From assembly GCA_002424045.1 (NCBI GenBank), contig DIPH01000001.1, forward strand, positions 13,484 through 77,483: a stretch of DNA of 64,000 nucleotides, in the 5' to 3' direction. The translations under genes and the position numbers were made by a program. Source of the stretch: Firmicutes bacterium UBA5493. GTDB lineage: Bacteria > Bacillota > Limnochordia > Darwinibacteriales > Darwinibacteriaceae. Below are positions 1 to 64,000 of the stretch, piece after piece (the first letter of the stretch is position 1; the number at the start of each line of letters is the position of its first letter). The notes beneath the pieces were generated by a model. It saw only the letters and a list, made by a program, of their open reading frames with translations. It searched no databases and had not been told where the DNA came from.

Positions 1-393
1 TTGTTTGCCTTCGGCTACAACTGTTCCGACGCCAGTGGGCGTTAAGACTCCGCCCAAACCCGCGCCAGCGCAGCGGATTCTCTCAGCCAGTGTTCCTTGG
101 GGTACGAGTTCTACCTGGATTTTTCCTTCAATCATCTTCTGGCCTGTCTCTGGATTTGTACCAATATGGCTGGCGATCAGGTGCCTAACCGCATCGGATG
201 AAATCAGCATGCCGATGCCATCACCCTGTAAGCCGGTGTCATTACAAATGACGGTCAGATTCTGTACGCCTTGTCCTGCCAATTCTCGAACGAGGCTTAC
301 AGGTGTACCGCAGGTCATGAATCCTCCAATCATGACGCTGCTTCCATCCGTCACCTTACCCATCACTTCTTTCTGCGACAAAATTTTCGGCAA
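1..393 (-). CDS. atoD: 3-oxoacid CoA-transferase subunit A (acetoacetate:butyrate/acetate CoA-transferase alpha). N-terminal ~130 aa only; the gene runs off the window start
   Basis: Not in the ORF track because it is truncated. My own minus-strand translation reads [31 protein letters not shown]...[30 protein letters not shown]. That is a typical family I CoA-transferase A-subunit N-terminus. TTG start at 393 with a GGGAGG RBS 8 nt upstream, 17 nt after the kce stop. This fits the terminal step of lysine fermentation. Confidence 0.72.
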
Positions 394-412
394 TTCGTCA
401 TCCTCCCAATTT

Positions 413-1246
413 TTATGTTTTTTGTGGCCTTCGAGCGGGTAGCCCGAGAATCTCCCGTGCCTCATCAGGAGATGCAACTTCCCGTCCAAGCTCTCTTGCA
501 ATCCTGGCTATCCTAGCTACCAACTGAGCATTGCTCTTGGCCAATTCACCCCTGTAAAAATAGATATTGTCCTCAAACCCAACCCGCACATGACCTCCCA
601 TGGCCATGGCGGCCATAGCTAGAGACGTCTCGTTGCGACCAATACCCGATACGGTCCAGGTGGCATCTTTAGGAATGGAATCAACTAAGAAACTCAAGTT
701 TCTCACAGTTCCCCCCATGGCACCTGGGACGCCCAGGACAAAATTAAAGTGGAGGGGTGGCTTCACCAAAGCCTCTCGCACAAGGCGCAAAGCACTGTCA
801 ACCATTCCTGATTCAAATACCTCGAATTCTGGTTTGACCCCCCTCTCCAACATAAGCCTTGCAGCTTTCTCATAAAAGTCCTGGGGATTGGAGAATATGT
901 CCCTACCAAAGTTACAGGTTCCAGTGGACAAAGTGGCCATTTCCGGACTGTTCTCTACAGGTTGCAGACGCTCTTCTGGACTATGCCAGGTTGCTCCGCC
1001 TGTAGATGGCTGAAAAATGACGGGACACTTTTCCGCCACAATCGCCTGGATTTCTCTGTAAATCTCCCTATCCTGTGTAGGGCTGCCATCGGCTTGCCGG
1101 GCATGGACATGGACAATGGATGCTCCCGCTTCGTAGGCTTCCAAAGCTGCACGACCGATTTCCTCAGGAGTAATGGGGAGATTCTTCTGCTGCTCCCTTG
1201 TGACTTCGGCCCCAGTGAGGGCCGCGGTAATAATCAGCTTTGACAC
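413..1246 (-). CDS. kce: 3-keto-5-aminohexanoate cleavage enzyme (BKACE/DUF849 family)
   Basis: ORF 413..1330. N-terminal [18 protein letters not shown] and length about 277 aa match Kce. I place the start at GTG 1246, which has an AAGGGGG RBS 7 nt upstream, rather than the most-upstream 1330. The gene sits in a lysine fermentation cluster. Confidence 0.85.
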
Positions 1247-1250
1247 ATCC

Positions 1251-1640
1251 CTACCCCCTTCTCTGTTTGTCCTTAGGTACGACACATACACCTTTAGCTG
1301 TGGCCACCACAACTGGTTCCTCCAGAACATCCATGGCCGAAGGCCCCAGGTCTGATGAATTGGTCCTTGTGATCTGTTTGACGGCTTGAAACTTCATCTT
1401 CCGCGATGTATTACCTACCTCAGTAATCTCACCCACCGCTTCAAGGAAATCACCAGCATAAACAGGAGCCTTAAACTGCACATCACTATAGGTTAGAAAT
1501 AAACCTTCATCACCGTCATGACGGATCAAAAGCTCCGTGGCACAGTCACCAAAGAGCTGCAAAACAAAAGCACCGTCCACCAACTCACCTCCGTAGTGGG
1601 CCTGGGCTGCGCTGACTCGTACACGGATCACACTCTTCAT
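1251..1640 (-). CDS. kal: 3-aminobutyryl-CoA ammonia-lyase (small hotdog-fold protein)
   Basis: About 130 aa ORF between kamE and kce. Size and position match Kal of lysine fermentation clusters. ATG 1640 has a GGAGG RBS at about 10 nt spacing. The stop lies 4 nt before the kce start. Confidence 0.68.
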
Positions 1641-1675
1641 ACAACACATTCCTCCTTGGATTAATAAACTCTATG

Positions 1676-2416
1676 TTAGATTCTTCTGGCCAATTCCTTA
1701 ACCACAAAGGTGCTGACATGGCGGGCTGTTGTTCCAGGTCCAAACCCTGCGTCAAAACCAAGCTCCTTAGCTAGGGGCTGATCGATTCTAGGTCCACCCA
1801 CAATCATGATCAGCCTCTCACGCAGGCCCTCCGCTTCCGCCATTTCAATCAATTCCGTTAGGTTCTGAATATGTACATTTTTCTGGGTCACAACCTGAGA
1901 GACCAAGACCGCATCGGCCTTCACTTCCATAGCCTTTTGAAGAAGGATGTCGTTGGGAACTTGACTCCCTAAATTGTAAGTTTCGATCATGGGGTAGCGC
2001 TCTAAGCCGTAATCGCCATCATAGCCCTTCATGTTCATGATGGCATCGAGTCCCACTGTATGGGCATCTGTTCCGGTGCAGGCCCCCACCACTACGACCT
2101 TACGTCTGATTTCCTTTTCAATGAAGGAATTCACTTCATCGAATGTCATTGCCTCATCCCCCGCATCAACAACGGAGATTTCATCAAGATTAACACTGTG
2201 ACGGCTACTTCCATAGAGGATAAAGTGGCTGAAACCGTGGAGGTCCTTCATGTTCACCACCTGAATACCCTCGAAACCCATTTGCAAAGCCAGGCGTTTG
2301 GCTGCTTCAAGAGCCAGGGGCCCTGCAGGTATGGGTAATGTAAAACTCAACTGCACCTGTCCATCACCCCAGGAATCTCCATAGGGTTTTACTACCTTGT
2401 CTTTCGAGCTCACCAT
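1676..2416 (-). CDS. kamE: lysine 5,6-aminomutase beta subunit (B12-binding, PLP)
   Basis: 246 aa. Conserved VKPYGD N-terminal motif and a Rossmann-like B12-binding C-terminus (VVVGACTGTDAHTVG). Overlaps the kamD stop by 7 nt, suggesting translational coupling. Confidence 0.85.
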   Translation of the reverse strand: MVSSKDKVVKPYGDSWGDGQVQLSFTLPIPAGPLALEAAKRLALQMGFEGIQVVNMKDLHGFSHFILYGSSRHSVNLDEISVVDAGDEAMTFDEVNSFIEKEIRRKVVVVGACTGTDAHTVGLDAIMNMKGYDGDYGLERYPMIETYNLGSQVPNDILLQKAMEVKADAVLVSQVVTQKNVHIQNLTELIEMAEAEGLRERLIMIVGGPRIDQPLAKELGFDAGFGPGTTARHVSTFVVKELARRI

Positions 2417-3999
2417 GATCTCCCCTTCCCTGGTGCAGATTGGATCCCCAGTTCCTGCTGCATCCTGTCCATAAAGGGATTGCTATAGTCAATTCCCTTC
2501 GGGATCACACCATCACCACCTTTGCCTCCCTCTTGGGGTCGCCTGATGTTGGCAAAATGCCCTTCGCTGATGGCCCGTTTTAATCCCTTGGCTTCGATGT
2601 CCTGCAAGAAGTCTACCACTTGATCCAAGATGGCCTCTGAACGTTTTTGGATGATGCCATCGGGCCTAAAGCTAATCTCGTTTTCTAAGTCTCTGGCATT
2701 GTCCATGACATACTGGGCGCTTTCCAGGCTCAAAGCACGGTCACTTAGGTGGGGTGTATGAATGGCTTCGGTGAGCATGCCAAGGAGATGAATGCTTTGG
2801 CCCGTCATAACCGAGGCCAGGTTAAACATGGCATTTTGAACATGGCCCATAAAAATGTCTCCCGTCATGTACTTGGTAGGCGGCATATACTTCAAGGGTG
2901 CGTCAGGGAAAATCTGCCGAATGGTCTGGGCTGTAGCTAGCTCATAGAGGAACCCGTTTTTCATCTTCGGATCGAGCTCAAAGGCGTGTCCCAAACCCAG
3001 CTGCCAACTTTGTAGACCTGCCGCCAGACCCATCTGTTCATTGATAAAATTGGAGGCCAAAACGGTATGGGCCTCCTCTAAGGCGTCTGCTGTTGTTAAG
3101 TAGTTGTCCTCTCCCGTATTGATAATAATGCCGGCGTAGGCATTGATCATCCGAGAAAAGTATTGGTCAGCAAAGGTCCGCTCCATATTGATATCCCGGA
3201 ACAAGATCCCATACATGGCGTCATTTAGCATCATGTCAAGACGTTCCAAGGCTCCCATGGCAGCGATCTCGGGCATGCACAGCCCTGAGCAATAGTTGAC
3301 GAGCTGAATGTACCGTCCCACCTCTTCGCTCACCTCATCAAGAGCTTGCCTCATTACCCTGAAGTTGGCTTGGGTAGCGTATGTGCCCCCAAAACCTTCC
3401 GTGGTGGTTCCGTAGGGAACATAATCGAGTAAACTCTGGGCTGTGGTGCGAATGACTGCAATAATGTCTGCCCCCTGCCTAGCAGCTGACTTGGCCTGCT
3501 CCACATCGGCAAAGATGTTACCGCTGGCCACGATGACATACTTCAAAGGCTCTTCGCCTAACCCGAGACTCTGCTTTAAGGTCTCCCGTTTCTGCCGCTC
3601 TTTGGCGATGGTGGTAAGTGCTTGATCCGTATATGTATTCATGACTCTGGCTATACGATTTGGGTCTTGGGCCGAGAGCTCACAGATGTGCAAATCCCGA
3701 GCACAGTGTTGAGCGATCTCTTGTGGGGACTTGTCGAGGACCACCACGGCATTAGCTATCCAATACGCTATGCCCCGGTCTAAAAAACCTGCCCGATTCA
3801 CTTGATCCACAACAACATTGGCCAGAGGGATGTCTTCGTGATTCGTGCCATCGATGCCAAAAAGGCGTGCCACGGTACGTTCCACGCTTACTGTGGTGTG
3901 ACGATAGATATCTTCCTGCACCTTTTGAGCAATGGCCTGAGCTAATTGCCTGGCCTTTTGAACTTTTTCGTTGTCCAATACTAGTAACTGGTTACCCAT
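2410..3999 (-). CDS. kamD: lysine 5,6-aminomutase alpha subunit
   Basis: About 530 aa TIM-barrel-type aminomutase large subunit. The N-terminus (LDNEKVQKARQLAQAIAQKVQEDIYRHTTVSVERTVARLFGIDG) matches the KamD pattern. The ORF-track start at 4020 is TTG. I prefer ATG 3999, which has an AAAAGAGGGA RBS. Confidence 0.85.
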   Translation of the reverse strand: MGNQLLVLDNEKVQKARQLAQAIAQKVQEDIYRHTTVSVERTVARLFGIDGTNHEDIPLANVVVDQVNRAGFLDRGIAYWIANAVVVLDKSPQEIAQHCARDLHICELSAQDPNRIARVMNTYTDQALTTIAKERQKRETLKQSLGLGEEPLKYVIVASGNIFADVEQAKSAARQGADIIAVIRTTAQSLLDYVPYGTTTEGFGGTYATQANFRVMRQALDEVSEEVGRYIQLVNYCSGLCMPEIAAMGALERLDMMLNDAMYGILFRDINMERTFADQYFSRMINAYAGIIINTGEDNYLTTADALEEAHTVLASNFINEQMGLAAGLQSWQLGLGHAFELDPKMKNGFLYELATAQTIRQIFPDAPLKYMPPTKYMTGDIFMGHVQNAMFNLASVMTGQSIHLLGMLTEAIHTPHLSDRALSLESAQYVMDNARDLENEISFRPDGIIQKRSEAILDQVVDFLQDIEAKGLKRAISEGHFANIRRPQEGGKGGDGVIPKGIDYSNPFMDRMQQELGIQSAPGKGRSW

Positions 4000-5608
4000 T
4001 CTTGCGGTCCCTCTTTTCAAGGAGCTCTTTAGCCCTCTTAATGATCATGCTGTCCAGCCCTAGAGCTTCTGCCACAACTGCGGCATCGCTCCGAAGTGGT
4101 CGCCCAGGGCTTGCCACCTCCAAGCTATAGTCCATACAGCGTTGAAGAGAATCTACCCGGGCCTCGCCTAGCTTGTCTTGATCCAACCCCCTGACCCGAA
4201 GATGGCGGATCTCCTCTAGCTGGGCTAGAGATGGGTAATGGGTCGTAATCACGGTAATGGTCGGCGTGTGGTTGAGATGCTCAAGAATTGCCTGGGCAAC
4301 GCTGGCCCCTTCCACAGGATTTGTTCCGTGGGCAATCTCATCCACGAGAATCAAGCCATCATGGTCGCTTTCCTCTATGACATCCCGCAGAAAGAGCACT
4401 TCCCCAGCAAAGGCACTGAGGCCCTTGGGGATTTCCGATGCCGCCAAGTGAGCCCGGATAAACTTCCGTGGCCGGAAATCCATGGAACGGGCAGGCACCA
4501 AAAGGCCATATTGGGCCATAGCCGTTAAAAGGCCAATAGTCTTTAAACTCGCGGTTTTACCACCCATATTAGGTCCGGTGATCAGGGTGACCCCTGAGGA
4601 AACTTCTAAGCAGAGGGGAGTATAATCATGACCCCCTTGGGTCACCTCTTCCTCCACCAAGGGATGTCTTCCCTCTGTGATGCGAATGATGGAATCCTCG
4701 CACAACTGGGGTTTCATTCCATCTATCTCAACGGCAAACTTCGCTTTGGCTAATAAGACGTCTAAAAAAGCTAGCCTTTCCAGAACGCCATGTAGTCGCG
4801 GCCCATAATCTGCTATCACAGAGGTGAGTTTGACCCTAATCCCGTGCTTGTGTTTCTCCTCTTCTTCCCTAACCTGAGCCAACTCCTGCCTGACTTGGCG
4901 CATGATCCCGTCCTCCACCAGCTGGAAGCGGATAAAATCTGAGGTTTCCTGCACTTTCTCCAACTGGACCATGCTTTCAAGCTGGGAGATCATCTTGCCA
5001 TCTGTGGTAGTAACCGTAATGTCTCCATTCATGGATAAGATGCGCCCCACGACCTGAATCATTTCACAGTCCACTGACGCCCGAAAGTCGGCTAGGGTAT
5101 TCTCTAGACGTACACGCTCTTGGCGCACCTTAGCGAGCTCATCGTCGTAGGTGTCAGCGATATAAAAGCTGTCGTGCCCACCTTGGCCAAGACTTAAGGA
5201 TTCCTTGCATTCCACGCACTGATCCACAGGATCTGGTAAGAAGCTTGTCCACCCTAAGTGTTCCAATTCCGCCTGGATTTTCTCCACAATAGTTAACAGC
5301 TTCTTTACCTCATAGAACTCCGTATCATCTAAGGTGATCCCTTGCATACTGCGCCTAAGGCTGCCACCGATATCCCGAACTGTACTTAACAGAAAGCTTA
5401 GCTCTTCCGCCATCTTGGGGTCTCTCTTTAGGTACGCACACATGCGCTCGAGGCGATCGAGTTCCTGCACGAGATCGGCCGATTGCTCTTGCCCAAAAGC
5501 TGTGGCTTTACGCAACCTGGATCGCCCCAAAGACGATACGGGGCTTATGCGAGACCACACTTCATCAAAACCTAATTGACGCCGAGTTTCAGCATCAAGA
5601 AATTGCAT
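3992..5608 (-). CDS. MutS-domain-V ATPase (MutS2-like, no mismatch-binding domain) embedded in the aminomutase operon
   Basis: 538 aa. Classic MutS Walker A ITGPNMGGKTASLKTIGLLTAMAQYGLLVPA. ATG 5608 with an AGGAGGG RBS. Overlaps the kamD start by 8 nt and the upstream gene by 14 nt, so it is operonic. Confidence 0.75.
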   Translation of the reverse strand: MQFLDAETRRQLGFDEVWSRISPVSSLGRSRLRKATAFGQEQSADLVQELDRLERMCAYLKRDPKMAEELSFLLSTVRDIGGSLRRSMQGITLDDTEFYEVKKLLTIVEKIQAELEHLGWTSFLPDPVDQCVECKESLSLGQGGHDSFYIADTYDDELAKVRQERVRLENTLADFRASVDCEMIQVVGRILSMNGDITVTTTDGKMISQLESMVQLEKVQETSDFIRFQLVEDGIMRQVRQELAQVREEEEKHKHGIRVKLTSVIADYGPRLHGVLERLAFLDVLLAKAKFAVEIDGMKPQLCEDSIIRITEGRHPLVEEEVTQGGHDYTPLCLEVSSGVTLITGPNMGGKTASLKTIGLLTAMAQYGLLVPARSMDFRPRKFIRAHLAASEIPKGLSAFAGEVLFLRDVIEESDHDGLILVDEIAHGTNPVEGASVAQAILEHLNHTPTITVITTHYPSLAQLEEIRHLRVRGLDQDKLGEARVDSLQRCMDYSLEVASPGRPLRSDAAVVAEALGLDSMIIKRAKELLEKRDRKNG

Positions 5609-6674
5609 TAAAACCCTCCTTTTTGAGCCTGTATCGGATTCCCAAATTCAAGTCAAAGGCAGGAATGGGCTCCACAGCTTGTCCCACATCCTCAAGTAAG
5701 CGAATAGGGTCTGCCAGGCCGTAACTACTGTTGAAAGGATTCACCGTCACAGCGCTAATATGGATGGAATCTAGCACCTTTAGCACAGCATGATGGGACT
5801 TCAACTTTTGGAAGCTCTGTTTGCCCAAAAAGACGCTGGTAGGATCAGAAGCAAGCAGGATTGGAAAGGTAGACTCTGCCCCACTGGCTAGAATCTTAAC
5901 CAACACGTCATCAGTGAGCATACCCCGAATGAAAATTGCCTGCGTACATCGATCGATCTGTGCGGTCAAGACGTCGGGGCGATGGAAAAAATCCTCTTGG
6001 GTAACGATACCTTGTATACCTTGAGCCGTGAGCAACACGATCTTGACCTCTCGGCCCATACCTTCCAACTCCAATTTCAATTCTGGGTCATCCCCGTGAT
6101 CCCAGGATGGGAGGGTCAAGATCCCCAATTGGAGCTTCAGTTTCTCAAGCAAGAGCTTGCGATCCCAAGCAGCTTCAGCGCCCACTGCTAGCACTGTAGT
6201 ATCGGTAACCATGGGTGCCGCGAGGGAACGGCGATCAATAGCGCCGTCCACAAAAAGCAAGTCCACTCCAAACTGTTCTAACTGAATCTTGATCAAAGCC
6301 AATTCATGACGGGTGCTAGGACCCGCCAACAATGTCTTGCCTGCACTAAGCACCCGGGCCAGGATTACTTCCCCTAAGGGAGTCGTGATGCCGGTCGTGG
6401 CCAATATTTCATAGTCCAAGCCGCTTTCCACAATCAGTGACCTGGCATTGGCCACGATCTGTCCTGGACTAAGCATGATCTTAGGTTTGTCGTGTTCAAA
6501 GAGACTATCCCGCTCTTCACCATCGAGGCCGATGGTCGTAAGGGCCACCCGGAGGCCTAACTGTCTAGCCTCCGTTACGAGCTGATTAAATGTAAAGGTC
6601 TTACCTGTATTCTTACCCATTCCAATCACAGAGACAGATCGGAAGCCCAGGTCCAGTATATCTTCTACAAACAC
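5595..6674 (-). CDS. P-loop NTP-binding protein, DTBS/CobQ/CbiA-like fold (hypothetical)
   Basis: N-terminal SVSVIGMGKNTGKTFTFNQL Walker-A-like loop. I chose GTG 6674, 35 nt after the kdd stop, with a GAGGAAGGGG RBS. The ORF-track start at 6782 would overlap kdd by 74 nt. Family assignment is from motif recognition only. Confidence 0.55.
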   Translation of the reverse strand: MFVEDILDLGFRSVSVIGMGKNTGKTFTFNQLVTEARQLGLRVALTTIGLDGEERDSLFEHDKPKIMLSPGQIVANARSLIVESGLDYEILATTGITTPLGEVILARVLSAGKTLLAGPSTRHELALIKIQLEQFGVDLLFVDGAIDRRSLAAPMVTDTTVLAVGAEAAWDRKLLLEKLKLQLGILTLPSWDHGDDPELKLELEGMGREVKIVLLTAQGIQGIVTQEDFFHRPDVLTAQIDRCTQAIFIRGMLTDDVLVKILASGAESTFPILLASDPTSVFLGKQSFQKLKSHHAVLKVLDSIHISAVTVNPFNSSYGLADPIRLLEDVGQAVEPIPAFDLNLGIRYRLKKEGFNAIS

Positions 6675-6708
6675 CAGTACCAACGCCCCTTCCTCACCAA
6701 CCGTCCTC

Positions 6709-7752
6709 TTACACGTAGATTTCCGAGAATAACTGGCGTAGTTTGGGGTTCTCCCGCAAAACCTCGAGAGTAATAGCTGCATGACTCTTTGTATAGCCGT
6801 TACCGATCAGCATATTGACATCTTTGCCCACCCCTTCAGCACCAAGGGCTGCCGAGGTGAAACTTGTGGCCATGCTGAAGAAATATACCGTTCCCCCATC
6901 ACGGGTACACAGAATCGAGGTCATTTCTGTTTGGGGAATATTCACGCAGTTGATCGTAAGATCGGCAAGCCTGTCCCCACTCGCCTTCTGGAAAGCATGC
7001 AAGCAGTCCACAGGCTTTGTTGCATCCACATCCAGGACCACATCTGCCAGATCGAGCTTCTGGATACGCTGTACCGCCCCATCGCCATAATCCATGGCAA
7101 TGATCTTACCTGAGACACCGGCACGTTTTTTCGCTTCATGGAGGCACAGGCTCCCTGACTTTCCACCTGCTCCCACAATCAAGACTGTATCACCTGGTTT
7201 CACGAGTTTAGCTGTTTGGGCGGGAGCTCCAGCGACGTCCAGGGCAGCCAAAGCTAACTTCTGGGGAAGGTCGTCAGGCAATACTGCATAAATGCCGCTC
7301 TCAAAGAGAATAGCCTGTCCCTTAATATCCACCTGTGCGGTGTCTAAATGAATTTTCTCTATGGTCTCAATGACCAGTGGTGTTAAGGTCAAAGAGACCA
7401 GAGAGGCAATGCGGGATCCTACCTGCAAATCTCGCTTGGCCTCAAGATCACGGCCAATGGCCTTAACGATGCCGATGAACATGCCCCCGGATCCAGTCAC
7501 AGGATTATGGTGTTTTCCCCTGCGGTCAACAATATCAAGCATAATTTGGGCGATCTGGGCTTCATCATCACCGGCTTCTTGCCGAATTTGGGTGAAACTC
7601 GCAGAATCAATATTCAGAGTTTCAACATCGATCAGAATTTCGTTGGGCATAATCTCCATACGGTTATCGAGGCGTTCGGACCCTTGAGGCAGGGCTCCCA
7701 CCGGTGTGATGACCCTATGGGTACCAAATGGACAAGCTACAGTCACAGACAT
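6709..7752 (-). CDS. kdd: L-erythro-3,5-diaminohexanoate dehydrogenase
   Basis: 347 aa NAD(P)-dependent dehydrogenase with a Rossmann motif (LIVGAGGKSGSLCLHEAK). Size and context match Kdd. It is the first gene of the lysine operon in this window. Confidence 0.8.
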   Translation of the reverse strand: MSVTVACPFGTHRVITPVGALPQGSERLDNRMEIMPNEILIDVETLNIDSASFTQIRQEAGDDEAQIAQIMLDIVDRRGKHHNPVTGSGGMFIGIVKAIGRDLEAKRDLQVGSRIASLVSLTLTPLVIETIEKIHLDTAQVDIKGQAILFESGIYAVLPDDLPQKLALAALDVAGAPAQTAKLVKPGDTVLIVGAGGKSGSLCLHEAKKRAGVSGKIIAMDYGDGAVQRIQKLDLADVVLDVDATKPVDCLHAFQKASGDRLADLTINCVNIPQTEMTSILCTRDGGTVYFFSMATSFTSAALGAEGVGKDVNMLIGNGYTKSHAAITLEVLRENPKLRQLFSEIYV

Positions 7753-7820
7753 ACTCCCCTTTGTGGATTCTTACGGAAATCATCCAAGTTATTTTACAGT
7801 TTCTTCAATAATAACATATA

Positions 7821-7859
7821 CCCCTCCAATTTTGAAGAGTTCCTTCGAAATTGGAGGGG
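7821..7859 (-). terminator. rho-independent terminator downstream of ispDF, insulating it from the lysine operon
   Basis: Perfect 12-bp stem CCCCTCCAATTT/AAATTGGAGGGG with a 14-nt loop, 17 nt after the ispDF stop. On the minus strand it is followed by TATATGTTATTATT. Confidence 0.5.
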
Positions 7860-7876
7860 TAATGTAGATTGCAAGT

Positions 7877-9025
7877 CTAATCTTCTGCACGCAGAGACAC
7901 GACAACCTGCGCAGCTATACCTTCTTCACGACCCACAAAGCCCAGTCCCTCGGTGGTGGTTGCTTTGATGTTGACTTGACCCTCGGTTACAACGAACACC
8001 TGGGCCAGCTTTGTCCTCATGGCCCCTTTCCAGGACCCAAGCTTTGGTCTCTGAGCCATAATGGTAATATCCAGGTTATTTGTGACAAGCCTTTCTTCCT
8101 TCATGATATTCAGGACATGCTCTAGGAGGGTTATGCTGGAGATGCCCTTGTACACTGGATCGGTATCGGGAAATAGCTCGCCGATATCTCCCTTACCCAT
8201 AGCGCCCAAAAGGGCATCCATCACCGCGTGAGTCACCACATCAGCATCAGAATGACCCAAGAGTCCCTTTTCATAGGGAATCTCAACTCCCCCGAGGATC
8301 AGAGGTTTACCTCCTGCCAAGCGGTGCACATCGTACCCGAAGCCTACGACAACACGGTTTGACCTGGGCAAATCTTCCGGCGTTGTGATCTTGATGTTAG
8401 AATAGTCCCCTTCCACAATATGTACCGGATGGCCCAGAACCTCCAAAAGTCCGCAGTCATCCGTGGCTGTAATACCCCTTTGTCTAGCTTCTTCGTGAGC
8501 CTTCAAAGCCAGACGATAATCGAAAATTTGCGGGGTCTGCATGGCCCAAAGCTCCGAGCGCTCTGGAGTTTCCGTAACGAAACCGTCTCTGACTTTTTTG
8601 ATCGTATCCTTCACGGGAACAGCTATTCCTACGGCCAAGCGATCTTCGACAGCCTCTAGACCTCTGCGAACCAATTCCGGTGTGACAAAGGGCCTGGCAC
8701 CATCATGAATGATCGCCCAGTCGGTATCGGCGGAAAGGGCCTTAAGACCAAGATAAACACTGTCTTGTCTCTCTGCGCCTCCCAAGACAACCTGAGCCGT
8801 CTTGCCTGAAACTTCCCTTTGCAAAAGGTGCGTAACGGCTTCCAGATCCCGACTGCTTGTGACCACCACTATTTCTGATACTTCCTCCATAGAACCAAAA
8901 CAGGCAAGACTATGGGAAAGCACCGGTTTGCCATCAAGGGGCAAGAGTACTTTATTACTCCGAGCGCCCATACGTCTGCCTGAACCTGCTGCAGCTAGTA
9001 CTACTCCTATCTTCAATCGCGCCAA
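7877..9025 (-). CDS. ispDF: bifunctional 2-C-methyl-D-erythritol 4-phosphate cytidylyltransferase / 2-C-methyl-D-erythritol 2,4-cyclodiphosphate synthase
   Basis: N-terminal IspD (GVVLAAAGSGRRMG) fused to C-terminal IspF (GYDVHRL...GHSDADVVTHAVMDALLGA). 382 aa. Confidence 0.9.
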   Translation of the reverse strand: MARLKIGVVLAAAGSGRRMGARSNKVLLPLDGKPVLSHSLACFGSMEEVSEIVVVTSSRDLEAVTHLLQREVSGKTAQVVLGGAERQDSVYLGLKALSADTDWAIIHDGARPFVTPELVRRGLEAVEDRLAVGIAVPVKDTIKKVRDGFVTETPERSELWAMQTPQIFDYRLALKAHEEARQRGITATDDCGLLEVLGHPVHIVEGDYSNIKITTPEDLPRSNRVVVGFGYDVHRLAGGKPLILGGVEIPYEKGLLGHSDADVVTHAVMDALLGAMGKGDIGELFPDTDPVYKGISSITLLEHVLNIMKEERLVTNNLDITIMAQRPKLGSWKGAMRTKLAQVFVVTEGQVNIKATTTEGLGFVGREEGIAAQVVVSLRAED

Positions 9026-9175
9026 CTCCTTTTAGCCGCTACATGAATGTTTTACGTATTGTGAAGGCTTGCTACAAGCTCCTGGGTGGATGTTTACATT
9101 CACCAGAATCTGCATTCATCAGTAGTAAAAAGGACCCGATGTATGCAGGCATCAGGCCCCTTCATTCCTATAAAC

Positions 9176-10261
9176 TTATAATGCCCGCTCCATAGCCTTC
9201 GGTTTTGCAAATATCATACGACCGGCCGCGGTCTGGAGAACACTGGTCACCAACACAGCCACTGTCTGCCCAATATAGCGGCGACCTCCATCCACTACAA
9301 TCATGGTGCCATCATCTAGGTAACCCACACCCTGACCTTGTTCCTTACCATCCTTAATAACCTGGACCTTAAGCTCTTCACCTGGTAACACAACCGGTTT
9401 CACGGAATTAGCCAGCTCGTTAATGTTTAATACGGGCACTCCCTGTAATTCACAGACTTTGTTGAGGTTATAGTCGTTGGTAACAACTTTGCCTCCCATA
9501 TCTTTGGCCAGTTTAACGAGTTTTGTATCAACCTCGTTAATGTCACCATAGTCTTGCTCCACAATGCGAACGTTGGAGTAGGGCTCCTTTTGAATCTTAT
9601 TGAGAATGTCTAACCCTCTTCTACCACGATTGCGTTTTAGTACGTCCGAAGAGTCCGCAATATGTTGCAACTCCTCCAAGACAAATCCCGGAACAATCAA
9701 ATCGCCCTCAAGAAACCCAGACTTTGTAATATCCGATATTCGTCCATCAATAATTACGCTAGTGTCGAGTATTTTGGGACTCCCCTCTGGAGTAGCAGCT
9801 TTCAAACTCGAGAAGGAGCGTTCTGTACGAGAAAAGACTTCGGGCAAGTCATCTGTTCTCCTAAGCCCGACCATGAGACCAAAATACCCCAATATAACTC
9901 CGAAAATGACGGGGAGAAAATCTCCCACGTAAGGGATTCTTAATAAAGGAATAGAAATGATCAGCGCAATAACCCAACCGCTAACCAACCCAATCATGCC
10001 CCCCACTAGCTCATGTGTGGGGATCTTTAGTAAAATCTGGGTCGCCTTCTTACTCCCCAGTTTCAGCCCTCGCACAATGGGTGGACCGACCACAGTACCG
10101 ACTAAAAAACCAACGAAAATAAACAGACCAACTAAATAACTCTCATCGATGAATCCAGCCATCGCGCCCGAGTTCAGCAAAAGCAATGCCCCGGAGTAAC
10201 CCAAGGCCGCGCCAATGGCAGCAAACACAATCCTAACGAATATGACCAAACTTCGCTTCAC
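9176..10261 (-). CDS. yacL: PIN/TRAM-domain membrane protein (YacL-like)
   Basis: N-terminal TM helices, then a PIN domain and a C-terminal TRAM-like region. Conserved position upstream of ispD, as in Bacillus. Confidence 0.78.
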
Positions 10262-10394
10262 CTCCCACTATTATTAATGCACGCGATAGTTTAGCTCGTT
10301 CAAGTTATAGTATTTCCTGTTTTCTCTTAGGTATTCTTTTTTAGCCTAAATTGTTAACCTGTGCACCAACAGTCATACCCAGTGGCCCACCCCC

Positions 10395-10874
10395 CTACTG
10401 TTCAAAAAATCCGGCAATCTTCTCCACAATCTCCTCTTCTGTGGTATCTTGAGCAATCACCAGTTCGCTCAGGAGTATCTGCCTTGCGTTATCGAGCATC
10501 TTTCGTTCGCCAGTTGAAAGACCTTTTTCGTTTTCTCTAATAGTGAGGTTACGCACAACCTCAGCTACTTCGAAAATGTCTCCACTCTTTATCTTCTCCA
10601 TGTTGGCCCGGTAGCGACGATTCCAGTTTGACGACATGGTTGTTTGTTCGCCTTGTAAAATCTGGTAGACGCGCTTGACATCTTCATCATTACTCACTTG
10701 ACGAAGACCTAGTTCATCAACGGACTTCATGGGAATCATTACCTTCATATCCCCTATGGGCAGCGCCATAATATAATACTTTTGCTTTTCGCCAAGTACT
10801 TCCCGCTCTTCTATGGCCACGATAACACCGGCACCGTGCATGGGGTAGACCACATGATCCCCCACGTTATACAT
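10395..10874 (-). CDS. carD: CarD/CdnL family RNA-polymerase-binding transcription factor
   Basis: 159 aa. N-terminus MYNVGDHVVYPMHGAGVIVAIEEREVLGEKQKYYI matches the CarD_CdnL_TRCF domain. Confidence 0.85.
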   Translation of the reverse strand: MYNVGDHVVYPMHGAGVIVAIEEREVLGEKQKYYIMALPIGDMKVMIPMKSVDELGLRQVSNDEDVKRVYQILQGEQTTMSSNWNRRYRANMEKIKSGDIFEVAEVVRNLTIRENEKGLSTGERKMLDNARQILLSELVIAQDTTEEEIVEKIAGFFEQ

Positions 10875-10976
10875 CGCGCATCCTCCTTTGTCAAAACATC
10901 GATCCTTACAATAAATTTACCACTTTGCGCCCCTAAAGTCAAACGGGCCCATTTATAGCGGTCTCTTGTTCGCAGG

Positions 10977-11006
10977 TTGACAATCGTTTTTCAAAAGCTT
11001 TATAAT
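10977..11006 (+). promoter_or_regulatory. consensus sigma-A promoter (TTGACA, 17-18 nt spacer, TATAAT) driving the MazG-like gene
   Basis: Exact TTGACA at 10977-10982 and TTTATAAT at about 10999-11006. The ~88 nt leader before ATG 11101 contains two hairpins: GTTTCACacaGTGAAAC and GCTGAATGCtccGGCATTCAGC. Confidence 0.55.
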
Positions 11007-11100
11007 GAAACCAGTTGGACGTTTCACACAGTGAAACTCCAAGCTGAATGCTCCGGCATTCAGCAGACCCCATCAAAGGTGATGAGAGGACGGGACCAAG

Positions 11101-11502
11101 ATGACGAAGCCAGTTAACACTTGTCATTGTTTTCAAGAGAACGTACAAGATAACCTTGTGCGCCATTTCAGCATCCTAGATATCGTCTCGAAGTTTCAGG
11201 AGACCAATGCACGGGTAAACAGGGCTCTTTGTAGAGCGGTGACAGATTGTGGCTGCATTAACATCAACGCCTCAAAACAGCTCTTACCTGATGACTGTTC
11301 ATTCGAAGACGTCCGTAATCATATCCAATCGCATCTCACGGGACAGCTTTGCGAAAACTGCAGAGAAGTCTTGGAAGCCGAGGTGGGGCAAAACCTGTTT
11401 TACTTAGCAGGAATGTGTAATGCCCTTGGACTCGATCTCGAAGAGATTATTAATAAAGAAAGCCAACGAGTGAACACCTTAGGGATGTTCCATCTCCGTT
11501 AA
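11101..11502 (+). CDS. MazG-like nucleotide pyrophosphohydrolase-fold protein with a Cys-rich N-terminal region (hypothetical)
   Basis: 133 aa. C-terminal EVLEAEVGQNLFYLAGMCNALGLDLEEI resembles the MazG EExGDxLFxLxxxA motif. The N-terminus has C-x-C and CGC. GAGAGGACGGGA RBS. Convergent with disA; the two overlap by 4 nt. Confidence 0.5.
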   Translation: MTKPVNTCHCFQENVQDNLVRHFSILDIVSKFQETNARVNRALCRAVTDCGCININASKQLLPDDCSFEDVRNHIQSHLTGQLCENCREVLEAEVGQNLFYLAGMCNALGLDLEEIINKESQRVNTLGMFHLR

Positions 11503-12557
11503 ATATGGCTGTCCACTAACACCTGCTCACGTAAACGGCGTAAGCCCTCTTTGATGGCTTTCGCACGGACTTCTCCAATCCCTTCCACATCATCGAGCTC
11601 TTCGATGGTAGCATCCATGACCGTAGAAAGATCGTCGAAGGTCTTTACCAGATTCTCAATAACAGGCATGGGTAAACGGGGTATCTTGGCCAAGACACGA
11701 TATCCCCTAGAAGCCACGGCCTGTTCGAGGCTTGTCATACTTCCCCCAAATCCTAGCGTTTTCGAAATGAAACCTAGATTAAGGAGATCATCCGAATCCA
11801 TTTCTTCCAACTGGCTCCAACCTTCATTAAAGTTGCCACCATTATAATAGTCTTTAAAGACTAAGAGCCCCTCGTCTTTGGTATCCGCCATGAGCTCCTC
11901 GAGCTGCATTCTGACCAAACGGCCTTCCGACCCCAGTTGAATTACATATCTCTCGATTTCCCAGGCAATCCTGTTCACCATTTGGCTACGTTGCAATACC
12001 GTGGTTACATCCGTTAGGGTAACCAAATCTTCAAATTCGAGAGCACTCAAATTTGTTAAGGATTGCTGGAAAACACTGCGATACTTCTCCAAGGTAGATA
12101 AGGCCTGGTTGGCTTTTGCCAAAATCACGCTTACGTCGCGGATTATGTACTTCCAGTTTCCCCTATAAATGGTAATGATATTACGCCGTTGGGATATGGA
12201 AATCACAAGCTGACCCGTTTGTTTAGCGACCCTTTCTGCGGTTTTGTGCCGCGTCCCGGTTTCGAAACTCGGAATCATACTGTCTGGAACCAACTGGGTA
12301 TTGGCATAGAGAATCCGTTTGGCATCGCTGGATAATACGATGGCTCCATCCATCTTGGCCAGCTCATAAAGTGAACCAGGATGCATCTCAGAATTGATGT
12401 GAAAACCACCATTAACCAGCTCCAAGACTTCAGGAGTATCTCCTATGACAATTAAACCGCCAGTTTTTGCCTTCAAAATGCTGTCAAGACCTTCATAGAG
12501 TTGAGTGCCCGGTGCCAGCATCTCTAGATGTTCATAAATCATATCATCCTCACGCAT
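11499..12557 (-). CDS. disA: DNA integrity scanning protein / diadenylate cyclase
   Basis: 352 aa. DAC domain with LIVIGDTPEV...DGAIVL and a C-terminal HhH. Last gene of the clpC operon. Confidence 0.9.
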   Translation of the reverse strand: MREDDMIYEHLEMLAPGTQLYEGLDSILKAKTGGLIVIGDTPEVLELVNGGFHINSEMHPGSLYELAKMDGAIVLSSDAKRILYANTQLVPDSMIPSFETGTRHKTAERVAKQTGQLVISISQRRNIITIYRGNWKYIIRDVSVILAKANQALSTLEKYRSVFQQSLTNLSALEFEDLVTLTDVTTVLQRSQMVNRIAWEIERYVIQLGSEGRLVRMQLEELMADTKDEGLLVFKDYYNGGNFNEGWSQLEEMDSDDLLNLGFISKTLGFGGSMTSLEQAVASRGYRVLAKIPRLPMPVIENLVKTFDDLSTVMDATIEELDDVEGIGEVRAKAIKEGLRRLREQVLVDSHI

Positions 12558-12561
12558 GAAC

Positions 12562-13920
12562 TCACCTTCTTTTTACCGCAATTTTCAATGCTTCTTGTAT
12601 AGTGCTTACACCATAAACCTTAATAGGTTCGTTTCCTTGAACATTGCTCTTAGGGATGAGGCAACTTTCAAAGCCCAAGCGATGAAGTTCTGCTAGGCGC
12701 TGCTCCATACCCCGGACAGCCCTTATTTCTCCCGACAAGCCAACCTCTCCTAAGACAGCACAGAGTGGATCACAGCTCACATTCGAGACGCTACTGGCTA
12801 CAGCCACAGCCATGCCCAAATCCAGGGCGGGTTCTTGTAGCCTTAGACCCCCAGCAATATTCAAAAATACATCTTGCGACTGCAGGGGATACCCCTGCCT
12901 TTTTTCCAGTACGGCTAGGATAATGGAAAATCGTTGATAATCAACACCCGTCGTCTGCCTACGGGGAGTACCCCCATAGGGACTAGGAGCAACGAGGGCC
13001 TGCACTTCCACTAAGAGGGGACGGGTGCCCTCCATATACGGTACAACGACAGAACCAGAACTGTTCTCGGGACGCTGTGATAAAAGGAACCGCGAAGGAT
13101 TCACCACAGGGACTAGACCTCGTCCACCCATCTCAAAGATGGCGACCTCGTGGGTAGAACCAAAACGATTCTTCACCGAGCGGATGATTCGGAAGGATGT
13201 GTGCACTTCCCCTTCGAAATATAATACGAAATCCACTGCATGTTCTAGTACTTTGGGACCAGCTAGATTGCCACCCTTGGTCACATGTCCCACCAGAAGA
13301 ATGGAAGTATCGCTGCCCTTGGCCACCTGCAAAAACCGTCCCGTGGATTCGCGCACTTGTCCTACACTACCGGGAGGCGAAGAAACCTCTTCCACAAACA
13401 TAGTCTGAATGGAATCAACAATGACCAAGACTGGCATTTCTTCCTCGATAACCTCGCAAATTGCATTCGTGTTGGCTTCGCTAAGGACAATGAGCTCTTC
13501 GGCAACAGCGTCTAAACGTATCGCTCGCAGTTTGAGTTGGGCCAAAGACTCCTCACCGGTGACGTAGAGAACCTTGCCAATGCTTCGAGCCACACAGCTA
13601 GCCACCTGCAAGAGCAGGGTTGACTTGCCGATTCCAGGATCCCCACCGATTAGGCCTAAGCACCCTGGTACTAAACCGCCCCCTAAAACCCGATCAAGCT
13701 CTTCAATGCCCGTGCTAAAACGGGATTCAGCACGGTTTTCAATCTTCGTTAAGGGTACAGGTTTGCTCTTCGCCACCCAGGTGCGGGCGTTTTTACTGAC
13801 AGGTTGGACTGTTTCTTCTACTAGGGTATTCCACTCCTCGCAGGAAGGACATCTTCCCATCCAACGAGGGCTCTCGGCTCCACAAGCCTGACAAACAAAT
13901 ACGACCGTTTTTCTAGCCAC
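12562..13920 (-). CDS. radA: DNA repair protein RadA/Sms
   Basis: N-terminal C4 zinc finger (CQACGAESPRWMGRCPSCEEWNT), RecA-like Walker A GDPGIGKST, and a Lon-like C-terminus. Confidence 0.92.
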   Translation of the reverse strand: MARKTVVFVCQACGAESPRWMGRCPSCEEWNTLVEETVQPVSKNARTWVAKSKPVPLTKIENRAESRFSTGIEELDRVLGGGLVPGCLGLIGGDPGIGKSTLLLQVASCVARSIGKVLYVTGEESLAQLKLRAIRLDAVAEELIVLSEANTNAICEVIEEEMPVLVIVDSIQTMFVEEVSSPPGSVGQVRESTGRFLQVAKGSDTSILLVGHVTKGGNLAGPKVLEHAVDFVLYFEGEVHTSFRIIRSVKNRFGSTHEVAIFEMGGRGLVPVVNPSRFLLSQRPENSSGSVVVPYMEGTRPLLVEVQALVAPSPYGGTPRRQTTGVDYQRFSIILAVLEKRQGYPLQSQDVFLNIAGGLRLQEPALDLGMAVAVASSVSNVSCDPLCAVLGEVGLSGEIRAVRGMEQRLAELHRLGFESCLIPKSNVQGNEPIKVYGVSTIQEALKIAVKRR

Positions 13921-14051
13921 AGTCTACCCTTTCTATGTTCCAAATTTTCCTACACTTCTATTATACCATCAGAAAAAGGAGTGCACAACTGCCCATGAGG
14001 CGGATCTGCACTCCCTATCTCTCGAAAAACTATCCTACAGCAAACTTCCGA

Positions 14052-16463
14052 TTAATGGAAAATAAACTCCCCTTCTTTCGAGTCTACCGTAATGGTGCCC
14101 CCTTCTCCGAAGGTGCCCCTGAGAATCTCTTCTGCCAGGGGATTTTCTATATGCCTTTGAATAGCCCTGCGCAGTGGTCTAGCCCCAAAGTCCGGATCAA
14201 AGCCCTTGTTGGTGAGGAGTTCTTTGGCTTGGTCCGTTATAGACAAAGCAATATCCATATCCTCAAGCTGGGTGCGAAGCTCCTTGAGCATGATGTCCAC
14301 AATTTGGCTGATGTGCACCTTGTTGAGAGCATGGAAGACCACAACTTCATCCACCCTGTTTAAAAACTCGGGGCGGAATGCCCGCTTGAGCTCATCGGTG
14401 ACCTTCCCTTTCATGGCTTCATAATCACTGCGCTCATCAACAACGGCCCTAAAGCCAATGCCTGAGTCACGCTGAATTTGCTGGGCCCCTACGTTGGAGG
14501 TCATGACAATTACCGTATTACGGAAGTCCACAACGCGGCCCTTAGAATCGGTGAGTCTGCCGTCTTCTAGCACTTGGAGCAGGATATTAAAGACCTCTGG
14601 ATGGGCCTTTTCTATTTCATCAAAGAGCACGATCGAATAGGGCTTTCTGCGTACTTGTTCTGTGAGTTGACCACCCTCATCATAACCCACATAACCTGGA
14701 GGCGAACCGACCAAACGGGAGACGGCATGACGCTCCATGTATTCGGACATGTCAAGACGCACCATGGCATCCTCATCACCAAACAGAGCTTCAGCCAAAG
14801 CCCTTGCTAGTTCCGTTTTCCCCACACCAGTTGGTCCTAAGAAGATAAACGAACCAATTGGTCTCTTGGGATCTTTCAGTCCCGCATGGGCCCTGCGAAC
14901 GGCCTGGGATACTGCGCCGATAGCTTCGTCTTGCCCAATAACCCGTTCATGAAGCACTTCCTCTAGGTTGAGCAGACGTATGGCATCTTCTTCGGTAATA
15001 TCTGTAACAGGTACACCAGTCCATCCCGCCACAACCGCCGCTATATCCTCGGCAGTGACCACAGCCTCTGCTCGTCCGTGACTCTTGCGCCACTCGGTGC
15101 GTTTGGATTCCAGCTCCTCCTGGAGTTTTTGTTCGGTGTCTCGTAAGCGGGCTGCTTGTTCAAACTCTTCATTCTTGATGGCCGCCTCTTTCTCAACACT
15201 CACTTCGTCAATTCTAGCTTCCAGATCTTTAAGCTCTGGTGGGGCCACAAGACCTGCTAAGCGCACACGAGAACCTGCTTCGTCCATAAGGTCAATGGCC
15301 TTGTCTGGCAAGAAACGATCGCTAATGTAACGATCACTTAAGCGAGCTGCAGCCACAATGGATTCATCATTAATCTTCACCCTGTGATGAGCCTCGTAGC
15401 GATCCCTAAGACCTTTAAGAATCTCGATGGTCTCTTCCACGCTTGGTTCATCAACCATTACGGGTTGAAAACGCCTCTCGAGGGCTGCATCTTTTTCCAC
15501 ATGCTTTTGGTATTCATCCAGTGTGGTTGCTCCAATAGCCTGCAGTTCACCCCGGGCTAAGGCTGGTTTGAGAATATTGGCTGCGTCAATGGCCCCCTCC
15601 GCGGCACCGGCACCGATGATCGTGTGCATTTCATCAATAAACAGCACCACATCACCTGCGCCGCGGATCTCCTCCATCACTTTCTTCAGGCGTTCTTCAA
15701 ACTCACCACGGAATTTCGAGCCAGCTACCAAACTGCCTAAATCCAAGGTGACTACACGTTTATTACTCAGGGTCTCCGGCACATCATTGTGGATGATCTT
15801 GAGAGCTAAGCCTTCCGCTATGGCCGTCTTCCCCACACCAGGTTCGCCAATCAAGACCGGATTATTCTTTGTACGACGGCTCAGAATCTGAATCACTCGC
15901 TGAATCTCTTTATCCCGTCCAATCACTGGGTCAAGACTACCCTCCCCGGCCAAAGCGGTCAAGTCACGACCAAATTGATCCAGTGTAGGGGTCTTGTTCT
16001 GACGGGGTGCCTGTGCCTTTCCTTGGCTTGCACCCCCTAGTTGACTGGTGACTTGTGAACGCACCTTTTCTAAATCAGCGCCCAGATTGTGGAGCACCTG
16101 GGCTGCTACTCCTTCTCCTTCACGAATTAAACCAAGCAAGAGATGCTCGGTACCAATATAGGTATGTCCTAGACGCCTGGCTTCGTCAAAAGCCAGCTCC
16201 AGCACCCGTTTCGAACGGGGAGTAAAGCCGATCTGACCCTGGGTTGGCTGGCCGCCGCGACCAATAATCCGCTCCACCTCTCCGCGTACTTGATCAATGC
16301 TAATTCCTAGAGACAAGAGAGACCGCGCTGCCACATCCTCGCCTTCTGCAATTAAACCGAGGAGAATGTGCTCTGTTCCCACCACATTATGCCCTAGCCT
16401 CCGTGCTTCTTCTTGTGAAAGGACAATCACTCGCTGGGCCCGTTCTGTAAAACGTCCAAACAT
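14052..16463 (-). CDS. clpC: ATP-dependent Clp protease ATP-binding subunit ClpC
   Basis: 803 aa. Clp_N repeats, two AAA+ modules ([15 protein letters not shown] and [15 protein letters not shown]) and a UVR motif. Confidence 0.93.
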
Positions 16464-16481
16464 ATTGACACCTTCTTTCCG

Positions 16482-17522
16482 TCATGAGTTATCATTAAGT
16501 GTATCTCGAATCAAACTTGCCCGCAAGCGATCCCTTTCGTGCACAGGAAGGGCCTGCCCCATTATTCTTTGAAGATGGGCGGACCGAATCTGAACCATGA
16601 GTTGTTTCAAACGTTCAGGATCACTATGCTCAATCACACCTAAGTCTACCCCAAGCTTTAGGTCGGACAAAAGCTCCATGGCTTCTTGACTTGTGATGGT
16701 TCGGGCGTTACTTAAAATTCCATAAGATCGGTATAACCAGTCTTCTGTTGCTAGTTTTCGATCTTCTTCCAACAGATACTCCCGCGCTTGACGTTCACTG
16801 TGGAGAATCTGGTCGGTAAAGCGGGCCAAATGTTCGATGGTCTCTTCTTCACTCTGACCTAGTGTAATCTGATTGGAAAGTTGAAACACATTGCCCCAAA
16901 TGTCGCTACCTTCCCCATAAAGCCCCCTCACCGTCAACCCAAATTTGGACACGGTCCCCAAGACCTCTTGGACCTTTTTGAGCCTGCGGAGAGCAGGCAA
17001 ATGGAACATCACCGATGCCCTCAGCGCGGTTCCCACGTTCGTAGGACAACAAGTTAGATATCCAGACTGCATATCAAAGGCATAGTCTAGGTGTTCCTCG
17101 AGACGATCGTCAATCTCGGTGGCCACATTCCAGGCCTTTTCAAGCTGTAGCCCCGGCTTTAGCACCTGAATCCGCAGATGGTCCTCTTCGTTCACCATGA
17201 TGCTGACATTCGATGTATCGCTGAGAATGACTGCCTTGTGCTGAGGATTCTGGGTATGGCTGGGGCTGATCAGATGCTCTTCAGCCAAGATTTGCCGATC
17301 TAACGTGTCCATGGTGCCCATTTCATGATAGCTAAACTCCCCAAGTCCCTGCAGATGCGCAACGACAGCTGAGGTCTTGTTTAAGACCTCCCTAAGGTCG
17401 TCTCGACTGGCTCCGCCTGGAAACGGAATCCCTTCTAGGTTTCGGGCCAAACGACAGCGGGTTCCTAGAACAATATCGCCCTGCGGTCCACTTTGTTTCA
17501 TCCAGGACGCAATCTTCTTCAT
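16482..17522 (-). CDS. mcsB: protein-arginine kinase McsB
   Basis: 346 aa phosphagen-kinase-like protein. N-terminus SWMKQSGPQGDIVLGTRCRLARNLEGIPFP matches McsB. Confidence 0.9.
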   Translation of the reverse strand: MKKIASWMKQSGPQGDIVLGTRCRLARNLEGIPFPGGASRDDLREVLNKTSAVVAHLQGLGEFSYHEMGTMDTLDRQILAEEHLISPSHTQNPQHKAVILSDTSNVSIMVNEEDHLRIQVLKPGLQLEKAWNVATEIDDRLEEHLDYAFDMQSGYLTCCPTNVGTALRASVMFHLPALRRLKKVQEVLGTVSKFGLTVRGLYGEGSDIWGNVFQLSNQITLGQSEEETIEHLARFTDQILHSERQAREYLLEEDRKLATEDWLYRSYGILSNARTITSQEAMELLSDLKLGVDLGVIEHSDPERLKQLMVQIRSAHLQRIMGQALPVHERDRLRASLIRDTLNDNS

Positions 17523-18031
17523 TCGCCATCCCCCCCCGCCACCTTGGCCTCTAAGAGGCGAAGCTCATCACGGTATTTGGCCGCCTGTTCATAATTCTCC
17601 TGCCGTACACATTCTTGCAAGCGCTTGCGAAGATCTTCGATCTGCCGGTTAACACGTACTTTGGGATAGCCACGGGCTGGAACTTTACCTGTATGTGTAC
17701 TCGAACCGTGCAATCTGCGCAAGACCGGGTTCAGCTCATCATGGAACACTTCATAACAGCTGCTGCAACCTAAGCGTCCTGTCTTTTGCACATCAAGAAT
17801 TGTCCGCCCGCAAGTGGGACACTTCTTCATGGGCTGACTTGGACTCAATTTCTGACCGATTTTTCCCGTCTGGAACATACTGGACAGCAAATGCTGCAAA
17901 TCAAAGCCGGTACTAAAATTCGTGTATCCCTGGGCACAGTCTTGGCAGAGCCTCAGCTCAGTCTTGTTGTTATTTTCAATCTGCACAAACTTCACCGTAG
18001 CCTCATGTTGCCCACATTTTTCGCATAACAT
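17519..18031 (-). CDS. mcsA: McsA, activator of McsB (zinc-finger / UVR-motif protein)
   Basis: CxxC pairs (CEKCGQ, CQDCAQ, CPTCGR, CSSC) and a C-terminal UVR-like motif. I chose the MLCEKCG start at 18031 rather than the most-upstream 18046. Confidence 0.82.
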   Translation of the reverse strand: MLCEKCGQHEATVKFVQIENNNKTELRLCQDCAQGYTNFSTGFDLQHLLSSMFQTGKIGQKLSPSQPMKKCPTCGRTILDVQKTGRLGCSSCYEVFHDELNPVLRRLHGSSTHTGKVPARGYPKVRVNRQIEDLRKRLQECVRQENYEQAAKYRDELRLLEAKVAGGDGE

Positions 18032-18049
18032 TTTAGTATCACCCACCTC

Positions 18050-18514
18050 TCAGGACCTAGATTCCATAATAAAAAATAGTAGTGAACGGACCAAACTGGC
18101 CCGTAGTACATTTTTGCCTTGGCTCATGCCACCAACTTCCTGCTGCACAATACCGCGAATGAGCTGGAGCTCTCCAGAGGAAATCACATGACGGTCCTTG
18201 AGATGGGCTAAGATATTTTCCATCTGCTTATCATCAAGCTCAGAACCAATACTCTGCAGAAGGCTGATTGCATGGGTATAGCTGTTGTCCACCTGTACAT
18301 GGCCGACTCGAATGTACCCACCGCCTCCGCGCCTGCTTTCTACGATGTAACCTCTCTCGAGCGTAAAGCGAGTAGACAAAACATAGTTTATCTGCGAAGG
18401 AACGCAGGAAAAATCATCAGCCATTTGGGCGCGGCTCAATTCAACACTATTGGTTTGACTGCTACGCAGCATCCTTTTAATGTGCGCTTCAATATGATCC
18501 GCTAAAGTACTCAT
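18050..18514 (-). CDS. ctsR: class III stress-gene transcriptional repressor CtsR
   Basis: 154 aa. HTH plus the glycine-rich loop RRGGGGYIRV characteristic of CtsR. Confidence 0.9.
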   Translation of the reverse strand: MSTLADHIEAHIKRMLRSSQTNSVELSRAQMADDFSCVPSQINYVLSTRFTLERGYIVESRRGGGGYIRVGHVQVDNSYTHAISLLQSIGSELDDKQMENILAHLKDRHVISSGELQLIRGIVQQEVGGMSQGKNVLRASLVRSLLFFIMESRS

Positions 18515-18533
18515 GACTCTCTATCCAACTTTC

Positions 18534-18551
18534 TTTGACTATTACTGACCT
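18534..18551 (-). promoter_or_regulatory. CtsR operator (heptad direct repeat) overlapping the ctsR promoter. The -10 TATAAT is at 18559-18564
   Basis: The minus strand reads TATAATaaagctaAGGTCAGTaatAGTCAAAg. This fits the A/GGTCAAA-NAN-A/GGTCAAA consensus immediately downstream of the -10. A possible -35 is TTGCAT, 19 nt upstream. Confidence 0.7.
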
Positions 18552-18717
18552 TAGCTTTATTATAGCACATAATCAAAGCGACTATGCAACCTTACAGGGG
18601 ATGGTCAGGAAACGTCAAAACCCCATTTTCGCCTGTTTTAGGATCTTTTCGAAAAAAAATCGCGGTTTTTCTCCTTTTTAGTCCGGTTTTTGCATAAGGA
18701 TTCCAGGGGGGGATAGC

Positions 18718-19302
18718 ATGATCAACTATATCTGGTTCTTTATGATCCTGGGAGGTGTAATCACATCCGCCAGTAAAGGTCAAATCAACCTGGTAACCGA
18801 AGGCGTCCTCAAGGGCAGCGAACAGGCGGTACTGGTAGCGCTCGGTCTCATCGGCATTGTCTCGTTTTGGTCTGGTGTGATGAGAATTGCCCAAGACGCT
18901 GGCTTAATGGAGATGATCGCACGGGCCCTAGGTCCGGTCGCCCGCAAATTGTTTCCTGAAGTGCCAAGCCACCATCCAGCCATGGGCGCCCTACTTGTAG
19001 CCATGAGTGCCAACATTTTGGGGCTAGGTAACGCCTGCACACCCTTGGGACTTAAGGCTATGGGTCACTTACAAGAACTAAATGGCGACAAGGAGACAGC
19101 CTCCAATGCCATGTGCACCTTTATGGCTCTTACCTCCTCCAGCCTTACGGTGATTCCAACAACCATTATTGCTCTCCGTTTGACACACGGCTCTGCATCT
19201 CCAACAGAGATCATCGGCCCCATCCTTATTGCCACCACCTGCTCTACGCTGACTGCACTTGCAGTTGATGCACTTCTCAGACGCTTTTCAAAGAAACGGT
19301 AA
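18718..19302 (+). CDS. spmA: spore maturation protein A (nucleoside-recognition-domain membrane protein)
   Basis: 194 aa polytopic membrane protein. GGGGGG RBS. Forms a pair with the following spmB-like gene. Confidence 0.78.
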   Translation: MINYIWFFMILGGVITSASKGQINLVTEGVLKGSEQAVLVALGLIGIVSFWSGVMRIAQDAGLMEMIARALGPVARKLFPEVPSHHPAMGALLVAMSANILGLGNACTPLGLKAMGHLQELNGDKETASNAMCTFMALTSSSLTVIPTTIIALRLTHGSASPTEIIGPILIATTCSTLTALAVDALLRRFSKKR

Positions 19303-19314
19303 GGAGGAACCTTC

Positions 19315-19848
19315 ATGACATCTTTAATTCAGGGGCTTTCACGCTGGGCCATACCGCTCTTGCTTCTAGGGATAACAACCCTCGGCCTCTCGAAGCGTGT
19401 GCCCATCTATGAGAGTTTCGTGGAAGGTGCCAAGGAAGGATGGCAGACCGCTTTGCGTATCCTACCCTACCTTGTAGGGATGTTAGTGGCCATTCAAGTC
19501 TTCCAACACTCCGGTGCGTTAGACAGATTAATTGACCTTGTAAGTCCCCTCACCAATTTTCTGGGTTTTCCTAGAGAGGTCCTGCCCCTAGCATTGATGC
19601 GCCCCATCTCTGGTTCGGGATCTCTAGCCTTGTTATCGCAGACTTTTGCCACCTTTGGACCAGACTCCCTAGTGGGACGGGTTGCTGCCACGGTTATGGG
19701 CAGCACCGAGACAAGTCTTTATGTTCTCACTGTATATGCAGGATCCGTAGGCCTCAAGCGCACCCGCCACACCTTGGCCACATCACTCATTTCTGATGTT
19801 GCGGGTGTTCTAGCCGCGCTCTATATTGTCTTGCACTATTTTGCATAG
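19315..19848 (+). CDS. spmB: spore maturation protein B
   Basis: 177 aa membrane protein immediately downstream of spmA (12-nt gap). Confidence 0.78.
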   Translation: MTSLIQGLSRWAIPLLLLGITTLGLSKRVPIYESFVEGAKEGWQTALRILPYLVGMLVAIQVFQHSGALDRLIDLVSPLTNFLGFPREVLPLALMRPISGSGSLALLSQTFATFGPDSLVGRVAATVMGSTETSLYVLTVYAGSVGLKRTRHTLATSLISDVAGVLAALYIVLHYFA

Positions 19849-19903
19849 TTCACCATATTTTGGCCATACTTATAATTATCACAACAAGAGAGGGTGGCAC
19901 ACC

Positions 19904-20053
19904 ATGCCAAAGCTCACCAAGAAGGAAAAGCGTGAGATGATTGCAGCGGCCATGAAAACAATCAGCGAACACAAAGGTCTTTCTCCCGCCTCAAAGGATC
20001 GAGGCGTGGTAGTGCTTGGAAAAGCGCTGTTGAGAAATTCGGACCCCCGGTAA
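19904..20053 (+). CDS. small hypothetical protein (49 aa, Lys-rich)
   Basis: ATG 19904 preceded by AGAGGGTGG. A TATAAT lies at 19871-19876. Sequence MPKLTKKEKREMIAAAMKTISEHKGLSPASKDRGVVVLGKALLRNSDPR. No recognisable family. Confidence 0.35.
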   Translation: MPKLTKKEKREMIAAAMKTISEHKGLSPASKDRGVVVLGKALLRNSDPR

Positions 20054-20117
20054 GAAAAGGGTTGCCACTCCCCATGTCGTATAAGTACCTATGATGATTG
20101 TAATGGGGGGAGTATTG

Positions 20118-21506
20118 ATGTCAAACCTATTTCGCCATATACCGGCTGTTGATAAAATCTTAATGGATCCCGAAATCACTGAAGCATCCCGCGGGATACC
20201 AAGCCTCGAGGTGACGTCAGTTGTCCGGCAATTTCTTGATGAGCTGCGCGGGGAAATTGCCGTCCAAAAAGTGGCCTGTACGAAAGAAGAGATTATCGCT
20301 CGGTTAGTCCTAGAACTAAAAGCAACAAAAAGACGAAAGTTTCAGCCCGTAGTTAACGCAACGGGTGTACTCTTACATACAAATCTAGGACGAGCTCCCC
20401 TTCCAGAGCTAGCCATAGAGCGTCTGCAATCCCTTGGCCAAGGCTATTTCAACTTGGAGCTGGATTTAAACACCGGAGAGAGGGGAAGCCGCTATGCAAG
20501 TGTCTCCAGGCTCTTCAACCTCTTGCTTGCGGGAGAGCAAGGGCAGGTAGAGAAAAGCACTAACAGCACATGTGACACCGTGGTGGTCAATAATAACGCT
20601 GGTGCTGTCTTAGTTGCCCTAAAAGCCCTAACCGCGGGCCAAGAAGTTATTGTCTCCAGAGGGCAATTGGTGGAAATTGGTGGAGGATTTCGTGTACCCG
20701 AAGTCATGGCCACAAGTGGCTGCCACCTCAAGGAAGTGGGCACAACCAACCGCACTCGCCTCAGTGATTATGCAGGCGCTGTTACAGAGCAAACCAAAGC
20801 CATTCTCCTGGTGCACCCTAGTAATTATTCCATGATTGGCTTTACGGAAAGTGTTCCTAGGGATAAACTCGCCCAGCTCGCGGGCGAGCGCGGACTTCTC
20901 TTGATTGAAGACATCGGTAGCGGCGCCTTCCATCCCTTTGAGGAGCCCCTTGTCTCTAGTGCACTAAGACATAGCCATATTGTAACCTATAGTGGTGACA
21001 AGCTTTTTGGAGGACCCCAGGCCGGCATCATTAGTGGCCGCAAGGATCTCGTGGACATCATCAAGAAAGATCCTCTCCTTAGGGCACTGCGCATTGATAA
21101 GCTGTCTCTAATTGCCCTAGAAGCAGTGTTAGAACTGCATTTGGGAAAAGCGTATAACAAGCTTCCCCTCTGGGCCTTGGCAAGTGTTGATCCAGAAGAA
21201 ATTAGACTGCGGGCAGAGACATGGCAAAGCCATGTGGGACCAGGGCTTAAAGGAGAGGTCGTACAGGCCGAGTCCACCATGGGCGGGGGCTCTTTGCCAG
21301 GGGAAACTATCTCGTCCTGGGCCTTAGCACTGCAAAGTTCAAAGCTTTCCAGTGCGGAGCTGGCAGAGTGGCTACGCCGAAACGATCCTCCCGTCATGGG
21401 CAGAATTGTGCAAGACCGGGTGTTACTCGATCCTAGGACCGTCTTACCTTCCCAGGACCAACTGATCACGTCTCTACTCCAAGGTGGTGTGGCATCATGT
21501 TCATAA
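20118..21506 (+). CDS. selA: L-seryl-tRNA(Sec) selenium transferase
   Basis: PLP-lysine motif YSGDKLFGGPQAGII. ATG 20118 with a GGGGGGAG RBS. Overlaps selB by 10 nt. Confidence 0.88.
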   Translation: MSNLFRHIPAVDKILMDPEITEASRGIPSLEVTSVVRQFLDELRGEIAVQKVACTKEEIIARLVLELKATKRRKFQPVVNATGVLLHTNLGRAPLPELAIERLQSLGQGYFNLELDLNTGERGSRYASVSRLFNLLLAGEQGQVEKSTNSTCDTVVVNNNAGAVLVALKALTAGQEVIVSRGQLVEIGGGFRVPEVMATSGCHLKEVGTTNRTRLSDYAGAVTEQTKAILLVHPSNYSMIGFTESVPRDKLAQLAGERGLLLIEDIGSGAFHPFEEPLVSSALRHSHIVTYSGDKLFGGPQAGIISGRKDLVDIIKKDPLLRALRIDKLSLIALEAVLELHLGKAYNKLPLWALASVDPEEIRLRAETWQSHVGPGLKGEVVQAESTMGGGSLPGETISSWALALQSSKLSSAELAEWLRRNDPPVMGRIVQDRVLLDPRTVLPSQDQLITSLLQGGVASCS

Positions 21507-23383
21507 TGGGTACCGCAGGTCACATCGACCATGGAAAATCAACGCTGATTACGGCCTTAACCGGGATGAATCCCGACCGTCTGCAGGAGGAACAAGCCCG
21601 AGGTATGACAGTGGATTTAGGCTTCGCCTGGTTCTCCGTTCCCCTGGGTAACGTTGGCGTTGTGGACGTTCCAGGACACCAACGCTTAGTAAAAAACATG
21701 CTGGCCGGGGTAGGTCAGGTGGATTTTATCCTTTTGGTTATCGCTGCCGATGACGGTTGGATGCCGCAAACGCAGGAACACGTAGAAATTCTGGACCTCT
21801 ATGGAATGAAGCGGGGTATTGTCGCTCTCACCAAGGCGGATCTGGTAGAACCTGAATGGTTGGAACTCGTGGAAGCAGACATTCGCGAACACCTGGCCGA
21901 GACGTCCCTTGCGGACTTTCCCATCATCCCAGTTTCGGCCATCTCCGGTTATAATGTGGATATTCTCAAAGAAGCCATCAATGAACTCGTGGTTTCATTT
22001 CCCCATGCTCAGGGAGAAGATAATCCCATCCTTTGGATCGATCGAGTCTTTACGATTAAGGGGGCTGGAACTGTAGTGACAGGTACGTTAATGGGTGGTT
22101 CACTCCATGTGGGGATGGACGTCGTGGTAGAACCCCCAGGTCATGAGGCCCGTATTCGCACCTTGCAAACACAGACCAAGACGGTGGAAACAGGAGTAGC
22201 CCATTCGCGCCTGGCGGTAAATCTCACAGGAGTAGAAAAAGCAAGCCTAACCCGGGGAATGTACCTGGCCCTTCCCAAGCGTCGCCCCTATTTTTCCTTA
22301 ATCAACACCCACGTGCGTGTGCTAACCCAAGCGCCGTCGACCCTCGAAACCGGTCAACAGGTCAAACTTTACGTGGGGACCCTGGAGACTCTGGCCAGTG
22401 TAAAAATTCTAGGCGCCGAAGAGCTTGAACCCGGTCAAGAAGGCTTTGTTCAATTGGAGCTTGAGACCCCAGCCCACTTCAGTTTTAAAGACCGCTTTAT
22501 CCTTCGTCACAGTGAACTCCAAGATACACTAGGTGGAGGTTGTTTTATTGAAGAAGGCGTCCCTGTACGGGGCGTAAACTTGCGTATGGTAGGGCCGAAG
22601 CGCCTTCGGCACCTTTTTCCTTTTGAAAAGCCAGAAGCACATCTCGATCTAGATATGCTAAAGGCTAAATACGAAAGTGGCCCCGAGGAGCTCAGTTTGC
22701 TCAAAGCCCGAGATCGCACCTATTGGACAAAGAGTCAGTTTCAAGAGCAGGGGCTGATTGCCCATCCCAAGTTGCATGTGCTCGGAGACTACATTTTGGC
22801 ACCGGAGCAATATGATAAGGTCCAGGAGTATCTGCGTTCTACAGTGGAACACTTCCACCATACGAATCCCTTGGCACCAGGACCAAGCAAAGAGACCCTC
22901 CGGGCGGGCACTGGCCTTCCCTCAAGACTCTTTGACCAGATTCTAAACCAAACTGACGATCTGAAAGAAGTACGGGGTTCCATTAGCAGTGTTAAACATC
23001 AGGTCACCCTTTCAGACCAGGAAGAGCAAAAACTAAGGAAAATTCAGGAAGTAATGGGCAAGACTCCCTATGAGCCCCTCACTCTTGGCGCTCTAGAAGA
23101 ACTCGGTTTTCCAAGCGAACTGCTCTTTGCAGGGAGCCACTTAGGACGCTTGGTAGCCCTGTCGGGTGAGCACTGGACAACCCCAGAAATTGTGGGCGGC
23201 ATTTTGAATGTCATATTTCAAGAAGAAGCCTTTATGGAAGGCTTCGAGCTCAGCACGTTTCGAGATCGCTTAGGAACGAGCCGCAAGTTCGCCTTAGCCT
23301 TCTTGGAATATTTTGATGCTCAGGGAATCACAAAACGAAAAGGGGACGTTCGCACACTTGGCAAACGTCCCGAAAAAGCGTAA
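21497..23383 (+). CDS. selB: selenocysteine-specific translation elongation factor
   Basis: N-terminal GTPase GTAGHIDHGKSTL...DVPGH...TKAD, then winged-helix C-terminal domains. 628 aa. Confidence 0.9.
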   Translation: MFIMGTAGHIDHGKSTLITALTGMNPDRLQEEQARGMTVDLGFAWFSVPLGNVGVVDVPGHQRLVKNMLAGVGQVDFILLVIAADDGWMPQTQEHVEILDLYGMKRGIVALTKADLVEPEWLELVEADIREHLAETSLADFPIIPVSAISGYNVDILKEAINELVVSFPHAQGEDNPILWIDRVFTIKGAGTVVTGTLMGGSLHVGMDVVVEPPGHEARIRTLQTQTKTVETGVAHSRLAVNLTGVEKASLTRGMYLALPKRRPYFSLINTHVRVLTQAPSTLETGQQVKLYVGTLETLASVKILGAEELEPGQEGFVQLELETPAHFSFKDRFILRHSELQDTLGGGCFIEEGVPVRGVNLRMVGPKRLRHLFPFEKPEAHLDLDMLKAKYESGPEELSLLKARDRTYWTKSQFQEQGLIAHPKLHVLGDYILAPEQYDKVQEYLRSTVEHFHHTNPLAPGPSKETLRAGTGLPSRLFDQILNQTDDLKEVRGSISSVKHQVTLSDQEEQKLRKIQEVMGKTPYEPLTLGALEELGFPSELLFAGSHLGRLVALSGEHWTTPEIVGGILNVIFQEEAFMEGFELSTFRDRLGTSRKFALAFLEYFDAQGITKRKGDVRTLGKRPEKA

Positions 23384-23483
23384 TGGCGGGAGAATATGGG
23401 AATCGAACCCACCGAGGATAACCCTTGTTACCCCCCTGACAGGTTTGAAGCCTGCGGAGCCCACCAGGAACTCAGATCCTCCC
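23384..23483 (-). tRNA. selC: tRNA-Sec (anticodon UCA), selC
   Basis: 100 nt. 8-bp acceptor stem (GGGAGGAU / AUUCUCCC, one G.U), anticodon loop CUUCAAA, long variable arm, T-arm GGTTCGATTCC, encoded CCA. The 3' end abuts the selB stop codon on the opposite strand. Confidence 0.85.
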
Positions 23484-23521
23484 TTGCTTGTCTATTGTAC
23501 CATAGTTTATTCGAATTTCAA

Positions 23522-24277
23522 TCAAAAACGTACAGTAATTTCTTCTGGCATCAGCGCCCGCTCACCGCGGGCGTCTTCTATTAGAAGGCGGCCATCTGGT
23601 AATACGTCCTTCGCCAGTGCTTGAAAGGATCTACCTCCCTGAAAGACAATGATGGTGCGGTCTAGGAAATTGCCATGTGTCCGAAACAAAGTAGACAAAT
23701 TTTCGCGGCTCCAGGCCAAATCGAAACCCCATTCTACCCCAAGGAGGGCCAAATTCAAAATACCTAGGCGGGGCCAAAAGCCTCCTGTCGCTTCCTGCAA
23801 CGATATCCTAGGGCTCAAGTTCCCCTTTGGAGGCGAAGCATTCACATTCAAGCCTATTCCTAAAATAATCCACAGATCGCCGCGATGGTGAATTGCCTCA
23901 GTCAGAATACCGCCAAGTTTTCTCTCCCCGATCCAAAAATCGTTCGGCCATTTCACCTTCAGCTCTGATAGGCCCGTGGTTTCGCTCAAGCTCTGCACTA
24001 AACCCAAACCCACAGCGAGAGTGAGATTTGGGGGTACCTCTTTCTCCGGACATTGCCACATGAGACTAAAAGTGAGGGAGGACTGGTCCGCATCCCACGA
24101 TCGCCCTAAGCGTCCCTTCCCCTCGTTCTGCTCTAAGGCCCACAGTACAGTGCCAGAAGGACCCCCACTTTTGATCAAGTCTTTTGCGAACTGATTAGTT
24201 GAGCCTAACATGGGATATATTTCAATTATCTTGACTATTTTCTTCCCCCACTGGACAGACTTAACAGGCCGGATCAT
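23522..24277 (-). CDS. birA: biotin--[acetyl-CoA-carboxylase] ligase, group I (no DNA-binding domain)
   Basis: 251 aa. BPL/LPL catalytic motif GKGRLGRSWDA (GRGRRGR-type). Confidence 0.72.
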   Translation of the reverse strand: MIRPVKSVQWGKKIVKIIEIYPMLGSTNQFAKDLIKSGGPSGTVLWALEQNEGKGRLGRSWDADQSSLTFSLMWQCPEKEVPPNLTLAVGLGLVQSLSETTGLSELKVKWPNDFWIGERKLGGILTEAIHHRGDLWIILGIGLNVNASPPKGNLSPRISLQEATGGFWPRLGILNLALLGVEWGFDLAWSRENLSTLFRTHGNFLDRTIIVFQGGRSFQALAKDVLPDGRLLIEDARGERALMPEEITVRF

Positions 24278-24362
24278 ACGCCCACTCCCTTGCCAAAGCT
24301 CATTAGGTTAAGTTATAATGTACGTATTTAGAAAGTGTCTACAAAAACTAAGGAGGATTATT

Positions 24363-25598
24363 ATGCAAAACAGAAAACGTATTGTCAGTATCTTGCTTCT
24401 TGCCGGTGTTTTGTTGGTATTCAGTGGCGTAATAGCCCACCTGTCATCTACGACTATACTAGTAGCCGAAGAGGCTCCTCGCGAAGAAATAGAACATGTG
24501 GCTACAACCAGTGCGGCTCCTCTTATTGTTGACAATCCCTACGTGATCGCGGACATAGCCGAAGTGGCCAGTCCAGCTACGGTTTTTCTCTCTGTGGAAT
24601 GGCCCGCCGTTGAGCAGGCTCCCAGTTCGAGATCAAGAACGGGAACCGGGGATCCGTTTTTCGACTTCTTTTTCGACTCGTGGTTCAATGATCCCTTCAC
24701 CAACCGCCAACCAGTGCAACAAAGGAGTGCGGGGTCTGGATTTATCATTGATGAAACTGGAATTATCCTCACCAACCAGCATGTGGTGGGTAATAAAGGT
24801 GATGATCAGACCATTACGGTTGTCGTTGATGTCCCAGGTCTAGATCGGGAATACCAAGCCGAGATCGTCGGCTCCGATTTTTCTTTGGACCTAGCAGTTT
24901 TACGAATCATCAATGAAGATAACCACGTCTTTCCAACCGTACCCTTAGGAGATTCGGATGAATCTAGAATCGGCGAATGGGCAATTGCCATTGGCAATCC
25001 TTATGGCGAAGCACTACACCATACGGTAACGGTGGGAGTCCTCAGTGCGAAGGGTCGGGAGATCACCATCATGAGTCAGGAGACAGGAAAACCGAATACC
25101 TACAAAAATCTCATGCAAACGGACGCAGCTATTAATAGCGGAAACTCCGGCGGACCTCTTTTGAACATGAAGGGTGAAGTAATTGGTATTAATACAGCCG
25201 TTCATGCCGGGGCCCAAGGCATTGGCTTTGCCATCCCTATCAACGTAGCTAAGGACGTCTTGGATGAGATGATTGCAACCGGCGGCGTCAGTCAACCTTG
25301 GATCGGCATTTACCAGCAAAACCTAACCGAAAGCATAGCTAGTCAACTGCGGTTGCCCGATGAAAAGGGAGTCTTAATCGTTGATGTTGTTGAAAACTCT
25401 CCTGCATCAGAAGCAGGTTTACAAGCTTGGGACGTCCTTAGGCGCATTGGAGATAGAGATGTGTTTTCCACAAGTGATGTGGGTGAAGAAATGGCCAAGT
25501 ATACCACAGGCGATGAAATCATGGTTACCATCATGCGCCAAGGTGAAATGCTCCTCATTCCCATCACACTCGGCGACAAGCCCGCCCATCTCAGATAG
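24363..25598 (+). CDS. htrA: HtrA/DegP-family periplasmic serine protease with a C-terminal PDZ domain
   Basis: Catalytic triad context HVVGN...DLAVLRI...GNSGGPLLN. Signal anchor, PDZ. ATG 24363 with an AGGAGG RBS; TATAAT at 24314-24319. Confidence 0.88.
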   Translation: MQNRKRIVSILLLAGVLLVFSGVIAHLSSTTILVAEEAPREEIEHVATTSAAPLIVDNPYVIADIAEVASPATVFLSVEWPAVEQAPSSRSRTGTGDPFFDFFFDSWFNDPFTNRQPVQQRSAGSGFIIDETGIILTNQHVVGNKGDDQTITVVVDVPGLDREYQAEIVGSDFSLDLAVLRIINEDNHVFPTVPLGDSDESRIGEWAIAIGNPYGEALHHTVTVGVLSAKGREITIMSQETGKPNTYKNLMQTDAAINSGNSGGPLLNMKGEVIGINTAVHAGAQGIGFAIPINVAKDVLDEMIATGGVSQPWIGIYQQNLTESIASQLRLPDEKGVLIVDVVENSPASEAGLQAWDVLRRIGDRDVFSTSDVGEEMAKYTTGDEIMVTIMRQGEMLLIPITLGDKPAHLR

Positions 25599-25610
25599 TC
25601 TGGAATACAA

Positions 25611-25645
25611 AACAACCCTTCAACATGAAGGGTTGTTTTTTTGTG
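25611..25645. terminator. bidirectional rho-independent terminator between htrA (+) and ftsH (-)
   Basis: AACAACCCTTcaacatgAAGGGTTGTT followed by TTTTTTT. An A-run lies on the other side. Confidence 0.7.
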
Positions 25646-25652
25646 AACGTCT

Positions 25653-27590
25653 TTAGATGGAGGTTTCGGGCCCTGTAGCTCGTAGGTGTTCGCCACGCCC
25701 TCTAGAGGGCTCAGCTGGGACAGCGAGCTCTTCCTTCACCTCAGCCATGGCCTGCTCTTCTACGCCGGGCTCGTCTGGATCAACAAGTTCCTGACCTTCC
25801 ATTAAGGCTAAGAATTCTTCTCTACTGAGGGTCTCTCGCTCCAGGAGTGCGTCTGCCACGGCGTCAAGCTTAGCACGATGTTCGGTAAGCAAGTTAGTGG
25901 CTGTCTCATAACTGGATTCCACGAGCTTGTGGACCTCTTCATCGATAATCTCCGCCACTCCCTCGCTATAGTTGCGCTCTCTAGAGATATCACGGCCTAA
26001 GAAAACTAGATCCTCCCCATTGGGTCGTCCAAAGGTCAAAGGTCCAAGCCTCGGACTCATACCCCATTCCATGACCATTTTCCGGGCAATACGGGTCACC
26101 CGTTCGAGGTCATTTGAGGCCCCAGTGCTAATTTCATCCAGGGCGAGCTCTTCGGCGGCACGACCACCTAAGAGATTGACTAATTCATCTTTAAGCTTGG
26201 AGCGACTGGCCACAAAGCGCTCCTCTTCGGGGAGCATCATGGTGTAACCGCCGGCGCCTCCCCTGCCCACAATAGTAACTTTATGGACTGGATCTCCATG
26301 TTTGGAGAAGTGGGCTACCACGGCATGGCCTGCTTCGTGATAGGCAAACACCTTCCGATCAATCTCATGGAGCTTGCGGCTTTTCTTCTCGGGTCCCATG
26401 AGAACTCTATCGATGGCTTCTTCGACGTCGAACATGGTGATCACCTTCCGGTTGGACCGAGCCGCTAAAATCGCCGACTCATTCAACACATTTTCTAGAT
26501 CTGCCCCAGACATGCCAGGTGTTCTTCTAGCAACAACCTTTAAATCCACATCAGCCTGCAAGGGTTTGTTCCGACTATGAATTTTCAGAATCTCGGAGCG
26601 ACCTTGCAGATCAGGACGATCTACAACTACTTTGCGGTCAAAGCGTCCCGGTCTCAAAAGGGCCGGGTCTAAAACGTCAGCCCTGTTTGTTGCTGCCATA
26701 ATGATGATTCCTGAGTTTGTTTCGAAACCATCCATTTCAACTAGCAACTGGTTCAAGGTTTGCTCACGCTCATCGTGCCCGCCGCCTAAACCTGCACCGC
26801 GCTGACGGCCAACGGCATCCAACTCGTCAATGAAGATGAGACAAGGCGCATTCTTCTTGGCATTCTCAAAGAGATCCCGTACCCTCGAGGCACCGACCCC
26901 TACGAACATTTCCACAAATTCCGAACCACTAATGCTAAAAAATGGTACCCCTGCTTCACCTGCAACGGCCCGGGCCAGCAAGGTTTTTCCTGTACCAGGA
27001 GGTCCCACCAAAAGGACGCCCTTGGGAATTTTCGCTCCCACATCATTGAACTTCTTGGGCTGCTTTAAAAAATCTACAATTTCCACAAGTTCCTGTTTGG
27101 CCTCATCAACTCCGGCCACGTGATCAAAGGTGACCTTTCGCTTGTCTTCATGATGCAGACGGGCTTTGCTCTTGCCAAAGGACATAGCGCGATTATTGCC
27201 ACCCTGCATTTGGTTCATGATAAATAACCAGAAAATAGCCAACACAACGATGAACAGGAGATTGGGGAGTAGAGCCATCCACCATGGTGCTTGTGGCGGC
27301 AATTCTGCTTCTAACTGGACATTTCTTACTTCTAGGCGATCGGCAATGTCCGACATCTTACCCATGGGCACCAAAGCTGTGAAATTGGTCCCATCCCTGA
27401 GCCGACCTTCAATATGTTGATCTCCCACAAGCTTTACAGATGCCACCTTATCATCATCGATAAATCGTAGCAACTCCGAGTAATAGAGTTCCTTTGCAGG
27501 AGACACAGGCGAATAAAGATTACTAACAATAGACACTGCAATGATGGCAATCAGCAAATACAAACTGATTCCACGAAGAAGTTTATTCAA
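25653..27590 (-). CDS. ftsH: ATP-dependent zinc metalloprotease FtsH
   Basis: AAA Walker [22 protein letters not shown], and zinc motif HEAGHA. TTG start with a GGGAGGG RBS. Confidence 0.93.
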
Positions 27591-27687
27591 ATTTTGCCCT
27601 CCCTTTCCAGAGCCAAGAGCACGGGAAATAGCGATACGTCAATCAATTATAACACAAGGGTATGGGCGTGACAATATTCTGGCACCA

Positions 27688-29007
27688 TTATTCCCAACTC
27701 AAACGGAGTACCCTAACTGTTGATTTAGAGATTGCTCCTTTCGAACTCCTGCGCACCGTGGGGATCCATAGAATATCTTCTTGGTCACAGATAAGTGGCA
27801 AAAAATCCCTTTGGTCAGCGGGAATATGCATGTCAATGAGAAGATCCTTCACCTTTTTTGATCCCACACCTCCAAAGGGTTTTATGCGATCTCCTTCTTG
27901 GCGAGATCTCACCTTGAGGGGTAATTCAAGCATATCAAGGTCAAAATCCTCGCTATTCTCAGAAGGAGCTAGTTCATCCCTTGGAGCAATCTCGGCCTTG
28001 ATGGTAAAATGACCGGCCCTGACTTGCCCAGGTAAGGTGAGTGTCATGGGAGACCACTCTTTCGCCACAAAATCCCCTACAAAGATGTACTCAACATTAG
28101 CTGAAACCCATACTTGGGGAAGGGACAACCTAAAACTAGAACCCTCCGAGAGCCGCTGACGCCAGGTTTCAATATGGTTGAAGCCAATTTGCAGCAAGTT
28201 GCCCCTGTAGATCTGGAGTAATGCTCTGAGCACACGGCGCTGCATGGCTATGGATAGTTCGGCAAAAACCTTGCGGGGAAATAACACTTGGCCCCGTCGC
28301 CATTTGAGATGCTTCCCGGCAGTCTCCTCGGCCCTTTTTTGCAATTCCAGTTCATCTTCTCTGGCCAGGTCAGAGAGTTGAACCAACTGAGCCACGATCT
28401 CCGGATTATACTCTTCGGCCAGCAAGGGAAGGAGTTCCTGACGAATCTTGTTACGCAGATAAACAGGCTCAAAATTGCTTTCGTCAACAACATAGGGAAT
28501 CTCAAAATCGTTACAGTATTGAAGAATTTCCTTCTTATAGACGTTCAAAAGAGGACGAATAAAAGGCCCTCTCTGGGGTGGAATTCCACCGAGGCCATGC
28601 AAACCGGCTCCTCTGAGCATACGCATTAGGACCGTCTCAGCTTGATCGTCTCCATGATGACCCAGGGCAATACGGTGATATCCATTCACCTCTGCGAAGT
28701 TTCGTAAGAGTTGGTAGCGAATCTTCCTAGCCCCCTGTTGTTTTGATTCGCCGCTAGATGACAAGAAGCCCGTGATATCATAGGCTTCAATTTGTGCGGG
28801 AACACCTAGCTTCTCTGCGTAGTCCTGTACAAACCTAGCATCTTTAGAGGCAGCATCGCGAAAACCGTGATTTAAGTGAAAAACCCCGATATTTCGAGGA
28901 TTAAAGCGCCAGAGGAGATGTAGGAGAGCCACAGAGTCCGGCCCGCCGCTCACCGCGACCAAAACTCTATCCGTCGCCGTTACGGACAGAAGCTGAAGGT
29001 TTTTCAT
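27688..29007 (-). CDS. tilS: tRNA(Ile)-lysidine synthetase
   Basis: PP-loop SGGPDS near the N-terminus. Start chosen at MKNLQ (29007), not the upstream 29094. Confidence 0.85.
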   Translation of the reverse strand: MKNLQLLSVTATDRVLVAVSGGPDSVALLHLLWRFNPRNIGVFHLNHGFRDAASKDARFVQDYAEKLGVPAQIEAYDITGFLSSSGESKQQGARKIRYQLLRNFAEVNGYHRIALGHHGDDQAETVLMRMLRGAGLHGLGGIPPQRGPFIRPLLNVYKKEILQYCNDFEIPYVVDESNFEPVYLRNKIRQELLPLLAEEYNPEIVAQLVQLSDLAREDELELQKRAEETAGKHLKWRRGQVLFPRKVFAELSIAMQRRVLRALLQIYRGNLLQIGFNHIETWRQRLSEGSSFRLSLPQVWVSANVEYIFVGDFVAKEWSPMTLTLPGQVRAGHFTIKAEIAPRDELAPSENSEDFDLDMLELPLKVRSRQEGDRIKPFGGVGSKKVKDLLIDMHIPADQRDFLPLICDQEDILWIPTVRRSSKGAISKSTVRVLRLSWE

Positions 29008-29026
29008 GAACACAGGAAATAGATCA

Positions 29027-31084
29027 CTAGCCACTTGATGGTACCCTCCTATAGCTTTCAAGCTCCCAATCGGCCCGCACGAGTCGGGCCACAACCACCA
29101 TCATATCATCTTCTATACGACCATCGGCTACATCAATGCTGTCCGCAAGAATCGCCTCGGCCATGAGCGACATGTCGTCTGACTCCTGCAGACGCCGGAG
29201 GTTCCAACACATCCACTCATCCTTCCGGGCAACACTGCGCTGGGCATCCAAGACGCCGTCGGTAGTCATGACTAAGACTTCGCCCTCCTGTAGCATTCTC
29301 CTATCGGATTCAACATCAACCTGCGATAAAACACCAACTGGAAGTGTGTGGTTGTAGATAATCTCCACCTCGCGTCCTCGCTTAATAAAACTTGGAGCTG
29401 CACCAATCTTAGCAAATTCCAGTTGCCCCGAGAAGAGATCGACTACAACCAGATCGATGGTGACAAACATATCATCCTGATTACGCAGGATAAGTAAGCG
29501 GTTGATCAGAGACACTGAGGTGGCAAGATCATAACCGGCCTTAATCATCCGCTCTAATAGACGCAGCGTCACATTGCTTTCGGTATGAGCCTTGAGGCCT
29601 ACACCCATCCCATCGCTTAATACGATAGCAACTTTGCTGGAGGCGATCTCAAAGGTGATCTGATTGTCTCCCGACACTTCTTGACTGGCCACTTTGGCCT
29701 TTCCGATTTCCACTTTATAATGTGGACAGGGAGATATTTTAAACCCACAGGTTTTCTCCGATTGGCAATTGCGGTTCGTTACGCCATAGCGTTGCGATTC
29801 AATGGTACCACTGGCAAAATCAGCGACCTCTCGGCAGAAGGTCCCTGTACCGCATGGCCCTTTTCGAGCTCCATAGATCTCATACCCATCGAGTGTGGGC
29901 AATACGGTAATATGAGAAAGATCACTCTGAGAAAAACGCCTCAGGAGAACCTCCTCGAGCTCCTTGGTAAAGGCCGCCTCAGGCGAGAAGGATGTTTTCA
30001 TGGTTTTCAACAGCTCTGCCATACTGTGCATCTGTCTGTGAAAGAGAGGATTTTCGTTATCCAGCAGATTATTTTCCAACTCCTCAAAGACGGTGAGATA
30101 TCCATCGATTTTTTTGTCAAATACTTTCTTAAGATGCTCATCATAGCCCTGGCTTTGTTTTTGATGGGAGTCTGTACCAGGGACTATACGGGCTAGGAGA
30201 TTTAGGCGTTCTTGAGGTACCCTCCCCGCGAACCAAACAGCTGCAAGTATTACGAAGAGCCACGTGATGGTCTCAGCATCCGCGGGTCCCGAAGCAGAGA
30301 AGACCAAGGCCAAAAGGGAACCCACATAGTAGCCCCAATTAAATTTGTGAAAAAAGCCAGTCAGAAGACTGGCAATCACAATGAACAACACCATTTGGAC
30401 CGGTTCGCCCAAGAGGAGTGCCAAGAGGGCTAAGGCAGGACCTAGAACACAAGAAACACCCAGACCGCCCAGGCGCGCCCCTAAGGCAATCAGGGTACAC
30501 ACTAAGAACAGGCGAGGCGAGAACCCTCCCCAATTCCAATTGACGGACACCGTTAGGGTCAAGGCAAATAGAAACGCATACAACTCCGCCCAACCCAATT
30601 GCTTCTCGAAGCATCGCTCCAAGGCAGGATACAGCAATCTATAGATAAATACAGCAAAAACACATTCGGTAACGGCCACGATAATGACCATGGGAATCGG
30701 TTGCAAGAGGTAGTGCAAAACCAGCTTGACACCTAGAAGGCTCGTGATCAGCCAGGTTCTACCCTTCTTTTCACCTACTCCTGGTGCGAAGGAAATGACA
30801 GCCAAGGCCCCATAATAGGGCAAAGACAAGCGAAAGCCAACATAGCTTGTCAACCCTAAAGCAACGCCCACAAGTGGAAGACCAAGTTGTTTAGGTCGTA
30901 GCCTTCGAAAGACGGCCACATAAGCCAGACCAAAAGGCCAGATTTCGCCGAAGATCGCTGCCCTTCCCGCCAAAAAACCAATCATGCCCCAGGCGAGGGG
31001 TGAGTTGGCCCAGCCCATTAATACTTGGTAGAACTTAAATCTATCCTCACCTGACGATACAGGCAGTGACAGCGTCTTCGCCAC
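29027..31084 (-). CDS. spoIIE: stage II sporulation protein E (PP2C phosphatase with a polytopic N-terminal domain)
   Basis: About 10 N-terminal TM helices, then a PP2C domain (IVLSDGMGVG...VMTTDGV). GTG start with a GGAGG RBS. Confidence 0.85.
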   Translation of the reverse strand: MAKTLSLPVSSGEDRFKFYQVLMGWANSPLAWGMIGFLAGRAAIFGEIWPFGLAYVAVFRRLRPKQLGLPLVGVALGLTSYVGFRLSLPYYGALAVISFAPGVGEKKGRTWLITSLLGVKLVLHYLLQPIPMVIIVAVTECVFAVFIYRLLYPALERCFEKQLGWAELYAFLFALTLTVSVNWNWGGFSPRLFLVCTLIALGARLGGLGVSCVLGPALALLALLLGEPVQMVLFIVIASLLTGFFHKFNWGYYVGSLLALVFSASGPADAETITWLFVILAAVWFAGRVPQERLNLLARIVPGTDSHQKQSQGYDEHLKKVFDKKIDGYLTVFEELENNLLDNENPLFHRQMHSMAELLKTMKTSFSPEAAFTKELEEVLLRRFSQSDLSHITVLPTLDGYEIYGARKGPCGTGTFCREVADFASGTIESQRYGVTNRNCQSEKTCGFKISPCPHYKVEIGKAKVASQEVSGDNQITFEIASSKVAIVLSDGMGVGLKAHTESNVTLRLLERMIKAGYDLATSVSLINRLLILRNQDDMFVTIDLVVVDLFSGQLEFAKIGAAPSFIKRGREVEIIYNHTLPVGVLSQVDVESDRRMLQEGEVLVMTTDGVLDAQRSVARKDEWMCWNLRRLQESDDMSLMAEAILADSIDVADGRIEDDMMVVVARLVRADWELESYRRVPSSG

Positions 31085-31191
31085 ACAATCATCTCCTTCC
31101 AGCCTACTTACAATAGCAGGAAAACGTAAAGGGACGTGTCGAAGACTGTGGAAAAGGCAAATTACTTCTCACATTTTTCCGATATATGCGA

Positions 31192-31220
31192 AAAAACCCT
31201 ACAAAATTTGTAGGGTTTTA
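31192..31220 (-). terminator. rho-independent terminator following tRNA-Met
   Basis: AACCCTACAAAtttTGTAGGGTT followed by TTTTTTCG on the minus strand, directly after the tRNA 3' end. Confidence 0.6.
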
Positions 31221-31229
31221 TGGCTTTTT

Positions 31230-31306
31230 TGGTAGCGGCGGCTGGATTTGAACCAGCGACTCTACGGGTATGAACCGTATGCTCTGACCAACTGAGCTAC
31301 GCCGCC
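31230..31306 (-). tRNA. tRNA-Met (CAU), elongator type
   Basis: 77 nt. GGCGGCG acceptor with a G1-C72 pair, anticodon arm TACGG-TTCATAC-CCGTA, T-arm GGTTCAAATCC, CCA encoded. Confidence 0.85.
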
Positions 31307-31368
31307 AGACATTGTATATTATACAGAGCCCCTACCCCAATGTCAAGAGTACTTTTAGGACCTTCAAG

Positions 31369-33474
31369 CTAAAACAAATGGTTTTGAATGATGAAGGAAG
31401 CAAAGACCACAGAAATCATGGATATCAACTTAATGAGGATGTCTAGGGATGGCCCCACAGTATCTTTTAGAGGGTCTCCCACCGTGTCGCCGGTAACAGC
31501 TGCATGGTGAGCTTCGGAACCTGGTCCGCCATGATGCCCTTCTTCAATGTATTTCTTGGCATTATCCCACGCTCCACCAGAATTTCCAGTAAAGACCGCT
31601 AATCCAATTCCTGACAAAAGACCTCCAGTTAGTATACCCATGACACCCTCTACCCCAAAGATCAGACCGCCCACTATAGGAGTAAGAACTGCCAACACAG
31701 CAGGGACAATCATCTCTTTAAGGGATGCTTGAGTACAAATATCCACACACAAAGCATAGTCTGGTTTAGCCTCTCCCTCGAGAAGACCTTTAATCTCCCT
31801 GAATTGACGCCGCACTTCTTCCACAACCTTTTGTGCAGTACGCCCAACAGCCGTCATGGCCATGGCGCTAAACACAAAGGCAAGCATGCTTCCTAACAGG
31901 AGTCCAGCCAAGACATTGGTATTTAGCACTGTGAAATCCAAGGCCAAATCCAGACCAAGGTCATTGATGATTAATACAACCTGATCACGATAGGCGGCAA
32001 TTAGAGCTAAAGCTGTTAGTGCAGCTGAGCCAATACAGAAACCCTTACCCGTTGCTGCAGTTGTATTACCCAAAGAATCTAGGGCATCAGTGCGTTCGCG
32101 TACAATGTGTGGTTGATGACTCATTTCCGCAATTCCGCCAGCATTATCCGCGATAGGTCCATAAGCGTCTGTAGCCAACGTGACTCCGAGGGTACTGAGC
32201 ATACCAACCGATGCCAATCCGATACCGTACAGGCCAAGGCTAAAGTTACCTGCTCCTCCAGCAACAAGGAAGCTTGCCATAATGGTGGCCACAATTAAGA
32301 GGGTGAAAGATCCTAAGGAACCCATACCAACAGCCAAGCCTTGGATAACCACCGTGGCATGTCCAGATACGGCACTTTCGGCCACTCCCTTCGTTGGCTT
32401 ATACTGTGCTGAAGTGTAGTATTCGGTAATCAAGCCAATACCAATACCACAAATGAGACCGAAAAGGACGGAAAAGTACAATCCCACGCGGCTCCAGCCA
32501 AAGGCACTTACAACAATAGGAAGAGTGACTACTGCAATAATACCGGCAGCGGTAAAGGTTCCTTTGCGTAAAGCCAAAAGAAGCTCTTTTTGATTTGCGT
32601 CTTCTCCGGTCTTGATAAAACGTAGACCAATGATAGAAGCAAGAATGCCGGCTGCAGCCAAGGCCATGGGTACTGCAATGCCCATCGTACCAAAGCCAGC
32701 CCCTACAGCCAGTGCCAAGGTAGCAATGATGGCTCCCACATAGGACTCAAACAGGTCGGCTCCAAGGCCAGCAATGTCCCCCACATTGTCACCGACGTTA
32801 TCGGCAATTACCGCTGGATTCCGGGGATCATCCTCTGGAATATTTGCTTCAATCTTGCCAACCAAATCAGCCCCCACATCAGCGGCTTTCGTATAAATTC
32901 CACCGCCAACTCTAGCAAATAGAGCCATCGAGCTAGCTCCAACCCCAAATGTCAGCATAGTGCCGGTAATCTGCTGAATACGAGCTGCCTCTCCCAAATT
33001 GCGAAAATACCAGTTCAATAAGAAATACCAAGAGCTTAAGTGAAATAATCCCAAACCAACTACAACCAGACCCATCACGGCTCCTCCAGCCAATGCAACT
33101 TTCAGAGCACCGTTTAGACTGCTTCTTGCGGCATTCGTTGTCCGGGAATTAGCATGAGTAGCCATACTCATACCTACGAATCCTGCAAGTCCTGAAAAAC
33201 CAGCCCCAGAAATAAAAGCCCAGGGCACGAAAACACTTAAATAATCAAAGTACACAAATACATACAAAACGACAAACATTACCAAGAAGAAAACTGCCAC
33301 CGTTCGATATTGGCGTCTAATATACGCTCGGGCACCGATCCTAATCGCTTCCGCGATTTCAATTATCTCTTCTGTACCTTCTTCGTATTTCATTACTGTG
33401 CGCCAATAATAGACCACGAATAGTAAGGCGACCACCGCACTCACAGGTGCTAGGTAGATCAAATATTGAGACAT
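31369..33474 (-). CDS. hppA: membrane-bound H+/Na+-translocating pyrophosphatase
   Basis: Conserved [11 protein letters not shown] and DNVGDNVGD motifs. About 700 aa polytopic protein. ATG 33474 with a GGAAAGGGA RBS; the ORF-track start at 33510 is TTG. Confidence 0.9.
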
Positions 33475-33653
33475 TCTTGCAGCATCCCTTTCCAAATAGT
33501 TGTAAGCCAATCTACCCCAGACTTAATAACTTATTTGCTATTTCCCCCCTAAATCCTGCTTGATAGTTTTATTACTATTAAATCAAGAAGAAAGAAAACT
33601 ACGAGCTGTTGTCGAATGCTATCATAGGATAATATTGCTTGGGGGGTTATGCT

Positions 33654-34790
33654 TTGAAACGAGCGGTACAAACTACATGCGTTTTAGTTTTAATTTCGGT
33701 CTTATTCCTTGCTTTACTACTAAGCGGTAGTGTTTTAGCTTCTGCACCTCCTCAGGATGATTCAGTCATCTATCGAGGGCGTATACTCGATGTTGCGCCC
33801 ATTGAGCCACAACCCTACGACGAGGATAGTTGGGAGAACCAAATCATAACAATGCATCTATTATCTGGACCGCACCAAGGCGAGACTATCCAAATCCTCC
33901 ATACCCTCACGGGCCATCCCTATTATGATCTAGTGGTCAAAGAGGGCGACCGCGTGGTGTTAGAAGCTGATTTCAGCGGCACCGAGCCAGAGTATTTCTT
34001 AAGCGATTTTTCAAGAAAAACACCCCTGGCCGTTATCACCATCCTTTTTATCCTCTCCATTGTGTTCATCGGAGGCCGCCAAGGAGTTAAGGCCGTCATC
34101 TCCCTCGTTGGCATGGGCATAGTGATCTTAACCATGATCCTTCCTCTGGTCTTAAGGGGCCATAATCCCATTGTGGTAACGGTGGGATTATCCTCGGTTC
34201 TTACCGGACTTTTTATCCTCCTTGTCGCCGGTTACAGCAAAAAGACTGCTGCAGCCGTGTGCGGAACTGTAGGAGGCCTTGTGACGGCGGGAATTCTTGC
34301 CTACATCAGTGGCAAAGCCAGTTACCTCACGGGGCTCGCCTCAAGCGAAGCGCAGATGTTGCAGTACATGGACTCGTCCATTGACTTTCAAGGCTTGCTC
34401 TTCTCCGGCATGATCATTGGTGCCCTAGGCGCGATTTTAGACGTTGGGATCAGTATTGCATCTGCCATGGAGCAAATAAAAGAAGCCGATCCCACAACCG
34501 ACTTTAAGACGCTTTTCTCCAGGGGCATTTTGGTGGGCAGAGATCTAATCGCCACCATGTCCAACACCCTAATTCTGGCCTATGTTGGTTCTTCTCTCCC
34601 TTTATTGCTCCTTTTCCAGGCAAGCCAAAGTAGCTGGAGTGAAGTTTTGAACCTAGATATGGTGGCCTCTGAAATCATCCGGGCCATGACCGGGAGTATT
34701 GGCTTGACCTTAGCAATTCCCATCACCGCTCTTGTCTCTGCTCTGCTCCTGGTCAAGCCTCAAGACAAAGGCCAAGATTTGGGCAACTAA
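33654..34790 (+). CDS. YibE/F-family membrane protein
   Basis: N-terminal signal/TM, then many TM helices. Recognised from the typical YibE/F architecture. Start taken at TTG 33654 (uncertain; 33639 is also possible). Confidence 0.7.
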   Translation: MKRAVQTTCVLVLISVLFLALLLSGSVLASAPPQDDSVIYRGRILDVAPIEPQPYDEDSWENQIITMHLLSGPHQGETIQILHTLTGHPYYDLVVKEGDRVVLEADFSGTEPEYFLSDFSRKTPLAVITILFILSIVFIGGRQGVKAVISLVGMGIVILTMILPLVLRGHNPIVVTVGLSSVLTGLFILLVAGYSKKTAAAVCGTVGGLVTAGILAYISGKASYLTGLASSEAQMLQYMDSSIDFQGLLFSGMIIGALGAILDVGISIASAMEQIKEADPTTDFKTLFSRGILVGRDLIATMSNTLILAYVGSSLPLLLLFQASQSSWSEVLNLDMVASEIIRAMTGSIGLTLAIPITALVSALLLVKPQDKGQDLGN

Positions 34791-34991
34791 CCCATAGAGT
34801 TCAGGTGGAACTTCCGAACCCACTGGTAGCTCAGCCAGAGCCTCCACTAACTCAGAATGCTCATAAAAAGGTATCTGGTTCTTAGCCGCTATCTCCATGA
34901 CTTTCTCTGCTAAATAACCTTGCCCTGAAGCCACCACTTCTGGGGCTTGGTTTTTCTGGCGGTCATAGCGTAATGCCACTGCCTTGCGCAT
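34710..34991 (-). CDS. FlhB C-terminal-domain homologue (EscU/YscU/HrcU family; YlqH-like)
   Basis: 93 aa. Matches the stand-alone FlhB-C-terminal-like proteins of Firmicutes in length and sequence (MRKAVALRYDRQKNQAPEVVASGQGYLAEKV...IPFYEHSELVEAL). Overlaps the yibE/F 3' end by 81 nt in convergent orientation. Confidence 0.75.
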   Translation of the reverse strand: MRKAVALRYDRQKNQAPEVVASGQGYLAEKVMEIAAKNQIPFYEHSELVEALAELPVGSEVPPELYGLVAQILAFVLRLDQEQSRDKSGDGNC

Positions 34992-36042
34992 TGTCCCATC
35001 CCCTAACTGTTAGCTCCCTGGGATTCCAGCCAGAAGCACCCAATTCTTGTTCCAATTCTTCCAGGGCCTCCTCTGCACGTTCTAGATGCTCCCCAACCTT
35101 CAGAGTAACCGCCACAGTGTTGCCTCGCACCAAAAGCTCTGCCCCTACCAAACCCAAAGTGGAGGTTGGAATCTCAAGCTCCAACCAGAAACTCCCTCGC
35201 TCATCACCTTCTTCCTTCAAGCTGTCTTCATCCCTTGTAATCCGTACCCAAGCGGCATGAAGATCGTCTTTGCGCAAGAAAGGCAACGCCAGTACATATT
35301 CCAACTGGTTTGGGTTACTTTGCCTGCCCAGTAAAGACTCTACAAAGCGCTCTTCCACAAGAAGGCGAGCCAGTGCCTTGAAAGTCTCGCCCTCGGAAAA
35401 CCTGTTGTTCCAGCGAGCACGGCTCTCCAAACTTGGACGTTCCAAGATCTCCTGAAGATCAGGAGGAAGACTGTCCCTGGCCCCTGCGAGGATGGCATCG
35501 CCAAGAGGTCTAGCTTTCAACTGCGTCACCATGGCCAGAAGTTCTGGTTTGAGGGGAAACTTGGCCTGCAAGACCAAGAAAGCTTCTTCTAGTTGCCCCT
35601 CTTCAGCCCAGGGAAGTAGAGACCACACTAGGGGCTCCTGCAGGGGAAACCCCCTCTCCATAAGACCCTGGGCCACAAGGACGGCCTCCTCTGTAGGGGG
35701 GATATTTAGCTCTACTAGGACCTGCTCGATTTGCTTAGAATTTAGCCCTGGCTGCCCCGCCGAGACCTCCACAGATGGTTGGTGGGGAAGCCTCTTCAAA
35801 GCAACGCTGGCACCTTCCTGCGTGAGCTCCACAAGCTGTCCCGGAGCTAAAGAACGCCCCTGCAAGGGCAACTCCACTTCGACTTCTTCATTCTGCAAGA
35901 AAACAAAAACGGAGGAAGGCGTGAAGCGCCTCACTATACCACGGAGAACATCCTGTTCAGCCAAAAGTTTGAGCAGGGTGTTGACCATGTTGTTTGAGGG
36001 TTGATTCGGTTTGCCACCTGACGAGTGAATGTTAATGCGCAT
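34963..36042 (-). CDS. hypothetical protein upstream of the flhB-like gene (YlqG position); low-complexity, Leu/Glu-rich
   Basis: ATG 36042 with a GGGAGGGAGAAGA RBS. Overlaps the flhB-like start by 29 nt. No recognisable motif. Confidence 0.5.
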   Translation of the reverse strand: MRINIHSSGGKPNQPSNNMVNTLLKLLAEQDVLRGIVRRFTPSSVFVFLQNEEVEVELPLQGRSLAPGQLVELTQEGASVALKRLPHQPSVEVSAGQPGLNSKQIEQVLVELNIPPTEEAVLVAQGLMERGFPLQEPLVWSLLPWAEEGQLEEAFLVLQAKFPLKPELLAMVTQLKARPLGDAILAGARDSLPPDLQEILERPSLESRARWNNRFSEGETFKALARLLVEERFVESLLGRQSNPNQLEYVLALPFLRKDDLHAAWVRITRDEDSLKEEGDERGSFWLELEIPTSTLGLVGAELLVRGNTVAVTLKVGEHLERAEEALEELEQELGASGWNPRELTVRGWDNAQGSGITL

Positions 36043-36062
36043 TCTTCTCCCTCCCACAGCAT

Positions 36063-37319
36063 CTACTCTCTAACAAGCATTAGGACCTGACGGAGCGTAA
36101 GACGCTTCCCGTACATCAAAATTCCAATGCGATAAATCTTCCCGGATATCCAGGCACCAACGAGCACAGAGACCAGCAAAACGAGTACGGAGGCAATGAC
36201 CTCCATTAGTGACGGACTTCCCAACACAATGCGGGAAAACATGACCATAGGTGATGTGAATGGAATCAGAGATGTGGCTACGGCAAATCCGCTATTGGGA
36301 TTCAGGAATGAAATGTAGGCACCAAAAAAGCCGACCATAATCAACATCATGATAATGGTAACAACCTGGCTGACTTCTTCCACTCGCGACACAAGGGCTC
36401 CCGCGGCTGCGAAAATTGAGGCATAGAGAAAATAGCCCAAGACAAAGTAGAGACCAAACCACAATACGGTGTCGAGGGGAATTGTGCTGAGGGGCTCACT
36501 GATCCCAAGCATCATCCCTAAGGCACCAGAGCTACCCATGGTGTTCATAAGCAGACCGGTGCCAATCCAGATGAAGAATTGCAAAAGGCCCAAAGAACCT
36601 ACACCTATAATCTTTCCCAACATCAATTCCAGTGGTTTCACTGTGGAAACCATCACTTCCATAATGCGTGAACTTTTCTCTTCTGCCACGCCAGAGGCCA
36701 CCATATTACCGTACATAATCAGGGCCATGTAAATCATAAACAGCAAGAAGTAGGCCAATACCATGGCCTGGGCATGAGCAGCACTGTCCACCTCTTCCCC
36801 GTCCTCACCTAAGGGAGACACCTCCCGGATTCGGAAATCAGCCGGGCTAAAAAGGCTCGACACATCTTCCGCGGACAGTCCCAAACGCACAGCATTGTGG
36901 CGGCTGACCGCTAAATTAAGGATATTTTCAATTTCATCATTTAACATCATGTTGCTCGCATCAGCTGTGACGAGAGTGTATAGAGGACCATCTACAAGCA
37001 AGAGACCCGATAATCCTTCATCAAGAACCATACGATATGCTTCCCGCTCGTCGAGATCACTTCCTGAGCGCACCGTGAAGCCGTCCCTTTCCACACTCAC
37101 CTGCTGTAAAAAGGGAAATATACTGCTTTTTCCAGGCTGTTCATAGACCACGAGATCAATCTGTCCTGGAGTAATGCTAGCAGAAAAGCGTTCGATCAAG
37201 GGGGGCAGAAACGACAAGCCCACAAAAACCAGTACACCGAGTATTGTTGTAATAATATAGGCGGTTCCCTTAACCCTGGAGGTAAACTCGCGTTTCACCA
37301 AGACAGGTATCATGCTCAC
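36063..37319 (-). CDS. ABC-2 type exporter permease (NatB-like)
   Basis: 418 aa. N-terminal TM, a large extracytoplasmic loop, and 5 C-terminal TM helices. Overlaps the upstream ATPase by 4 nt. Confidence 0.7.
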   Translation of the reverse strand: MSMIPVLVKREFTSRVKGTAYIITTILGVLVFVGLSFLPPLIERFSASITPGQIDLVVYEQPGKSSIFPFLQQVSVERDGFTVRSGSDLDEREAYRMVLDEGLSGLLLVDGPLYTLVTADASNMMLNDEIENILNLAVSRHNAVRLGLSAEDVSSLFSPADFRIREVSPLGEDGEEVDSAAHAQAMVLAYFLLFMIYMALIMYGNMVASGVAEEKSSRIMEVMVSTVKPLELMLGKIIGVGSLGLLQFFIWIGTGLLMNTMGSSGALGMMLGISEPLSTIPLDTVLWFGLYFVLGYFLYASIFAAAGALVSRVEEVSQVVTIIMMLIMVGFFGAYISFLNPNSGFAVATSLIPFTSPMVMFSRIVLGSPSLMEVIASVLVLLVSVLVGAWISGKIYRIGILMYGKRLTLRQVLMLVRE

Positions 37320-38212
37320 GCCCCCACACCTACCTTCTCCACAAAGATCTGATCAAGGGATGGTTCTACTAATTCAAAGCGAAGCACTTGCCCCGCCTGC
37401 ATAGCTTCCCTCAGTACGTAATTAGGATCAACGCCCTCTCCTAAGCGAAACTCTTGGAAATCCGCACGGGAGGTCAAAAGCTCCATCCCCGGTATCTTAT
37501 ACCAGAAATCTTCGTTACCTTCCAGAGAAATCCTCAGGATCTGTCTGCCCATGGATCTTTTGATCTGTCTCAGGTTACCGTGCAAAACCAGGCGCCCCCG
37601 ATCGATCAAGACAATATCCTCGCAAATCTCTTCCACTTGATCCATGCGATGGCTGGAGAAAATGATGGTTTTCCCCCTCTTATGGGATTCCAACAAAACC
37701 TCTTTGAGCAGTGCGGTATTCACTGGGTCTAAACCACTAAAGGGCTCGTCTAAGACCAGTAATTCAGGGTCGTGGAGCATGGTTCCGATGGTCTGAACTT
37801 TCTGTTGGTTGCCTTTAGACAGCTCTTCAATGCGTTTGTGGCGTAGTTCACCTAGATCAAAGCGATCGATCCAGCGTTCGGTCTCTATCTGGGCCTTGCG
37901 CTTGTCCAGTCCATGAATGCGTCCTAGAAACTCTAGATGCTCTGCCACTCGCATCTTAGGATAGAGTCCCCGTTCTTCCGGCAAGTAACCAAAGAAACCG
38001 CGACCTAATCGGCGGAAGGGCGTACCGTTCCAGGTCACTTGCCCTTCGTCGGGTCTAATAATGCCCAACACCACACGCATAGTCGTTGTCTTTCCCGCAC
38101 CATTGGGCCCCAAAAAGCCAAAGAGGGATCCCCCTTGCACAGAGAAAGTCAAATTGTCCACCGCGGTGACATCCCGAAAACGCTTAGTAATCTCTGCTGC
38201 AATCAATGACAT
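37316..38212 (-). CDS. ABC transporter ATP-binding protein (NatA-like)
   Basis: Walker A GPNGAGKTT, signature LSKGNQQK, Walker B LLVLDEPFSGLDP. Confidence 0.85.
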   Translation of the reverse strand: MSLIAAEITKRFRDVTAVDNLTFSVQGGSLFGFLGPNGAGKTTTMRVVLGIIRPDEGQVTWNGTPFRRLGRGFFGYLPEERGLYPKMRVAEHLEFLGRIHGLDKRKAQIETERWIDRFDLGELRHKRIEELSKGNQQKVQTIGTMLHDPELLVLDEPFSGLDPVNTALLKEVLLESHKRGKTIIFSSHRMDQVEEICEDIVLIDRGRLVLHGNLRQIKRSMGRQILRISLEGNEDFWYKIPGMELLTSRADFQEFRLGEGVDPNYVLREAMQAGQVLRFELVEPSLDQIFVEKVGVGA

Positions 38213-38223
38213 AGCCTTCCCTC

Positions 38224-38643
38224 CTAGGAACAAGCTCGGGCAACAATTCGAAAATCCGCTTCATGATCATAGAAACGACGGGTAATCTTTCTGGCCACAA
38301 TGGCACCTAACAAAAGGCCTGCCACTGCACCGAGCCCCGCCTGGGGATCACTTCCCGTAATCAAACGAGTTACAAGATAACCAATAAAGAGGGATATGAA
38401 GGGGACGCCGTATAACACTGCGATTGCCTTAATTAGGGGACCAATTTCGCCATCCAGAATGACTTCATCCCCTACCTCATACTGATTGCGGGTGTCACGT
38501 GTCCGCACAATATAATCCTCGGGTGGTCTGTCTGGTGTGAGCCGAATGCACCCCTTACAGTTACCACAGGTACGGGCCGGATCTTGGATTTCGACCACCA
38601 CTTCTTTATCGGTCTTCTCAATAACAACTCCCCTACGACGCAT
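38224..38643 (-). CDS. RseC/MucC (SoxR-reducing system) family membrane protein
   Basis: About 140 aa. Cys cluster CGNCKGC and two C-terminal TM helices. ATG 38643 with an AGGAGG RBS. Confidence 0.62.
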   Translation of the reverse strand: MRRRGVVIEKTDKEVVVEIQDPARTCGNCKGCIRLTPDRPPEDYIVRTRDTRNQYEVGDEVILDGEIGPLIKAIAVLYGVPFISLFIGYLVTRLITGSDPQAGLGAVAGLLLGAIVARKITRRFYDHEADFRIVARACS

Positions 38644-38717
38644 GGGAATCCTCCTTTCTCCAGATAAGAAAAAGCCCTTGCTAAAATCGAGAAACACTTG
38701 TATAATTAGTATTGCTT

Positions 38718-38794
38718 GGAGCCGTGGTGTAGTTGGTTAACACGTCGGCCTGTCACGCCGAAGATCGCGAGTTCGAGTCTCGTCGGTTCCGCCA
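38718..38794 (+). tRNA. tRNA-Asp (GUC)
   Basis: 77 nt. Anticodon arm TCGGC-CTGTCAC-GCCGA, T-arm GGTTCGAGTCC, CCA encoded. A candidate promoter (TTGCTA, 17 nt spacer, TATAAT) lies at 38678-38706. Confidence 0.9.
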
Positions 38795-38807
38795 TTTTTG
38801 CTTAAGT

Positions 38808-38846
38808 GCGATTTAGTGTCATGGATGACGCTAAATCGTCTTTTTT
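38808..38846 (+). terminator. terminator after tRNA-Asp; the T-tract contains the sdaAA stop
   Basis: GCGATTTAGtgtcatggatgacgCTAAATCG followed by TCTTTTTT. Confidence 0.5.
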
Positions 38847-39726
38847 ATAGGCGGTATTTTTCCCGCATTTCCTTGTAAAGTCTCTTACCCGTTGGGCTAG
38901 CGGCCAATCCTCCCATAGAGGTCTCCCGCAAACTCTCCGGCATAGCCTTGCCAATTTGTTTCATGGCCACAACGGTTTCGTCATAGGGAATCACACCTGG
39001 AATCCCGGCTAAGGCCATATTCGCAGCCACAACTGCAGTCGTGGCCGAGGTCGCATTGCGCGTGACGCAAGGGACTTCAACGAGGGAAGCCAAGGGATCA
39101 CACACCAAGCCCAAATGGCTTTGCAGCGCTAGGGAAGCCGCCCCAAAAACCTGTTCACCTGAACCGCCCATCAAATGGACAATGGCTCCTGCTGCCATGG
39201 CTGAGGCTACACCACATTCGCTTTGGCATCCAGCTTCGGCACCGCTAATGGGACCTTGGGAGGCGGACACGATCCCCACTCCACCCATAACCAAAAGGGC
39301 TTCAATGAGTTCTTCGTCACTGCTACCCACTTCTTCGGCAACAGCAAGCATTGCGCCTGGAACAACGCCACAGGCTCCTGCAGTAGGGCAGGCCACAATT
39401 CTGCCTAAACCGGCATTATACTGTCCGACAGCCAAGGCATAGAGTATGACATTGTGGAAAAGAGAACCACCCAAAACCCGTCCCTCTCTACTGGCCTCGT
39501 TAAACAAGTGACCATAGCCGGTAATGATGTGGGTCCTCTCCCCTTTATCTTGAATGCCGTTTTCCACCGCAGCGCGCATCACCTTTAGTGTTTCCCGCAT
39601 CTGCTTGCGCACCTCTTCACAAGACGTATTGCTACGAAACGCCTCGTATTCGGCAACAACCTGAGCGAGATCCTGATCGCGCTCCGTACACAGTTCTAGT
39701 AACTGACTTGCACTGGTAATATCCAC
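38845..39726 (-). CDS. sdaAA: L-serine dehydratase, iron-sulfur-dependent, alpha subunit
   Basis: 293 aa. Cys residues in a Gly-rich catalytic region. Immediately downstream of the beta subunit. Confidence 0.85.
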   Translation of the reverse strand: MDITSASQLLELCTERDQDLAQVVAEYEAFRSNTSCEEVRKQMRETLKVMRAAVENGIQDKGERTHIITGYGHLFNEASREGRVLGGSLFHNVILYALAVGQYNAGLGRIVACPTAGACGVVPGAMLAVAEEVGSSDEELIEALLVMGGVGIVSASQGPISGAEAGCQSECGVASAMAAGAIVHLMGGSGEQVFGAASLALQSHLGLVCDPLASLVEVPCVTRNATSATTAVVAANMALAGIPGVIPYDETVVAMKQIGKAMPESLRETSMGGLAASPTGKRLYKEMREKYRL

Positions 39727-39736
39727 ACAAATCCCC

Positions 39737-40408
39737 CTAAAAACGCGGTAGTATTCTGACCACGATGACGCCAGGTATCCTCATCACATGTTGCAGCGCT
39801 AAATCTGGAATCAGATCATCCGTTTCGGCTAGTAATAGTGCCTTTGACCCACGGGTCTTACGGCTTACATCCAAAAATGCAATATTGATCCCATGAATGG
39901 CTAACACCTTCGTGACTTCGGCGATCACTCCCGGTTCATCCCGGTGCATGGTCATAAGTGTTGTATATGTACCATCGACCCCTACGTCAAAACCGTTGAC
40001 CTCAAAAATATTAATGCGTCCACCGCCCACCGAAGCCCCCGCGATCACTACCTTGTCTTCGGATCCTTCAGCCTGAATGCGCACCGAATTAGGGTGTACG
40101 TCTCCTAAATCGCCATGTTCAAACGTGTATTCTAAACCAGCTTCCTCTGCTATTTCTAGCGCATGGGGAATCCGTTCATCATCCATGGCCATCCCCAAGA
40201 GACCTGCAATGAGGGCCACATCTGTGCGATGCCCCCAGTAGGTAGCAGCAAAAGAACCATGGAGGGTGACCTGAGCCTTGGTAACATCTTTGCCAAGGAT
40301 TCTCCGTGTGGCTAGACCCAAACGTACCGCTCCAGCCGTATGCGAGCTTGACGGGCCTACCATAATCGGACCAACAACATCAAACAAACCGATTCGTGCC
40401 ATAGGCAT
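39737..40408 (-). CDS. sdaAB: L-serine dehydratase, iron-sulfur-dependent, beta subunit
   Basis: 223 aa. N-terminal GPIMVGPSSSHTAGA and a C-terminal ACT-like region. Confidence 0.85.
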   Translation of the reverse strand: MPMARIGLFDVVGPIMVGPSSSHTAGAVRLGLATRRILGKDVTKAQVTLHGSFAATYWGHRTDVALIAGLLGMAMDDERIPHALEIAEEAGLEYTFEHGDLGDVHPNSVRIQAEGSEDKVVIAGASVGGGRINIFEVNGFDVGVDGTYTTLMTMHRDEPGVIAEVTKVLAIHGINIAFLDVSRKTRGSKALLLAETDDLIPDLALQHVMRIPGVIVVRILPRF

Positions 40409-40520
40409 TCATCACCTCAATTCATCATACACTTTTTATCATACACTTTTTCCTGTATGTTTTCTACACCAACTAAAAAGTCCCTAGCTAACCCATCTTT
40501 GGTTAGCCAAGGACTCTTTC

Positions 40521-40733
40521 TTACGTTTGATCCAAATTGGTGAGTTGTTCCCAGAAAATGTCCAGCTCACATGTTTCTTCCTCGCCTTGCCAGTGTAGGC
40601 AGCTCTCACAACTTCGTTCTGCATCCCCATCTTCTGCATCATAGGCACTACACGTTTGTCCAACATGACGCATTTCCATTAAACTCGGCACAGGCAACAG
40701 CTCCTCTTGCTCCTTTTTAGCTAGTATGACCAT
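40521..40733 (-). CDS. questionable small acidic Cys-containing ORF (70 aa); may instead mark a non-coding transcript
   Basis: ORF-track entry. Flanked by a hairpin plus T-run downstream on the minus strand (40476-40515, then TTTTT) and by the FMN-protein terminator upstream. No RBS at any in-frame start. Confidence 0.2.
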   Translation of the reverse strand: MVILAKKEQEELLPVPSLMEMRHVGQTCSAYDAEDGDAERSCESCLHWQGEEETCELDIFWEQLTNLDQT

Positions 40734-40751
40734 TGGCCGAAAAAGTATGAA

Positions 40752-40778
40752 AGGGTCTCCCTAGGGAGACCCTTCTCA
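40752..40778 (-). terminator. rho-independent terminator of the FMN-binding exoprotein gene
   Basis: Perfect palindrome GGGTCTCCCtagGGGAGACCC, 12 nt after the stop, followed by TTCATACTTTTT on the minus strand. Confidence 0.6.
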
Positions 40779-40790
40779 TTGTAGCGTGAC

Positions 40791-41732
40791 TTAGTTAACT
40801 GCATCTTCCACTGCAGCTAGAACCGCTTTACTGGTAACTGTAGCTCCGCTTACGGCATCTACAGGACCTTGTGCTTCGATGATGGCTGAGGGAAGTGTCT
40901 CCAAGGCGCTATTGGCAATAAAGGGGGTTTCGCTATTCTCTACAATTACGATTTCGGTGATCTTACCCCCACTGACTGTTACATCAAGGACAAGCTCTCC
41001 ACCAAAGCCTTGAGCGCTGCCGCGATGTGTACCATCGCCTACATTAATTTCAAATGCTGTACTGGTGACAGTCTCTTCCTCTTCGGCAGGTTCTTCCACA
41101 ACACCTGTACCAGTTAGCGCGTTCTCCACAGCTTCGATAAGGGCCATGCTCGTATATGTTGCGCCACTTACCACTTCAACATGGGCACTTTGGGTTTGTA
41201 CAATGGTCGCAGTCAGTTCCTCAATAGCTGCGTCAGCCACAAAGGGGGTTTCCTGGTGCGGCCTCACCGTGACATCGCTGATTTTTCCGTCACTAATGGT
41301 CACATCCACAATCAAGTCACCGCCGAAACCTTGGGCACTACCGGCATAAACTCCATCTTCATACTTTCCTTGGGCCTTCTGTAAAGCCTGTTCCACAGCT
41401 GTCAAAAGAGCTTGGCTTGTGACTGTGGCGCCGCTCACGGCTTGAACATTAATACTTTGGGATTGTACGATACTCGCTGTTAATTCCTCGATAGCTGATT
41501 CTGCAACAAAGGGTGTTTCCTGGTGCGGTCTCACCTTGACATCACTGATTTTTCCACCACTAATGGCCACATCTACGACTAAGTCACCGCCGAAACCTTT
41601 AGCCGTACCAGCATAGACGCCGTCTCTCATTACATCGGCCTGGGTCGACATAGACCAAACCACAGCGGACACTAAAAGCAAACCAATGAATAATACCAAA
41701 CTAATGTTTCTCCTCGTGCGCATTGTAAGCAC
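40791..41732 (-). CDS. secreted or anchored protein with three tandem FMN-binding (FMN_bind/NqrC-RnfG-like) domains, each carrying an SGAT flavinylation motif
   Basis: 313 aa. N-terminal signal/anchor, then three ~85 aa repeats of GFGGxLxVDVxISxGKIxDVxV...ETPF...VSGAT[VY]TS. GTG start with an AAGGGGG RBS. Confidence 0.8.
   Translation of the reverse strand: MLTMRTRRNISLVLFIGLLLVSAVVWSMSTQADVMRDGVYAGTAKGFGGDLVVDVAISGGKISDVKVRPHQETPFVAESAIEELTASIVQSQSINVQAVSGATVTSQALLTAVEQALQKAQGKYEDGVYAGSAQGFGGDLIVDVTISDGKISDVTVRPHQETPFVADAAIEELTATIVQTQSAHVEVVSGATYTSMALIEAVENALTGTGVVEEPAEEEETVTSTAFEINVGDGTHRGSAQGFGGELVLDVTVSGGKITEIVIVENSETPFIANSALETLPSAIIEAQGPVDAVSGATVTSKAVLAAVEDAVN
40900..41640. repeat. three tandem ~240-nt intragenic direct repeats encoding the FMN-binding domains
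   Basis: Coding blocks at about 41283-41362 and 41523-41600 are about 85% identical at the DNA level (period 240 nt). The third copy (about 40900-41040) is more diverged. Confidence 0.7.
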
Positions 41733-41765
41733 TAGTAAACCCCCTTATATTTCTAATGATTCTAG

Positions 41766-42896
41766 TTAGAACTCTTCGCCAGCCCGGTCAGCCCACAGTC
41801 TGATAAACTCTAGAAGCTGATCCCGAGAAGGGCTATGCATGTGGCGAACGTAAAAACCCGACGTCGCCTTGCCTACAGCCAACGATTCCTCCACGCCTAA
41901 CTGTAACATTAATCCTAGGCAAAATCCAGCATTAAAGTTGTCCCCTGCTCCGGTTGTCAGGCGCGGTTTCGATGTGAATGGACCTTCCACGTAGAAGTAC
42001 TCTCCATCCACATAAGCACCAGCTTCAAAAGTGGGGTGCACCATGACACACCACAGTCCTAAATCTGCACCCAGGGCCCTAACGATTTCCTCTAAATCTG
42101 CGTCTTCCACCGGTTTGCTGAGGGTCAAGCCCCGCACGGAGGCGATCTCTGATGCCTCTTTGCGATTAAGACCAAGGATCACCCGGTAGTAGGTAGAAAA
42201 CCGACCAATGACCTCCAGGGCCTCGCAAATGTCCCCAGGGCTGCGTTTACTCGGATCAGCCAAGTCCACGAAAAAATACGGCCGATAACCATCGGGCTGG
42301 GGACTACAAAGAGCCAGTAAGCCAGCCCAAATTTCGTTCATGTAAGGAGTCATGGTCCAATTCACCGTAGCCACCAAATCAGCTCCGCTAAAGATCCTCT
42401 TGAGCTGGTGGTTATCTACCTCTTTTTGAAGCGTTGCCCAATTCACATCGTTCAAAGACTCCATTTTTCCAAGCATCACCTTACCATCATCAAACTCTAC
42501 AGCATCAGTGTGACCCGGTTCTGCGATGGAAAAGACCTGCGTGCATCCATCTGTGAGTTCGGTAAAAACAGGATGAATATTGGGGGATCCCAGAGAACCA
42601 ACATACGATACACTGGTTCCTGCCTTCACCAAGGCATTCGCCATGATGGGCCCGTTCCCACCAAGCTTCATGGTTTTTGGAACAAACTCAATATTGGTGC
42701 TGAGACCCGCGGCCTTGGAAATACGCTCCCCAAACTGGCGTATATTCGTCATTCGTGTATATGAGTCAAAGGATTGCCTACGATCAACTACTTCTACGAT
42801 CTCATCAACAAATCCATCAAACCCGATGGCCACGGAGAATCGGGCGGGATCGAGATTTTGCATGCGCTGATATAGTTGCCTTAATTTTACTTGCAT
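41766..42896 (-). CDS. PfkB-family carbohydrate/nucleoside kinase with an N-terminal extension
   Basis: Motifs GGNGPIMANALVKAG (N-terminal GG) and TGAGDNFNAGF (the DTxGAGD anion hole). 376 aa. Confidence 0.72.
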   Translation of the reverse strand: MQVKLRQLYQRMQNLDPARFSVAIGFDGFVDEIVEVVDRRQSFDSYTRMTNIRQFGERISKAAGLSTNIEFVPKTMKLGGNGPIMANALVKAGTSVSYVGSLGSPNIHPVFTELTDGCTQVFSIAEPGHTDAVEFDDGKVMLGKMESLNDVNWATLQKEVDNHQLKRIFSGADLVATVNWTMTPYMNEIWAGLLALCSPQPDGYRPYFFVDLADPSKRSPGDICEALEVIGRFSTYYRVILGLNRKEASEIASVRGLTLSKPVEDADLEEIVRALGADLGLWCVMVHPTFEAGAYVDGEYFYVEGPFTSKPRLTTGAGDNFNAGFCLGLMLQLGVEESLAVGKATSGFYVRHMHSPSRDQLLEFIRLWADRAGEEF

Positions 42897-42981
42897 CTCT
42901 GTCCATTTACCTCCTAGAACAAGCTCTACTCACATTTCTCGATCTAGGGACAATTTCCTCCTGAAGATTATCAACAGTCTC

Positions 42982-43800
42982 CTAGTTCACTAAGAAGATC
43001 ACCGCATAACGGGCAAAGAAGTCATACTGCACCATGGCCTCCAAAACCCGGCGAGTGTCTTCTTCACTAATATACACCCCGGTCTGGGCTGCATCGGCCA
43101 CCGCAAGCGCCTCCACCACCAGTGGAGCCACATAGGGATAATCAGAATCCACAGCTATACGGCTCAAAAGGTCAGAGGTTAACTCCGAACCATAGCCCAC
43201 CACTCCCTGATCCTGCACAAAATCTTGTCCCGCCAAAACGCCACCATAGAGAAGTTGACCTGATTCGCTATAAATGCGGGGGCTCATTCCCCTTCTTACC
43301 TCGAGGTGGCGGGCATCAATTACCAAACCCGTATAAAAGGTGCCTTGCGTGGCAAGCTTTTCGCTCCAATACTCATACATCTGCTGGGACGAGGCGTAGC
43401 TCCGTTCCACCTTCAGATCCTTCCAATAGTAACGTCCTTCTTTGTCAGCTGTTACCACAAGCTCAAAGCGTCCTGGGCTAGGAGTGGTGTGTACTTCGGG
43501 CACGCTCAAGGTTGTCCAACCCCCACCTCCAACTAACTCGTGTCGTGATATATGATGCTCGGTTACTTCATTATTGTTCTTGATGTGGCATAGAGTCATA
43601 GTAACGGATGCATCAGCCAAGTCGGTGCGTAAAGCCATGCTAATCACATAGCTCTTTCCTGCCTCCAAAGGCAAATCAAAGCGAAATTCCTGCCCGGCAC
43701 CGAGCATTAAGGATGTACCCATTGCCATAACACCGCCACTTTCAGTCAATAAAAGGAACAATAACATTGAACCTGTAAGAATGTGAAAGAACTTTTTCAA
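42982..43800 (-). CDS. hypothetical secreted protein
   Basis: N-terminal signal peptide MKKFFHILTGSMLLFLLL. No recognisable family. Confidence 0.55.
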   Translation of the reverse strand: MKKFFHILTGSMLLFLLLTESGGVMAMGTSLMLGAGQEFRFDLPLEAGKSYVISMALRTDLADASVTMTLCHIKNNNEVTEHHISRHELVGGGGWTTLSVPEVHTTPSPGRFELVVTADKEGRYYWKDLKVERSYASSQQMYEYWSEKLATQGTFYTGLVIDARHLEVRRGMSPRIYSESGQLLYGGVLAGQDFVQDQGVVGYGSELTSDLLSRIAVDSDYPYVAPLVVEALAVADAAQTGVYISEEDTRRVLEAMVQYDFFARYAVIFLVN

Positions 43801-43890
43801 AACAGAACCTCCATCTGGGGCGAATTTCCATTCGTGCCGATTTCCCCCTTAGCCTATACAATAAACTTACCACAAAAGGGGGAGTTTTTC

Positions 43891-44520
43891 TTGACTAGAA
43901 AATACTGGATTCTTTTTATCCTTGTACTTATTGCCCTGCCTATTACAGGATGTTCGTCCATTGCAGATCAGGGTGGGGGGGTGCCGTGGAAACCGCAACC
44001 TCTCTGGCTAACGGATGGTTTTGACTTTCCCGTAGGTAACCCCGATGGACGGGGCTGGTCGATCACAGGCTACAATTTCTTGAGTTGGAGCACGTATAGT
44101 AATTCTTACCACCCAGGGGAAGACTGGAATATTCCAGGCGCCGGCAACGGTGATCATGGTGAACCGGTCTATTCTGTGGCCAATGGAAAAGTCGTCTTCT
44201 CTGGATGGAACACAGCCCTGGGTAACGTTATCTTAATCAAACACTCCATTTCTCCCGAGGATTTCGTATGGTCCCAGTACGCCCACCTAGATGAGCTCTG
44301 GGTATCCAAGGGAGAGCTAGTGGCTCGCCGCCAACCCATAGGCACTGTAGGCCGGGGTCCCAATAATCGTTTCGCCGCCCATCTCCACTTTGAGATGCGC
44401 AAGGAAGATCTTCCAGCCAACGCCTGGCCGCGAACGAATGGAGTGGCTTGGCCACGCTCGAGGGTAACAGATTATTGGCTCCATCCAACTTCCTTTATAA
44501 ATCAAAACAGACCACAATAG
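43891..44520 (+). CDS. M23-family peptidase lipoprotein
   Basis: Lipobox LPITGC. Motifs HPGEDW and HLHFE (the HxxxD / HxH zinc ligands). TTG 43891 with an AAGGGGGAG RBS; the ORF-track start at 43783 would overlap the neighbouring gene. Confidence 0.68.
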   Translation: MTRKYWILFILVLIALPITGCSSIADQGGGVPWKPQPLWLTDGFDFPVGNPDGRGWSITGYNFLSWSTYSNSYHPGEDWNIPGAGNGDHGEPVYSVANGKVVFSGWNTALGNVILIKHSISPEDFVWSQYAHLDELWVSKGELVARRQPIGTVGRGPNNRFAAHLHFEMRKEDLPANAWPRTNGVAWPRSRVTDYWLHPTSFINQNRPQ

Positions 44521-44565
44521 CGTTTTATGCTAGAATATAGATAGCAAGAGTGAGGAGGCGCTACT

Positions 44566-45432
44566 ATGTTCCTTAAAGATTACCCTCTATCTAAGGTCAC
44601 GTCGCTAGGGGTGGGAGGACCGGCCGACTTCTTCATCCAGCCAAAGTCCACCCACGAGGTTGTCCAGGCCCAAAACTTTTCAGCAGAGAAAGGGTTACCC
44701 CTGACCATTATCGGGTATGGTACAAATCTCTTGATTCGCGACGGGGGAATTCGAGGGGTTGTCCTGCAAATGGCCCAGGCCTTTGCGGGAGCCAAGGTAG
44801 AAGGCACCATCCTCACTGCCCAGGCTGGATGTCTCCTAGGCTCCTTAAGCAAACTGGCCCTACATCACCACCTCAGCGGTCTGGAGTTCGCCGTGGGTAT
44901 ACCCGGTGGATTAGGAGGAGCCGCCTTTATGAATGCCGGTGCCTATGGCGGTGAAATTGGGCCTCTGATCCGCAGCATACAGTACGTCCAAAACGGACAG
45001 CCCGGCACCTGGAACCGTGACGAATTTTATTTTTCCTATCGGTCCAGTCGCCTCCAGGGTGATGCCAAGGGCGCCATCGTTACCCAAGCGGAACTCGAAC
45101 TTACCCCTGGAGAGCCTTGCGACATTTTTCAAAAAATGGACGATTTTCAAAACCAAAGACGTAGCAAGCAGCCACTAGAATACCCCAGCGCCGGTAGCAC
45201 ATTCAAACGTCCTCCAGGACACTACGTGGGACCACTGATCGAGAAGGCGGGACTGAAGGGTTTTAGGATCGGTGGAGCCCAAGTATCCACCAAGCACGCG
45301 GGCTTCATTATCAAGACCGGCGAGGCCACAGCCCAGGACTTCTTGGACTTGATCGCCAAAATCCAAGATACGATCCGGCAAGGCTTCGGCGTTCAGCTCG
45401 AACCGGAAATTCGCATACTTGGAGAAGATTAA
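44566..45432 (+). CDS. murB: UDP-N-acetylenolpyruvoylglucosamine reductase
   Basis: FAD-binding N-terminus LGVGGPADFF...IIGYGTNLL. 288 aa. Confidence 0.9.
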   Translation: MFLKDYPLSKVTSLGVGGPADFFIQPKSTHEVVQAQNFSAEKGLPLTIIGYGTNLLIRDGGIRGVVLQMAQAFAGAKVEGTILTAQAGCLLGSLSKLALHHHLSGLEFAVGIPGGLGGAAFMNAGAYGGEIGPLIRSIQYVQNGQPGTWNRDEFYFSYRSSRLQGDAKGAIVTQAELELTPGEPCDIFQKMDDFQNQRRSKQPLEYPSAGSTFKRPPGHYVGPLIEKAGLKGFRIGGAQVSTKHAGFIIKTGEATAQDFLDLIAKIQDTIRQGFGVQLEPEIRILGED

Positions 45433-45445
45433 GACTACCTCCCAG

Positions 45446-46441
45446 TCATCGTTTGAGTTTTTCTACATTTTCTTTCACTTCTCTGTAGGTGGCAGGATTT
45501 AGATGGGCCTTTTCCAGAAGTCGCAACACCTCTTCCACCCTGCGGGTATCGAAAACCTGATCCTTTTTCACATAAGGTTTTCTGACTTGAAAACGTTTGT
45601 GGCCTTGTGACCGGTCATGAGCGCTTAAGTACAACTCCTCCTTGATCAATCGCCTGCAATACCCCACAGGGCAATGCTCATTACGGCACATCTTTTCATG
45701 GAGACAGAGTTCGTCTAAGGCCTTATCTAGCGCCTGGAGGTGCCCCGCAACTGCTTTGAAGGTACCTGGCTTGACTACAGCTTGGCGCCTTTCCCTAAAG
45801 AGCGGGATCAACAGGGACATAAGCAGTGCTGCTAAGAACCCTAAGAACAAAATCGCATTTGGAACGGTCAGAAATCTATCGGGGACGGTCTGGGCTAGAT
45901 GAAAGAGGCCGAATCCTATAAACACAGCACTGGATATTAACTTGAGGGAAAAGTCGGGAATCCGCTCGCCAAGTTTACTACCAACTAAAATGGCAACTAG
46001 ACTCGTTAAGACCATGCCCAGCACAGTTCCAGCCAGAATTGCCCAGGGAAACAGAGCGTTCGATGCTAGAGCAATGGCGGTCAGTTGCGTCTTGTCGCCT
46101 AGTTCACCTAAAAAAAAAGCTAAGGCCACCACCAGTACAGGACTGGTAAAAGCCCTATTTGCACCGTGGCCCTCATCGTCTGTGCTCCTCAGTGTCCATA
46201 ATCCAAAACCCAGAAACAACAGAGCTGATCCGAAACGAATAGCCGATAACGGTACGATGTGGGCCAGATACGCCCCAATGATCACCGCTAAGCCGTGATT
46301 TAAAAAAGACCCGAGGGCTACCCCAGTCAGCACTTGTCCCACCGAAAACTGTAAAGCGAATGTCATGGCAAGTATTTGAGTTTTGTCTCCTAGTTCTGCG
46401 ATAAAAATCAAGCCTGCCGCTTTCCCTATTTCATAGAGCAT
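45446..46441 (-). CDS. UPF0016/GDT1-family (TMEM165-like) cation transporter fused to a C-terminal Cys/His-rich cytoplasmic domain
   Basis: Two E-x-G-D-K-[TS] signature motifs (ELGDKTQ twice) within two 3-TM repeats. Then an extra ~120 aa tail containing CLHEKMCRNEHCPVGYC. ATG 46441 with a GGAAGGGA RBS. Confidence 0.7.
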   Translation of the reverse strand: MLYEIGKAAGLIFIAELGDKTQILAMTFALQFSVGQVLTGVALGSFLNHGLAVIIGAYLAHIVPLSAIRFGSALLFLGFGLWTLRSTDDEGHGANRAFTSPVLVVALAFFLGELGDKTQLTAIALASNALFPWAILAGTVLGMVLTSLVAILVGSKLGERIPDFSLKLISSAVFIGFGLFHLAQTVPDRFLTVPNAILFLGFLAALLMSLLIPLFRERRQAVVKPGTFKAVAGHLQALDKALDELCLHEKMCRNEHCPVGYCRRLIKEELYLSAHDRSQGHKRFQVRKPYVKKDQVFDTRRVEEVLRLLEKAHLNPATYREVKENVEKLKR

Positions 46442-46556
46442 TATGTTCGTCCCTTCCAATAGACACAGTTAAGATTTCTTGACAAGAAACATGCGACTCT
46501 GGCAGGAATTTCGAACCTGCACAGGGTATAAGGATCTGCGAGGGGAGGTAATGAGA

Positions 46557-46766
46557 ATGAGCACCATGTTTAAGACCGGCGAATTTTTCGTGCGTCTTCG
46601 CGTTCAAGGAGAACGCCCCAAGTTAACAATCTGGAATCACAACGGCACAAAAATAATCAGTGAGTTTATTAGCAGCACTACACCAAATTTTTGGATCCAA
46701 ATCGGCAAGCTAACATCGCAGGACGTGGTTGATCAAGTTCAATCCCTACTTCAAAACGAAAAATAA
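46557..46766 (+). CDS. small hypothetical protein (69 aa) heading the cutC operon
   Basis: AGGGGAGG RBS 8 nt before ATG 46557. TTGACA at 46479-46484 upstream. No recognisable family. Confidence 0.35.
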   Translation: MSTMFKTGEFFVRLRVQGERPKLTIWNHNGTKIISEFISSTTPNFWIQIGKLTSQDVVDQVQSLLQNEK

Positions 46767-46835
46767 ACAACTGCTCCAATAAACAGCCTTGCCAGATCCG
46801 GCGAGGCTGGTTTTGCGTGGAAAGGAGACCTGAGA

Positions 46836-47582
46836 ATGCTCGTTGAAGTTGTTTGCTACACAATCGAAGATGTCTTTAGGGCCCGTAAGGCCAGAGCCCA
46901 CAGGGTAGAGCTCTGTGCAGATCCTGGTGCTGGCGGTACTACACCGAATTATGGGTTCATAAAGCAGAGCGCCAAATTTGACGATATTGATACCATGGTA
47001 ATGATACGCCCCCGAGGCGGTGATTTCCTCTATAACGGCCAGGAGATTTTGCAAATGGAAGACGATATCCGCCTGGCCGCTCAGTTAGGTGTACAGGGAG
47101 TAGTCTTTGGAGTACTCGATGAGACTGGCTCCTTCGATAGGCCTGCCATGTCACGCCTGGTTCGGCTTGCTAAGGGTCTACAGCTTGAGATCACGTGCCA
47201 CCGTGCCTTTGACGTGGCTCGCGATCCCCATGAATCCTTACAAATCTTGATAGAGTTGGGCGTGGATCGGCTCCTTACCTCAGGGCAACAGAAGACCGCG
47301 GTAGAAGGAATTCCCCTCATACGCGAACTCATAAAACGAGCTGAGGGGAGAATCTCCATTATGCCGGGAGGCGGCATTCGCCCTGAGCATGCAGGAGAGT
47401 TCCTCAAGCTAGATGTGGCAGAAATTCACACAGGAAGCAAGACTAAGGTTCCGTCCCGTATGAAATACGCCCCTTCCGACGTCAAGATGGGATCCGATGA
47501 TACCCAGGAGTATCACTGGTTCGTTGATGTAGAAGCAATCAAATCTATTGTAGAGACGGTGAGAGGTGAGCGCTTGTGCTAA
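46836..47582 (+). CDS. cutC: copper homeostasis protein CutC family (TIM barrel)
   Basis: N-terminus VEVVCYTIEDVFRARKARAHRVELCADPGAGGTTP matches the CutC pattern. AAAGGAGA RBS. Confidence 0.85.
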   Translation: MLVEVVCYTIEDVFRARKARAHRVELCADPGAGGTTPNYGFIKQSAKFDDIDTMVMIRPRGGDFLYNGQEILQMEDDIRLAAQLGVQGVVFGVLDETGSFDRPAMSRLVRLAKGLQLEITCHRAFDVARDPHESLQILIELGVDRLLTSGQQKTAVEGIPLIRELIKRAEGRISIMPGGGIRPEHAGEFLKLDVAEIHTGSKTKVPSRMKYAPSDVKMGSDDTQEYHWFVDVEAIKSIVETVRGERLC

Positions 47583-48826
47583 AAGAAATCCTAGGTCTAG
47601 TCGTCGTTAGTGCGGAAAATGCCTTTATTCAAGTCACCGTATTTGTCGGAGCAGTACTCCTACTCTTTGGCTATGTTGACTACATTTTATCAGGGCGATT
47701 GGTGCAGACGATCGGAGCAGCAAAAAAACTTCAGCCGGTGATAGGTGCGATTTTGGGTCTTATTCCCGGGTGCGGCGGAGCTATTTTTGTCATGCCCCTC
47801 TTTCCTAGAGGAGTCGTGAGTTTTGGAACGGTGATCGCCACCCTATTGGCCACCATGGGTGATTCCGCCTTTGTGCTGATGTCCGTCATGCCTAAACAAT
47901 GGATTTTCGTATCCGTCATCTCGTTTTTTGTGGCAGTCGCTGTAGGTTATATTGTAGACCTCACCCCCATCGGAGATAGACTCCTAGAAAAATACAAAGA
48001 AACCCAAGAAAAGAAGGCCAAAGCACGCCAGCGCCATAAGGAACTGGATCATAGCATTTTCGAGAGCGAAACCGGGATTGCCCATGACCACTGGACTCAT
48101 ATTGGCCACGATGAGGGTGATGACATCGACTTAGCCCTGCACCATGGCACAAAAGGGCATCAGGATATCAATACCTTTGCCTACAAAGCAACCCATCGCG
48201 GCTATATGATTTACTGGGTCATCATTTCGTTGGGCCTAATTCTGGGGATCATGGATCTCCTTCAAATTGATCTCAATGAACTCCTTATTCCCAACTTGGG
48301 CCTGATTTTCGGTGTAACAGGTACCGCCGCCTCTATAGTGTTGATGATCTTAGGCAAAAAGTTAATTGCTAACGACACCCACGAAGAGTCAGAGATGAAA
48401 TTAGCCAGCCTTAAAGAAACATTTGTCCATAACGCCCAAGAAACAGCCTTCGTAGGAACATGGGTCTTTGCAGCCTATTTCGCCTACGAGCTCTTTGTCT
48501 TATCTCTAGGCTCGGGAAGCTATCTAGCGGGAGAAATGGCCATCACTAGCTTTCTGGCCCAGACCGGTTTAATGGCAGTTATAATTGGGGCCCTAGTGGG
48601 GGTAATTCCAGGCTGCGGTCCACAGATCATCTTCGTAACCCTGTTTACCCGGGGTCTCGTTCCCTTCTCTGCCCTACTGGCCAATGCCTTGTCCCAAGAT
48701 GGCGATGCCCTATTCCCCCTTATTGCCATTGATAAGCGTTCAGCCGTATGGGCTACGATAGTTAACACCATACCCGCTCTCATCGTGGGGATCTTAGCCT
48801 ATTGGATCGAAATGACGTACTTCTAG
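47576..48826 (+). CDS. two-repeat polytopic membrane protein with duplicated PGCG(G/P) motifs and a central His-rich cytoplasmic loop; putative metal transporter
   Basis: GTG start overlaps the cutC stop by 7 nt. Internal duplication: LIPGCGGAIFVMPLFPRG and VIPGCGPQIIFVTLFTRG. The central loop KARQRHKELDHSIF...HDHWTHIGHDEGDDIDLALHHGTKGH is rich in His and Asp. Family not recognised. Confidence 0.62.
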   Translation: MLKEILGLVVVSAENAFIQVTVFVGAVLLLFGYVDYILSGRLVQTIGAAKKLQPVIGAILGLIPGCGGAIFVMPLFPRGVVSFGTVIATLLATMGDSAFVLMSVMPKQWIFVSVISFFVAVAVGYIVDLTPIGDRLLEKYKETQEKKAKARQRHKELDHSIFESETGIAHDHWTHIGHDEGDDIDLALHHGTKGHQDINTFAYKATHRGYMIYWVIISLGLILGIMDLLQIDLNELLIPNLGLIFGVTGTAASIVLMILGKKLIANDTHEESEMKLASLKETFVHNAQETAFVGTWVFAAYFAYELFVLSLGSGSYLAGEMAITSFLAQTGLMAVIIGALVGVIPGCGPQIIFVTLFTRGLVPFSALLANALSQDGDALFPLIAIDKRSAVWATIVNTIPALIVGILAYWIEMTYF

Positions 48827-50229
48827 CGTGTAAGGGCCGTCAAACCCGCTGCGGTGATGGCCTGCCCCACCCTGCGGTCGCTCTCATCGGGCAGGTGGAA
48901 GTTTATCTTGGAAAGTTCGGGAAAGTCCGCGTTCAACACTTCGCGGGCTTTTTCTAAAATTAGAATGCCACCCCGACCTGAAGTAACCCGACCTAAGATA
49001 AGTAGGTGTTTGATATCGTAAAAGTCGGCATAATAGGCAACGGAATAACCCAAATAGGTACCGATGCTCTCAAAGATTTTCTGGGCGCCTTCGTGGCCTT
49101 TTCCTAGCAGATCTTGAACCACTTTTAGCTTTTCAGCCGGCGTCAGGTTTTCATCCAAGTCAATTCCAGCGGCAGGGGCCAATTTGATCACAGCATCCTG
49201 GGAAAAGTACTTTACCCCACAACCGTAGTCACCAGACCACTCGTCAACCATGGCCTCTGGATTATAGTCAACGGGCATAAAGGACAGTTCGTTGAGCCAA
49301 CCGGTGAGGGAACCCTCTGCATCCACATAACCAACTGCCTCACTCGTTCCCATGGCTATACCCAAGATGTTGGTATCCTGTAGGGACGAAGCCCCTGCTA
49401 GTGCCGTCACATCTCCATCATTGCGAACTTCAATTGGTACATTGCCGAGTTCTTTGGCCACTCTAGGATAAATATCCTTCACTTTAGCATCAAACAACTC
49501 CTGGGGTACTTTCAGAAAAAGCGAAGCCACCATGGTCCGATTGTTTATGTAGATTCCAGCCGAACTCACACCGATGGCATCAACCCTAGGGAGGTGAGCG
49601 GCTGCTCGTTTGACCGAATCCATAATGCCCTCAAAATGATAGTCTGGGTCTTCTGTCACCTTCGGATGCCACACCGTTTCATCACTATATAGCACTTTAC
49701 CATCCATGACAGCTGCCACTTTGCGATCACTCCCGCCAGCATCAAAGCCGATACGGCAGCCGTCTAGGTGACCTCCCACTGCTTCCGTCTTTTCGTAAGC
49801 CTGAGGCATCTCGGAAAGAACTGCGATTTCCACAGTAAAGACCTGTTCATAAACGCGCCCCATAAACTCCGCATCGAACTCTCTTTGACCGCCTTTTGCA
49901 TAGGCTACCTTTAGCGCCTCCCCCACCTGGGTTGATCCGCCCACAGTTACTTTCCAGCCACCTTTCACCCATAGTAGACACTTCACCAGGCGCTCCATAT
50001 AGAAATAATTAGCCTCATCCCAAGCATCTTTGATTCCGGAAGGAAAAAGATTCGTCTCGTAGACTGCGACTTGGCTCTGATCCCGCTCAATTGCAACGGC
50101 AACGGGCTGGGCTCGACCACATGCTTGAACGGCCTGGGCAAAAGCCCTATTCCATAACACAGCAGGGCGAAAATCTGGATCCAGTTCTGGAACCAGTCTG
50201 GGTGTTGCTTCCCTATCTAGGTTCATCAT
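48823..50229 (-). CDS. ASKHA-superfamily (ROK/glucokinase-like) putative sugar kinase with a ~150 aa N-terminal extension
   Basis: Motifs RIGFDAGGSDRKVAAV (phosphate 1), NDGDVTALAG, and GIAMGTSEAVG (phosphate 2) fit an actin-fold sugar kinase. The ROK zinc motif CxCGxxGC is absent. Confidence 0.5.
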   Translation of the reverse strand: MMNLDREATPRLVPELDPDFRPAVLWNRAFAQAVQACGRAQPVAVAIERDQSQVAVYETNLFPSGIKDAWDEANYFYMERLVKCLLWVKGGWKVTVGGSTQVGEALKVAYAKGGQREFDAEFMGRVYEQVFTVEIAVLSEMPQAYEKTEAVGGHLDGCRIGFDAGGSDRKVAAVMDGKVLYSDETVWHPKVTEDPDYHFEGIMDSVKRAAAHLPRVDAIGVSSAGIYINNRTMVASLFLKVPQELFDAKVKDIYPRVAKELGNVPIEVRNDGDVTALAGASSLQDTNILGIAMGTSEAVGYVDAEGSLTGWLNELSFMPVDYNPEAMVDEWSGDYGCGVKYFSQDAVIKLAPAAGIDLDENLTPAEKLKVVQDLLGKGHEGAQKIFESIGTYLGYSVAYYADFYDIKHLLILGRVTSGRGGILILEKAREVLNADFPELSKINFHLPDESDRRVGQAITAAGLTALTR

Positions 50230-50386
50230 GTCTATCTACCTCCGTAATGGTCTCCTTGACCATAATTCTCCATGAGCAAAATATCGCCTTGCCAGTCTCA
50301 AGGGCCCATAAAGATAGATATGTAAGGTATGTCCATGATATACTAAAAGACACGTATACCTAAAAATAGGCAGGAGGCGAAAAGGC

Positions 50387-51040
50387 ATGCCTAGACCCCA
50401 ATACTTTGTTTATGGAAGGACGGAAATAGAGCACCTTCAGTCCCAGGACAAAAAGCTCGGGGAAGCCATCGAGCAAATTGGGCCCATCGAGCGAGAAGTC
50501 TATCCTGATCTTTTTCCAGCCTTAGTTAAATCCATTGTAGGGCAACAGATCTCCACCAAGGCTCAAGAAACCATTTGGGGACGCATCCAAGAGCGTTTCA
50601 AACCCTTTACACCAGAAGTTCTAAAAGGCGCGGCCACGAAGGAACTGCAAAGCTGCGGTATTTCCATGCGCAAAGCCACCTACATCCATGCCATGACCAA
50701 GGCCATCGTAGAAGGTCAAATTGATTTGGATGCCTTGCACACCATGTCCGATGAAGATGTTTGCGCCGAGTTAACCACGCTTAAGGGCATAGGAATCTGG
50801 ACTGCCGAAATGCTCCTCACATTCTCCCTCCAAAGACCGGACATTGTCAGTTTCGGAGATCTGGCTATCCTAAGGGGTATGCGCATGCTCTATCGTCACC
50901 GCAAGATCACCCCAGAGCTTTTCACCAAGTACAAAAGGCGTTATTCCCCCTACGGAACAGTAGCCAGCCTCTACCTCTGGGCGATCGCGGGAGGAGCAAT
51001 CCCTGAACTGACGGATCCTGCGCCGAAAAAGAAAAAGTAA
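50387..51040 (+). CDS. HhH-GPD base-excision DNA glycosylase (AlkA / 3-methyladenine glycosylase II-like)
   Basis: HhH-GPD motif LKGIGIWTAEMLLTFSL...D. 217 aa. CAGGAGG RBS. Confidence 0.75.
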   Translation: MPRPQYFVYGRTEIEHLQSQDKKLGEAIEQIGPIEREVYPDLFPALVKSIVGQQISTKAQETIWGRIQERFKPFTPEVLKGAATKELQSCGISMRKATYIHAMTKAIVEGQIDLDALHTMSDEDVCAELTTLKGIGIWTAEMLLTFSLQRPDIVSFGDLAILRGMRMLYRHRKITPELFTKYKRRYSPYGTVASLYLWAIAGGAIPELTDPAPKKKK

Positions 51041-51090
51041 GGACCGCGACAGAAAACCCACCGCGGTCCCTATTCGTTATGTTTCTTAAT

Positions 51091-52092
51091 CTAGCCACGA
51101 GGCATGGCACGATGGTACTGCCAGGGCCAAATATCCTTGTCGGCCTTGGCCTCTAAAACCCAGTAAGGATTGCGCAGAAGTTCTCGCCCTAAGGCCACAA
51201 AATCAGCCCGTCCGTTGAAGATAATCTCCTGAGCCAACTCTGGCTGGGTTATTAGACCGACGGCAATAGTAGGCATACCCACCTCTTTTTTTACTGCCTC
51301 CGCAAAAGGCACTTGATAACCAGGTCCAAGCTCAATTCGTGAGGACAACAGGCCCCCTGAACTGATATCCATTAAATCAACGCCATGCTCTTTCAGCACC
51401 TTGCAGATTTCCACCGTATCCTCAATCGTCAAACCCCCATCTACGTAGTCGACTGCGGAAAGCCTCACGCTTAGAGGTTTATCCTCTGGCCATTCTTCTT
51501 GCACCGCTTCTACAATCTCCAAGAGAAAACGTATGCGGTTTTCCAGCGAACCACCGTATTCATCCGTACGCTCATTGCTTAGGGGCGACAAAAACTCATG
51601 GATCAAGTATCCATGGGCCCCGTGGATCTGCAGAACATCAAAGCCTGCAAGATGGGCCCGCCTAGCAGCCTGGCGCCAATTCTCGATGACCTCTTTAATC
51701 TCTTGCGTACTGAGGGCATGGGGCATCCCCATCTCCGGAACCGCTAAACTGGAGGGGGCTACTAGTTCATCACCCCAAGATTTACGGCCACCGTGGGCGA
51801 TTTGAATCGCCATAACAGAACCATGTTCTTTGCCCAACTGCACCAATTCACGCAGTCCCGCGGTATGCTCATTCTTCCAAATTCCTAGATCGTGATTGCT
51901 GAGCCTACCTCGTTTTTCCACCGCGGTGGCTTCCAAAATAATAAGGCCTACACCACCTACAGCACGGGCCCCATAATGCACCCGGTGCCAATTGGTCCCA
52001 TAGCCATCTTCAGTAGCCGAATATTGGCACATGGCGGGCATCACAATACGATTAGGAATGGTAACACTCTTCAGCTCAAATGGAGTAAACAT
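51091..52092 (-). CDS. namA: NADPH dehydrogenase (Old Yellow Enzyme family, YqjM/NamA-like)
   Basis: N-terminus FTPFELKSVTIPNRIVMPAMCQYSA. FMN-binding TIM barrel. ATG 52092 with a GGAGG RBS. Confidence 0.85.
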   Translation of the reverse strand: MFTPFELKSVTIPNRIVMPAMCQYSATEDGYGTNWHRVHYGARAVGGVGLIILEATAVEKRGRLSNHDLGIWKNEHTAGLRELVQLGKEHGSVMAIQIAHGGRKSWGDELVAPSSLAVPEMGMPHALSTQEIKEVIENWRQAARRAHLAGFDVLQIHGAHGYLIHEFLSPLSNERTDEYGGSLENRIRFLLEIVEAVQEEWPEDKPLSVRLSAVDYVDGGLTIEDTVEICKVLKEHGVDLMDISSGGLLSSRIELGPGYQVPFAEAVKKEVGMPTIAVGLITQPELAQEIIFNGRADFVALGRELLRNPYWVLEAKADKDIWPWQYHRAMPRG

Positions 52093-52146
52093 CCAAAACA
52101 CCTCCGAAATAGTTAGACATAGTATCTCCCACTTAGAAGGATTTGG

Positions 52147-52725
52147 CTAACCTCGGCTCGTTTTCCTGCTTCCAGGGGTTTGAAGAGCCACACCCTCCCG
52201 GCAGAGGGGACACTTCTCGGGCTTGTATGCTGTTATCTCCACGCTCACTAAGGAATAAAAAGGAACCCCAAAGACGGCCGTGCCCTGGCTACGATCGACA
52301 ATGGTGGCTATCCCTAACACATCAGCCCCACACTCTTTGGCCAGGTCCACAACTTCCCGAACCGAACCACCGGTTGTGACCACGTCTTCCACAGCCAAAA
52401 CCTTTTCGCCAGGTCGCAGTTTGAATCCACGGCGAAAGGTCATGTTTCCATCTTGCCTTTCGGCGAAAATAAAGCGGCAACCAAGCAAACGGGCTAACTC
52501 ATACCCCACCGTAACGCCACCTATAGCTGGCGCAATTACCGTGTCGATACCCTCCGGGAGCTTCGGAATCAAAGTTTTCACTACCTCGGCGGCCTTACGG
52601 GGATACTCAAATAGCTTCGCACACTGCATATATTGCTCCGAATGCAGACCCGAAGTGAGCTTGAAATGCCCCGATTGCAAGACTCCTAGCTCCTGAAACT
52701 CCGCGAGTAACTCTTGGTTGGTCAT
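52147..52725 (-). CDS. pyrE: orotate phosphoribosyltransferase
   Basis: PRPP-binding loop VLAVEDVVTTGGS. 192 aa. Confidence 0.9.
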   Translation of the reverse strand: MTNQELLAEFQELGVLQSGHFKLTSGLHSEQYMQCAKLFEYPRKAAEVVKTLIPKLPEGIDTVIAPAIGGVTVGYELARLLGCRFIFAERQDGNMTFRRGFKLRPGEKVLAVEDVVTTGGSVREVVDLAKECGADVLGIATIVDRSQGTAVFGVPFYSLVSVEITAYKPEKCPLCREGVALQTPGSRKTSRG

Positions 52726-53417
52726 ACTTCCACCTCAATTTCTTCTACTATCTTTAAAAACGCTCCATGGGGGTCAGGGCTTGCCAAAATCGGGCGACCG
52801 ATGACTAAATAGTCACTGCCGGCCTGGATGGCTTCCCCCGGTGTCATGGTGCGTTTTTGATCCTGTGTGGCGGAGCCTCGGGGGCGTACACCAGGCGTCA
52901 CGGCTAAGAAATCTTTACCGCACACGTCCTTGATGCTCGTCACCTCTAAGGGCGAACAGACAACACCGGCCAAATTAGCCTTCTTCGCCAATTGGGCGTA
53001 GGTTAAGACACTGGCTTCCACTGTACCTGGAATTCCCAACTCACTGTTCAGCATACTTTGGTTGGTAGAGGTTAGCTGGGTCACTCCAATTAACTTGGTA
53101 TCTTCACCAACGGCTTCCCTAGCCCTTTGCATCATCTCCAGCCCCCCTGCGCAGTGCAGATTCAAAAGATCGCAACCGGCGCGACTCAGACTACGCATAG
53201 CTCCTGCTGCAGTATTGGGAATGTCATGGACCTTTAGATCCAGAAAAATCTTCAAACCTCGGTCCTTTAAGACATGAATGAGTTCTGGTCCCGCGCTATA
53301 GAAAAGTTCCATGCCCACCTTGACAAAACGAACCTGAGGCAGTCTTGTCAGGGCCTCTTCTACTTCTTCCCTGCTCCCCACGTCAAGGGCCACAATAATC
53401 CTCTCCACCAAACTCAT
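52722..53417 (-). CDS. pyrF: orotidine 5'-phosphate decarboxylase
   Basis: N-terminus IIVALDV...KVG and a catalytic Lys region. Start chosen at MSLVER (53417), 4 nt overlap with the pyrD stop. Confidence 0.88.
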   Translation of the reverse strand: MSLVERIIVALDVGSREEVEEALTRLPQVRFVKVGMELFYSAGPELIHVLKDRGLKIFLDLKVHDIPNTAAGAMRSLSRAGCDLLNLHCAGGLEMMQRAREAVGEDTKLIGVTQLTSTNQSMLNSELGIPGTVEASVLTYAQLAKKANLAGVVCSPLEVTSIKDVCGKDFLAVTPGVRPRGSATQDQKRTMTPGEAIQAGSDYLVIGRPILASPDPHGAFLKIVEEIEVEV

Positions 53418-54325
53418 AACGCACACCCCCTGATTTCCTCTATATTCTTGATTCCCTCTTCTTGCATAAATGACCTTAACTCTGCGATAATCCTGGGGCA
53501 AGCATAGGGGTCTGTGAAGTTGGCTGTTCCTACTTCCACAGCCCAGGCTCCGGCCATGATGAATTCTGCGGCATCCCGCCCACTATAAATACCGCCCATG
53601 CCAATGATGGGAAGGTCGACTTCTCTGGCTACGTCGTAGACCATGCGCACGGCTACAGGTTTGATGGCCCGTCCTGAAAGTCCGCCTGTTTTGTTGGCCA
53701 AGACCGGCTTTCTCGTGGTTAGATCAATTTGCATCCCAATGAGTGTGTTAATTAAGCTCAAACCATCGGCACCTCCACAGGCAGCGGCCAGGGCTAGATC
53801 CTGCACCCTGGTTACATTGGGTGACAGCTTAACAAAAAGGGGGAGCGTACAAACCTTACGGACTTCTTCGACTAGTCCTCTGAGGACCGTAGCGTCAACC
53901 CCAAAGGCAAGACCTCCTAATTTCACATTAGGGCAAGACACATTGAGCTCAACTGCCTGGGCTAAGCCAGATCTGCTAACTTGCTCTACCACTTCGCAAT
54001 AATCCTCCACCGTATCGCCTGCTACGTTCACAAAGATCGGAACATTCTGGCCCGCCAGCCAGGGGAGCTCTTCGGCTAGAACCTCGTCAAGACCGGGATT
54101 GGCTAAGCCAATAGCGTTAAGCATGCCCCCTGTGACCTCTGTCACCCGGGGGGTAGGATTACCTAGGCGGGGATAGAGCGTTGTGGCCTTCACCACCACG
54201 GCTCCTAATTCGTCCAGGGAATAGTATTCGCCATATTCCCTACCAAAGCCAAAGCAGCCTGAGGCAGGCATCACAGGGTTCCTCAACTGCAAGCCCCCTA
54301 AGTCAACCTCAAGATCCACACTCAT
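53414..54325 (-). CDS. pyrD: dihydroorotate dehydrogenase (class 1B) catalytic subunit
   Basis: PASGCFGFGREY near the N-terminus. 303 aa. Confidence 0.9.
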   Translation of the reverse strand: MSVDLEVDLGGLQLRNPVMPASGCFGFGREYGEYYSLDELGAVVVKATTLYPRLGNPTPRVTEVTGGMLNAIGLANPGLDEVLAEELPWLAGQNVPIFVNVAGDTVEDYCEVVEQVSRSGLAQAVELNVSCPNVKLGGLAFGVDATVLRGLVEEVRKVCTLPLFVKLSPNVTRVQDLALAAACGGADGLSLINTLIGMQIDLTTRKPVLANKTGGLSGRAIKPVAVRMVYDVAREVDLPIIGMGGIYSGRDAAEFIMAGAWAVEVGTANFTDPYACPRIIAELRSFMQEEGIKNIEEIRGCAL

Positions 54326-55071
54326 AGAGAAACCTCCTCCCAGGAAAACACGGGACCCTCTTTGCAGATGCGCTTGGCAGCCGAACCATCAGGATCAAGA
54401 CAGGTACAGCCCCAGCAGGCTCCCACACCGCAAGCCATGCGCTCTTCTAGAGATACATAGCCTTTGATGTCTCTACCTTGAAAGTGAGCTTTCAGGGCTT
54501 TTAGCATAGGCTTGGGACCACAGCTATAGAGAGTTGTCCAGTTTTCATTCACGTTTAAGGCTTCTGTGACAAAGCCCTTTTTTCCTAAAGAACCATCTTC
54601 TGTGCAGACAACTACATCACCAAATTCAGCGAATTCTCTTGTCCAGAAGACGTCGTCCTGGTTCTTAAATCCCAAAACGATGTGGAGTTTAAAGCCCGCA
54701 GCTCCCAGCTCTTTAGCCAGTTGATAAAGGGGAGGAACTCCAACTCCTCCTCCTACGACCAGGACAGTACCAGGATTCTGTGGCGCGGGAAACCCCCTCC
54801 CCAGAGGCCCGAGTACATCGAGGACATCGCCCGGACACCTTTCGCTCAGCCATTTGGTTCCATCTCCCACCACGCGATAGACGAGGGTGAGAGTTTTCGT
54901 CTCTGGATTGCAGGAGGCAATACTTAGTGGCCTACGCAGAGGATGTCCTTTGCCATCTCCGATTAACAGATTCACAAATTGGCCTGATGTGGCCTTTTCA
55001 TAGGGAAATTCGCCCGTCAATTCCAAGGCAAAAATGTCCCGGCTGAGCTGCTTATTTTCCTCGACTAACAT
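54322..55071 (-). CDS. pyrK: dihydroorotate dehydrogenase electron-transfer subunit (FAD/NAD, 2Fe-2S)
   Basis: C-terminal Cys cluster CGVGACWGCTC. Flavin reductase fold. Start chosen at MLVEEN (55071). Confidence 0.85.
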   Translation of the reverse strand: MLVEENKQLSRDIFALELTGEFPYEKATSGQFVNLLIGDGKGHPLRRPLSIASCNPETKTLTLVYRVVGDGTKWLSERCPGDVLDVLGPLGRGFPAPQNPGTVLVVGGGVGVPPLYQLAKELGAAGFKLHIVLGFKNQDDVFWTREFAEFGDVVVCTEDGSLGKKGFVTEALNVNENWTTLYSCGPKPMLKALKAHFQGRDIKGYVSLEERMACGVGACWGCTCLDPDGSAAKRICKEGPVFSWEEVSL

Positions 55072-56318
55072 GAATAGACCGCCTCCCCGTCCACAAGAGT
55101 CAAAACAGGCCATCCTTGCAGAGTCTGCCCTATGTGGGGAGAATTGGTGCCCTTGCTTTTAAACTGATCCTTGGTGACCTTTCTCTCCTTACCTAAATCC
55201 AGGACGACAAGGTCGGCACCGGCTCCCACCTTAAGCTCAGATTCTACTCCAAGTATGGAGGCCGGTGCTTCCGTGAGACTGTATAATAACTGCTCTAGGG
55301 TCAATTGGCCCTCTAGAACGAGCTTGCTATACAAAACGGGAAAGGTCGTCTCTAAAGCCGTGACTCCGAAAGGTGAACCCTCAAATAGTCCGTTTTCCTT
55401 TTGTGTACCATGGGGCGCATGATCAGTGGAGATGATGTCAATGACCCCGGTTTTCAACGCTTCCACTAGGGCCCGGCGATCTTTTTCTGTGCGGAGTGGG
55501 GGTTTCATCTGAAAGTTCCCTCGGGGCTCCTTAATATCGTGATGGGTGAGTGTCAGATGATGAGGTGTAACTTCTGCTGTAACGGGTAAGCCCTCCTCTT
55601 TGGCCTTGGCAATGAGCTCAACTGTCTGCCAGGCGCTCACATGGGCCACATGGTAGCGGCAGTGGGTTTTCCTCACGAATTCAAGGTCGCGCTTTAACAT
55701 GAGATATTCAGACTCCGGGGGAATTTGCTCATAAAAAAAGCCCTCCCCAAGTAGAGCCTTATCTTCTAGATGGTTGATGACAACACCACCAACCTCTTTT
55801 ACTCCAAGGAAAACCTCTTGCGCAATGTTCTCGTTTAAGGGGTCACCATCATCGGAATAAAGGACAACATATCTTGCTGCAAAAGCTTTGTAGTCTACCG
55901 TTTTCTTCCCCGACCGTCCTTCAGTCAAAGCCGCGATGGGCCTGACCTTACAGTGAGCGGTTTTTCGAATACGCTCATCTAGAGCGTCCAATGCTTCCAG
56001 GGAGTCCAAGGCTGGACTCGTGTTCGGCATAGGACACACCGTTGTAAACCCTCCGGCCACAGCGGCCATGGTGCCGCTTGCAATTGTCTCCTTACTCTCA
56101 AAACCGGGCTCCCGAAGATGGGTGTGGAGATCAATGAAACCTGCGGCGATGATCTGCCCTGTTGCATCGAAATCCCTAATGGGACCTTGAAATAGTTGTC
56201 TTACCTCATCCGCAGCTTTCCCAAAGGCCACGATCATGCCCCCGAGAATCAGAACGCTTTCCTGCATTATTTCTTGATTACGATACACTGAGCCGTTATG
56301 CAGATACCAATTTGCCAT
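55065..56318 (-). CDS. pyrC: dihydroorotase
   Basis: HxH motif (GFIDLHTHLREPG). 417 aa. Overlaps pyrB by 23 nt. Confidence 0.88.
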   Translation of the reverse strand: MANWYLHNGSVYRNQEIMQESVLILGGMIVAFGKAADEVRQLFQGPIRDFDATGQIIAAGFIDLHTHLREPGFESKETIASGTMAAVAGGFTTVCPMPNTSPALDSLEALDALDERIRKTAHCKVRPIAALTEGRSGKKTVDYKAFAARYVVLYSDDGDPLNENIAQEVFLGVKEVGGVVINHLEDKALLGEGFFYEQIPPESEYLMLKRDLEFVRKTHCRYHVAHVSAWQTVELIAKAKEEGLPVTAEVTPHHLTLTHHDIKEPRGNFQMKPPLRTEKDRRALVEALKTGVIDIISTDHAPHGTQKENGLFEGSPFGVTALETTFPVLYSKLVLEGQLTLEQLLYSLTEAPASILGVESELKVGAGADLVVLDLGKERKVTKDQFKSKGTNSPHIGQTLQGWPVLTLVDGEAVYSC

Positions 56319-57195
56319 GCTTTCCTCCCTGCAAACACCAATCCAAGACCGCCATACGCACTTCTACACCATTGCTCACCTGTCTTAAGATCTGACTGCG
56401 GGGGTCCTCCATGGCAGCTGTGCAGATTTCCACACCGCGATTTACGGGACCAGGGTGCATAATTACGGCTTCTTTCCGTAGTCTAGCCAATCTTTCTTCC
56501 GTCAAGCCATACTGTTCATGATAGGTTCTAATATCCGTGTTCTCAGCGTGCCGCTCATGCTGCACTCTGAGCATCATCAGGACCTCCGTTTCTTCTACAG
56601 CCTTGTCTAAATCAACCCAGGGCACTTCAGGGAGATCATGGGGCTTGAAGATATCTGGTCCAGCGAACTGAACATGTGCACCGAGTTCTGTTAGGATATG
56701 CAGATTCGAACGTGCAACTCTGCTGTGTCTGATGTCTCCCACAATTGTAACCTTGAGACCCCGGAGGCTGCCGAAGCGTTGCCTTATCGTGAGGGCATCT
56801 AGCAGTGCTTGCGTCGGATGTTCAAAAGCGCCAGATCCAGCGTTAACCAAGCTAAGATTGAGTTTGCAATCGGCCAGTTCTTTAGGCCAGTCGGTCTTAT
56901 GTCGGATTACGACCACGTCAACGCCTAGAGCTTCTAGAGTCTCTAGGGTATCCCTGAGTGATTCGCCCTTGCTTGTGCTAGAATGGTCTACATCAAAGTT
57001 CAGGGTCCGTAGCCCTAAACGCTGGGCTGCCATTTGGAAGGATAAATTTGTGCGGGTACTGTTTTCGAAGAATAGATGGACAACGGTTCCGTGATTCTCG
57101 CCCATTTGCTCCTTATCTGCATAGGCTTGAGCATTTTGAAGTAATAGTTCGATGGTGTGGCGTCCTAGATCCTTACTACTGACTAGAGAATTCAA
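56296..57195 (-). CDS. pyrB: aspartate carbamoyltransferase catalytic subunit
   Basis: STRTN carbamoyl-phosphate motif and HPGP. TTG start with an AAGGGGGAG RBS. Confidence 0.9.
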   Translation of the reverse strand: MNSLVSSKDLGRHTIELLLQNAQAYADKEQMGENHGTVVHLFFENSTRTNLSFQMAAQRLGLRTLNFDVDHSSTSKGESLRDTLETLEALGVDVVVIRHKTDWPKELADCKLNLSLVNAGSGAFEHPTQALLDALTIRQRFGSLRGLKVTIVGDIRHSRVARSNLHILTELGAHVQFAGPDIFKPHDLPEVPWVDLDKAVEETEVLMMLRVQHERHAENTDIRTYHEQYGLTEERLARLRKEAVIMHPGPVNRGVEICTAAMEDPRSQILRQVSNGVEVRMAVLDWCLQGGKHGKLVSA

Positions 57196-57234
57196 CTTGG
57201 CTCCCCCTTGTCAGACCTCAACCTACACAAATCC

Positions 57235-57348
57235 AAAAGGGGCTTCTACCGGTTGGTAGAAGCCCCATCTTCGCAAAGTGGTAACACAGAGTATTGCATA
57301 GAAAACTCTTGTGCTTTGTGTAGGCGTCCTTCCCAACCTCTCTGGATT
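57235..57348 (-). promoter_or_regulatory. PyrR-type transcription attenuator in the pyrB leader (PyrR binding loop plus intrinsic terminator)
   Basis: The minus strand reads AATCCAGAGAGGTTGGGAAGG at 57328-57348, matching the UCCAGAGAGGCU binding loop. Downstream, GGGGCTTCTACCaaccGGTAGAAGCCCC followed by TTTTGG at 57235-57266 lies 40 nt before the pyrB start. Confidence 0.6.
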
Positions 57349-57384
57349 GGCTTAAAGGTCTTTTTTGTGTTTTTCTTCTAATCC

Positions 57385-57413
57385 AGTCTATCAAGGACTA
57401 GCATCGCTGTCAA
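57385..57413 (-). promoter_or_regulatory. candidate pyr operon promoter (TTGACA, 17 nt spacer, TAGACT)
   Basis: Minus strand -35 at 57408-57413 and -10 at 57385-57390. Preceded by a tandem 14-nt repeat GGTCAAAAAATGGA x2 at 57425-57452. Confidence 0.4.
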
Positions 57414-57625
57414 GCACTTTCGGTTCCATTTTTTGACCTCCATTTTTTGACCAAAACTCTCATCAGAATTTCGGATTTATCTGGTTAATTATTGGCTTTC
57501 GTATCTTGCTCGGCTCCACATTTGTCGTATACCAGCCATGTTTGTGATCGCAGCCTGCCAATTGACACAATCCGTTTAACTTATGTTGCTTCATCTCGTG
57601 CTCCTTCTTCATTTGAGGATCATGG

Positions 57626-57790
57626 CTAAGAACTACGTTTCGCAATATAGGTGCCCGCAAAAGAAAGCAGATAGATGGCGGCAAAATAACCTGTCTGCAG
57701 GTGATCTTTTGCCAAGAACCAGATAAAAAACGTGATAAGAAAAGCTATTCGTGCGGCAGAGAAAAGCTCTTGGAAACGAAATGGATTCAT
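57626..57790 (-). CDS. small 2-TM membrane protein (55 aa), hypothetical
   Basis: AAAGGTGG RBS 7 nt before ATG 57790. Hydrophobic sequence MNPFRFQELFSAARIAFLITFFIWFLAKDHLQTGYFAAIYLLSFAGTYIAKRSS. Lies just downstream of the ABC-2 permeases. Confidence 0.3.
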   Translation of the reverse strand: MNPFRFQELFSAARIAFLITFFIWFLAKDHLQTGYFAAIYLLSFAGTYIAKRSS

Positions 57791-57833
57791 GCATAAACCA
57801 CCTTTATCATCCACACCAGAGGTCTCATAACTT

Positions 57834-58490
57834 TTAGAATTCCCTCCTCCCATACAGCCGAAGGGATACCACAAACGAAATCCCCACCCATAGTGCGACG
57901 AAAACTCCAAAGATAGCTAAGCCAGCTATGTCGCTTGTAACCTCGGGCAAACGCTTCACCAATGGGTCGAGCCAGGCGGGTTTTTCTGGAATTAGGGCTG
58001 GCAACATCGATCCCAGGATCATGATGCCGAAAAAGAGAATGAAGTGCCAGTAGCGGGATTTTGTATAGCCCACAGCAAAAAAGACAGGAAAATACAAGCT
58101 AGCTGCTACAAAGACTGCCCCTACGCCAAGAACTATGCCAACAGGATCCAGAGGCATGGCGGCTATGGGACCACCGAGCAAGGACAGAACTGTACTGACA
58201 ATCCAATAGACAATAATGACGATGAGCGCATACAGAGGAATCGATAGATATTTCGCACCCACAATCTTCCGTTTGGAGACAGGAAGGCTATTCCATAACA
58301 CATCGGAACTGTTCTTCTCCTCCCAGGCCGCCCCCAGCATGACAAACATATAACCAACTGCACTAATAATCGCGATAAGCTGACCTGCACCCATACCCTG
58401 AAATGCAAAGGTGAACACCAGAACATACAGGACAGCCGCTCCTAGCATCTTCTTCTGAAGCAATAGGTCTTTGACAATTAAATATCCCAC
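57834..58490 (-). CDS. ABC-2 family permease (YtrC/YtrD-like), paralog 2
   Basis: 6-TM protein. N-terminus MGYLIVKDLLLQKKML parallels the adjacent paralog. Confidence 0.65.
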   Translation of the reverse strand: MGYLIVKDLLLQKKMLGAAVLYVLVFTFAFQGMGAGQLIAIISAVGYMFVMLGAAWEEKNSSDVLWNSLPVSKRKIVGAKYLSIPLYALIVIIVYWIVSTVLSLLGGPIAAMPLDPVGIVLGVGAVFVAASLYFPVFFAVGYTKSRYWHFILFFGIMILGSMLPALIPEKPAWLDPLVKRLPEVTSDIAGLAIFGVFVALWVGISFVVSLRLYGRREF

Positions 58491-58505
58491 AGCATTTTCC
58501 CCTTT

Positions 58506-59111
58506 CTAAAACTCCCGTCGCTGATAGAAATAAAGCGAAATCCCAAACGAGACAGCGACAAAGATGCCCACAATACCCACTGACAGTATCATCATCAAAG
58601 CAGTAAAGTGCATCTCCCTAAATTGACTCAAGGACGGCATCAAGTAGAGACAACCGACATACAAGATAATACCTGTATAACGCGATTTAACATAACCCAG
58701 AGCATAGTACAGCGGCCAATATACACCGCTTACCAATGCAACGATCAGTACGCCAGAGAGTATGCTCGGAAAATTTACAGCCAATGCAGTTTCTGAAGAA
58801 CTAATCAACTTGCCGACAGCACTAGAGAGAAGAGCGAGCGCTAGGGCCCCTGCCAGATAAACGAAAATAGACAGATACTTTGCGCCCACGATTTTCCACG
58901 TCGGGATAGGAACGCTATTCCAGAGCACATCGGACTTGCTCTCCCAGGCTGTGCTAAATATAATCAGAATAAAACCAACTATACTCATGGCTAGAACAAT
59001 CTGCCCATCAGTCATGCCTTGAAACAGGAAACCCAATACAATCACATAGACACAGACTAAAACCAAGATGCGTTTCTGTAGCATAAAGTCCTTGAGGAGT
59101 AAATGCCTCAT
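58506..59111 (-). CDS. ABC-2 family permease (YtrC/YtrD-like), paralog 1
   Basis: 6-TM protein. N-terminus MRHLLLKDFMLQKRIL. Overlaps the ATPase by 4 nt. Confidence 0.65.
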   Translation of the reverse strand: MRHLLLKDFMLQKRILVLVCVYVIVLGFLFQGMTDGQIVLAMSIVGFILIIFSTAWESKSDVLWNSVPIPTWKIVGAKYLSIFVYLAGALALALLSSAVGKLISSSETALAVNFPSILSGVLIVALVSGVYWPLYYALGYVKSRYTGIILYVGCLYLMPSLSQFREMHFTALMMILSVGIVGIFVAVSFGISLYFYQRREF

Positions 59112-59974
59112 ACTACCTTTTCCCTTGTACAGTAAAGCATAATATCCTCTAGAGTTGGCCTTTCTAGAACCGCCTTGCCACCCGTCAAGCGCTCCACAGA
59201 TTCCCTTTCTTTCACTAGACCTTCGAATCCGAATTGATTCTCCCGCACACCGACTAGATAGGGACGCAAGTTGGCATCCAAGGCTGACCGCTCACCTTTA
59301 ATTAGGGTGTAGGTTTCAAAGAGCTCCTCTTTCGATGTGCTAAATACGATATTCCCCTGATGAATAAGGGTCACGTAATCAGCAATCCTGTCTAAATCCG
59401 AGGTAATATGGGACGAGAAAAGGATGGAGCATCGTTCGTCTTGAATCACTTCACTCAAAATATCCAAGAGCTCACTGCGAACAATGGGGTCAAGCCCCGA
59501 GGTGGGCTCATCCATAATCAGAAGCTCCGCTTTATGGGCCAGGGCTACGGCTAAAGCATACTTCATCTTCATTCCCCGGGAGAAGGTTTTAATCTTCTTG
59601 TCAGCGGGTAAAGCAAAGCGATGCACATAGTGGTTATAGGTATCCCAATCCCAATTTTTATAGAAGGGGGCTACAACCTTGGTCATCTGTATGATGGTTA
59701 ATTCCTCGTAGAAGTGATTATCGTCGTAGACAAAACCAATCCTCTGTTTGACCTCCTGCTCATGTCTTCTAGAATCCAGGCCGAAGACTTTGATTTCTCC
59801 CATGTCAAGATGAAGGAGATTCATAATGAGCTTAATTGTCGTTGTCTTGCCAGAACCATTGGCCCCAATAAATCCCATAATGTACCCAGGCTCCAAAGTA
59901 AAACTGATGCCGTTAAGCTTAAATCCGGTAAAATTCTTCACCACATCGCGCAATTCCAAAATCGGTCCCATCAT
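59108..59974 (-). CDS. ABC transporter ATP-binding protein (YtrB-like)
   Basis: Walker A GANGSGKTT, Walker B LLIMDEPTSGLDP, plus a C-terminal extension. Confidence 0.85.
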   Translation of the reverse strand: MMGPILELRDVVKNFTGFKLNGISFTLEPGYIMGFIGANGSGKTTTIKLIMNLLHLDMGEIKVFGLDSRRHEQEVKQRIGFVYDDNHFYEELTIIQMTKVVAPFYKNWDWDTYNHYVHRFALPADKKIKTFSRGMKMKYALAVALAHKAELLIMDEPTSGLDPIVRSELLDILSEVIQDERCSILFSSHITSDLDRIADYVTLIHQGNIVFSTSKEELFETYTLIKGERSALDANLRPYLVGVRENQFGFEGLVKERESVERLTGGKAVLERPTLEDIMLYCTREKVV

Positions 59975-60354
59975 TCACCCTCCAATACAGACGTAAATAT
60001 CTTGTTCAGTTCAGACTTGGTTAGGCCCATCGTCTTTGCAGCCTCAATGGCCTCTTTGAGCTTATCTTCCACAAGACGCTTTTTGGACTCGTCTAGCCTG
60101 TGCTCGTCATGCCTAGCCACAAAAGACCCCTTACCCGGCATCGTGTAAATCAGACCATCCTTCTCCAATTCCTCATAGGCCCGCTTGGTAGTAATCACAC
60201 TAATCTTTAGTTCCTTTGCCAAGACCCGAATCGATGGAAGGGGCTGATCTGCACCCAGTTCACCCCGCAAAATGGCTGCCTTGATCTGGTCAACAATCTG
60301 CTGATAGATGGGCAGCTCACCGCTATTAGTTATGATGATATCAATGCAAACCAC
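59971..60354 (-). CDS. GntR-family transcriptional regulator (YtrA-like, short effector domain)
   Basis: HTH IRVLAKELKISVITTKRAYEELE. The N-terminus parallels B. subtilis YtrA. The start is uncertain (GTG at 60354 with GGGAGG immediately adjacent). Confidence 0.78.
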   Translation of the reverse strand: MVCIDIIITNSGELPIYQQIVDQIKAAILRGELGADQPLPSIRVLAKELKISVITTKRAYEELEKDGLIYTMPGKGSFVARHDEHRLDESKKRLVEDKLKEAIEAAKTMGLTKSELNKIFTSVLEGE

Positions 60355-60513
60355 CTCCCATACTGTTCATATACACTATACACAGTGCCAGAGAAAAAGT
60401 CAACAAAAAACTCCTAAGAAAAAACTTGAGACAAGCTTTCTTAGGAGCCAAAGCCTATTATAGGTGTAAATATGGGGACATTACCACAGACTAAAAACAA
60501 AAGGAGAATCGAT

Positions 60514-60747
60514 ATGCCAAAACAATACCTCAAGTACGGAGGCGTACGTTTTATAAATAACGCTACGCCAGAAGAAATCAACGCTTTTGTAGATGGACTA
60601 TCTGAAACCCAGCGCCGCTCCCTCTTTAACGTGGTTACCCTTTTGGAAGAAGAGGGTTTCATCAGCCTAATTGAAGGCGATACGACCACAATCGACAAAA
60701 ATATGGAAGAATTCTTGGTGCCCAACAGCGGCCCCGAGCTTAAGTAG
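60514..60747 (+). CDS. small hypothetical protein (77 aa)
   Basis: AAAGGAGA RBS before ATG 60514. Divergent from the ytrA-like operon; its 3' end overlaps the histidine kinase stop by 8 nt. Confidence 0.35.
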   Translation: MPKQYLKYGGVRFINNATPEEINAFVDGLSETQRRSLFNVVTLLEEEGFISLIEGDTTTIDKNMEEFLVPNSGPELK

Positions 60748-62188
60748 CGTCACTTTGGGGAAGGACCACAGAAATCCGGCTGCCAAAATCTTCCCGGCTA
60801 AAAACTTCTAAATGGCCCCCATGGCGTTCTGCGATCCATTTGGCGATGGACAAGCCTAGACCCGTTCCCCCTGTGGCCCTGGCCCTTGATTCATCAGCCC
60901 GATAAAAGCGATCAAAAATATGGGGAATATCACCTGGAGGAATACCAATTCCCGAATCCTGCACAGTAAACCAGACCTTACCTTCAGCACTCGTCACCAC
61001 AATACGAATGGTACCGCCTACAGGAGTGTACTTGATGGCGTTATCTACTAAAATGCGTCCAGCCTGCTTCACCAGCCCCTGGTCAGCTAGGACAAAAGCT
61101 TCACTGGCTTGTACTTCAAATTTATGACCCCCGTTGATCATCTCCGTCTCACGGAAAATTGTCTGGGCAAGGGTCCCAAGATCAAAACGTTCCAAATCTA
61201 AGTGCATGGTGTTGTTATCACCCCGGGCCAAGAAGAGCAGCTGCTCCACTAGGTCCTTCATATTTGCCGCCTCTTCTTTGAGGGCATCGATGGACTCTTG
61301 CAGAGCCTCGGGATCGTTTTTTCCCCAGCGATCCAGAAGGTTGGCATAGCCTTGGATGGCAGCGATGGGCGTTCTGAGTTCATGGGATGCATCCGAGACA
61401 AAGCGGGCCTGCAGGCGGTAGGAGTCGTTAATCCGTTCTAAGAGACTATTGATGGCGATGGCCAAGTTTTTCAGTTCATCCTGGGTGCTATCGAGATCAA
61501 TGCGGGTATCTAGTCGGGCCGCGTTGATTTCATCGAGGGTCCCGGCCAGAGCCTGCATTTCTCTGACGGATAGGGGTCCTTTTTCTTTAGAAAGGGTTTG
61601 GGCTTGCTGGGCTAAGTCAGAAATGGGTCTTAGAACATCCCGAATCAAATCAGCCCTCGTAATCATCGTTCTAAAGAGGTGCAAGAGCTGCACTACTAAA
61701 AGCACCAAGAAAAGCGTTTTTAGGACCCAGATTGTGGAGGAAAAGTGTACAATAACTGTAGTCGGGGTATCGTCAATATCCAACTCCAGTTGGTACTGGA
61801 GATGATCAAAAAGATAGTATAAGGACACATCGTCTTCTCGGGGAAGGTTCACCATCCTTAATGCCGTCTGGGTTTTTAGGGGAAGGACCTCCTGAATCCT
61901 CTCAGGCAAAGCAATCCCCCTTGTGGGCAGAGTGGTTGGGGCAATTTCCAGTCCTTGCTCAAGTAGCCACCTGTTTTCCCCCTCTGTGGGCAGGCCATAA
62001 AGCTCTACATGCTGCACCGCTTGGAGGGCCTTACGTTCCCCCACCACAAGTAAAAGGACACCACTGGCCATTACAAACATCATATTCAACATTAAGAAAA
62101 GCCCGAGGGAGCGAGCCCAGAGCTGAACATTTAGCTTAGAGACTATGGAAAAGCCAATGGTGTGAACTTTTTCTGGTCTTTTACTCAT
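60740..62188 (-). CDS. sensor histidine kinase (2 TM, HAMP, HisKA, HATPase_c)
   Basis: H-box HELRTPIAAIQGY, N-box and G-boxes GGTGLGLSIAK. 482 aa. Confidence 0.88.
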   Translation of the reverse strand: MSKRPEKVHTIGFSIVSKLNVQLWARSLGLFLMLNMMFVMASGVLLLVVGERKALQAVQHVELYGLPTEGENRWLLEQGLEIAPTTLPTRGIALPERIQEVLPLKTQTALRMVNLPREDDVSLYYLFDHLQYQLELDIDDTPTTVIVHFSSTIWVLKTLFLVLLVVQLLHLFRTMITRADLIRDVLRPISDLAQQAQTLSKEKGPLSVREMQALAGTLDEINAARLDTRIDLDSTQDELKNLAIAINSLLERINDSYRLQARFVSDASHELRTPIAAIQGYANLLDRWGKNDPEALQESIDALKEEAANMKDLVEQLLFLARGDNNTMHLDLERFDLGTLAQTIFRETEMINGGHKFEVQASEAFVLADQGLVKQAGRILVDNAIKYTPVGGTIRIVVTSAEGKVWFTVQDSGIGIPPGDIPHIFDRFYRADESRARATGGTGLGLSIAKWIAERHGGHLEVFSREDFGSRISVVLPQSDAT

Positions 62189-62861
62189 CCCGGATCACAT
62201 ACCCCACGCCTCGAATGGTAGAAATCACTTTGATATCGAATACCTCGTCAATTTTCCCGCGCAAGAAGCGCACATAGACGTCTACAGCATTGGTTTCACC
62301 TTCAAAGTCGAAACCCCACACTTTTTCTAAAATGGTCTCCCGAGACAAAACAATCCCTTTGTTCTCTAAAAGAAATTGGAGCAAATCGAACTCCCTTTTG
62401 GTCAAATCAACAGGTGTTCCCTGCACTGTCACTTGACGACTGGCAGAATCGAGCTCTAAGGGGCCTGCTGTTAGTATTTCGCCATCGGGCCTGGCCGCTG
62501 GCGCTTTGCGTAAGACCGTACGAATACGGGCCAGAAGTTCTTCAATGGCAAAGGGCTTAGTAATGTAGTCATCGGCACCACTATCTAAACCTGAGACTTT
62601 ATCCATGACGCTATCCCGTGCGGTGAGCATAATAACAGGTACAGAGGAGCTGCGCCTAAGGCGACGCAGCACCTCCATGCCACTGAGTCCCGGAAGCATA
62701 ACATCCAGGAGCACTAAGTCGTAGTCTCCAGATTCAGCCATTTCTAGACCTGTCCGTCCGTGGTGAGCCTTGCTAACCTCATAACCTTCGTAAGTGAGTT
62801 CCATCTCTACAAAACGGGCGAACTTCTCTTCATCCTCAATGATTAGAATCCTGGTTTTCAT
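62181..62861 (-). CDS. OmpR-family response regulator
   Basis: Receiver domain LIIEDEE...DLVLLDVMLPG plus a winged-helix C-terminus. Overlaps the kinase gene by 8 nt. Confidence 0.9.
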   Translation of the reverse strand: MKTRILIIEDEEKFARFVEMELTYEGYEVSKAHHGRTGLEMAESGDYDLVLLDVMLPGLSGMEVLRRLRRSSSVPVIMLTARDSVMDKVSGLDSGADDYITKPFAIEELLARIRTVLRKAPAARPDGEILTAGPLELDSASRQVTVQGTPVDLTKREFDLLQFLLENKGIVLSRETILEKVWGFDFEGETNAVDVYVRFLRGKIDEVFDIKVISTIRGVGYVIRDE

Positions 62862-62958
62862 GAAGCGCGCTCCTTTTCCGTTAAATCCTAGTTATGTGGA
62901 CGTTTCCCGAATGGATGTTTCGAGAAGCGAAACTCCTAGATGCTTGCTTTAGCAAGCA

Positions 62959-63438
62959 TCAGTTGTCGTTGCTCACAAACTGGTAGTGGAATCCAAAGAA
63001 CAAACCAATGATGATCAGTGGCAACGTAACCCAGGGCGCAAAGAGCAGCAACAATGCCAATACCGTCACCGGGAAGCTGGCCATGTGCTCTTTTTCTTTG
63101 AGAACTTCAAAGCTGGTTTCATTACCTTTCTTAATCAGGCCGGTAAGAAACTTCCAGATCTTGTCCAAAGTCTCTTTGAAATTGTTATTCGTCTCTTCGT
63201 TAGTGGTTCTACGTCCCCGAGATTGGTCGCCTTTCTCTTCATTAACCGGCTCGGATACACTTTGCTGTTCACTGCGATAGTAACCATCACCCTTTGGCGG
63301 AGCTACTTTGCCCTGTCTCTCCAGGAGGATTAGAGCATCCAGAAGATCCCCATCGGCCTCTTCGTACGCGGCCCTCGCCTCGTCATAACTAACCTGTGCC
63401 CGTTCCCGTAGTTTCTCAATCTGTTCAAGTTTATCCAT
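62959..63438 (-). CDS. DUF4342-like protein: N-terminal UBA-like helix bundle plus a C-terminal TM segment
   Basis: N-terminus EQIEKLRERAQVSYDEARAAYEEADGDLLDALILLERQGKV and a C-terminal hydrophobic helix. Assignment by pattern recognition only. Confidence 0.55.
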   Translation of the reverse strand: MDKLEQIEKLRERAQVSYDEARAAYEEADGDLLDALILLERQGKVAPPKGDGYYRSEQQSVSEPVNEEKGDQSRGRRTTNEETNNNFKETLDKIWKFLTGLIKKGNETSFEVLKEKEHMASFPVTVLALLLLFAPWVTLPLIIIGLFFGFHYQFVSNDN

Positions 63439-63544
63439 GCTGATACTCCTTTCAGAAGCTGTGATACCTTGATTGTACAGGGGCGGGCTTTAAACCCAAT
63501 TTGTGTAACATTAAAAACAGATTAAAAGAAAATTGAAATTCCTC

Positions 63545-64000
63545 CTAGAACGGAAAATCATAATCCAAGTGAAGCTCTTCCATCAAGACGCGGATATCCT
63601 TTTGCAGACTCTCGCTAATGGGGACACCATGCTCTCGCCTTTCAAGAGAAGCGAGATATTCCTTTTCCCCCGCGGTATAAATACGCTCATGGCCAGGGGC
63701 CTTCTTCGAAGCCCGCAAAGCCCGTAGAATCTCACCAGTTGTCTTCTTGAATTCATCCAAACTGATAAAGGGTTCAATATCAATGGCAATAAAGAAGTGT
63801 CCTAGTGCATGGGGAACCTTCTTCCCATCTCGTTGACCTGAAAGGGCATGTAAAAACGCTCCGCCTTGGAGAGCCGCTGAAAGGATTTCTACAACGGTGG
63901 TGAAGCCATAACCCTTATGGCCCCCGGTGATCTCAGAAATTCCACCAAGAGGAGTTAAGGCAGCGTCGCCACTGGTTAGGTCTTTTAAAATAGCATGGGT
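63545..64000 (-). CDS. Ldh_2-family (malate/L-lactate/L-sulfolactate-type) dehydrogenase, C-terminal part; the gene continues beyond the window end
   Basis: My minus-strand translation of 63545-64000 is one open frame ending at the ORF-track segment 63545..63760. It reads ...GGHKGYGFTTVVEILSAALQGGAF...HFFIAIDIEPF..., consistent with Ldh_2. Confidence 0.65.
   Translation of the reverse strand, partial: THAILKDLTSGDAALTPLGGISEITGGHKGYGFTTVVEILSAALQGGAFLHALSGQRDGKKVPHALGHFFIAIDIEPFISLDEFKKTTGEILRALRASKKAPGHERIYTAGEKEYLASLERREHGVPISESLQKDIRVLMEELHLDYDFPF

Follow-up and report, generated by a model that had tools for sequence, protein, structure and literature searches.

The gene analyzed here lies on the reverse strand of the window, by which we mean the whole 64-kb stretch of DNA under study, and encodes a protein of 313 aa with three FMN_bind domains, as a preliminary description of this DNA had already proposed. 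The features of the locus are listed below in the direction of transcription.

42982..43800, minus strand: conserved upstream gene of a lineage-restricted secreted/anchored protein, 272 aa, with an N-terminal CBM-like beta-sandwich (AlphaFold2 [AF2]; Foldseek matches to CBM4/16/22)
41766..42896, minus strand: upstream PfkB-type kinase gene, PF25270 (prokaryotic ketohexokinase; Pfam E 4.4e-56)
41740..41746, minus strand: Shine-Dalgarno sequence AAGGGGG, 7 nt upstream of the GTG start (read off the sequence)
40791..41732, minus strand: CDS of the multi-flavinylated FMN_bind protein, start GTG, stop TAA (ORF list and Pfam)
41649..41732, minus strand: predicted N-terminal signal/anchor, aa 1-28, MLTMRTRRN, then ISLVLFIGLLLVSAVVW, then SM (hydropathy and AF2)
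41367..41630, minus strand: FMN_bind domain 1, A type, aa 35-122, with QAVSGAT and predicted acceptor Thr103 (codon 41424-41426)
41100..41363, minus strand: FMN_bind domain 2, A' type, aa 124-211, with EVVSGAT and predicted acceptor Thr192 (codon 41157-41159)
41028..41099, minus strand: acidic, disordered linker, aa 212-235, TGTGVVEEPAEEEETVTSTAFEIN... (AF2 pLDDT below 50 at aa 211-224)
40794..41027, minus strand: FMN_bind domain 3, B type, aa 236-313, with the full motif DAVSGAT and predicted acceptor Thr298 (codon 40839-40841)
40862..41006, minus strand: 145-nt core, perfectly duplicated in a four-domain allele (window/L001 alignment, blastn, exact-run computation)
40740..40775, minus strand: intrinsic terminator-like hairpin, 11 bp stem with 6 GC pairs and a T-rich tail (terminator scan and sequence)

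The GTG at 41732 was preferred over the ATG at 41723 as the start codon because the N-terminus V/MLTxRTRR is conserved in orthologous loci. From Met4 on, the protein is identical to P0215, a 310-aa protein on a 78-kb NCBI contig. The 33-nt gap between the kinase gene and the FMN_bind gene contains no promoter-like site on the gene's strand, and the two genes are probably co-transcribed. The hairpin starts 16 nt past the stop codon, and no riboswitch or other RNA element was found near the gene.

Three separate parts of the protein matched the Pfam FMN_bind family (PF04205), at E 1.3e-48 and with 164 bits (cut-off 22). The motif VSGAT[VY]TS, which the preliminary description had placed in each domain, is present in all three, with SGAT at aa 100, 189, and 295 (contexts AVSGATVTS, VVSGATYTS, and AVSGATVTS, respectively). 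ApbE attaches FMN to the last Ser/Thr of the seven-residue motif D-x-x-[S/T]-G-A-[S/T], whose Asp is called strictly conserved, yet its replacement by Ala had a minor effect in one substrate that was tested (PMC12052999, a review). The full motif was found in domain 3 only, the first position being Gln in domain 1 and Glu in domain 2. Among anchor-bearing orthologs, this position is occupied by D, E, and Q in 16, 10, and 3 cases in the first domain, and by D and E in 33 and 7 cases in later domains. SGAT itself accounts for 65 of the 69 motif matches counted in 29 such orthologs. The earlier reading had been made to depend on conservation of the acceptor Thr; alignment of 17 orthologs revealed an invariant G-A-T, with a nearly invariant preceding S, at both alignable sites. 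In the AF2 model, the protein folds into three beta3-alpha2 domains. The best PDB sequence match of domain 1 (aa 40-120) was domain 1 of CbFMN4 (8p2b, E 5.8e-13), and the same entry gave the best fold match of the model (TM 0.88, rmsd 1.4-1.5 A, 41-42% identity), with a TM of 0.82 for 8p2a.

A signal/anchor and an extracytoplasmic orientation had also been proposed, and both the sequence and the structural model support this prediction: the sole hydrophobic segment (aa 10-28, Kyte-Doolittle mean 2.5) follows RTRR, and AF2 places a helix at aa 4-27. The RTRR flank would lie in the cytoplasm, with Sec exporting everything past the helix, and the helix itself is probably kept as a membrane anchor by analogy with RnfG and NqrC. 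The anchor (aa 1-28) is conserved at least as well as the flavin domains, with eight invariant positions (R7, S11, L12, L14, I16, L18, W26, and S27) and three nearly invariant ones in the 17 aligned orthologs. The N-terminus was not taken for a Tat signal, as the RR pair varies (RK in P0006, RT in the two-domain ortholog P0048). No cysteine is present in the 313 residues. The lineage, which is Limnochordia-like, may be diderm; if it is, the FMN_bind protein would be periplasmic instead of being exposed on a Gram-positive surface.

Judged by its sequence, the protein is an ordinary member of the multi-flavinylated class (Meheust et al. 2021, eLife 10:e66878), whose traits include at least two PF04205 domains in one polypeptide, [S/T]GA[S/T] in each domain, extracytosolic targeting, an ApbE from the same genome, and covalently bound FMN. 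It carries three such domains, each with the motif and its conserved Thr, behind an N-terminal hydrophobic segment (aa 10-28) predicted to direct export. The suggestion that a three-domain protein is unusual could not be upheld: a published count arrived at 2081 multi-FMN_bind proteins, in which the number of sites reaches 13 (Meheust et al., PMC8238504), and the three- and four-FMN proteins SaFMN3 and CbFMN4 have been purified and crystallised (Tong et al. 2023, PMC10339131; PDB 8p2a and 8p2b). The latter two have an N-terminal signal/TM segment and are covalently flavinylated upon co-expression with ApbE, and the potential of SaFMN3 is -184 mV (PMC10339131). Domain numbers are variable between proteins in published analyses. 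Alone, one more uncharacterised member in a class of more than 2000 catalogued, partly characterised proteins changes little.

Taken with its sequence, its model, and these relatives, the protein is probably a multi-flavinylated extracytoplasmic electron carrier; for the class as a whole, longer-distance extracytosolic electron transfer is the proposed role (PMC8238504). Thr103, Thr192, and Thr298 would each receive an FMN in phosphoester linkage from an ApbE-type flavin transferase encoded elsewhere. Domains 1 and 2 would be held together by a short linker, while an acidic, disordered stretch of about 25 residues would lead to domain 3, and the outcome would be a beads-on-a-string row of low-potential flavins, the arrangement typically modelled for multi-flavinylated proteins (PMC11334425). 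The analysis shows the fold, the domain architecture with its motifs, the topology signals, the orthology, and the variation in length; flavinylation, the electron donor and acceptor, and the direction in which electrons flow are inferred. The donor would be encoded elsewhere than next to the FMN_bind gene.

The neighbors named in the preliminary description, a PfkB kinase and a secreted protein without known family, were found as described. The product of 42982-43800 has no Pfam or NCBIfam match and no redox features, and all of its 66 homologs come from uncultured Firmicutes/Limnochordia. The FMN_bind gene sits in front of the serine dehydratase genes sdaAB/sdaAA, and its neighbors also include a gene for a small Cys protein. 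The order of the kinase and FMN_bind genes is kept in all orthologous loci. A functional tie to the neighbors was nevertheless rejected, because housekeeping genes such as murB are likewise conserved over the whole region and the synteny thus carries no functional weight. A context of cytoplasmic sugar kinase and serine dehydratase genes is without redox logic.

The absence of adjacent ndh2, eetAB, and dmkAB genes, also remarked on earlier, extends across the 64-kb window: Pfam searches of all ORFs of at least 150 aa and of intergenic ORFs of 60-150 aa detected no ApbE (PF02424), Ndh2, EetA/B, or DmkA/B, and ApbE was likewise not found in the 9 kb past one window end. No extracellular electron transfer (EET) gene of the ndh2, eetA/B, dmkA/B, or fmnA/B type is present in the window or in the syntenic ortholog loci. 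Nor were membrane electron-transfer partners of the Ndh2, EetAB, DmkAB, Rnf/Nqr, NapH-like, PepSY-like, MsrQ-like, or DsbD-like kinds found nearby. A crude tblastn search with an E. coli ApbE probe of approximate sequence gave no match in the window and 22 related loci, a result that counts as a lead only, and the relevant MAG accessions had no match in the supplements of Meheust et al.

It is distinctly improbable, in our view, that the protein is an extracytoplasmic flavin-dependent scavenger or buffer and not a wire. Its reduced covalent flavins would in that case donate electrons directly to O2, to reactive species, or to soluble acceptors (Fe(III) chelates, for example) where the membrane of a strictly anaerobic cell meets its surroundings, and further domains would raise capacity and not reach. 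Such a role would suit the behavior of SaFMN3, which passes electrons to dioxygen when fully reduced and whose three flavins share one potential (PMC10339131). The AF2 model also predicts few contacts between domains (pTM 0.49), as in published beads-on-a-string models (PMC11334425), and therefore gives no sign of a set route from one flavin to the next. However, a scavenger would still require a donor, no peroxidase, iron-uptake, or oxidative-stress gene is adjacent, and the sequence fits a relay model equally.

The preliminary description had reported two domains about 85% identical at the DNA level over 240 nt and taken them for a recent intragenic duplication. The direct repeat formed by domains 2 and 1 (41125-41358 and 41392-41625) is 77% identical over 234 nt, and a second estimate gave 77.7% over 238 nt; the 85% stated earlier could not be reproduced. 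Domains 1 and 2 are each about 60-62% identical to domain 3, and the A/A' and B types are about 50-55% identical to each other. The pair of domains 1 and 2 occurs at 72-77% identity in three different species, and the two copies form separate cross-species clades in the domain tree. From the sequences, the duplication is old and common to every ortholog with at least three domains, contrary to a recent origin. Tandem Repeats Finder did not detect the two- and three-copy arrays, and a separate repeat search found both.

Variation in domain number was observed instead in the third-domain type. Over 21 kb, the window is 99.95-99.96% identical to contig L001 by blastn, and the only structural difference is a 312-bp unit, of which L001 has one more, giving a four-domain allele. 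The second linker of the four-domain form reads GCTTTAGCAGGTGAGGTGGAGGGAGAGGCC..., and the junction of the gain, loss, or collapse of the unit falls within the 145-nt identical core. Domain numbers within 90%-identity clusters are 3/4, 3/4/5, 5/6, and 4/5, and the ortholog family, recognized by its conserved anchor and synteny, ranges from two to six domains with one to four B-type units. The distal B-type module would be a recombining cassette, and how long the chain is would depend on how many copies (one to four) an ortholog has. The copy-number variation envisaged earlier therefore stands insofar as the number differs within species; the changing unit, however, is the third-domain type and not domain 1 or 2, and a collapse of the assembly fits as well. 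Given the 312-bp difference, the mixed-length clusters, and the contig breaks within the gene, the count of three in the window may represent either a real allele or a short-read collapse.

Misassembly as the source of the three-domain count has in our judgement just under an even chance; the true number would then be at least four, and a short-read assembler would have skipped the 312-bp unit in frame via the 145-nt core. The unit is the sole structural difference between two otherwise nearly identical 21-kb regions, and the perfect repeat at its junction exceeds common assembly k-mers in length. L001 has unique flanking sequence within its additional unit, so an expansion artefact in that contig can be dismissed. 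Moreover, five of the seven species-representative MAG contigs with an ortholog end within the B-repeat region, multi-FMN RnfG genes are divided over two contig ends in three MAGs, and three- and four-domain forms both occur on the V110 and A110 SNP backgrounds, as recurrent collapse would give. On the other hand, the 310-aa form appears in at least three separate records, including the window/P0215 and, on the other SNP background, the JGI sequence P0213. Stepwise series that include expansions are seen in further species clusters (314/416/518, 507/601, and 405/500 aa). An identical 145-nt core inside diverged flanks is also the mosaic expected of ongoing gene conversion or unequal crossing-over, which makes real variation mechanistically plausible. 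Domain counts of multi-flavinylated proteins from short-read MAGs are unreliable, and since contigs break or collapse inside such genes, published flavin-site histograms may be lower bounds. If real, the length series within species would be a simple natural experiment, which could show whether extracytoplasmic electron transfer depends on how long the chain is and whether stand-alone flavin carriers are tied functionally to Rnf.

A link to Rnf through the B-type domains was considered. The protein would be a detached module of RnfG extensions, its anchor helix docking by Rnf and taking electrons from the RnfG flavin, so that Rnf gains a side exit to extracytoplasmic acceptors; we consider this somewhat unlikely. 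The same B-type domains are fused to the RnfG C-terminus in related lineages. The last domain of the three-FMN RnfG P0097 (L006, in an rnfC-D-G-E-A cluster) shares 74% identity with domain 3, and the corresponding domain of the RnfD-G fusion on L020, from a long-read Limnochordia MAG, shares 70%; for the C-terminal domain in the window protein's own two-domain orthologs, the value is just 56-61%. In the domain tree, domain 3 groups with RnfG extensions, although this is a neighbor-joining tree of segments of about 84 aa and carries no support values. The conservation of the anchor described above is unusual for a cleaved signal peptide, and multi-flavinylated forms of RnfG have been put forward as another way out for electrons (PMC8238504). 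An RseC homolog is encoded 2 kb downstream, and in E. coli RseC acts with Rsx/Rnf and ApbE (PMC11729352), but the rseC gene here is coupled to an ABC transporter and not to the FMN_bind gene. Against the link, rnf genes are absent from the window and from all syntenic ortholog loci. A search with the canonical RnfG part of P0097 says little either way, as only 25 matches were returned, none attributable to an ortholog-bearing genome.

A broader proposal, which we regard as unlikely, is that the B-type domain is a mobile recombining cassette common to the stand-alone protein and the RnfG tail in Limnochordia-like, possibly diderm Firmicutes. The within-cluster differences listed above (3/4, 3/4/5, 4/5, and 5/6) would then be truly strain-variable through unequal crossing-over at identical cores of at least 145 nt, and the product would be an Rnf-fed wire of adjustable length, tuned in populations to envelope thickness or acceptor distance.

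Comparison with known systems places the putative flavin carrier as follows. An identity as RnfG was rejected, as TIGR01947 scored 79.4 bits over four stretches against a cut-off of 102 and the gene lies outside an rnfCDGEAB operon. RnfG, including its C-terminally extended forms, likewise has one N-terminal helix, an FMN_bind fold, and the Thr of SGAT, whereas the canonical RnfG domain is missing from the window protein. NqrC was rejected as well (TIGR01938, 16.9 bits against a cut-off of 144).

PplA of Listeria monocytogenes, with which the preliminary description had compared the protein, shares the tandem extracytoplasmic FMN_bind arrangement and the proposed role of a terminal flavin carrier, and is flavinylated by FmnB, an ApbE-type enzyme. 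PplA reportedly has two domains. By analogy, the window protein may well work like PplA-type flavin carriers, and this part of the comparison stands; membership in the PplA family does not, since NF041941 gave 16.2 bits against a cut-off of 325, the protein has neither a lipobox nor its cysteine, and its gene lies outside any ndh2/eetAB/dmkAB/fmnAB (EET) locus.

The closest counterparts are CbFMN4 from a Clostridiaceae bacterium and SaFMN3 from Streptomyces azureus, in which an N-terminal signal/TM segment likewise precedes three to four FMN_bind domains in tandem; these domains measure about 85 aa and all contain xxxGAT. Their genes are flanked by apbE, whereas the window gene has no apbE alongside. 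The domains within each of these proteins are highly alike, in contrast to the two distinct types (A/A' and B) of the window protein, which also has Q or E at the first motif position in two of its three domains. With the wider class (Meheust et al. 2021; Huang et al. 2024, mSystems), it shares more than one FMN_bind domain, the extracytosolic location, the Firmicutes lineage, the predicted beads-on-a-string form, and a putative role in longer-range electron transfer. It differs from that class in that its gene is not co-localised with a transmembrane electron-transfer system, ApbE, a cell-wall-binding protein, or a reductase, and in that the number of domains varies here inside 90%-identity clusters.

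The FMN_bind gene (40791..41732, minus strand) begins with GTG and runs for 313 codons, with AAGGGGG located 7 nt upstream of the GTG and 16 nt from an in-frame ATG three codons later; the V/MLTxRTRR N-terminus is kept in orthologous loci. The preliminary description was largely correct in what it observed. Three FMN_bind domains, each with an SGAT motif, were borne out by Pfam (PF04205; E 1.3e-48, 164 bits versus a cut-off of 22) and by SGAT at residues 100, 189 and 295 (AVSGATVTS, VVSGATYTS and AVSGATVTS, respectively), and the reported DNA identity of ~85% between two domains was found to be 77% over 234 nt or 77.7% over 238 nt (domains 1 versus 2). Each of these domains shares about 60-62% DNA identity and 50-55% protein identity with domain 3. 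The protein contains zero cysteine, its sole hydrophobic segment (aa 10-28, Kyte-Doolittle mean 2.5) is preceded by RTRR, and acidic residues strongly outnumber basic ones in its extracytoplasmic part (41 D+E versus 12 K+R). The AlphaFold2 model, with 17 orthologs as input (mean pLDDT 76, pTM 0.49), has a helix (aa 4-27), three beta3-alpha2 domains and disorder at aa 22-33 and 211-224. What is shown for the window protein itself is its architecture, its motifs, its fold and its topology signals.

The ApbE motif is D-x-x-[S/T]-G-A-[S/T], whose Asp is described as 'strictly conserved', although a D-to-A change had only a minor effect in one substrate (PMC12052999). In the window protein the Asp is present only in domain 3 (DAVSGAT), with Gln in domain 1 and Glu in domain 2. 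Orthologs that bear the anchor place D, E or Q at this position in their first domain and D or E in any later domain. The G-A and the acceptor Thr that follows it do not vary across 17 orthologs. It seems probable, as the likeliest reading taken as a whole, that the protein would be exported by Sec, its helix probably staying as a membrane anchor, that ApbE would attach flavin to up to three threonines, and that the flavin domains would hand on electrons, received from a membrane donor whose gene lies elsewhere, to an acceptor outside the cytoplasm. We infer the flavinylation, the electron donor and acceptor, and the direction of transfer from characterised relatives. That the protein instead serves as a scavenger or buffer is considered quite improbable.

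The following features, listed by coordinates, surround the gene:

42982-43800, minus strand, 272-aa upstream neighbour with an N-terminal hydrophobic helix and a CBM4/16/22-like beta-sandwich
41766-42896, minus strand, PfkB-type kinase gene (191 bits for PF25270 'prokaryotic ketohexokinase', a recent Pfam family, versus 40 bits for generic PfkB)
40521-40733, minus strand, small Cys-rich ORF (70 aa; core of ~56 aa with four Cys) directly past the FMN_bind terminator
38224-38697, minus strand, RseC/MucC-family membrane protein with an N-terminal CGNCKGC motif, 2 kb downstream of the FMN_bind gene

Because only 33 nt separate the kinase gene stop from the FMN_bind start, with no promoter-like site found on the gene's strand in this gap, and a strong terminator-like hairpin (11-bp stem and T-rich tail) starts 16 nt past the FMN_bind stop, the two genes probably belong to one transcription unit, which the FMN_bind gene closes. 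More distant orthologous loci have a PLP-dependent (PALP) enzyme gene between the two, overlapping the FMN_bind start. The C-terminal domain of the 272-aa neighbour is strongly conserved (invariant TGL.DAR...P...G.L.Y.G) and has no assigned fold family. This protein has only 66 homologs, all from uncultured Firmicutes/Limnochordia, and is lineage-restricted; no redox feature was found in it. The small Cys-rich ORF matched no family in Pfam or NCBIfam and shows 70-82% identity in all syntenic loci reaching past the FMN_bind gene.

Among 5.8 billion proteins, a word-based search picked out 1103 relatives. True orthologs have the N-terminus MLTxRTRRNxSLVLFIGLLL..VWSM in common, a highly conserved stretch whose 28 residues include 8 invariant positions and 3 nearly invariant ones, a conservation equal to or above that of the flavin domains. 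They also share a single gene order: murB, M23 peptidase, 270-aa protein, Khk-like kinase, (PLP enzyme), FMN_bind, small Cys-rich protein, sdaAB, sdaAA, rseC and ABC transporter. Since housekeeping genes are equally syntenic, this conservation is uninformative on function. All orthologs are from uncultured Bacillota, mostly biogas-reactor MAGs, some labelled Limnochordia. Limnochordia in culture are diderms with Rnf; if the window's organism falls in this group, the protein would be periplasmic and not on a Gram-positive surface. Neither ApbE, Ndh2, EetA/B, DmkA/B, Rnf/Nqr nor other flavinylation-associated membrane components were found in the 64 kb or in the next 9 kb past one end.

Elsewhere in the window, selA, selB and tRNA-Sec adjoin at 20091-23483, and the organism therefore makes selenoproteins. 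A PyrR-binding attenuator (57232-57362, minus strand; Rfam RF00515, 60.7 bits) lies upstream of a pyrB-pyrC-pyrK-pyrD-pyrF-pyrE operon. A lysine-fermentation cluster was also observed:

413-7752, minus strand, beta-keto acid cleavage enzyme (BKACE), 4HBT thioesterase, lysine 5,6-aminomutase beta and alpha, MutS-domain-V protein, KamB reactivase and zinc-type dehydrogenase

Domains 1, 2 and 3 represent types A, A' and B. In a neighbour-joining tree of 63 domain segments, built without support values and read along with pairwise identities, d1 and d2 copies form separate clades, each cross-species, and the d1/d2 pair is 72-77% identical at the DNA level in three species. A and A' thus arose from one duplication common to every ortholog with at least three domains, and the duplication that the preliminary description took as recent is old. 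B-type copies group by species and reach as much as 100% identity over long stretches, pointing to amplification or gene conversion in recent times.

The majority of orthologs carry two domains (202-217 aa); others carry 3, 4, 5 or 6. Lengths within the 90%-identity cluster of the window's species are 310 and 414/417 aa, and its two SNP backgrounds, V110 and A110, each occur with both; other such clusters contain 314, 416 and 518 aa, 507 and 601 aa, or 405 and 500 aa. A near-identical contig (L001; ENA sample ERZ724039) matches the window at 99.95-99.96% identity over 21 kb with nine mismatches, and the sole structural difference is one added 312-bp unit, giving four domains. Its two B-type units share a perfectly identical 145-nt core with diverged flanks, and the window's lone B unit consists of the copy 1 5' flank, the core and the copy 2 3' flank. 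Five of the seven species-representative MAG contigs stop within the B-repeat region, and in three MAGs a multi-FMN RnfG gene is divided over two contig ends. Both actual unequal crossing-over between repeats and repeated collapse by short-read assemblers fit this length variation. We put the chance that the three-domain count is an assembly artefact, whatever the function, slightly below even; three is best taken as a minimum. GTDB species-representative MAG contigs (L009-L013, L016-L019, L021 and L022) recurrently end inside multi-FMN_bind genes, both of the window family and of multi-flavinylated rnfG, and paired ends from one MAG appear to be halves of a single gene. For multi-FMN_bind proteins, short-read MAGs probably give domain counts with a systematic downward bias.

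With the last FMN_bind domain of multi-flavinylated RnfG, the B type shares 70-74% identity; the proteins compared are P0097 (a three-FMN RnfG encoded inside an rnfC-D-G-E-A cluster) and, from a long-read Limnochordia MAG, an RnfD-G fusion with further repeats after it. With the C-terminal domain of two-domain orthologs, the B type shares only 56-61%. This suggests cassette exchange between the B type and the rnfG tail. The fusion is as follows:

8255-11759 of L020 (Limnochordia long-read MAG JBMNKP010000001.1), RnfD-RnfG fusion ORF with at least two added FMN_bind domains

It looks like a very long multi-flavinylated RnfG; after an apparent frameshift come more B-type repeats in another frame, then rnfE and rnfA. 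A more specific version of the relay reading, in which the window protein would be an RnfG extension that has become detached and receives its electrons from Rnf, draws on the domain similarity to RnfG extensions and on the conserved anchor; we regard it as unlikely. Worth keeping are the within-species length series, the assembly breaks and collapses in such genes, and the relatedness between RnfG extensions and the variable cassette.

With regard to known systems, RseC works in E. coli together with ApbE and Rsx, an Rnf-like complex (PMC11729352), whereas the window homolog is coupled to an ABC transporter: its gene overlaps the start of the ATPase gene (37316-38233) by 10 nt, and the pairing with the ABC-2 transporter is kept across the lineage. 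Three NCBIfam subfamilies were rejected for the FMN_bind protein: rnfG (79 bits versus a cut-off of 102, in four stretches), nqrC (17 versus 144) and PplA (16 versus 325, and without a lipobox). It is a member of the multi-flavinylated class of Meheust et al., which comprises 2081 extracytosolic proteins from 1530 genomes, mostly Gram-positive, each with at least two FMN_bind domains and with up to 13 sites (PMC8238504). The preliminary description recognized the right kind of protein and overstated its novelty; the protein adds a new member to a class already known and in part characterised. The closest solved structure by sequence is domain 1 of CbFMN4 from a Clostridiaceae bacterium (E 5.8e-13), also the top fold match (TM 0.88, rmsd 1.4-1.5 A, 41-42% identity), followed by SaFMN3-D2 from Streptomyces azureus (TM 0.82). 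Tong et al. demonstrated covalent FMN in CbFMN4 and SaFMN3 on co-expression with ApbE, and both, like the window protein, have a signal/TM segment at the N-terminus (PMC10339131).

Follow-up and report, generated by a model that had tools for sequence, protein, structure and literature searches.

A two-repeat membrane protein of the PF11449 (ArsP_2) family in Firmicutes bacterium UBA5493 and its possible role in divalent-metal transport

The window, i.e., the whole stretch of 64,000 nucleotides from contig DIPH01000001.1 of Firmicutes bacterium UBA5493 that was analyzed here, contains a gene for a membrane protein of 416 amino acids. Neighboring genes encode a GDT1-family protein, a mini-protein, a CutC-family protein, and a ROK-like protein (Table 1). 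The predicted start of the transporter gene is supported by the N-termini of its homologs, which share an alignment column, and by a 100% identical database protein of 416 amino acids. As the preliminary description stated, this start overlaps the stop of cutC: the GTG codon (47576-47578) and the TAA codon (47580-47582) lie within 7 shared nucleotides, GTGCTAA. The sequence AGAGGTGA is located 6-14 nt 5' of the GTG. Thus placed, the transporter gene is putatively co-transcribed with the CutC-family gene and adjoins the gene for a GDT1 (Mn/Ca) transporter, a setting that, taken by itself, speaks against iron.

The gene string begins with the mini-protein gene, which does have its own ribosome-binding site, as described before, and recurs in 12 syntenic genomes. 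Its product matched no family of Pfam or NCBIfam. An HMM built for this product had matches only at the 12 syntenic loci, and a global search returned 40 database clusters with at least 67% identity, nearly all of 65-72 aa. It is a real conserved gene, an orphan restricted to the lineage of the window, and was rejected on these counts as a family-wide partner of the transporter. The conserved blocks of the divergent control region (Table 1) come from a comparison by eye of the window with the 12 syntenic loci. The hairpin between the mini-protein gene and cutC may, judging from its sequence, act as a partial terminator.

A cutC gene adjoins the transporter gene in 7 of 80 related loci, all belonging to the window's own lineage. 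Five sister genomes have the mini-protein gene and the transporter gene without cutC, and in one further genome (L004) only a remnant of cutC is left. The coupling to cutC, noted from the single sequence, is an accident of gene order in that one lineage and not a functional signature.

Table 1. Features of the transporter locus (window coordinates; residue numbers refer to the transporter).
Feature	Coordinates	Strand	Evidence or details
GDT1-family gene	45446..46459		PF01169
Divergent control region separating the GDT1-family and mini-protein genes	46460..46556	.	Blocks GGCAGGA(A/T)TT and GGGTAT(A/T)A
Orphan mini-protein gene, 69 aa, head of the gene string	46557..46766	+	GGGGAGG 8 nt before ATG at 46557
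Terminator-like hairpin in the gap between the mini-protein gene and cutC, with a stem of 10 bp and a weak T tract	46784..46809	+	Consensus scan
cutC-family gene, 248 aa	46836..47582	+	PF03932, E = 2e-64
Transporter gene, 416 aa, ArsP_2 (PF11449) 10-helix membrane protein	47576..48826, stop included	+	GTG start
Repeat 1, four-helix unit TM1-TM4, residues 1-132	47576..47971	+	Homology to residues 278-416
First PGCG motif (P64 G65 C66 G67), break in helix 2	47765..47776	+	Helix break 63-66 (AF2)
T-M-G-D motif (T93-D96), break in helix 3	47852..47863	+	Helix break 93-96 (AF2)
Central loop, residues 130-200, predicted cytoplasmic	47963..48175	+	Lys/Arg-rich helix, then His/Asp/Glu-rich segment
Signature motif of the His-loop subfamily, HIGHDEGDDIDLALHHGTKGH, within the loop (residues 175-195)	48098..48160	+	Conservation among relatives
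Two central helices ("N=2" insert between the repeats), residues 201-260	48176..48355	+	Both AF2 models
Repeat 2, four-helix unit TM7-TM10, residues 278-416	48407..48823	+	Homology to residues 1-132
Second PGCG motif (P345 G346 C347 G348), break in helix 8	48608..48619	+	Helix break 342-347 (AF2)
D-G-D motif (D375 G376 D377), break in helix 9	48698..48706	+	Helix break 374-375 (AF2)

By sequence, the protein belongs over its full length to PF11449, NF037962, and TCDB subfamily 2.A.119.2. The PF11449 HMM matched it with 308.8 bits (cut-off 32.5; E = 7e-92), residues 8-411 being aligned to model positions 5-358 of 359, and the NCBIfam model NF037962 with 263.5 bits (cut-off 100; E = 2e-78). Both the TCDB subfamily and its 4+N+4 repeat were described in 2020 (PMC7176098), and a protein introduced as belonging to an unrecognized family had thus been catalogued already. 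Its 4+2+4 plan, its four-helix repeat, and both its PGCG motifs are common to the family, and nothing structural differs. Pfam describes PF11449 as "Putative, 10TM heavy-metal exporter"; the subfamily of the window protein adds to this a loop with the pattern HxGHxEGD…LHH. The automated names given to members of PF11449 contradict each other, "arsenic efflux protein" on the one hand and "putative manganese transporter" on the other. No functional study was found in the literature for PF11449, ArsP_2, DUF2899, IPR021552, NF037962, or either of the two product names. In Pfam searches at E-values up to 10 with the whole protein, each of its halves, and the loop, ArsP_1, CDF, ZIP, and other transporter families remained unmatched.

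The two halves of the protein are homologous. Residues 1-132 match residues 278-416 in BLASTP (E = 2e-14, 30% identity), and HHalign of half-specific family profiles gave a probability of 99.4% (E = 7.8e-22) over 123 columns, the whole four-helix unit, so the internal duplication that had been noticed is far beyond chance. The AlphaFold2 (AF2) model (pLDDT 82.8, pTM 0.79) has 10 long helices, of which four show a break. In both AF2 models the central helices comprise residues 201-228 and 241-260, which fits the 4+2+4 topology of TC 2.A.119. Counts of Lys and Arg place the N-terminus and the loops 76-82, 130-200, 261-278, and 359-363 inside; TM1 and TM7 therefore both run from inside to outside. 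The repeats are parallel, with the same orientation and two helices between them, and the inverted-repeat topology of the preliminary description has to be given up. Nor does each PGCG motif stand at the start of a helix bundle, as was written there: in both AF2 models, it is located where the second of the four helices in its unit is broken, and the other conserved motifs likewise coincide with helix breaks in both. The carrier would consist of ten helices in a 4+2+4 order, i.e., two duplicated parallel four-helix units, and both its N-terminus and its central loop would face the cytoplasm.

The predicted model resembles no solved structure. Foldseek searches of the PDB with two models returned nothing significant (best E = 0.22, top TM-score 0.37). 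The lists for both models were headed by elevator-type carriers (NaDC1, NaS1, CitS, and TRAP SiaQM), and these matches lie below any threshold, so no fold is claimed. A sequence search of the PDB found no relative, the sole match being a sensory rhodopsin II transducer (E = 0.16).

Conservation was analyzed in 113 diverse representatives of the family with 25-68% identity. The two PGCG motifs are located in the corresponding stretches LIPGCGGAIFVMPLFPRG (residues 62-79) and VIPGCGPQIIFVTLFTRG (residues 343-360). In the first, P64 and G65 are invariant (113/113), and C66 was found in 111 of the 113 representatives; in the second, P345 is present in 112, C347 in 111, and Q350 in 102. The motif in helix 3 is conserved to the same degree (T93 in 111, G95 in 113, D96 in 111, with Glu in the other 2), as is the one in helix 9 (D375 in 111, G376 in 112, D377 in 109), near which N370 is found in 107. 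All these family-wide motifs, PGCG twice, TxGD, and DGD, are present in the window protein, each being found in 109-113 of the 113 representatives. C66 and C347 are the only Cys residues of the protein, one per repeat and each within PGCG; the conservation of Cys in both half-motifs, already pointed out from the single sequence, extends across the family.

In the AF2 models, the second and third helices of each unit are broken mid-membrane, and the near-invariant residues are found at these breaks: P-G-C66-G and T-x-G-D96 in unit 1, P-G-C347-G-P-Q and N370…D375-G-D377 in unit 2. A candidate central site may be composed of the thiols of C66 and C347 and the carboxylates of D96, D375, and D377, together with Thr, Asn, and Gln. 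We infer that the two thiols and three carboxylates form one metal site. This site would hold one divalent transition-metal cation, and the ion would be moved by alternating access about the pseudo-twofold axis.

The central loop (residues 130-200) contains 9 His, 15 Asp/Glu, and 10 Lys/Arg residues, and AF2 confidence is low at residues 162-196. Among 33 relatives with at least 61% identity, H175, H178, E180, D182, D185, H189, H190, and H195 are invariant. The pattern H.GH.EGD was found in about 66 of 78 homologs at 47-87% identity and is absent from most distant representatives. Across the 113 representatives, loop length and His content vary widely: about 14 have at least 5 loop His, and most have 0-3. 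The His/Asp-rich loop of the preliminary description is therefore present, and its His residues are conserved within one subfamily, not family-wide. Non-conservation of the Cys and His residues among orthologs had been named there as a refutation; the Cys residues withstand it, and the His residues do so within the subfamily. The members of this broad His-loop subfamily are found mainly in anaerobic lineages. Most likely, the loop (HxGHxEGDxIDLxLHHxxKGH) binds the carried metal on the cytoplasmic side, where it might sense the ion or hand it over. Carriers of the CDF (ZnT, CzcD) and ZIP families have His-rich cytoplasmic loops. The loop described here is likewise rich in His, Asp, and Glu, cytoplasmic, and located between helices, and by functional analogy it plausibly takes part in metal sensing or delivery. 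Unlike these loops, it is a conserved motif of one subfamily and not a low-complexity tract, and the protein has neither a Pfam match nor a PDB fold match to CDF or ZIP carriers.

The genomic context of the homologs was analyzed for genes and regulatory sites. When three genes on each side were clustered for 78 loci, no conserved operon partner was found beyond the syntenic lineage of the window. Pfam tallies of the immediate neighbors (62 upstream and 64 downstream) contained no recurring ars family, and in 10 Pfam-annotated loci from other clades, no ars genes were found. A MerR-type DNA-binding domain (PF12728, HTH_17) was found in 2 of the 62 upstream neighbors. FeoA or FeoB is encoded at most two genes upstream in four loci (L018, L022, L039, and L041). 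In 5 of 6 alphaproteobacterial genomes, from a clade with a short loop, ferrochelatase is encoded directly 3' of the transporter gene; these genomes are mutually syntenic, and the adjacency may represent a single event. In another clade, genes for bacterioferritin and Bfd are found 3 kb away.

A Fur-box consensus, TGATAATNATTATCA with at most 2 mismatches, was found 27-153 nt upstream of the orthologous gene in 11 of 75 loci (about 15%) compared with 12 of 864 regions upstream of other genes at those loci (Fisher p = 2.6e-7), as counted by a consensus scan in which Fur-family consensuses are alike and AT-rich Clostridia raise the background. The orthologs with this box belong to several families and two phyla. 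In Hathewaya, a perfect Fur box is located 6 nt downstream of a -10-like hexamer. At the window gene itself, no Fur box was found in the control region (best site with 4 mismatches), and none with at most 2 mismatches within the 64 kb. Consensus boxes for Zur, MntR, PerR, DtxR, Irr-ICE, CsoR, and ArsR were not enriched over shuffles. No riboswitch was found near the transporter gene in the window or upstream of the homologs in 12 loci, where the elements detected (lysine, cobalamin, purine, and ZMP) belong to other genes.

On the basis of the conserved residues, the Fur boxes of relatives, the neighboring feo and ferrochelatase genes, and the lack of recurring ars genes, the protein is tentatively considered an ArsP_2 secondary carrier of a divalent metal, with Fe2+ uptake as the leading candidate (probability about 0.42). 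The substrate would be Fe2+, moved inward; Zn2+, Mn2+, or Co2+ would be alternatives. Against iron, Zn, Cd, Cu(I), or As(III) could likewise be bound by the thiolates. Of the earlier proposal of a metal exporter or importer of an uncharacterized class, the transporter-like, polytopic two-repeat protein stands, and a metal is the substrate most reasonably assumed, but the new class does not stand.

According to a second explanation, in line with the soft-metal coordination suggested in the preliminary description, the protein is an efflux pump. A toxic ion, Cu(I), Ag, Zn, or Cd, would be gathered in the cytoplasm by the His loop, bound by the Cys pair, and expelled by the carrier in the way proposed for SO_0444. 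The Pfam label "putative heavy-metal exporter", the two near-invariant cysteines, and a His-rich cytoplasmic loop that by analogy recalls CDF and ZIP carriers agree with this explanation, as does the overlap with cutC, tightly linked in the 7 lineage genomes. SO_0444 of Shewanella, from another branch of TC 2.A.119, is needed for copper and zinc tolerance, with complementation, and one PF11449 representative (P0228) weakly matched the model of that branch (NF033936; E = 9e-5), with a sub-threshold score of 21.7 bits (cut-off 300) and as the sole representative to do so. SO_0444 (TC 2.A.119.1.6) and the predicted SaoE are distant relatives handling metal cations, and the superfamily is therefore not restricted to arsenicals. 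However, the window protein differs from both in lacking the CSC/USC motif and an adjoining ZntR/MerR-type regulator, its orthologs show Fur-type signals, and among NCBIfam models at E ≤ 0.01 it matched NF037962 only and not NF033936. The cutC gene is missing from 73 of the 80 loci and decayed in L004, and the copper phenotype of E. coli cutC has since been reassigned to the sRNA MicL. Co-occurrence with copZ and csoR had been proposed as a check; neither these genes nor those for CopA, CueR, ZntR, or ArsR-family proteins, nor other metal-resistance genes, recur beside the homologs, which are found in housekeeping contexts and not in resistance islands. CsoR-like and ArsR-like boxes are not enriched. 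Moreover, the Fur boxes of the orthologs are placed so that they would overlap promoters and hence suggest induction under metal scarcity, the opposite of what is expected for an efflux pump. Efflux of soft or heavy metals is thus regarded as unlikely.

A role in manganese transport is very unlikely. The carboxylate-rich site would then carry Mn2+, perhaps together with the divergently encoded GDT1/UPF0016 protein for manganese balance. Several sources do name relatives "putative manganese transporter", the three conserved Asp residues suit a hard cation, a GDT1-family gene is divergent from the shared control region in all 12 lineage genomes, and in three loci (L020, L026, and L032) an MntP/YtaF-like gene, recognized by eye, is located two genes upstream. 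The name, however, is an automated label behind which no experiment was found, and an origin of this name in manganese riboswitches is unsupported because no riboswitch was found upstream of the homologs, including no manganese riboswitch in the window or the 12 related loci. An MntR-like box was found upstream in 0 of 92 regions, and linkage to GDT1 does not extend beyond one syntenic lineage. Coordination chemistry also argues against this substrate, since Mn2+ is not usually bound through thiols, of which two are invariant here. Proteins of the GDT1 family carry the motif E-x-G-D-(K/R)-(T/S). On inspection of the sequences, GDT1/UPF0016 and the window protein are both two-repeat proteins with an acidic x-G-D membrane motif per repeat, but they represent separate families: PF01169 matches only the neighbor, the two differ in the number of helices, and a Cys motif is lacking in GDT1.

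A carrier for a substrate other than a metal, e.g., a species of sulfur or selenium or some small organic cation, is highly improbable; its thiols would serve in catalysis or form a relay like that of YeeE-type thiosulfate carriers. The membrane-embedded Cys at helix ends would be consistent with such a carrier, the window encodes tRNA-Sec and its host therefore uses selenium, and the genomic context is variable and uninformative at most loci; against this, the conserved carboxylates favor a cation, the His/Asp/Glu motif of the loop is of a typical metal-binding kind, the Fur-box enrichment and the Feo adjacency point to iron, and YeeE structures are absent from the Foldseek matches.

Export of trivalent (organo)arsenicals through thiols, as by the permease ArsP of Campylobacter, is the least credible explanation and can hardly be maintained on the names "arsenic efflux protein" (NF037962) and ArsP_2 (PF11449), the TCDB grouping with ArsP, and the conserved cysteines, since PF03773 (ArsP_1) matched 0 of the 113 representatives at E ≤ 0.01, each repeat has one Cys, no ars operon gene recurs beside about 90 loci, and five conserved membrane-embedded acidic residues are unexpected for neutral As(III) species. 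C. jejuni ArsP (TC 2.A.119.1, PF03773) shares the TCDB family, two four-helix repeats, and membrane cysteines with the window protein, but similarity at the HMM level is lacking, the Cys residues of the window protein are part of PGCG and not of a CSC-type pair, and ars neighbors do not recur. At E-values up to 10, PF03773 matched neither the whole window protein nor either half, and a Cys-x-Cys (CSC) motif is absent from its membrane helices.

For the window gene, the result is mostly corrective: it belongs to a family already catalogued and is ordinary among its members. For PF11449, 1633 cluster representatives were found at E ≤ 0.001, and thousands of 90%-identity clusters; it is a large family annotated under two conflicting names, neither of which could be traced to an experiment. 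A transporter fold that has no experimental structure is also flagged here. Conservation, neighboring genes, and upstream operators speak for iron or a different divalent metal rather than for arsenic, a specific hypothesis that is cheap to test. A bolder extension, rather doubtful at present, is that the His-loop branch of PF11449 represents an unrecognized Fur-controlled carrier for the uptake of Fe2+, or of Fe, Zn, and Mn together, in mostly anaerobic lineages of at least eight phyla, with a fold that has no solved representative, a mid-membrane site of two thiols and three carboxylates, and the cytoplasmic HxGHxEGD…LHH loop for metal binding. If this were true, both "arsenic efflux protein" and "putative manganese transporter" would be wrong for thousands of genes.

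The transporter encoded in the window is a member of a known, uncharacterised family. Over its full length, it matches PF11449 (ArsP_2, "Putative, 10TM heavy-metal exporter"; Pfam profile search, 308.8 bits), with a second match, of 263.5 bits, to NCBIfam NF037962 ("arsenic efflux protein"). PF11449 proteins are assigned to TCDB 2.A.119.2, whose plan consists of two homologous 4-helix units with 2 or 4 extra helices between them (Medrano-Soto et al., 2020; PMC7176098). All tested defining features of PF11449 and TC 2.A.119.2 are present in the window protein. The class that the preliminary description did not recognise was already catalogued. The family is large, with 1633 matches at E≤0.001 when 1.84 billion representatives were searched exhaustively with HMMER. 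Source annotations call these proteins "arsenic efflux protein" or "putative manganese transporter", at times for one sequence; neither an experiment behind either name nor a test of any PF11449 member was found in the literature.

Features of the window and of the transporter protein (residue numbers follow the 416-aa protein; conservation among 113 diverse PF11449 representatives at 25-68% identity)
Feature	Position	Strand	Description
tRNA-Sec gene	23388..23483	-	65.5 bits
GDT1/UPF0016-family gene	45446..46459	-	337 aa, divergent from the mini-ORF side
Control region	46460..46556		two sequence blocks upstream of the mini-ORF
Mini-ORF	46557..46766	+	69 aa, ATG 46557 to stop 46766; GGGGAGG 8 nt before ATG
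Terminator-like hairpin	46784..46809		between mini-ORF and cutC
CutC-family gene	46836..47582	+	PF03932, E=2e-64
Transporter gene	47576..48826	+	416 aa, GTG start
ROK-like gene	48823..50229	-	468 aa, convergent with transporter; ROK match weak, E=4e-6
PyrR-binding attenuator element	57232..57362	-	60.7 bits (gathering score 54)
Predicted helix break	residues 63-66		PGCG; AlphaFold2 models
Predicted helix break	residues 93-96		TMGD; AlphaFold2 models
Predicted helix break	residues 342-347		turn ending in PGC; AlphaFold2 models
Predicted helix break	residues 374-375		start of DGD; AlphaFold2 models
Conserved residues	P64, G65, G95		113/113
Conserved residues	C66, C347, T93, D96, D375		111/113
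Conserved residue	D377		109/113
Conserved residue	N370		107/113
Conserved residue	Q350		102/113

Both PGCG-type motifs and the internal duplication noticed earlier were found in the protein. Residues 1-132 align with residues 278-416 (BLASTP, E=2e-14), and half-protein profiles built from the 113 relatives match each other across the complete four-helix unit (99.4% probability, E=7.8e-22), pairing PGCGGAI with PGCGPQI, ATMGDSAF with SQDGDALF, and SAENAF with AQETAF. Ten long helices, four of them broken, are predicted by both AlphaFold2 models (pLDDT 77 and 83; pTM 0.64 and 0.79). By Lys/Arg counts, the N-terminus and loops 76-82, 130-200, 261-278, and 359-363 are predicted to be cytoplasmic, so helices 1 and 7 both run from inside to outside. 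Because these helices run the same way and two helices lie between the four-helix units, the repeats are parallel in the membrane, not inverted as first proposed; this parity argument is valid whether the broken elements span or re-enter the membrane. No solved structure like the predicted model was found by Foldseek in the PDB (best E=0.22, highest TM-score 0.37); elevator-type carriers head the list, not significantly.

Near-invariant Cys, Asp, Thr, Asn, and Gln residues sit at the four predicted helix breaks, and C66 and C347 are the sole cysteines of the window protein. Since each of them is kept in nearly all representatives, the expected conservation of the Cys residues holds family-wide; that of the His residues fails outside one subfamily. 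The central loop (residues 130-200) contains 9 His, 15 Asp/Glu, and 10 Lys/Arg. In relatives at ≥61% identity, loop residues H175, H178, E180, D182, D185, H189, H190, and H195 are invariant, as are H207, H269, and H285. The H.GH.EGD and LHH patterns are kept in about 66 of 78 homologues (47-87% identity) from Bacillota, Bacteroidota, Planctomycetota, Lentisphaerota, Fusobacteriota, Atribacterota, Desulfobacterota, and Ignavibacteriota, mostly anaerobic lineages. As the loop in most of the wider family (113 representatives) has 27-40 residues and 0-3 His, the His/Asp/Glu loop is a structured feature that marks one subfamily and does not typify the family as a whole. The likeness of this loop to the His-rich loops of CDF and ZIP transporters, and of the transporter motifs to the paired acidic GD motifs of GDT1, is one of functional analogy, not homology.

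The start of the transporter gene is sound, because homologue N-termini align at the same column and public assemblies contain a 416-aa protein with 100% identity. The GTG shares GTGCTAA with the TAA stop of the cutC-family gene, and a Shine-Dalgarno-like purine-rich stretch, AGAGGTGA, is located just 5' of it. At the other end, the transporter and ROK-like stop codons overlap by 4 nt, leaving no space for a terminator. The ROK-like gene is syntenic in 8 genomes of the window lineage, and its product has no NCBIfam match.

The coupling to cutC noted earlier is incidental: cutC adjoins the transporter in 7 of 80 genomes (relatives at 47-87% identity), all 7 in the syntenic lineage of the window. 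In five sister genomes, the mini-ORF is followed by the transporter without cutC. Another related locus, L004, has a cutC remnant (7524..7745; 68% identity) between the two; only this 74-aa fragment being left there, it suggests that cutC is ancestral in the lineage and decaying in some members. Heavy-metal efflux is an unlikely reading of the transporter. The cutC overlap favours its copper version weakly: only one lineage shows it, and in E. coli the sRNA MicL accounts for the copper phenotype from which cutC took its name (PMC4102768). No ars, cop, czc, or MerR/ArsR-type families recur among the immediate neighbours of the homologues, and no constant gene partner was found outside the window lineage.

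The mini-protein is a real, lineage-restricted orphan with no family match, found in only 12 syntenic loci among the related loci examined and globally in 40 clusters (≥67% identity) from similar uncultured Bacillota. Its gene always lies between those of GDT1 and the transporter, whether or not cutC is present. Having no Cys and a single His, it does not resemble a metallochaperone. The GDT1/UPF0016 protein has an extra C-terminal tail of ~120 aa with a Cys-rich motif, CLHEKMCRNEHCPVGYC (C-x6-C-x4-C-x4-C). The tail, which may form a domain for metal sensing or regulation, is apparently retained, with tblastn matches of ~330 aa in 12 syntenic genomes.

Recurring neighbours of the homologues hint at iron. 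FeoA or FeoB is encoded ≤2 genes upstream in four loci, bacterioferritin and Bfd 3 kb away in another clade, and ferrochelatase directly downstream in 5 of 6 mutually syntenic genomes from Alphaproteobacteria in the major short-loop clade. In alphaproteobacterial loci L081-L086 and L088 of the short-loop clade, a ferrochelatase gene follows the ArsP_2 gene after 65-170 nt, with Band_7 and NfeD genes next; this order holds where the genes upstream are different (in L085, those of cytochrome bc1).

Of 75 loci, 11 have the Fur consensus TGATAATNATTATCA (≤2 mismatches) 27-153 nt 5' of the transporter start; it was also found in 12 of 864 other gene-upstream regions of this set of loci, divergent neighbours sharing the transporter upstream region being excluded (Fisher p=2.6e-7; p=2.5e-5 in an earlier, more conservative count). 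The 11 loci include Wukongibacter, Tepidibacter, Tissierellales, Clostridium hydrogeniformans, Peptococcaceae, Hathewaya, and a Phycisphaerales genome. In Hathewaya, a perfect Fur box is located 6 nt downstream of a TATACT hexamer, with the ribosome-binding site ~35 nt further on. The transporter gene of the window lacks a Fur box, and riboswitches were found 5' of the transporter neither in the window nor in 12 related loci.

We tentatively regard the protein as a divalent transition-metal carrier with a metal-binding loop, most probably for Fe2+ uptake (probability about 0.4). The four helix breaks would meet mid-membrane, where two thiols and three carboxylates would make up one binding site for a divalent transition-metal cation. 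Access would alternate about a pseudo-twofold axis of the carrier, and the cytoplasmic loop would bind metal. This metal would most probably be Fe2+ moving inward, since a Fur operator positioned to overlap the promoter implies that the gene is expressed when iron is scarce. Manganese transport, asserted by one of the database names, is rather improbable; MntR boxes, like those of Zur, PerR, DtxR, Irr, CsoR, and ArsR, showed no enrichment upstream of the homologues. A non-metal substrate for this cysteine- and carboxylate-bearing family is very improbable.

Membership in the characterised ArsP branch (PF03773) was not demonstrable: none of the 113 representatives matches its model, the window protein lacks the CSC motif found there, and PF11449 homologues, unlike that branch, have no recurring ars gene context. 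Arsenical efflux, the activity in the NCBIfam name, is a far-fetched reading. Within the wider TCDB family, the proteins with experimental support are ArsP of C. jejuni and SO_0444 of Shewanella, which is backed by Cu/Zn fitness data and complementation (PMC3219624); only one ArsP_2 representative matches the SO_0444 model, and weakly.

Several other elements were found. The control region upstream of the mini-ORF contains the blocks GGCAGGA(A/T)TT and, 12-13 nt later, GGGTAT(A/T)A, both kept in 13/13 lineage genomes (window region; L001-L011, L035, L068). These blocks do not fit a sigma-70 consensus scan and could represent an alternative-sigma-factor promoter or an operator. In related loci L018 and L022 (13570..16546), perfect Fur boxes, TGATAATCATTATCA, precede small 70-100-aa genes; their location a few kb from an ArsP_2 and FeoA/FeoB cluster suggests a local set of iron-regulated genes. 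In the Clostridia loci L019 (7590..7769) and L029 (7047..7284), a cobalamin riboswitch follows the ArsP_2 gene on the same strand, after ~45 and ~400 nt, respectively; the nearest called ORF downstream of it is on the opposite strand. The window also contains a PyrR-binding attenuator element and a tRNA-Sec gene, the latter indicating that the host makes selenoproteins.

The initial observation was confirmed and its interpretation only partly supported. The remaining interest lies at the level of the family, which carries two names without traceable experimental origin and a fold without a solved structure, and for which the evidence yields a specific, testable iron or divalent-metal hypothesis.
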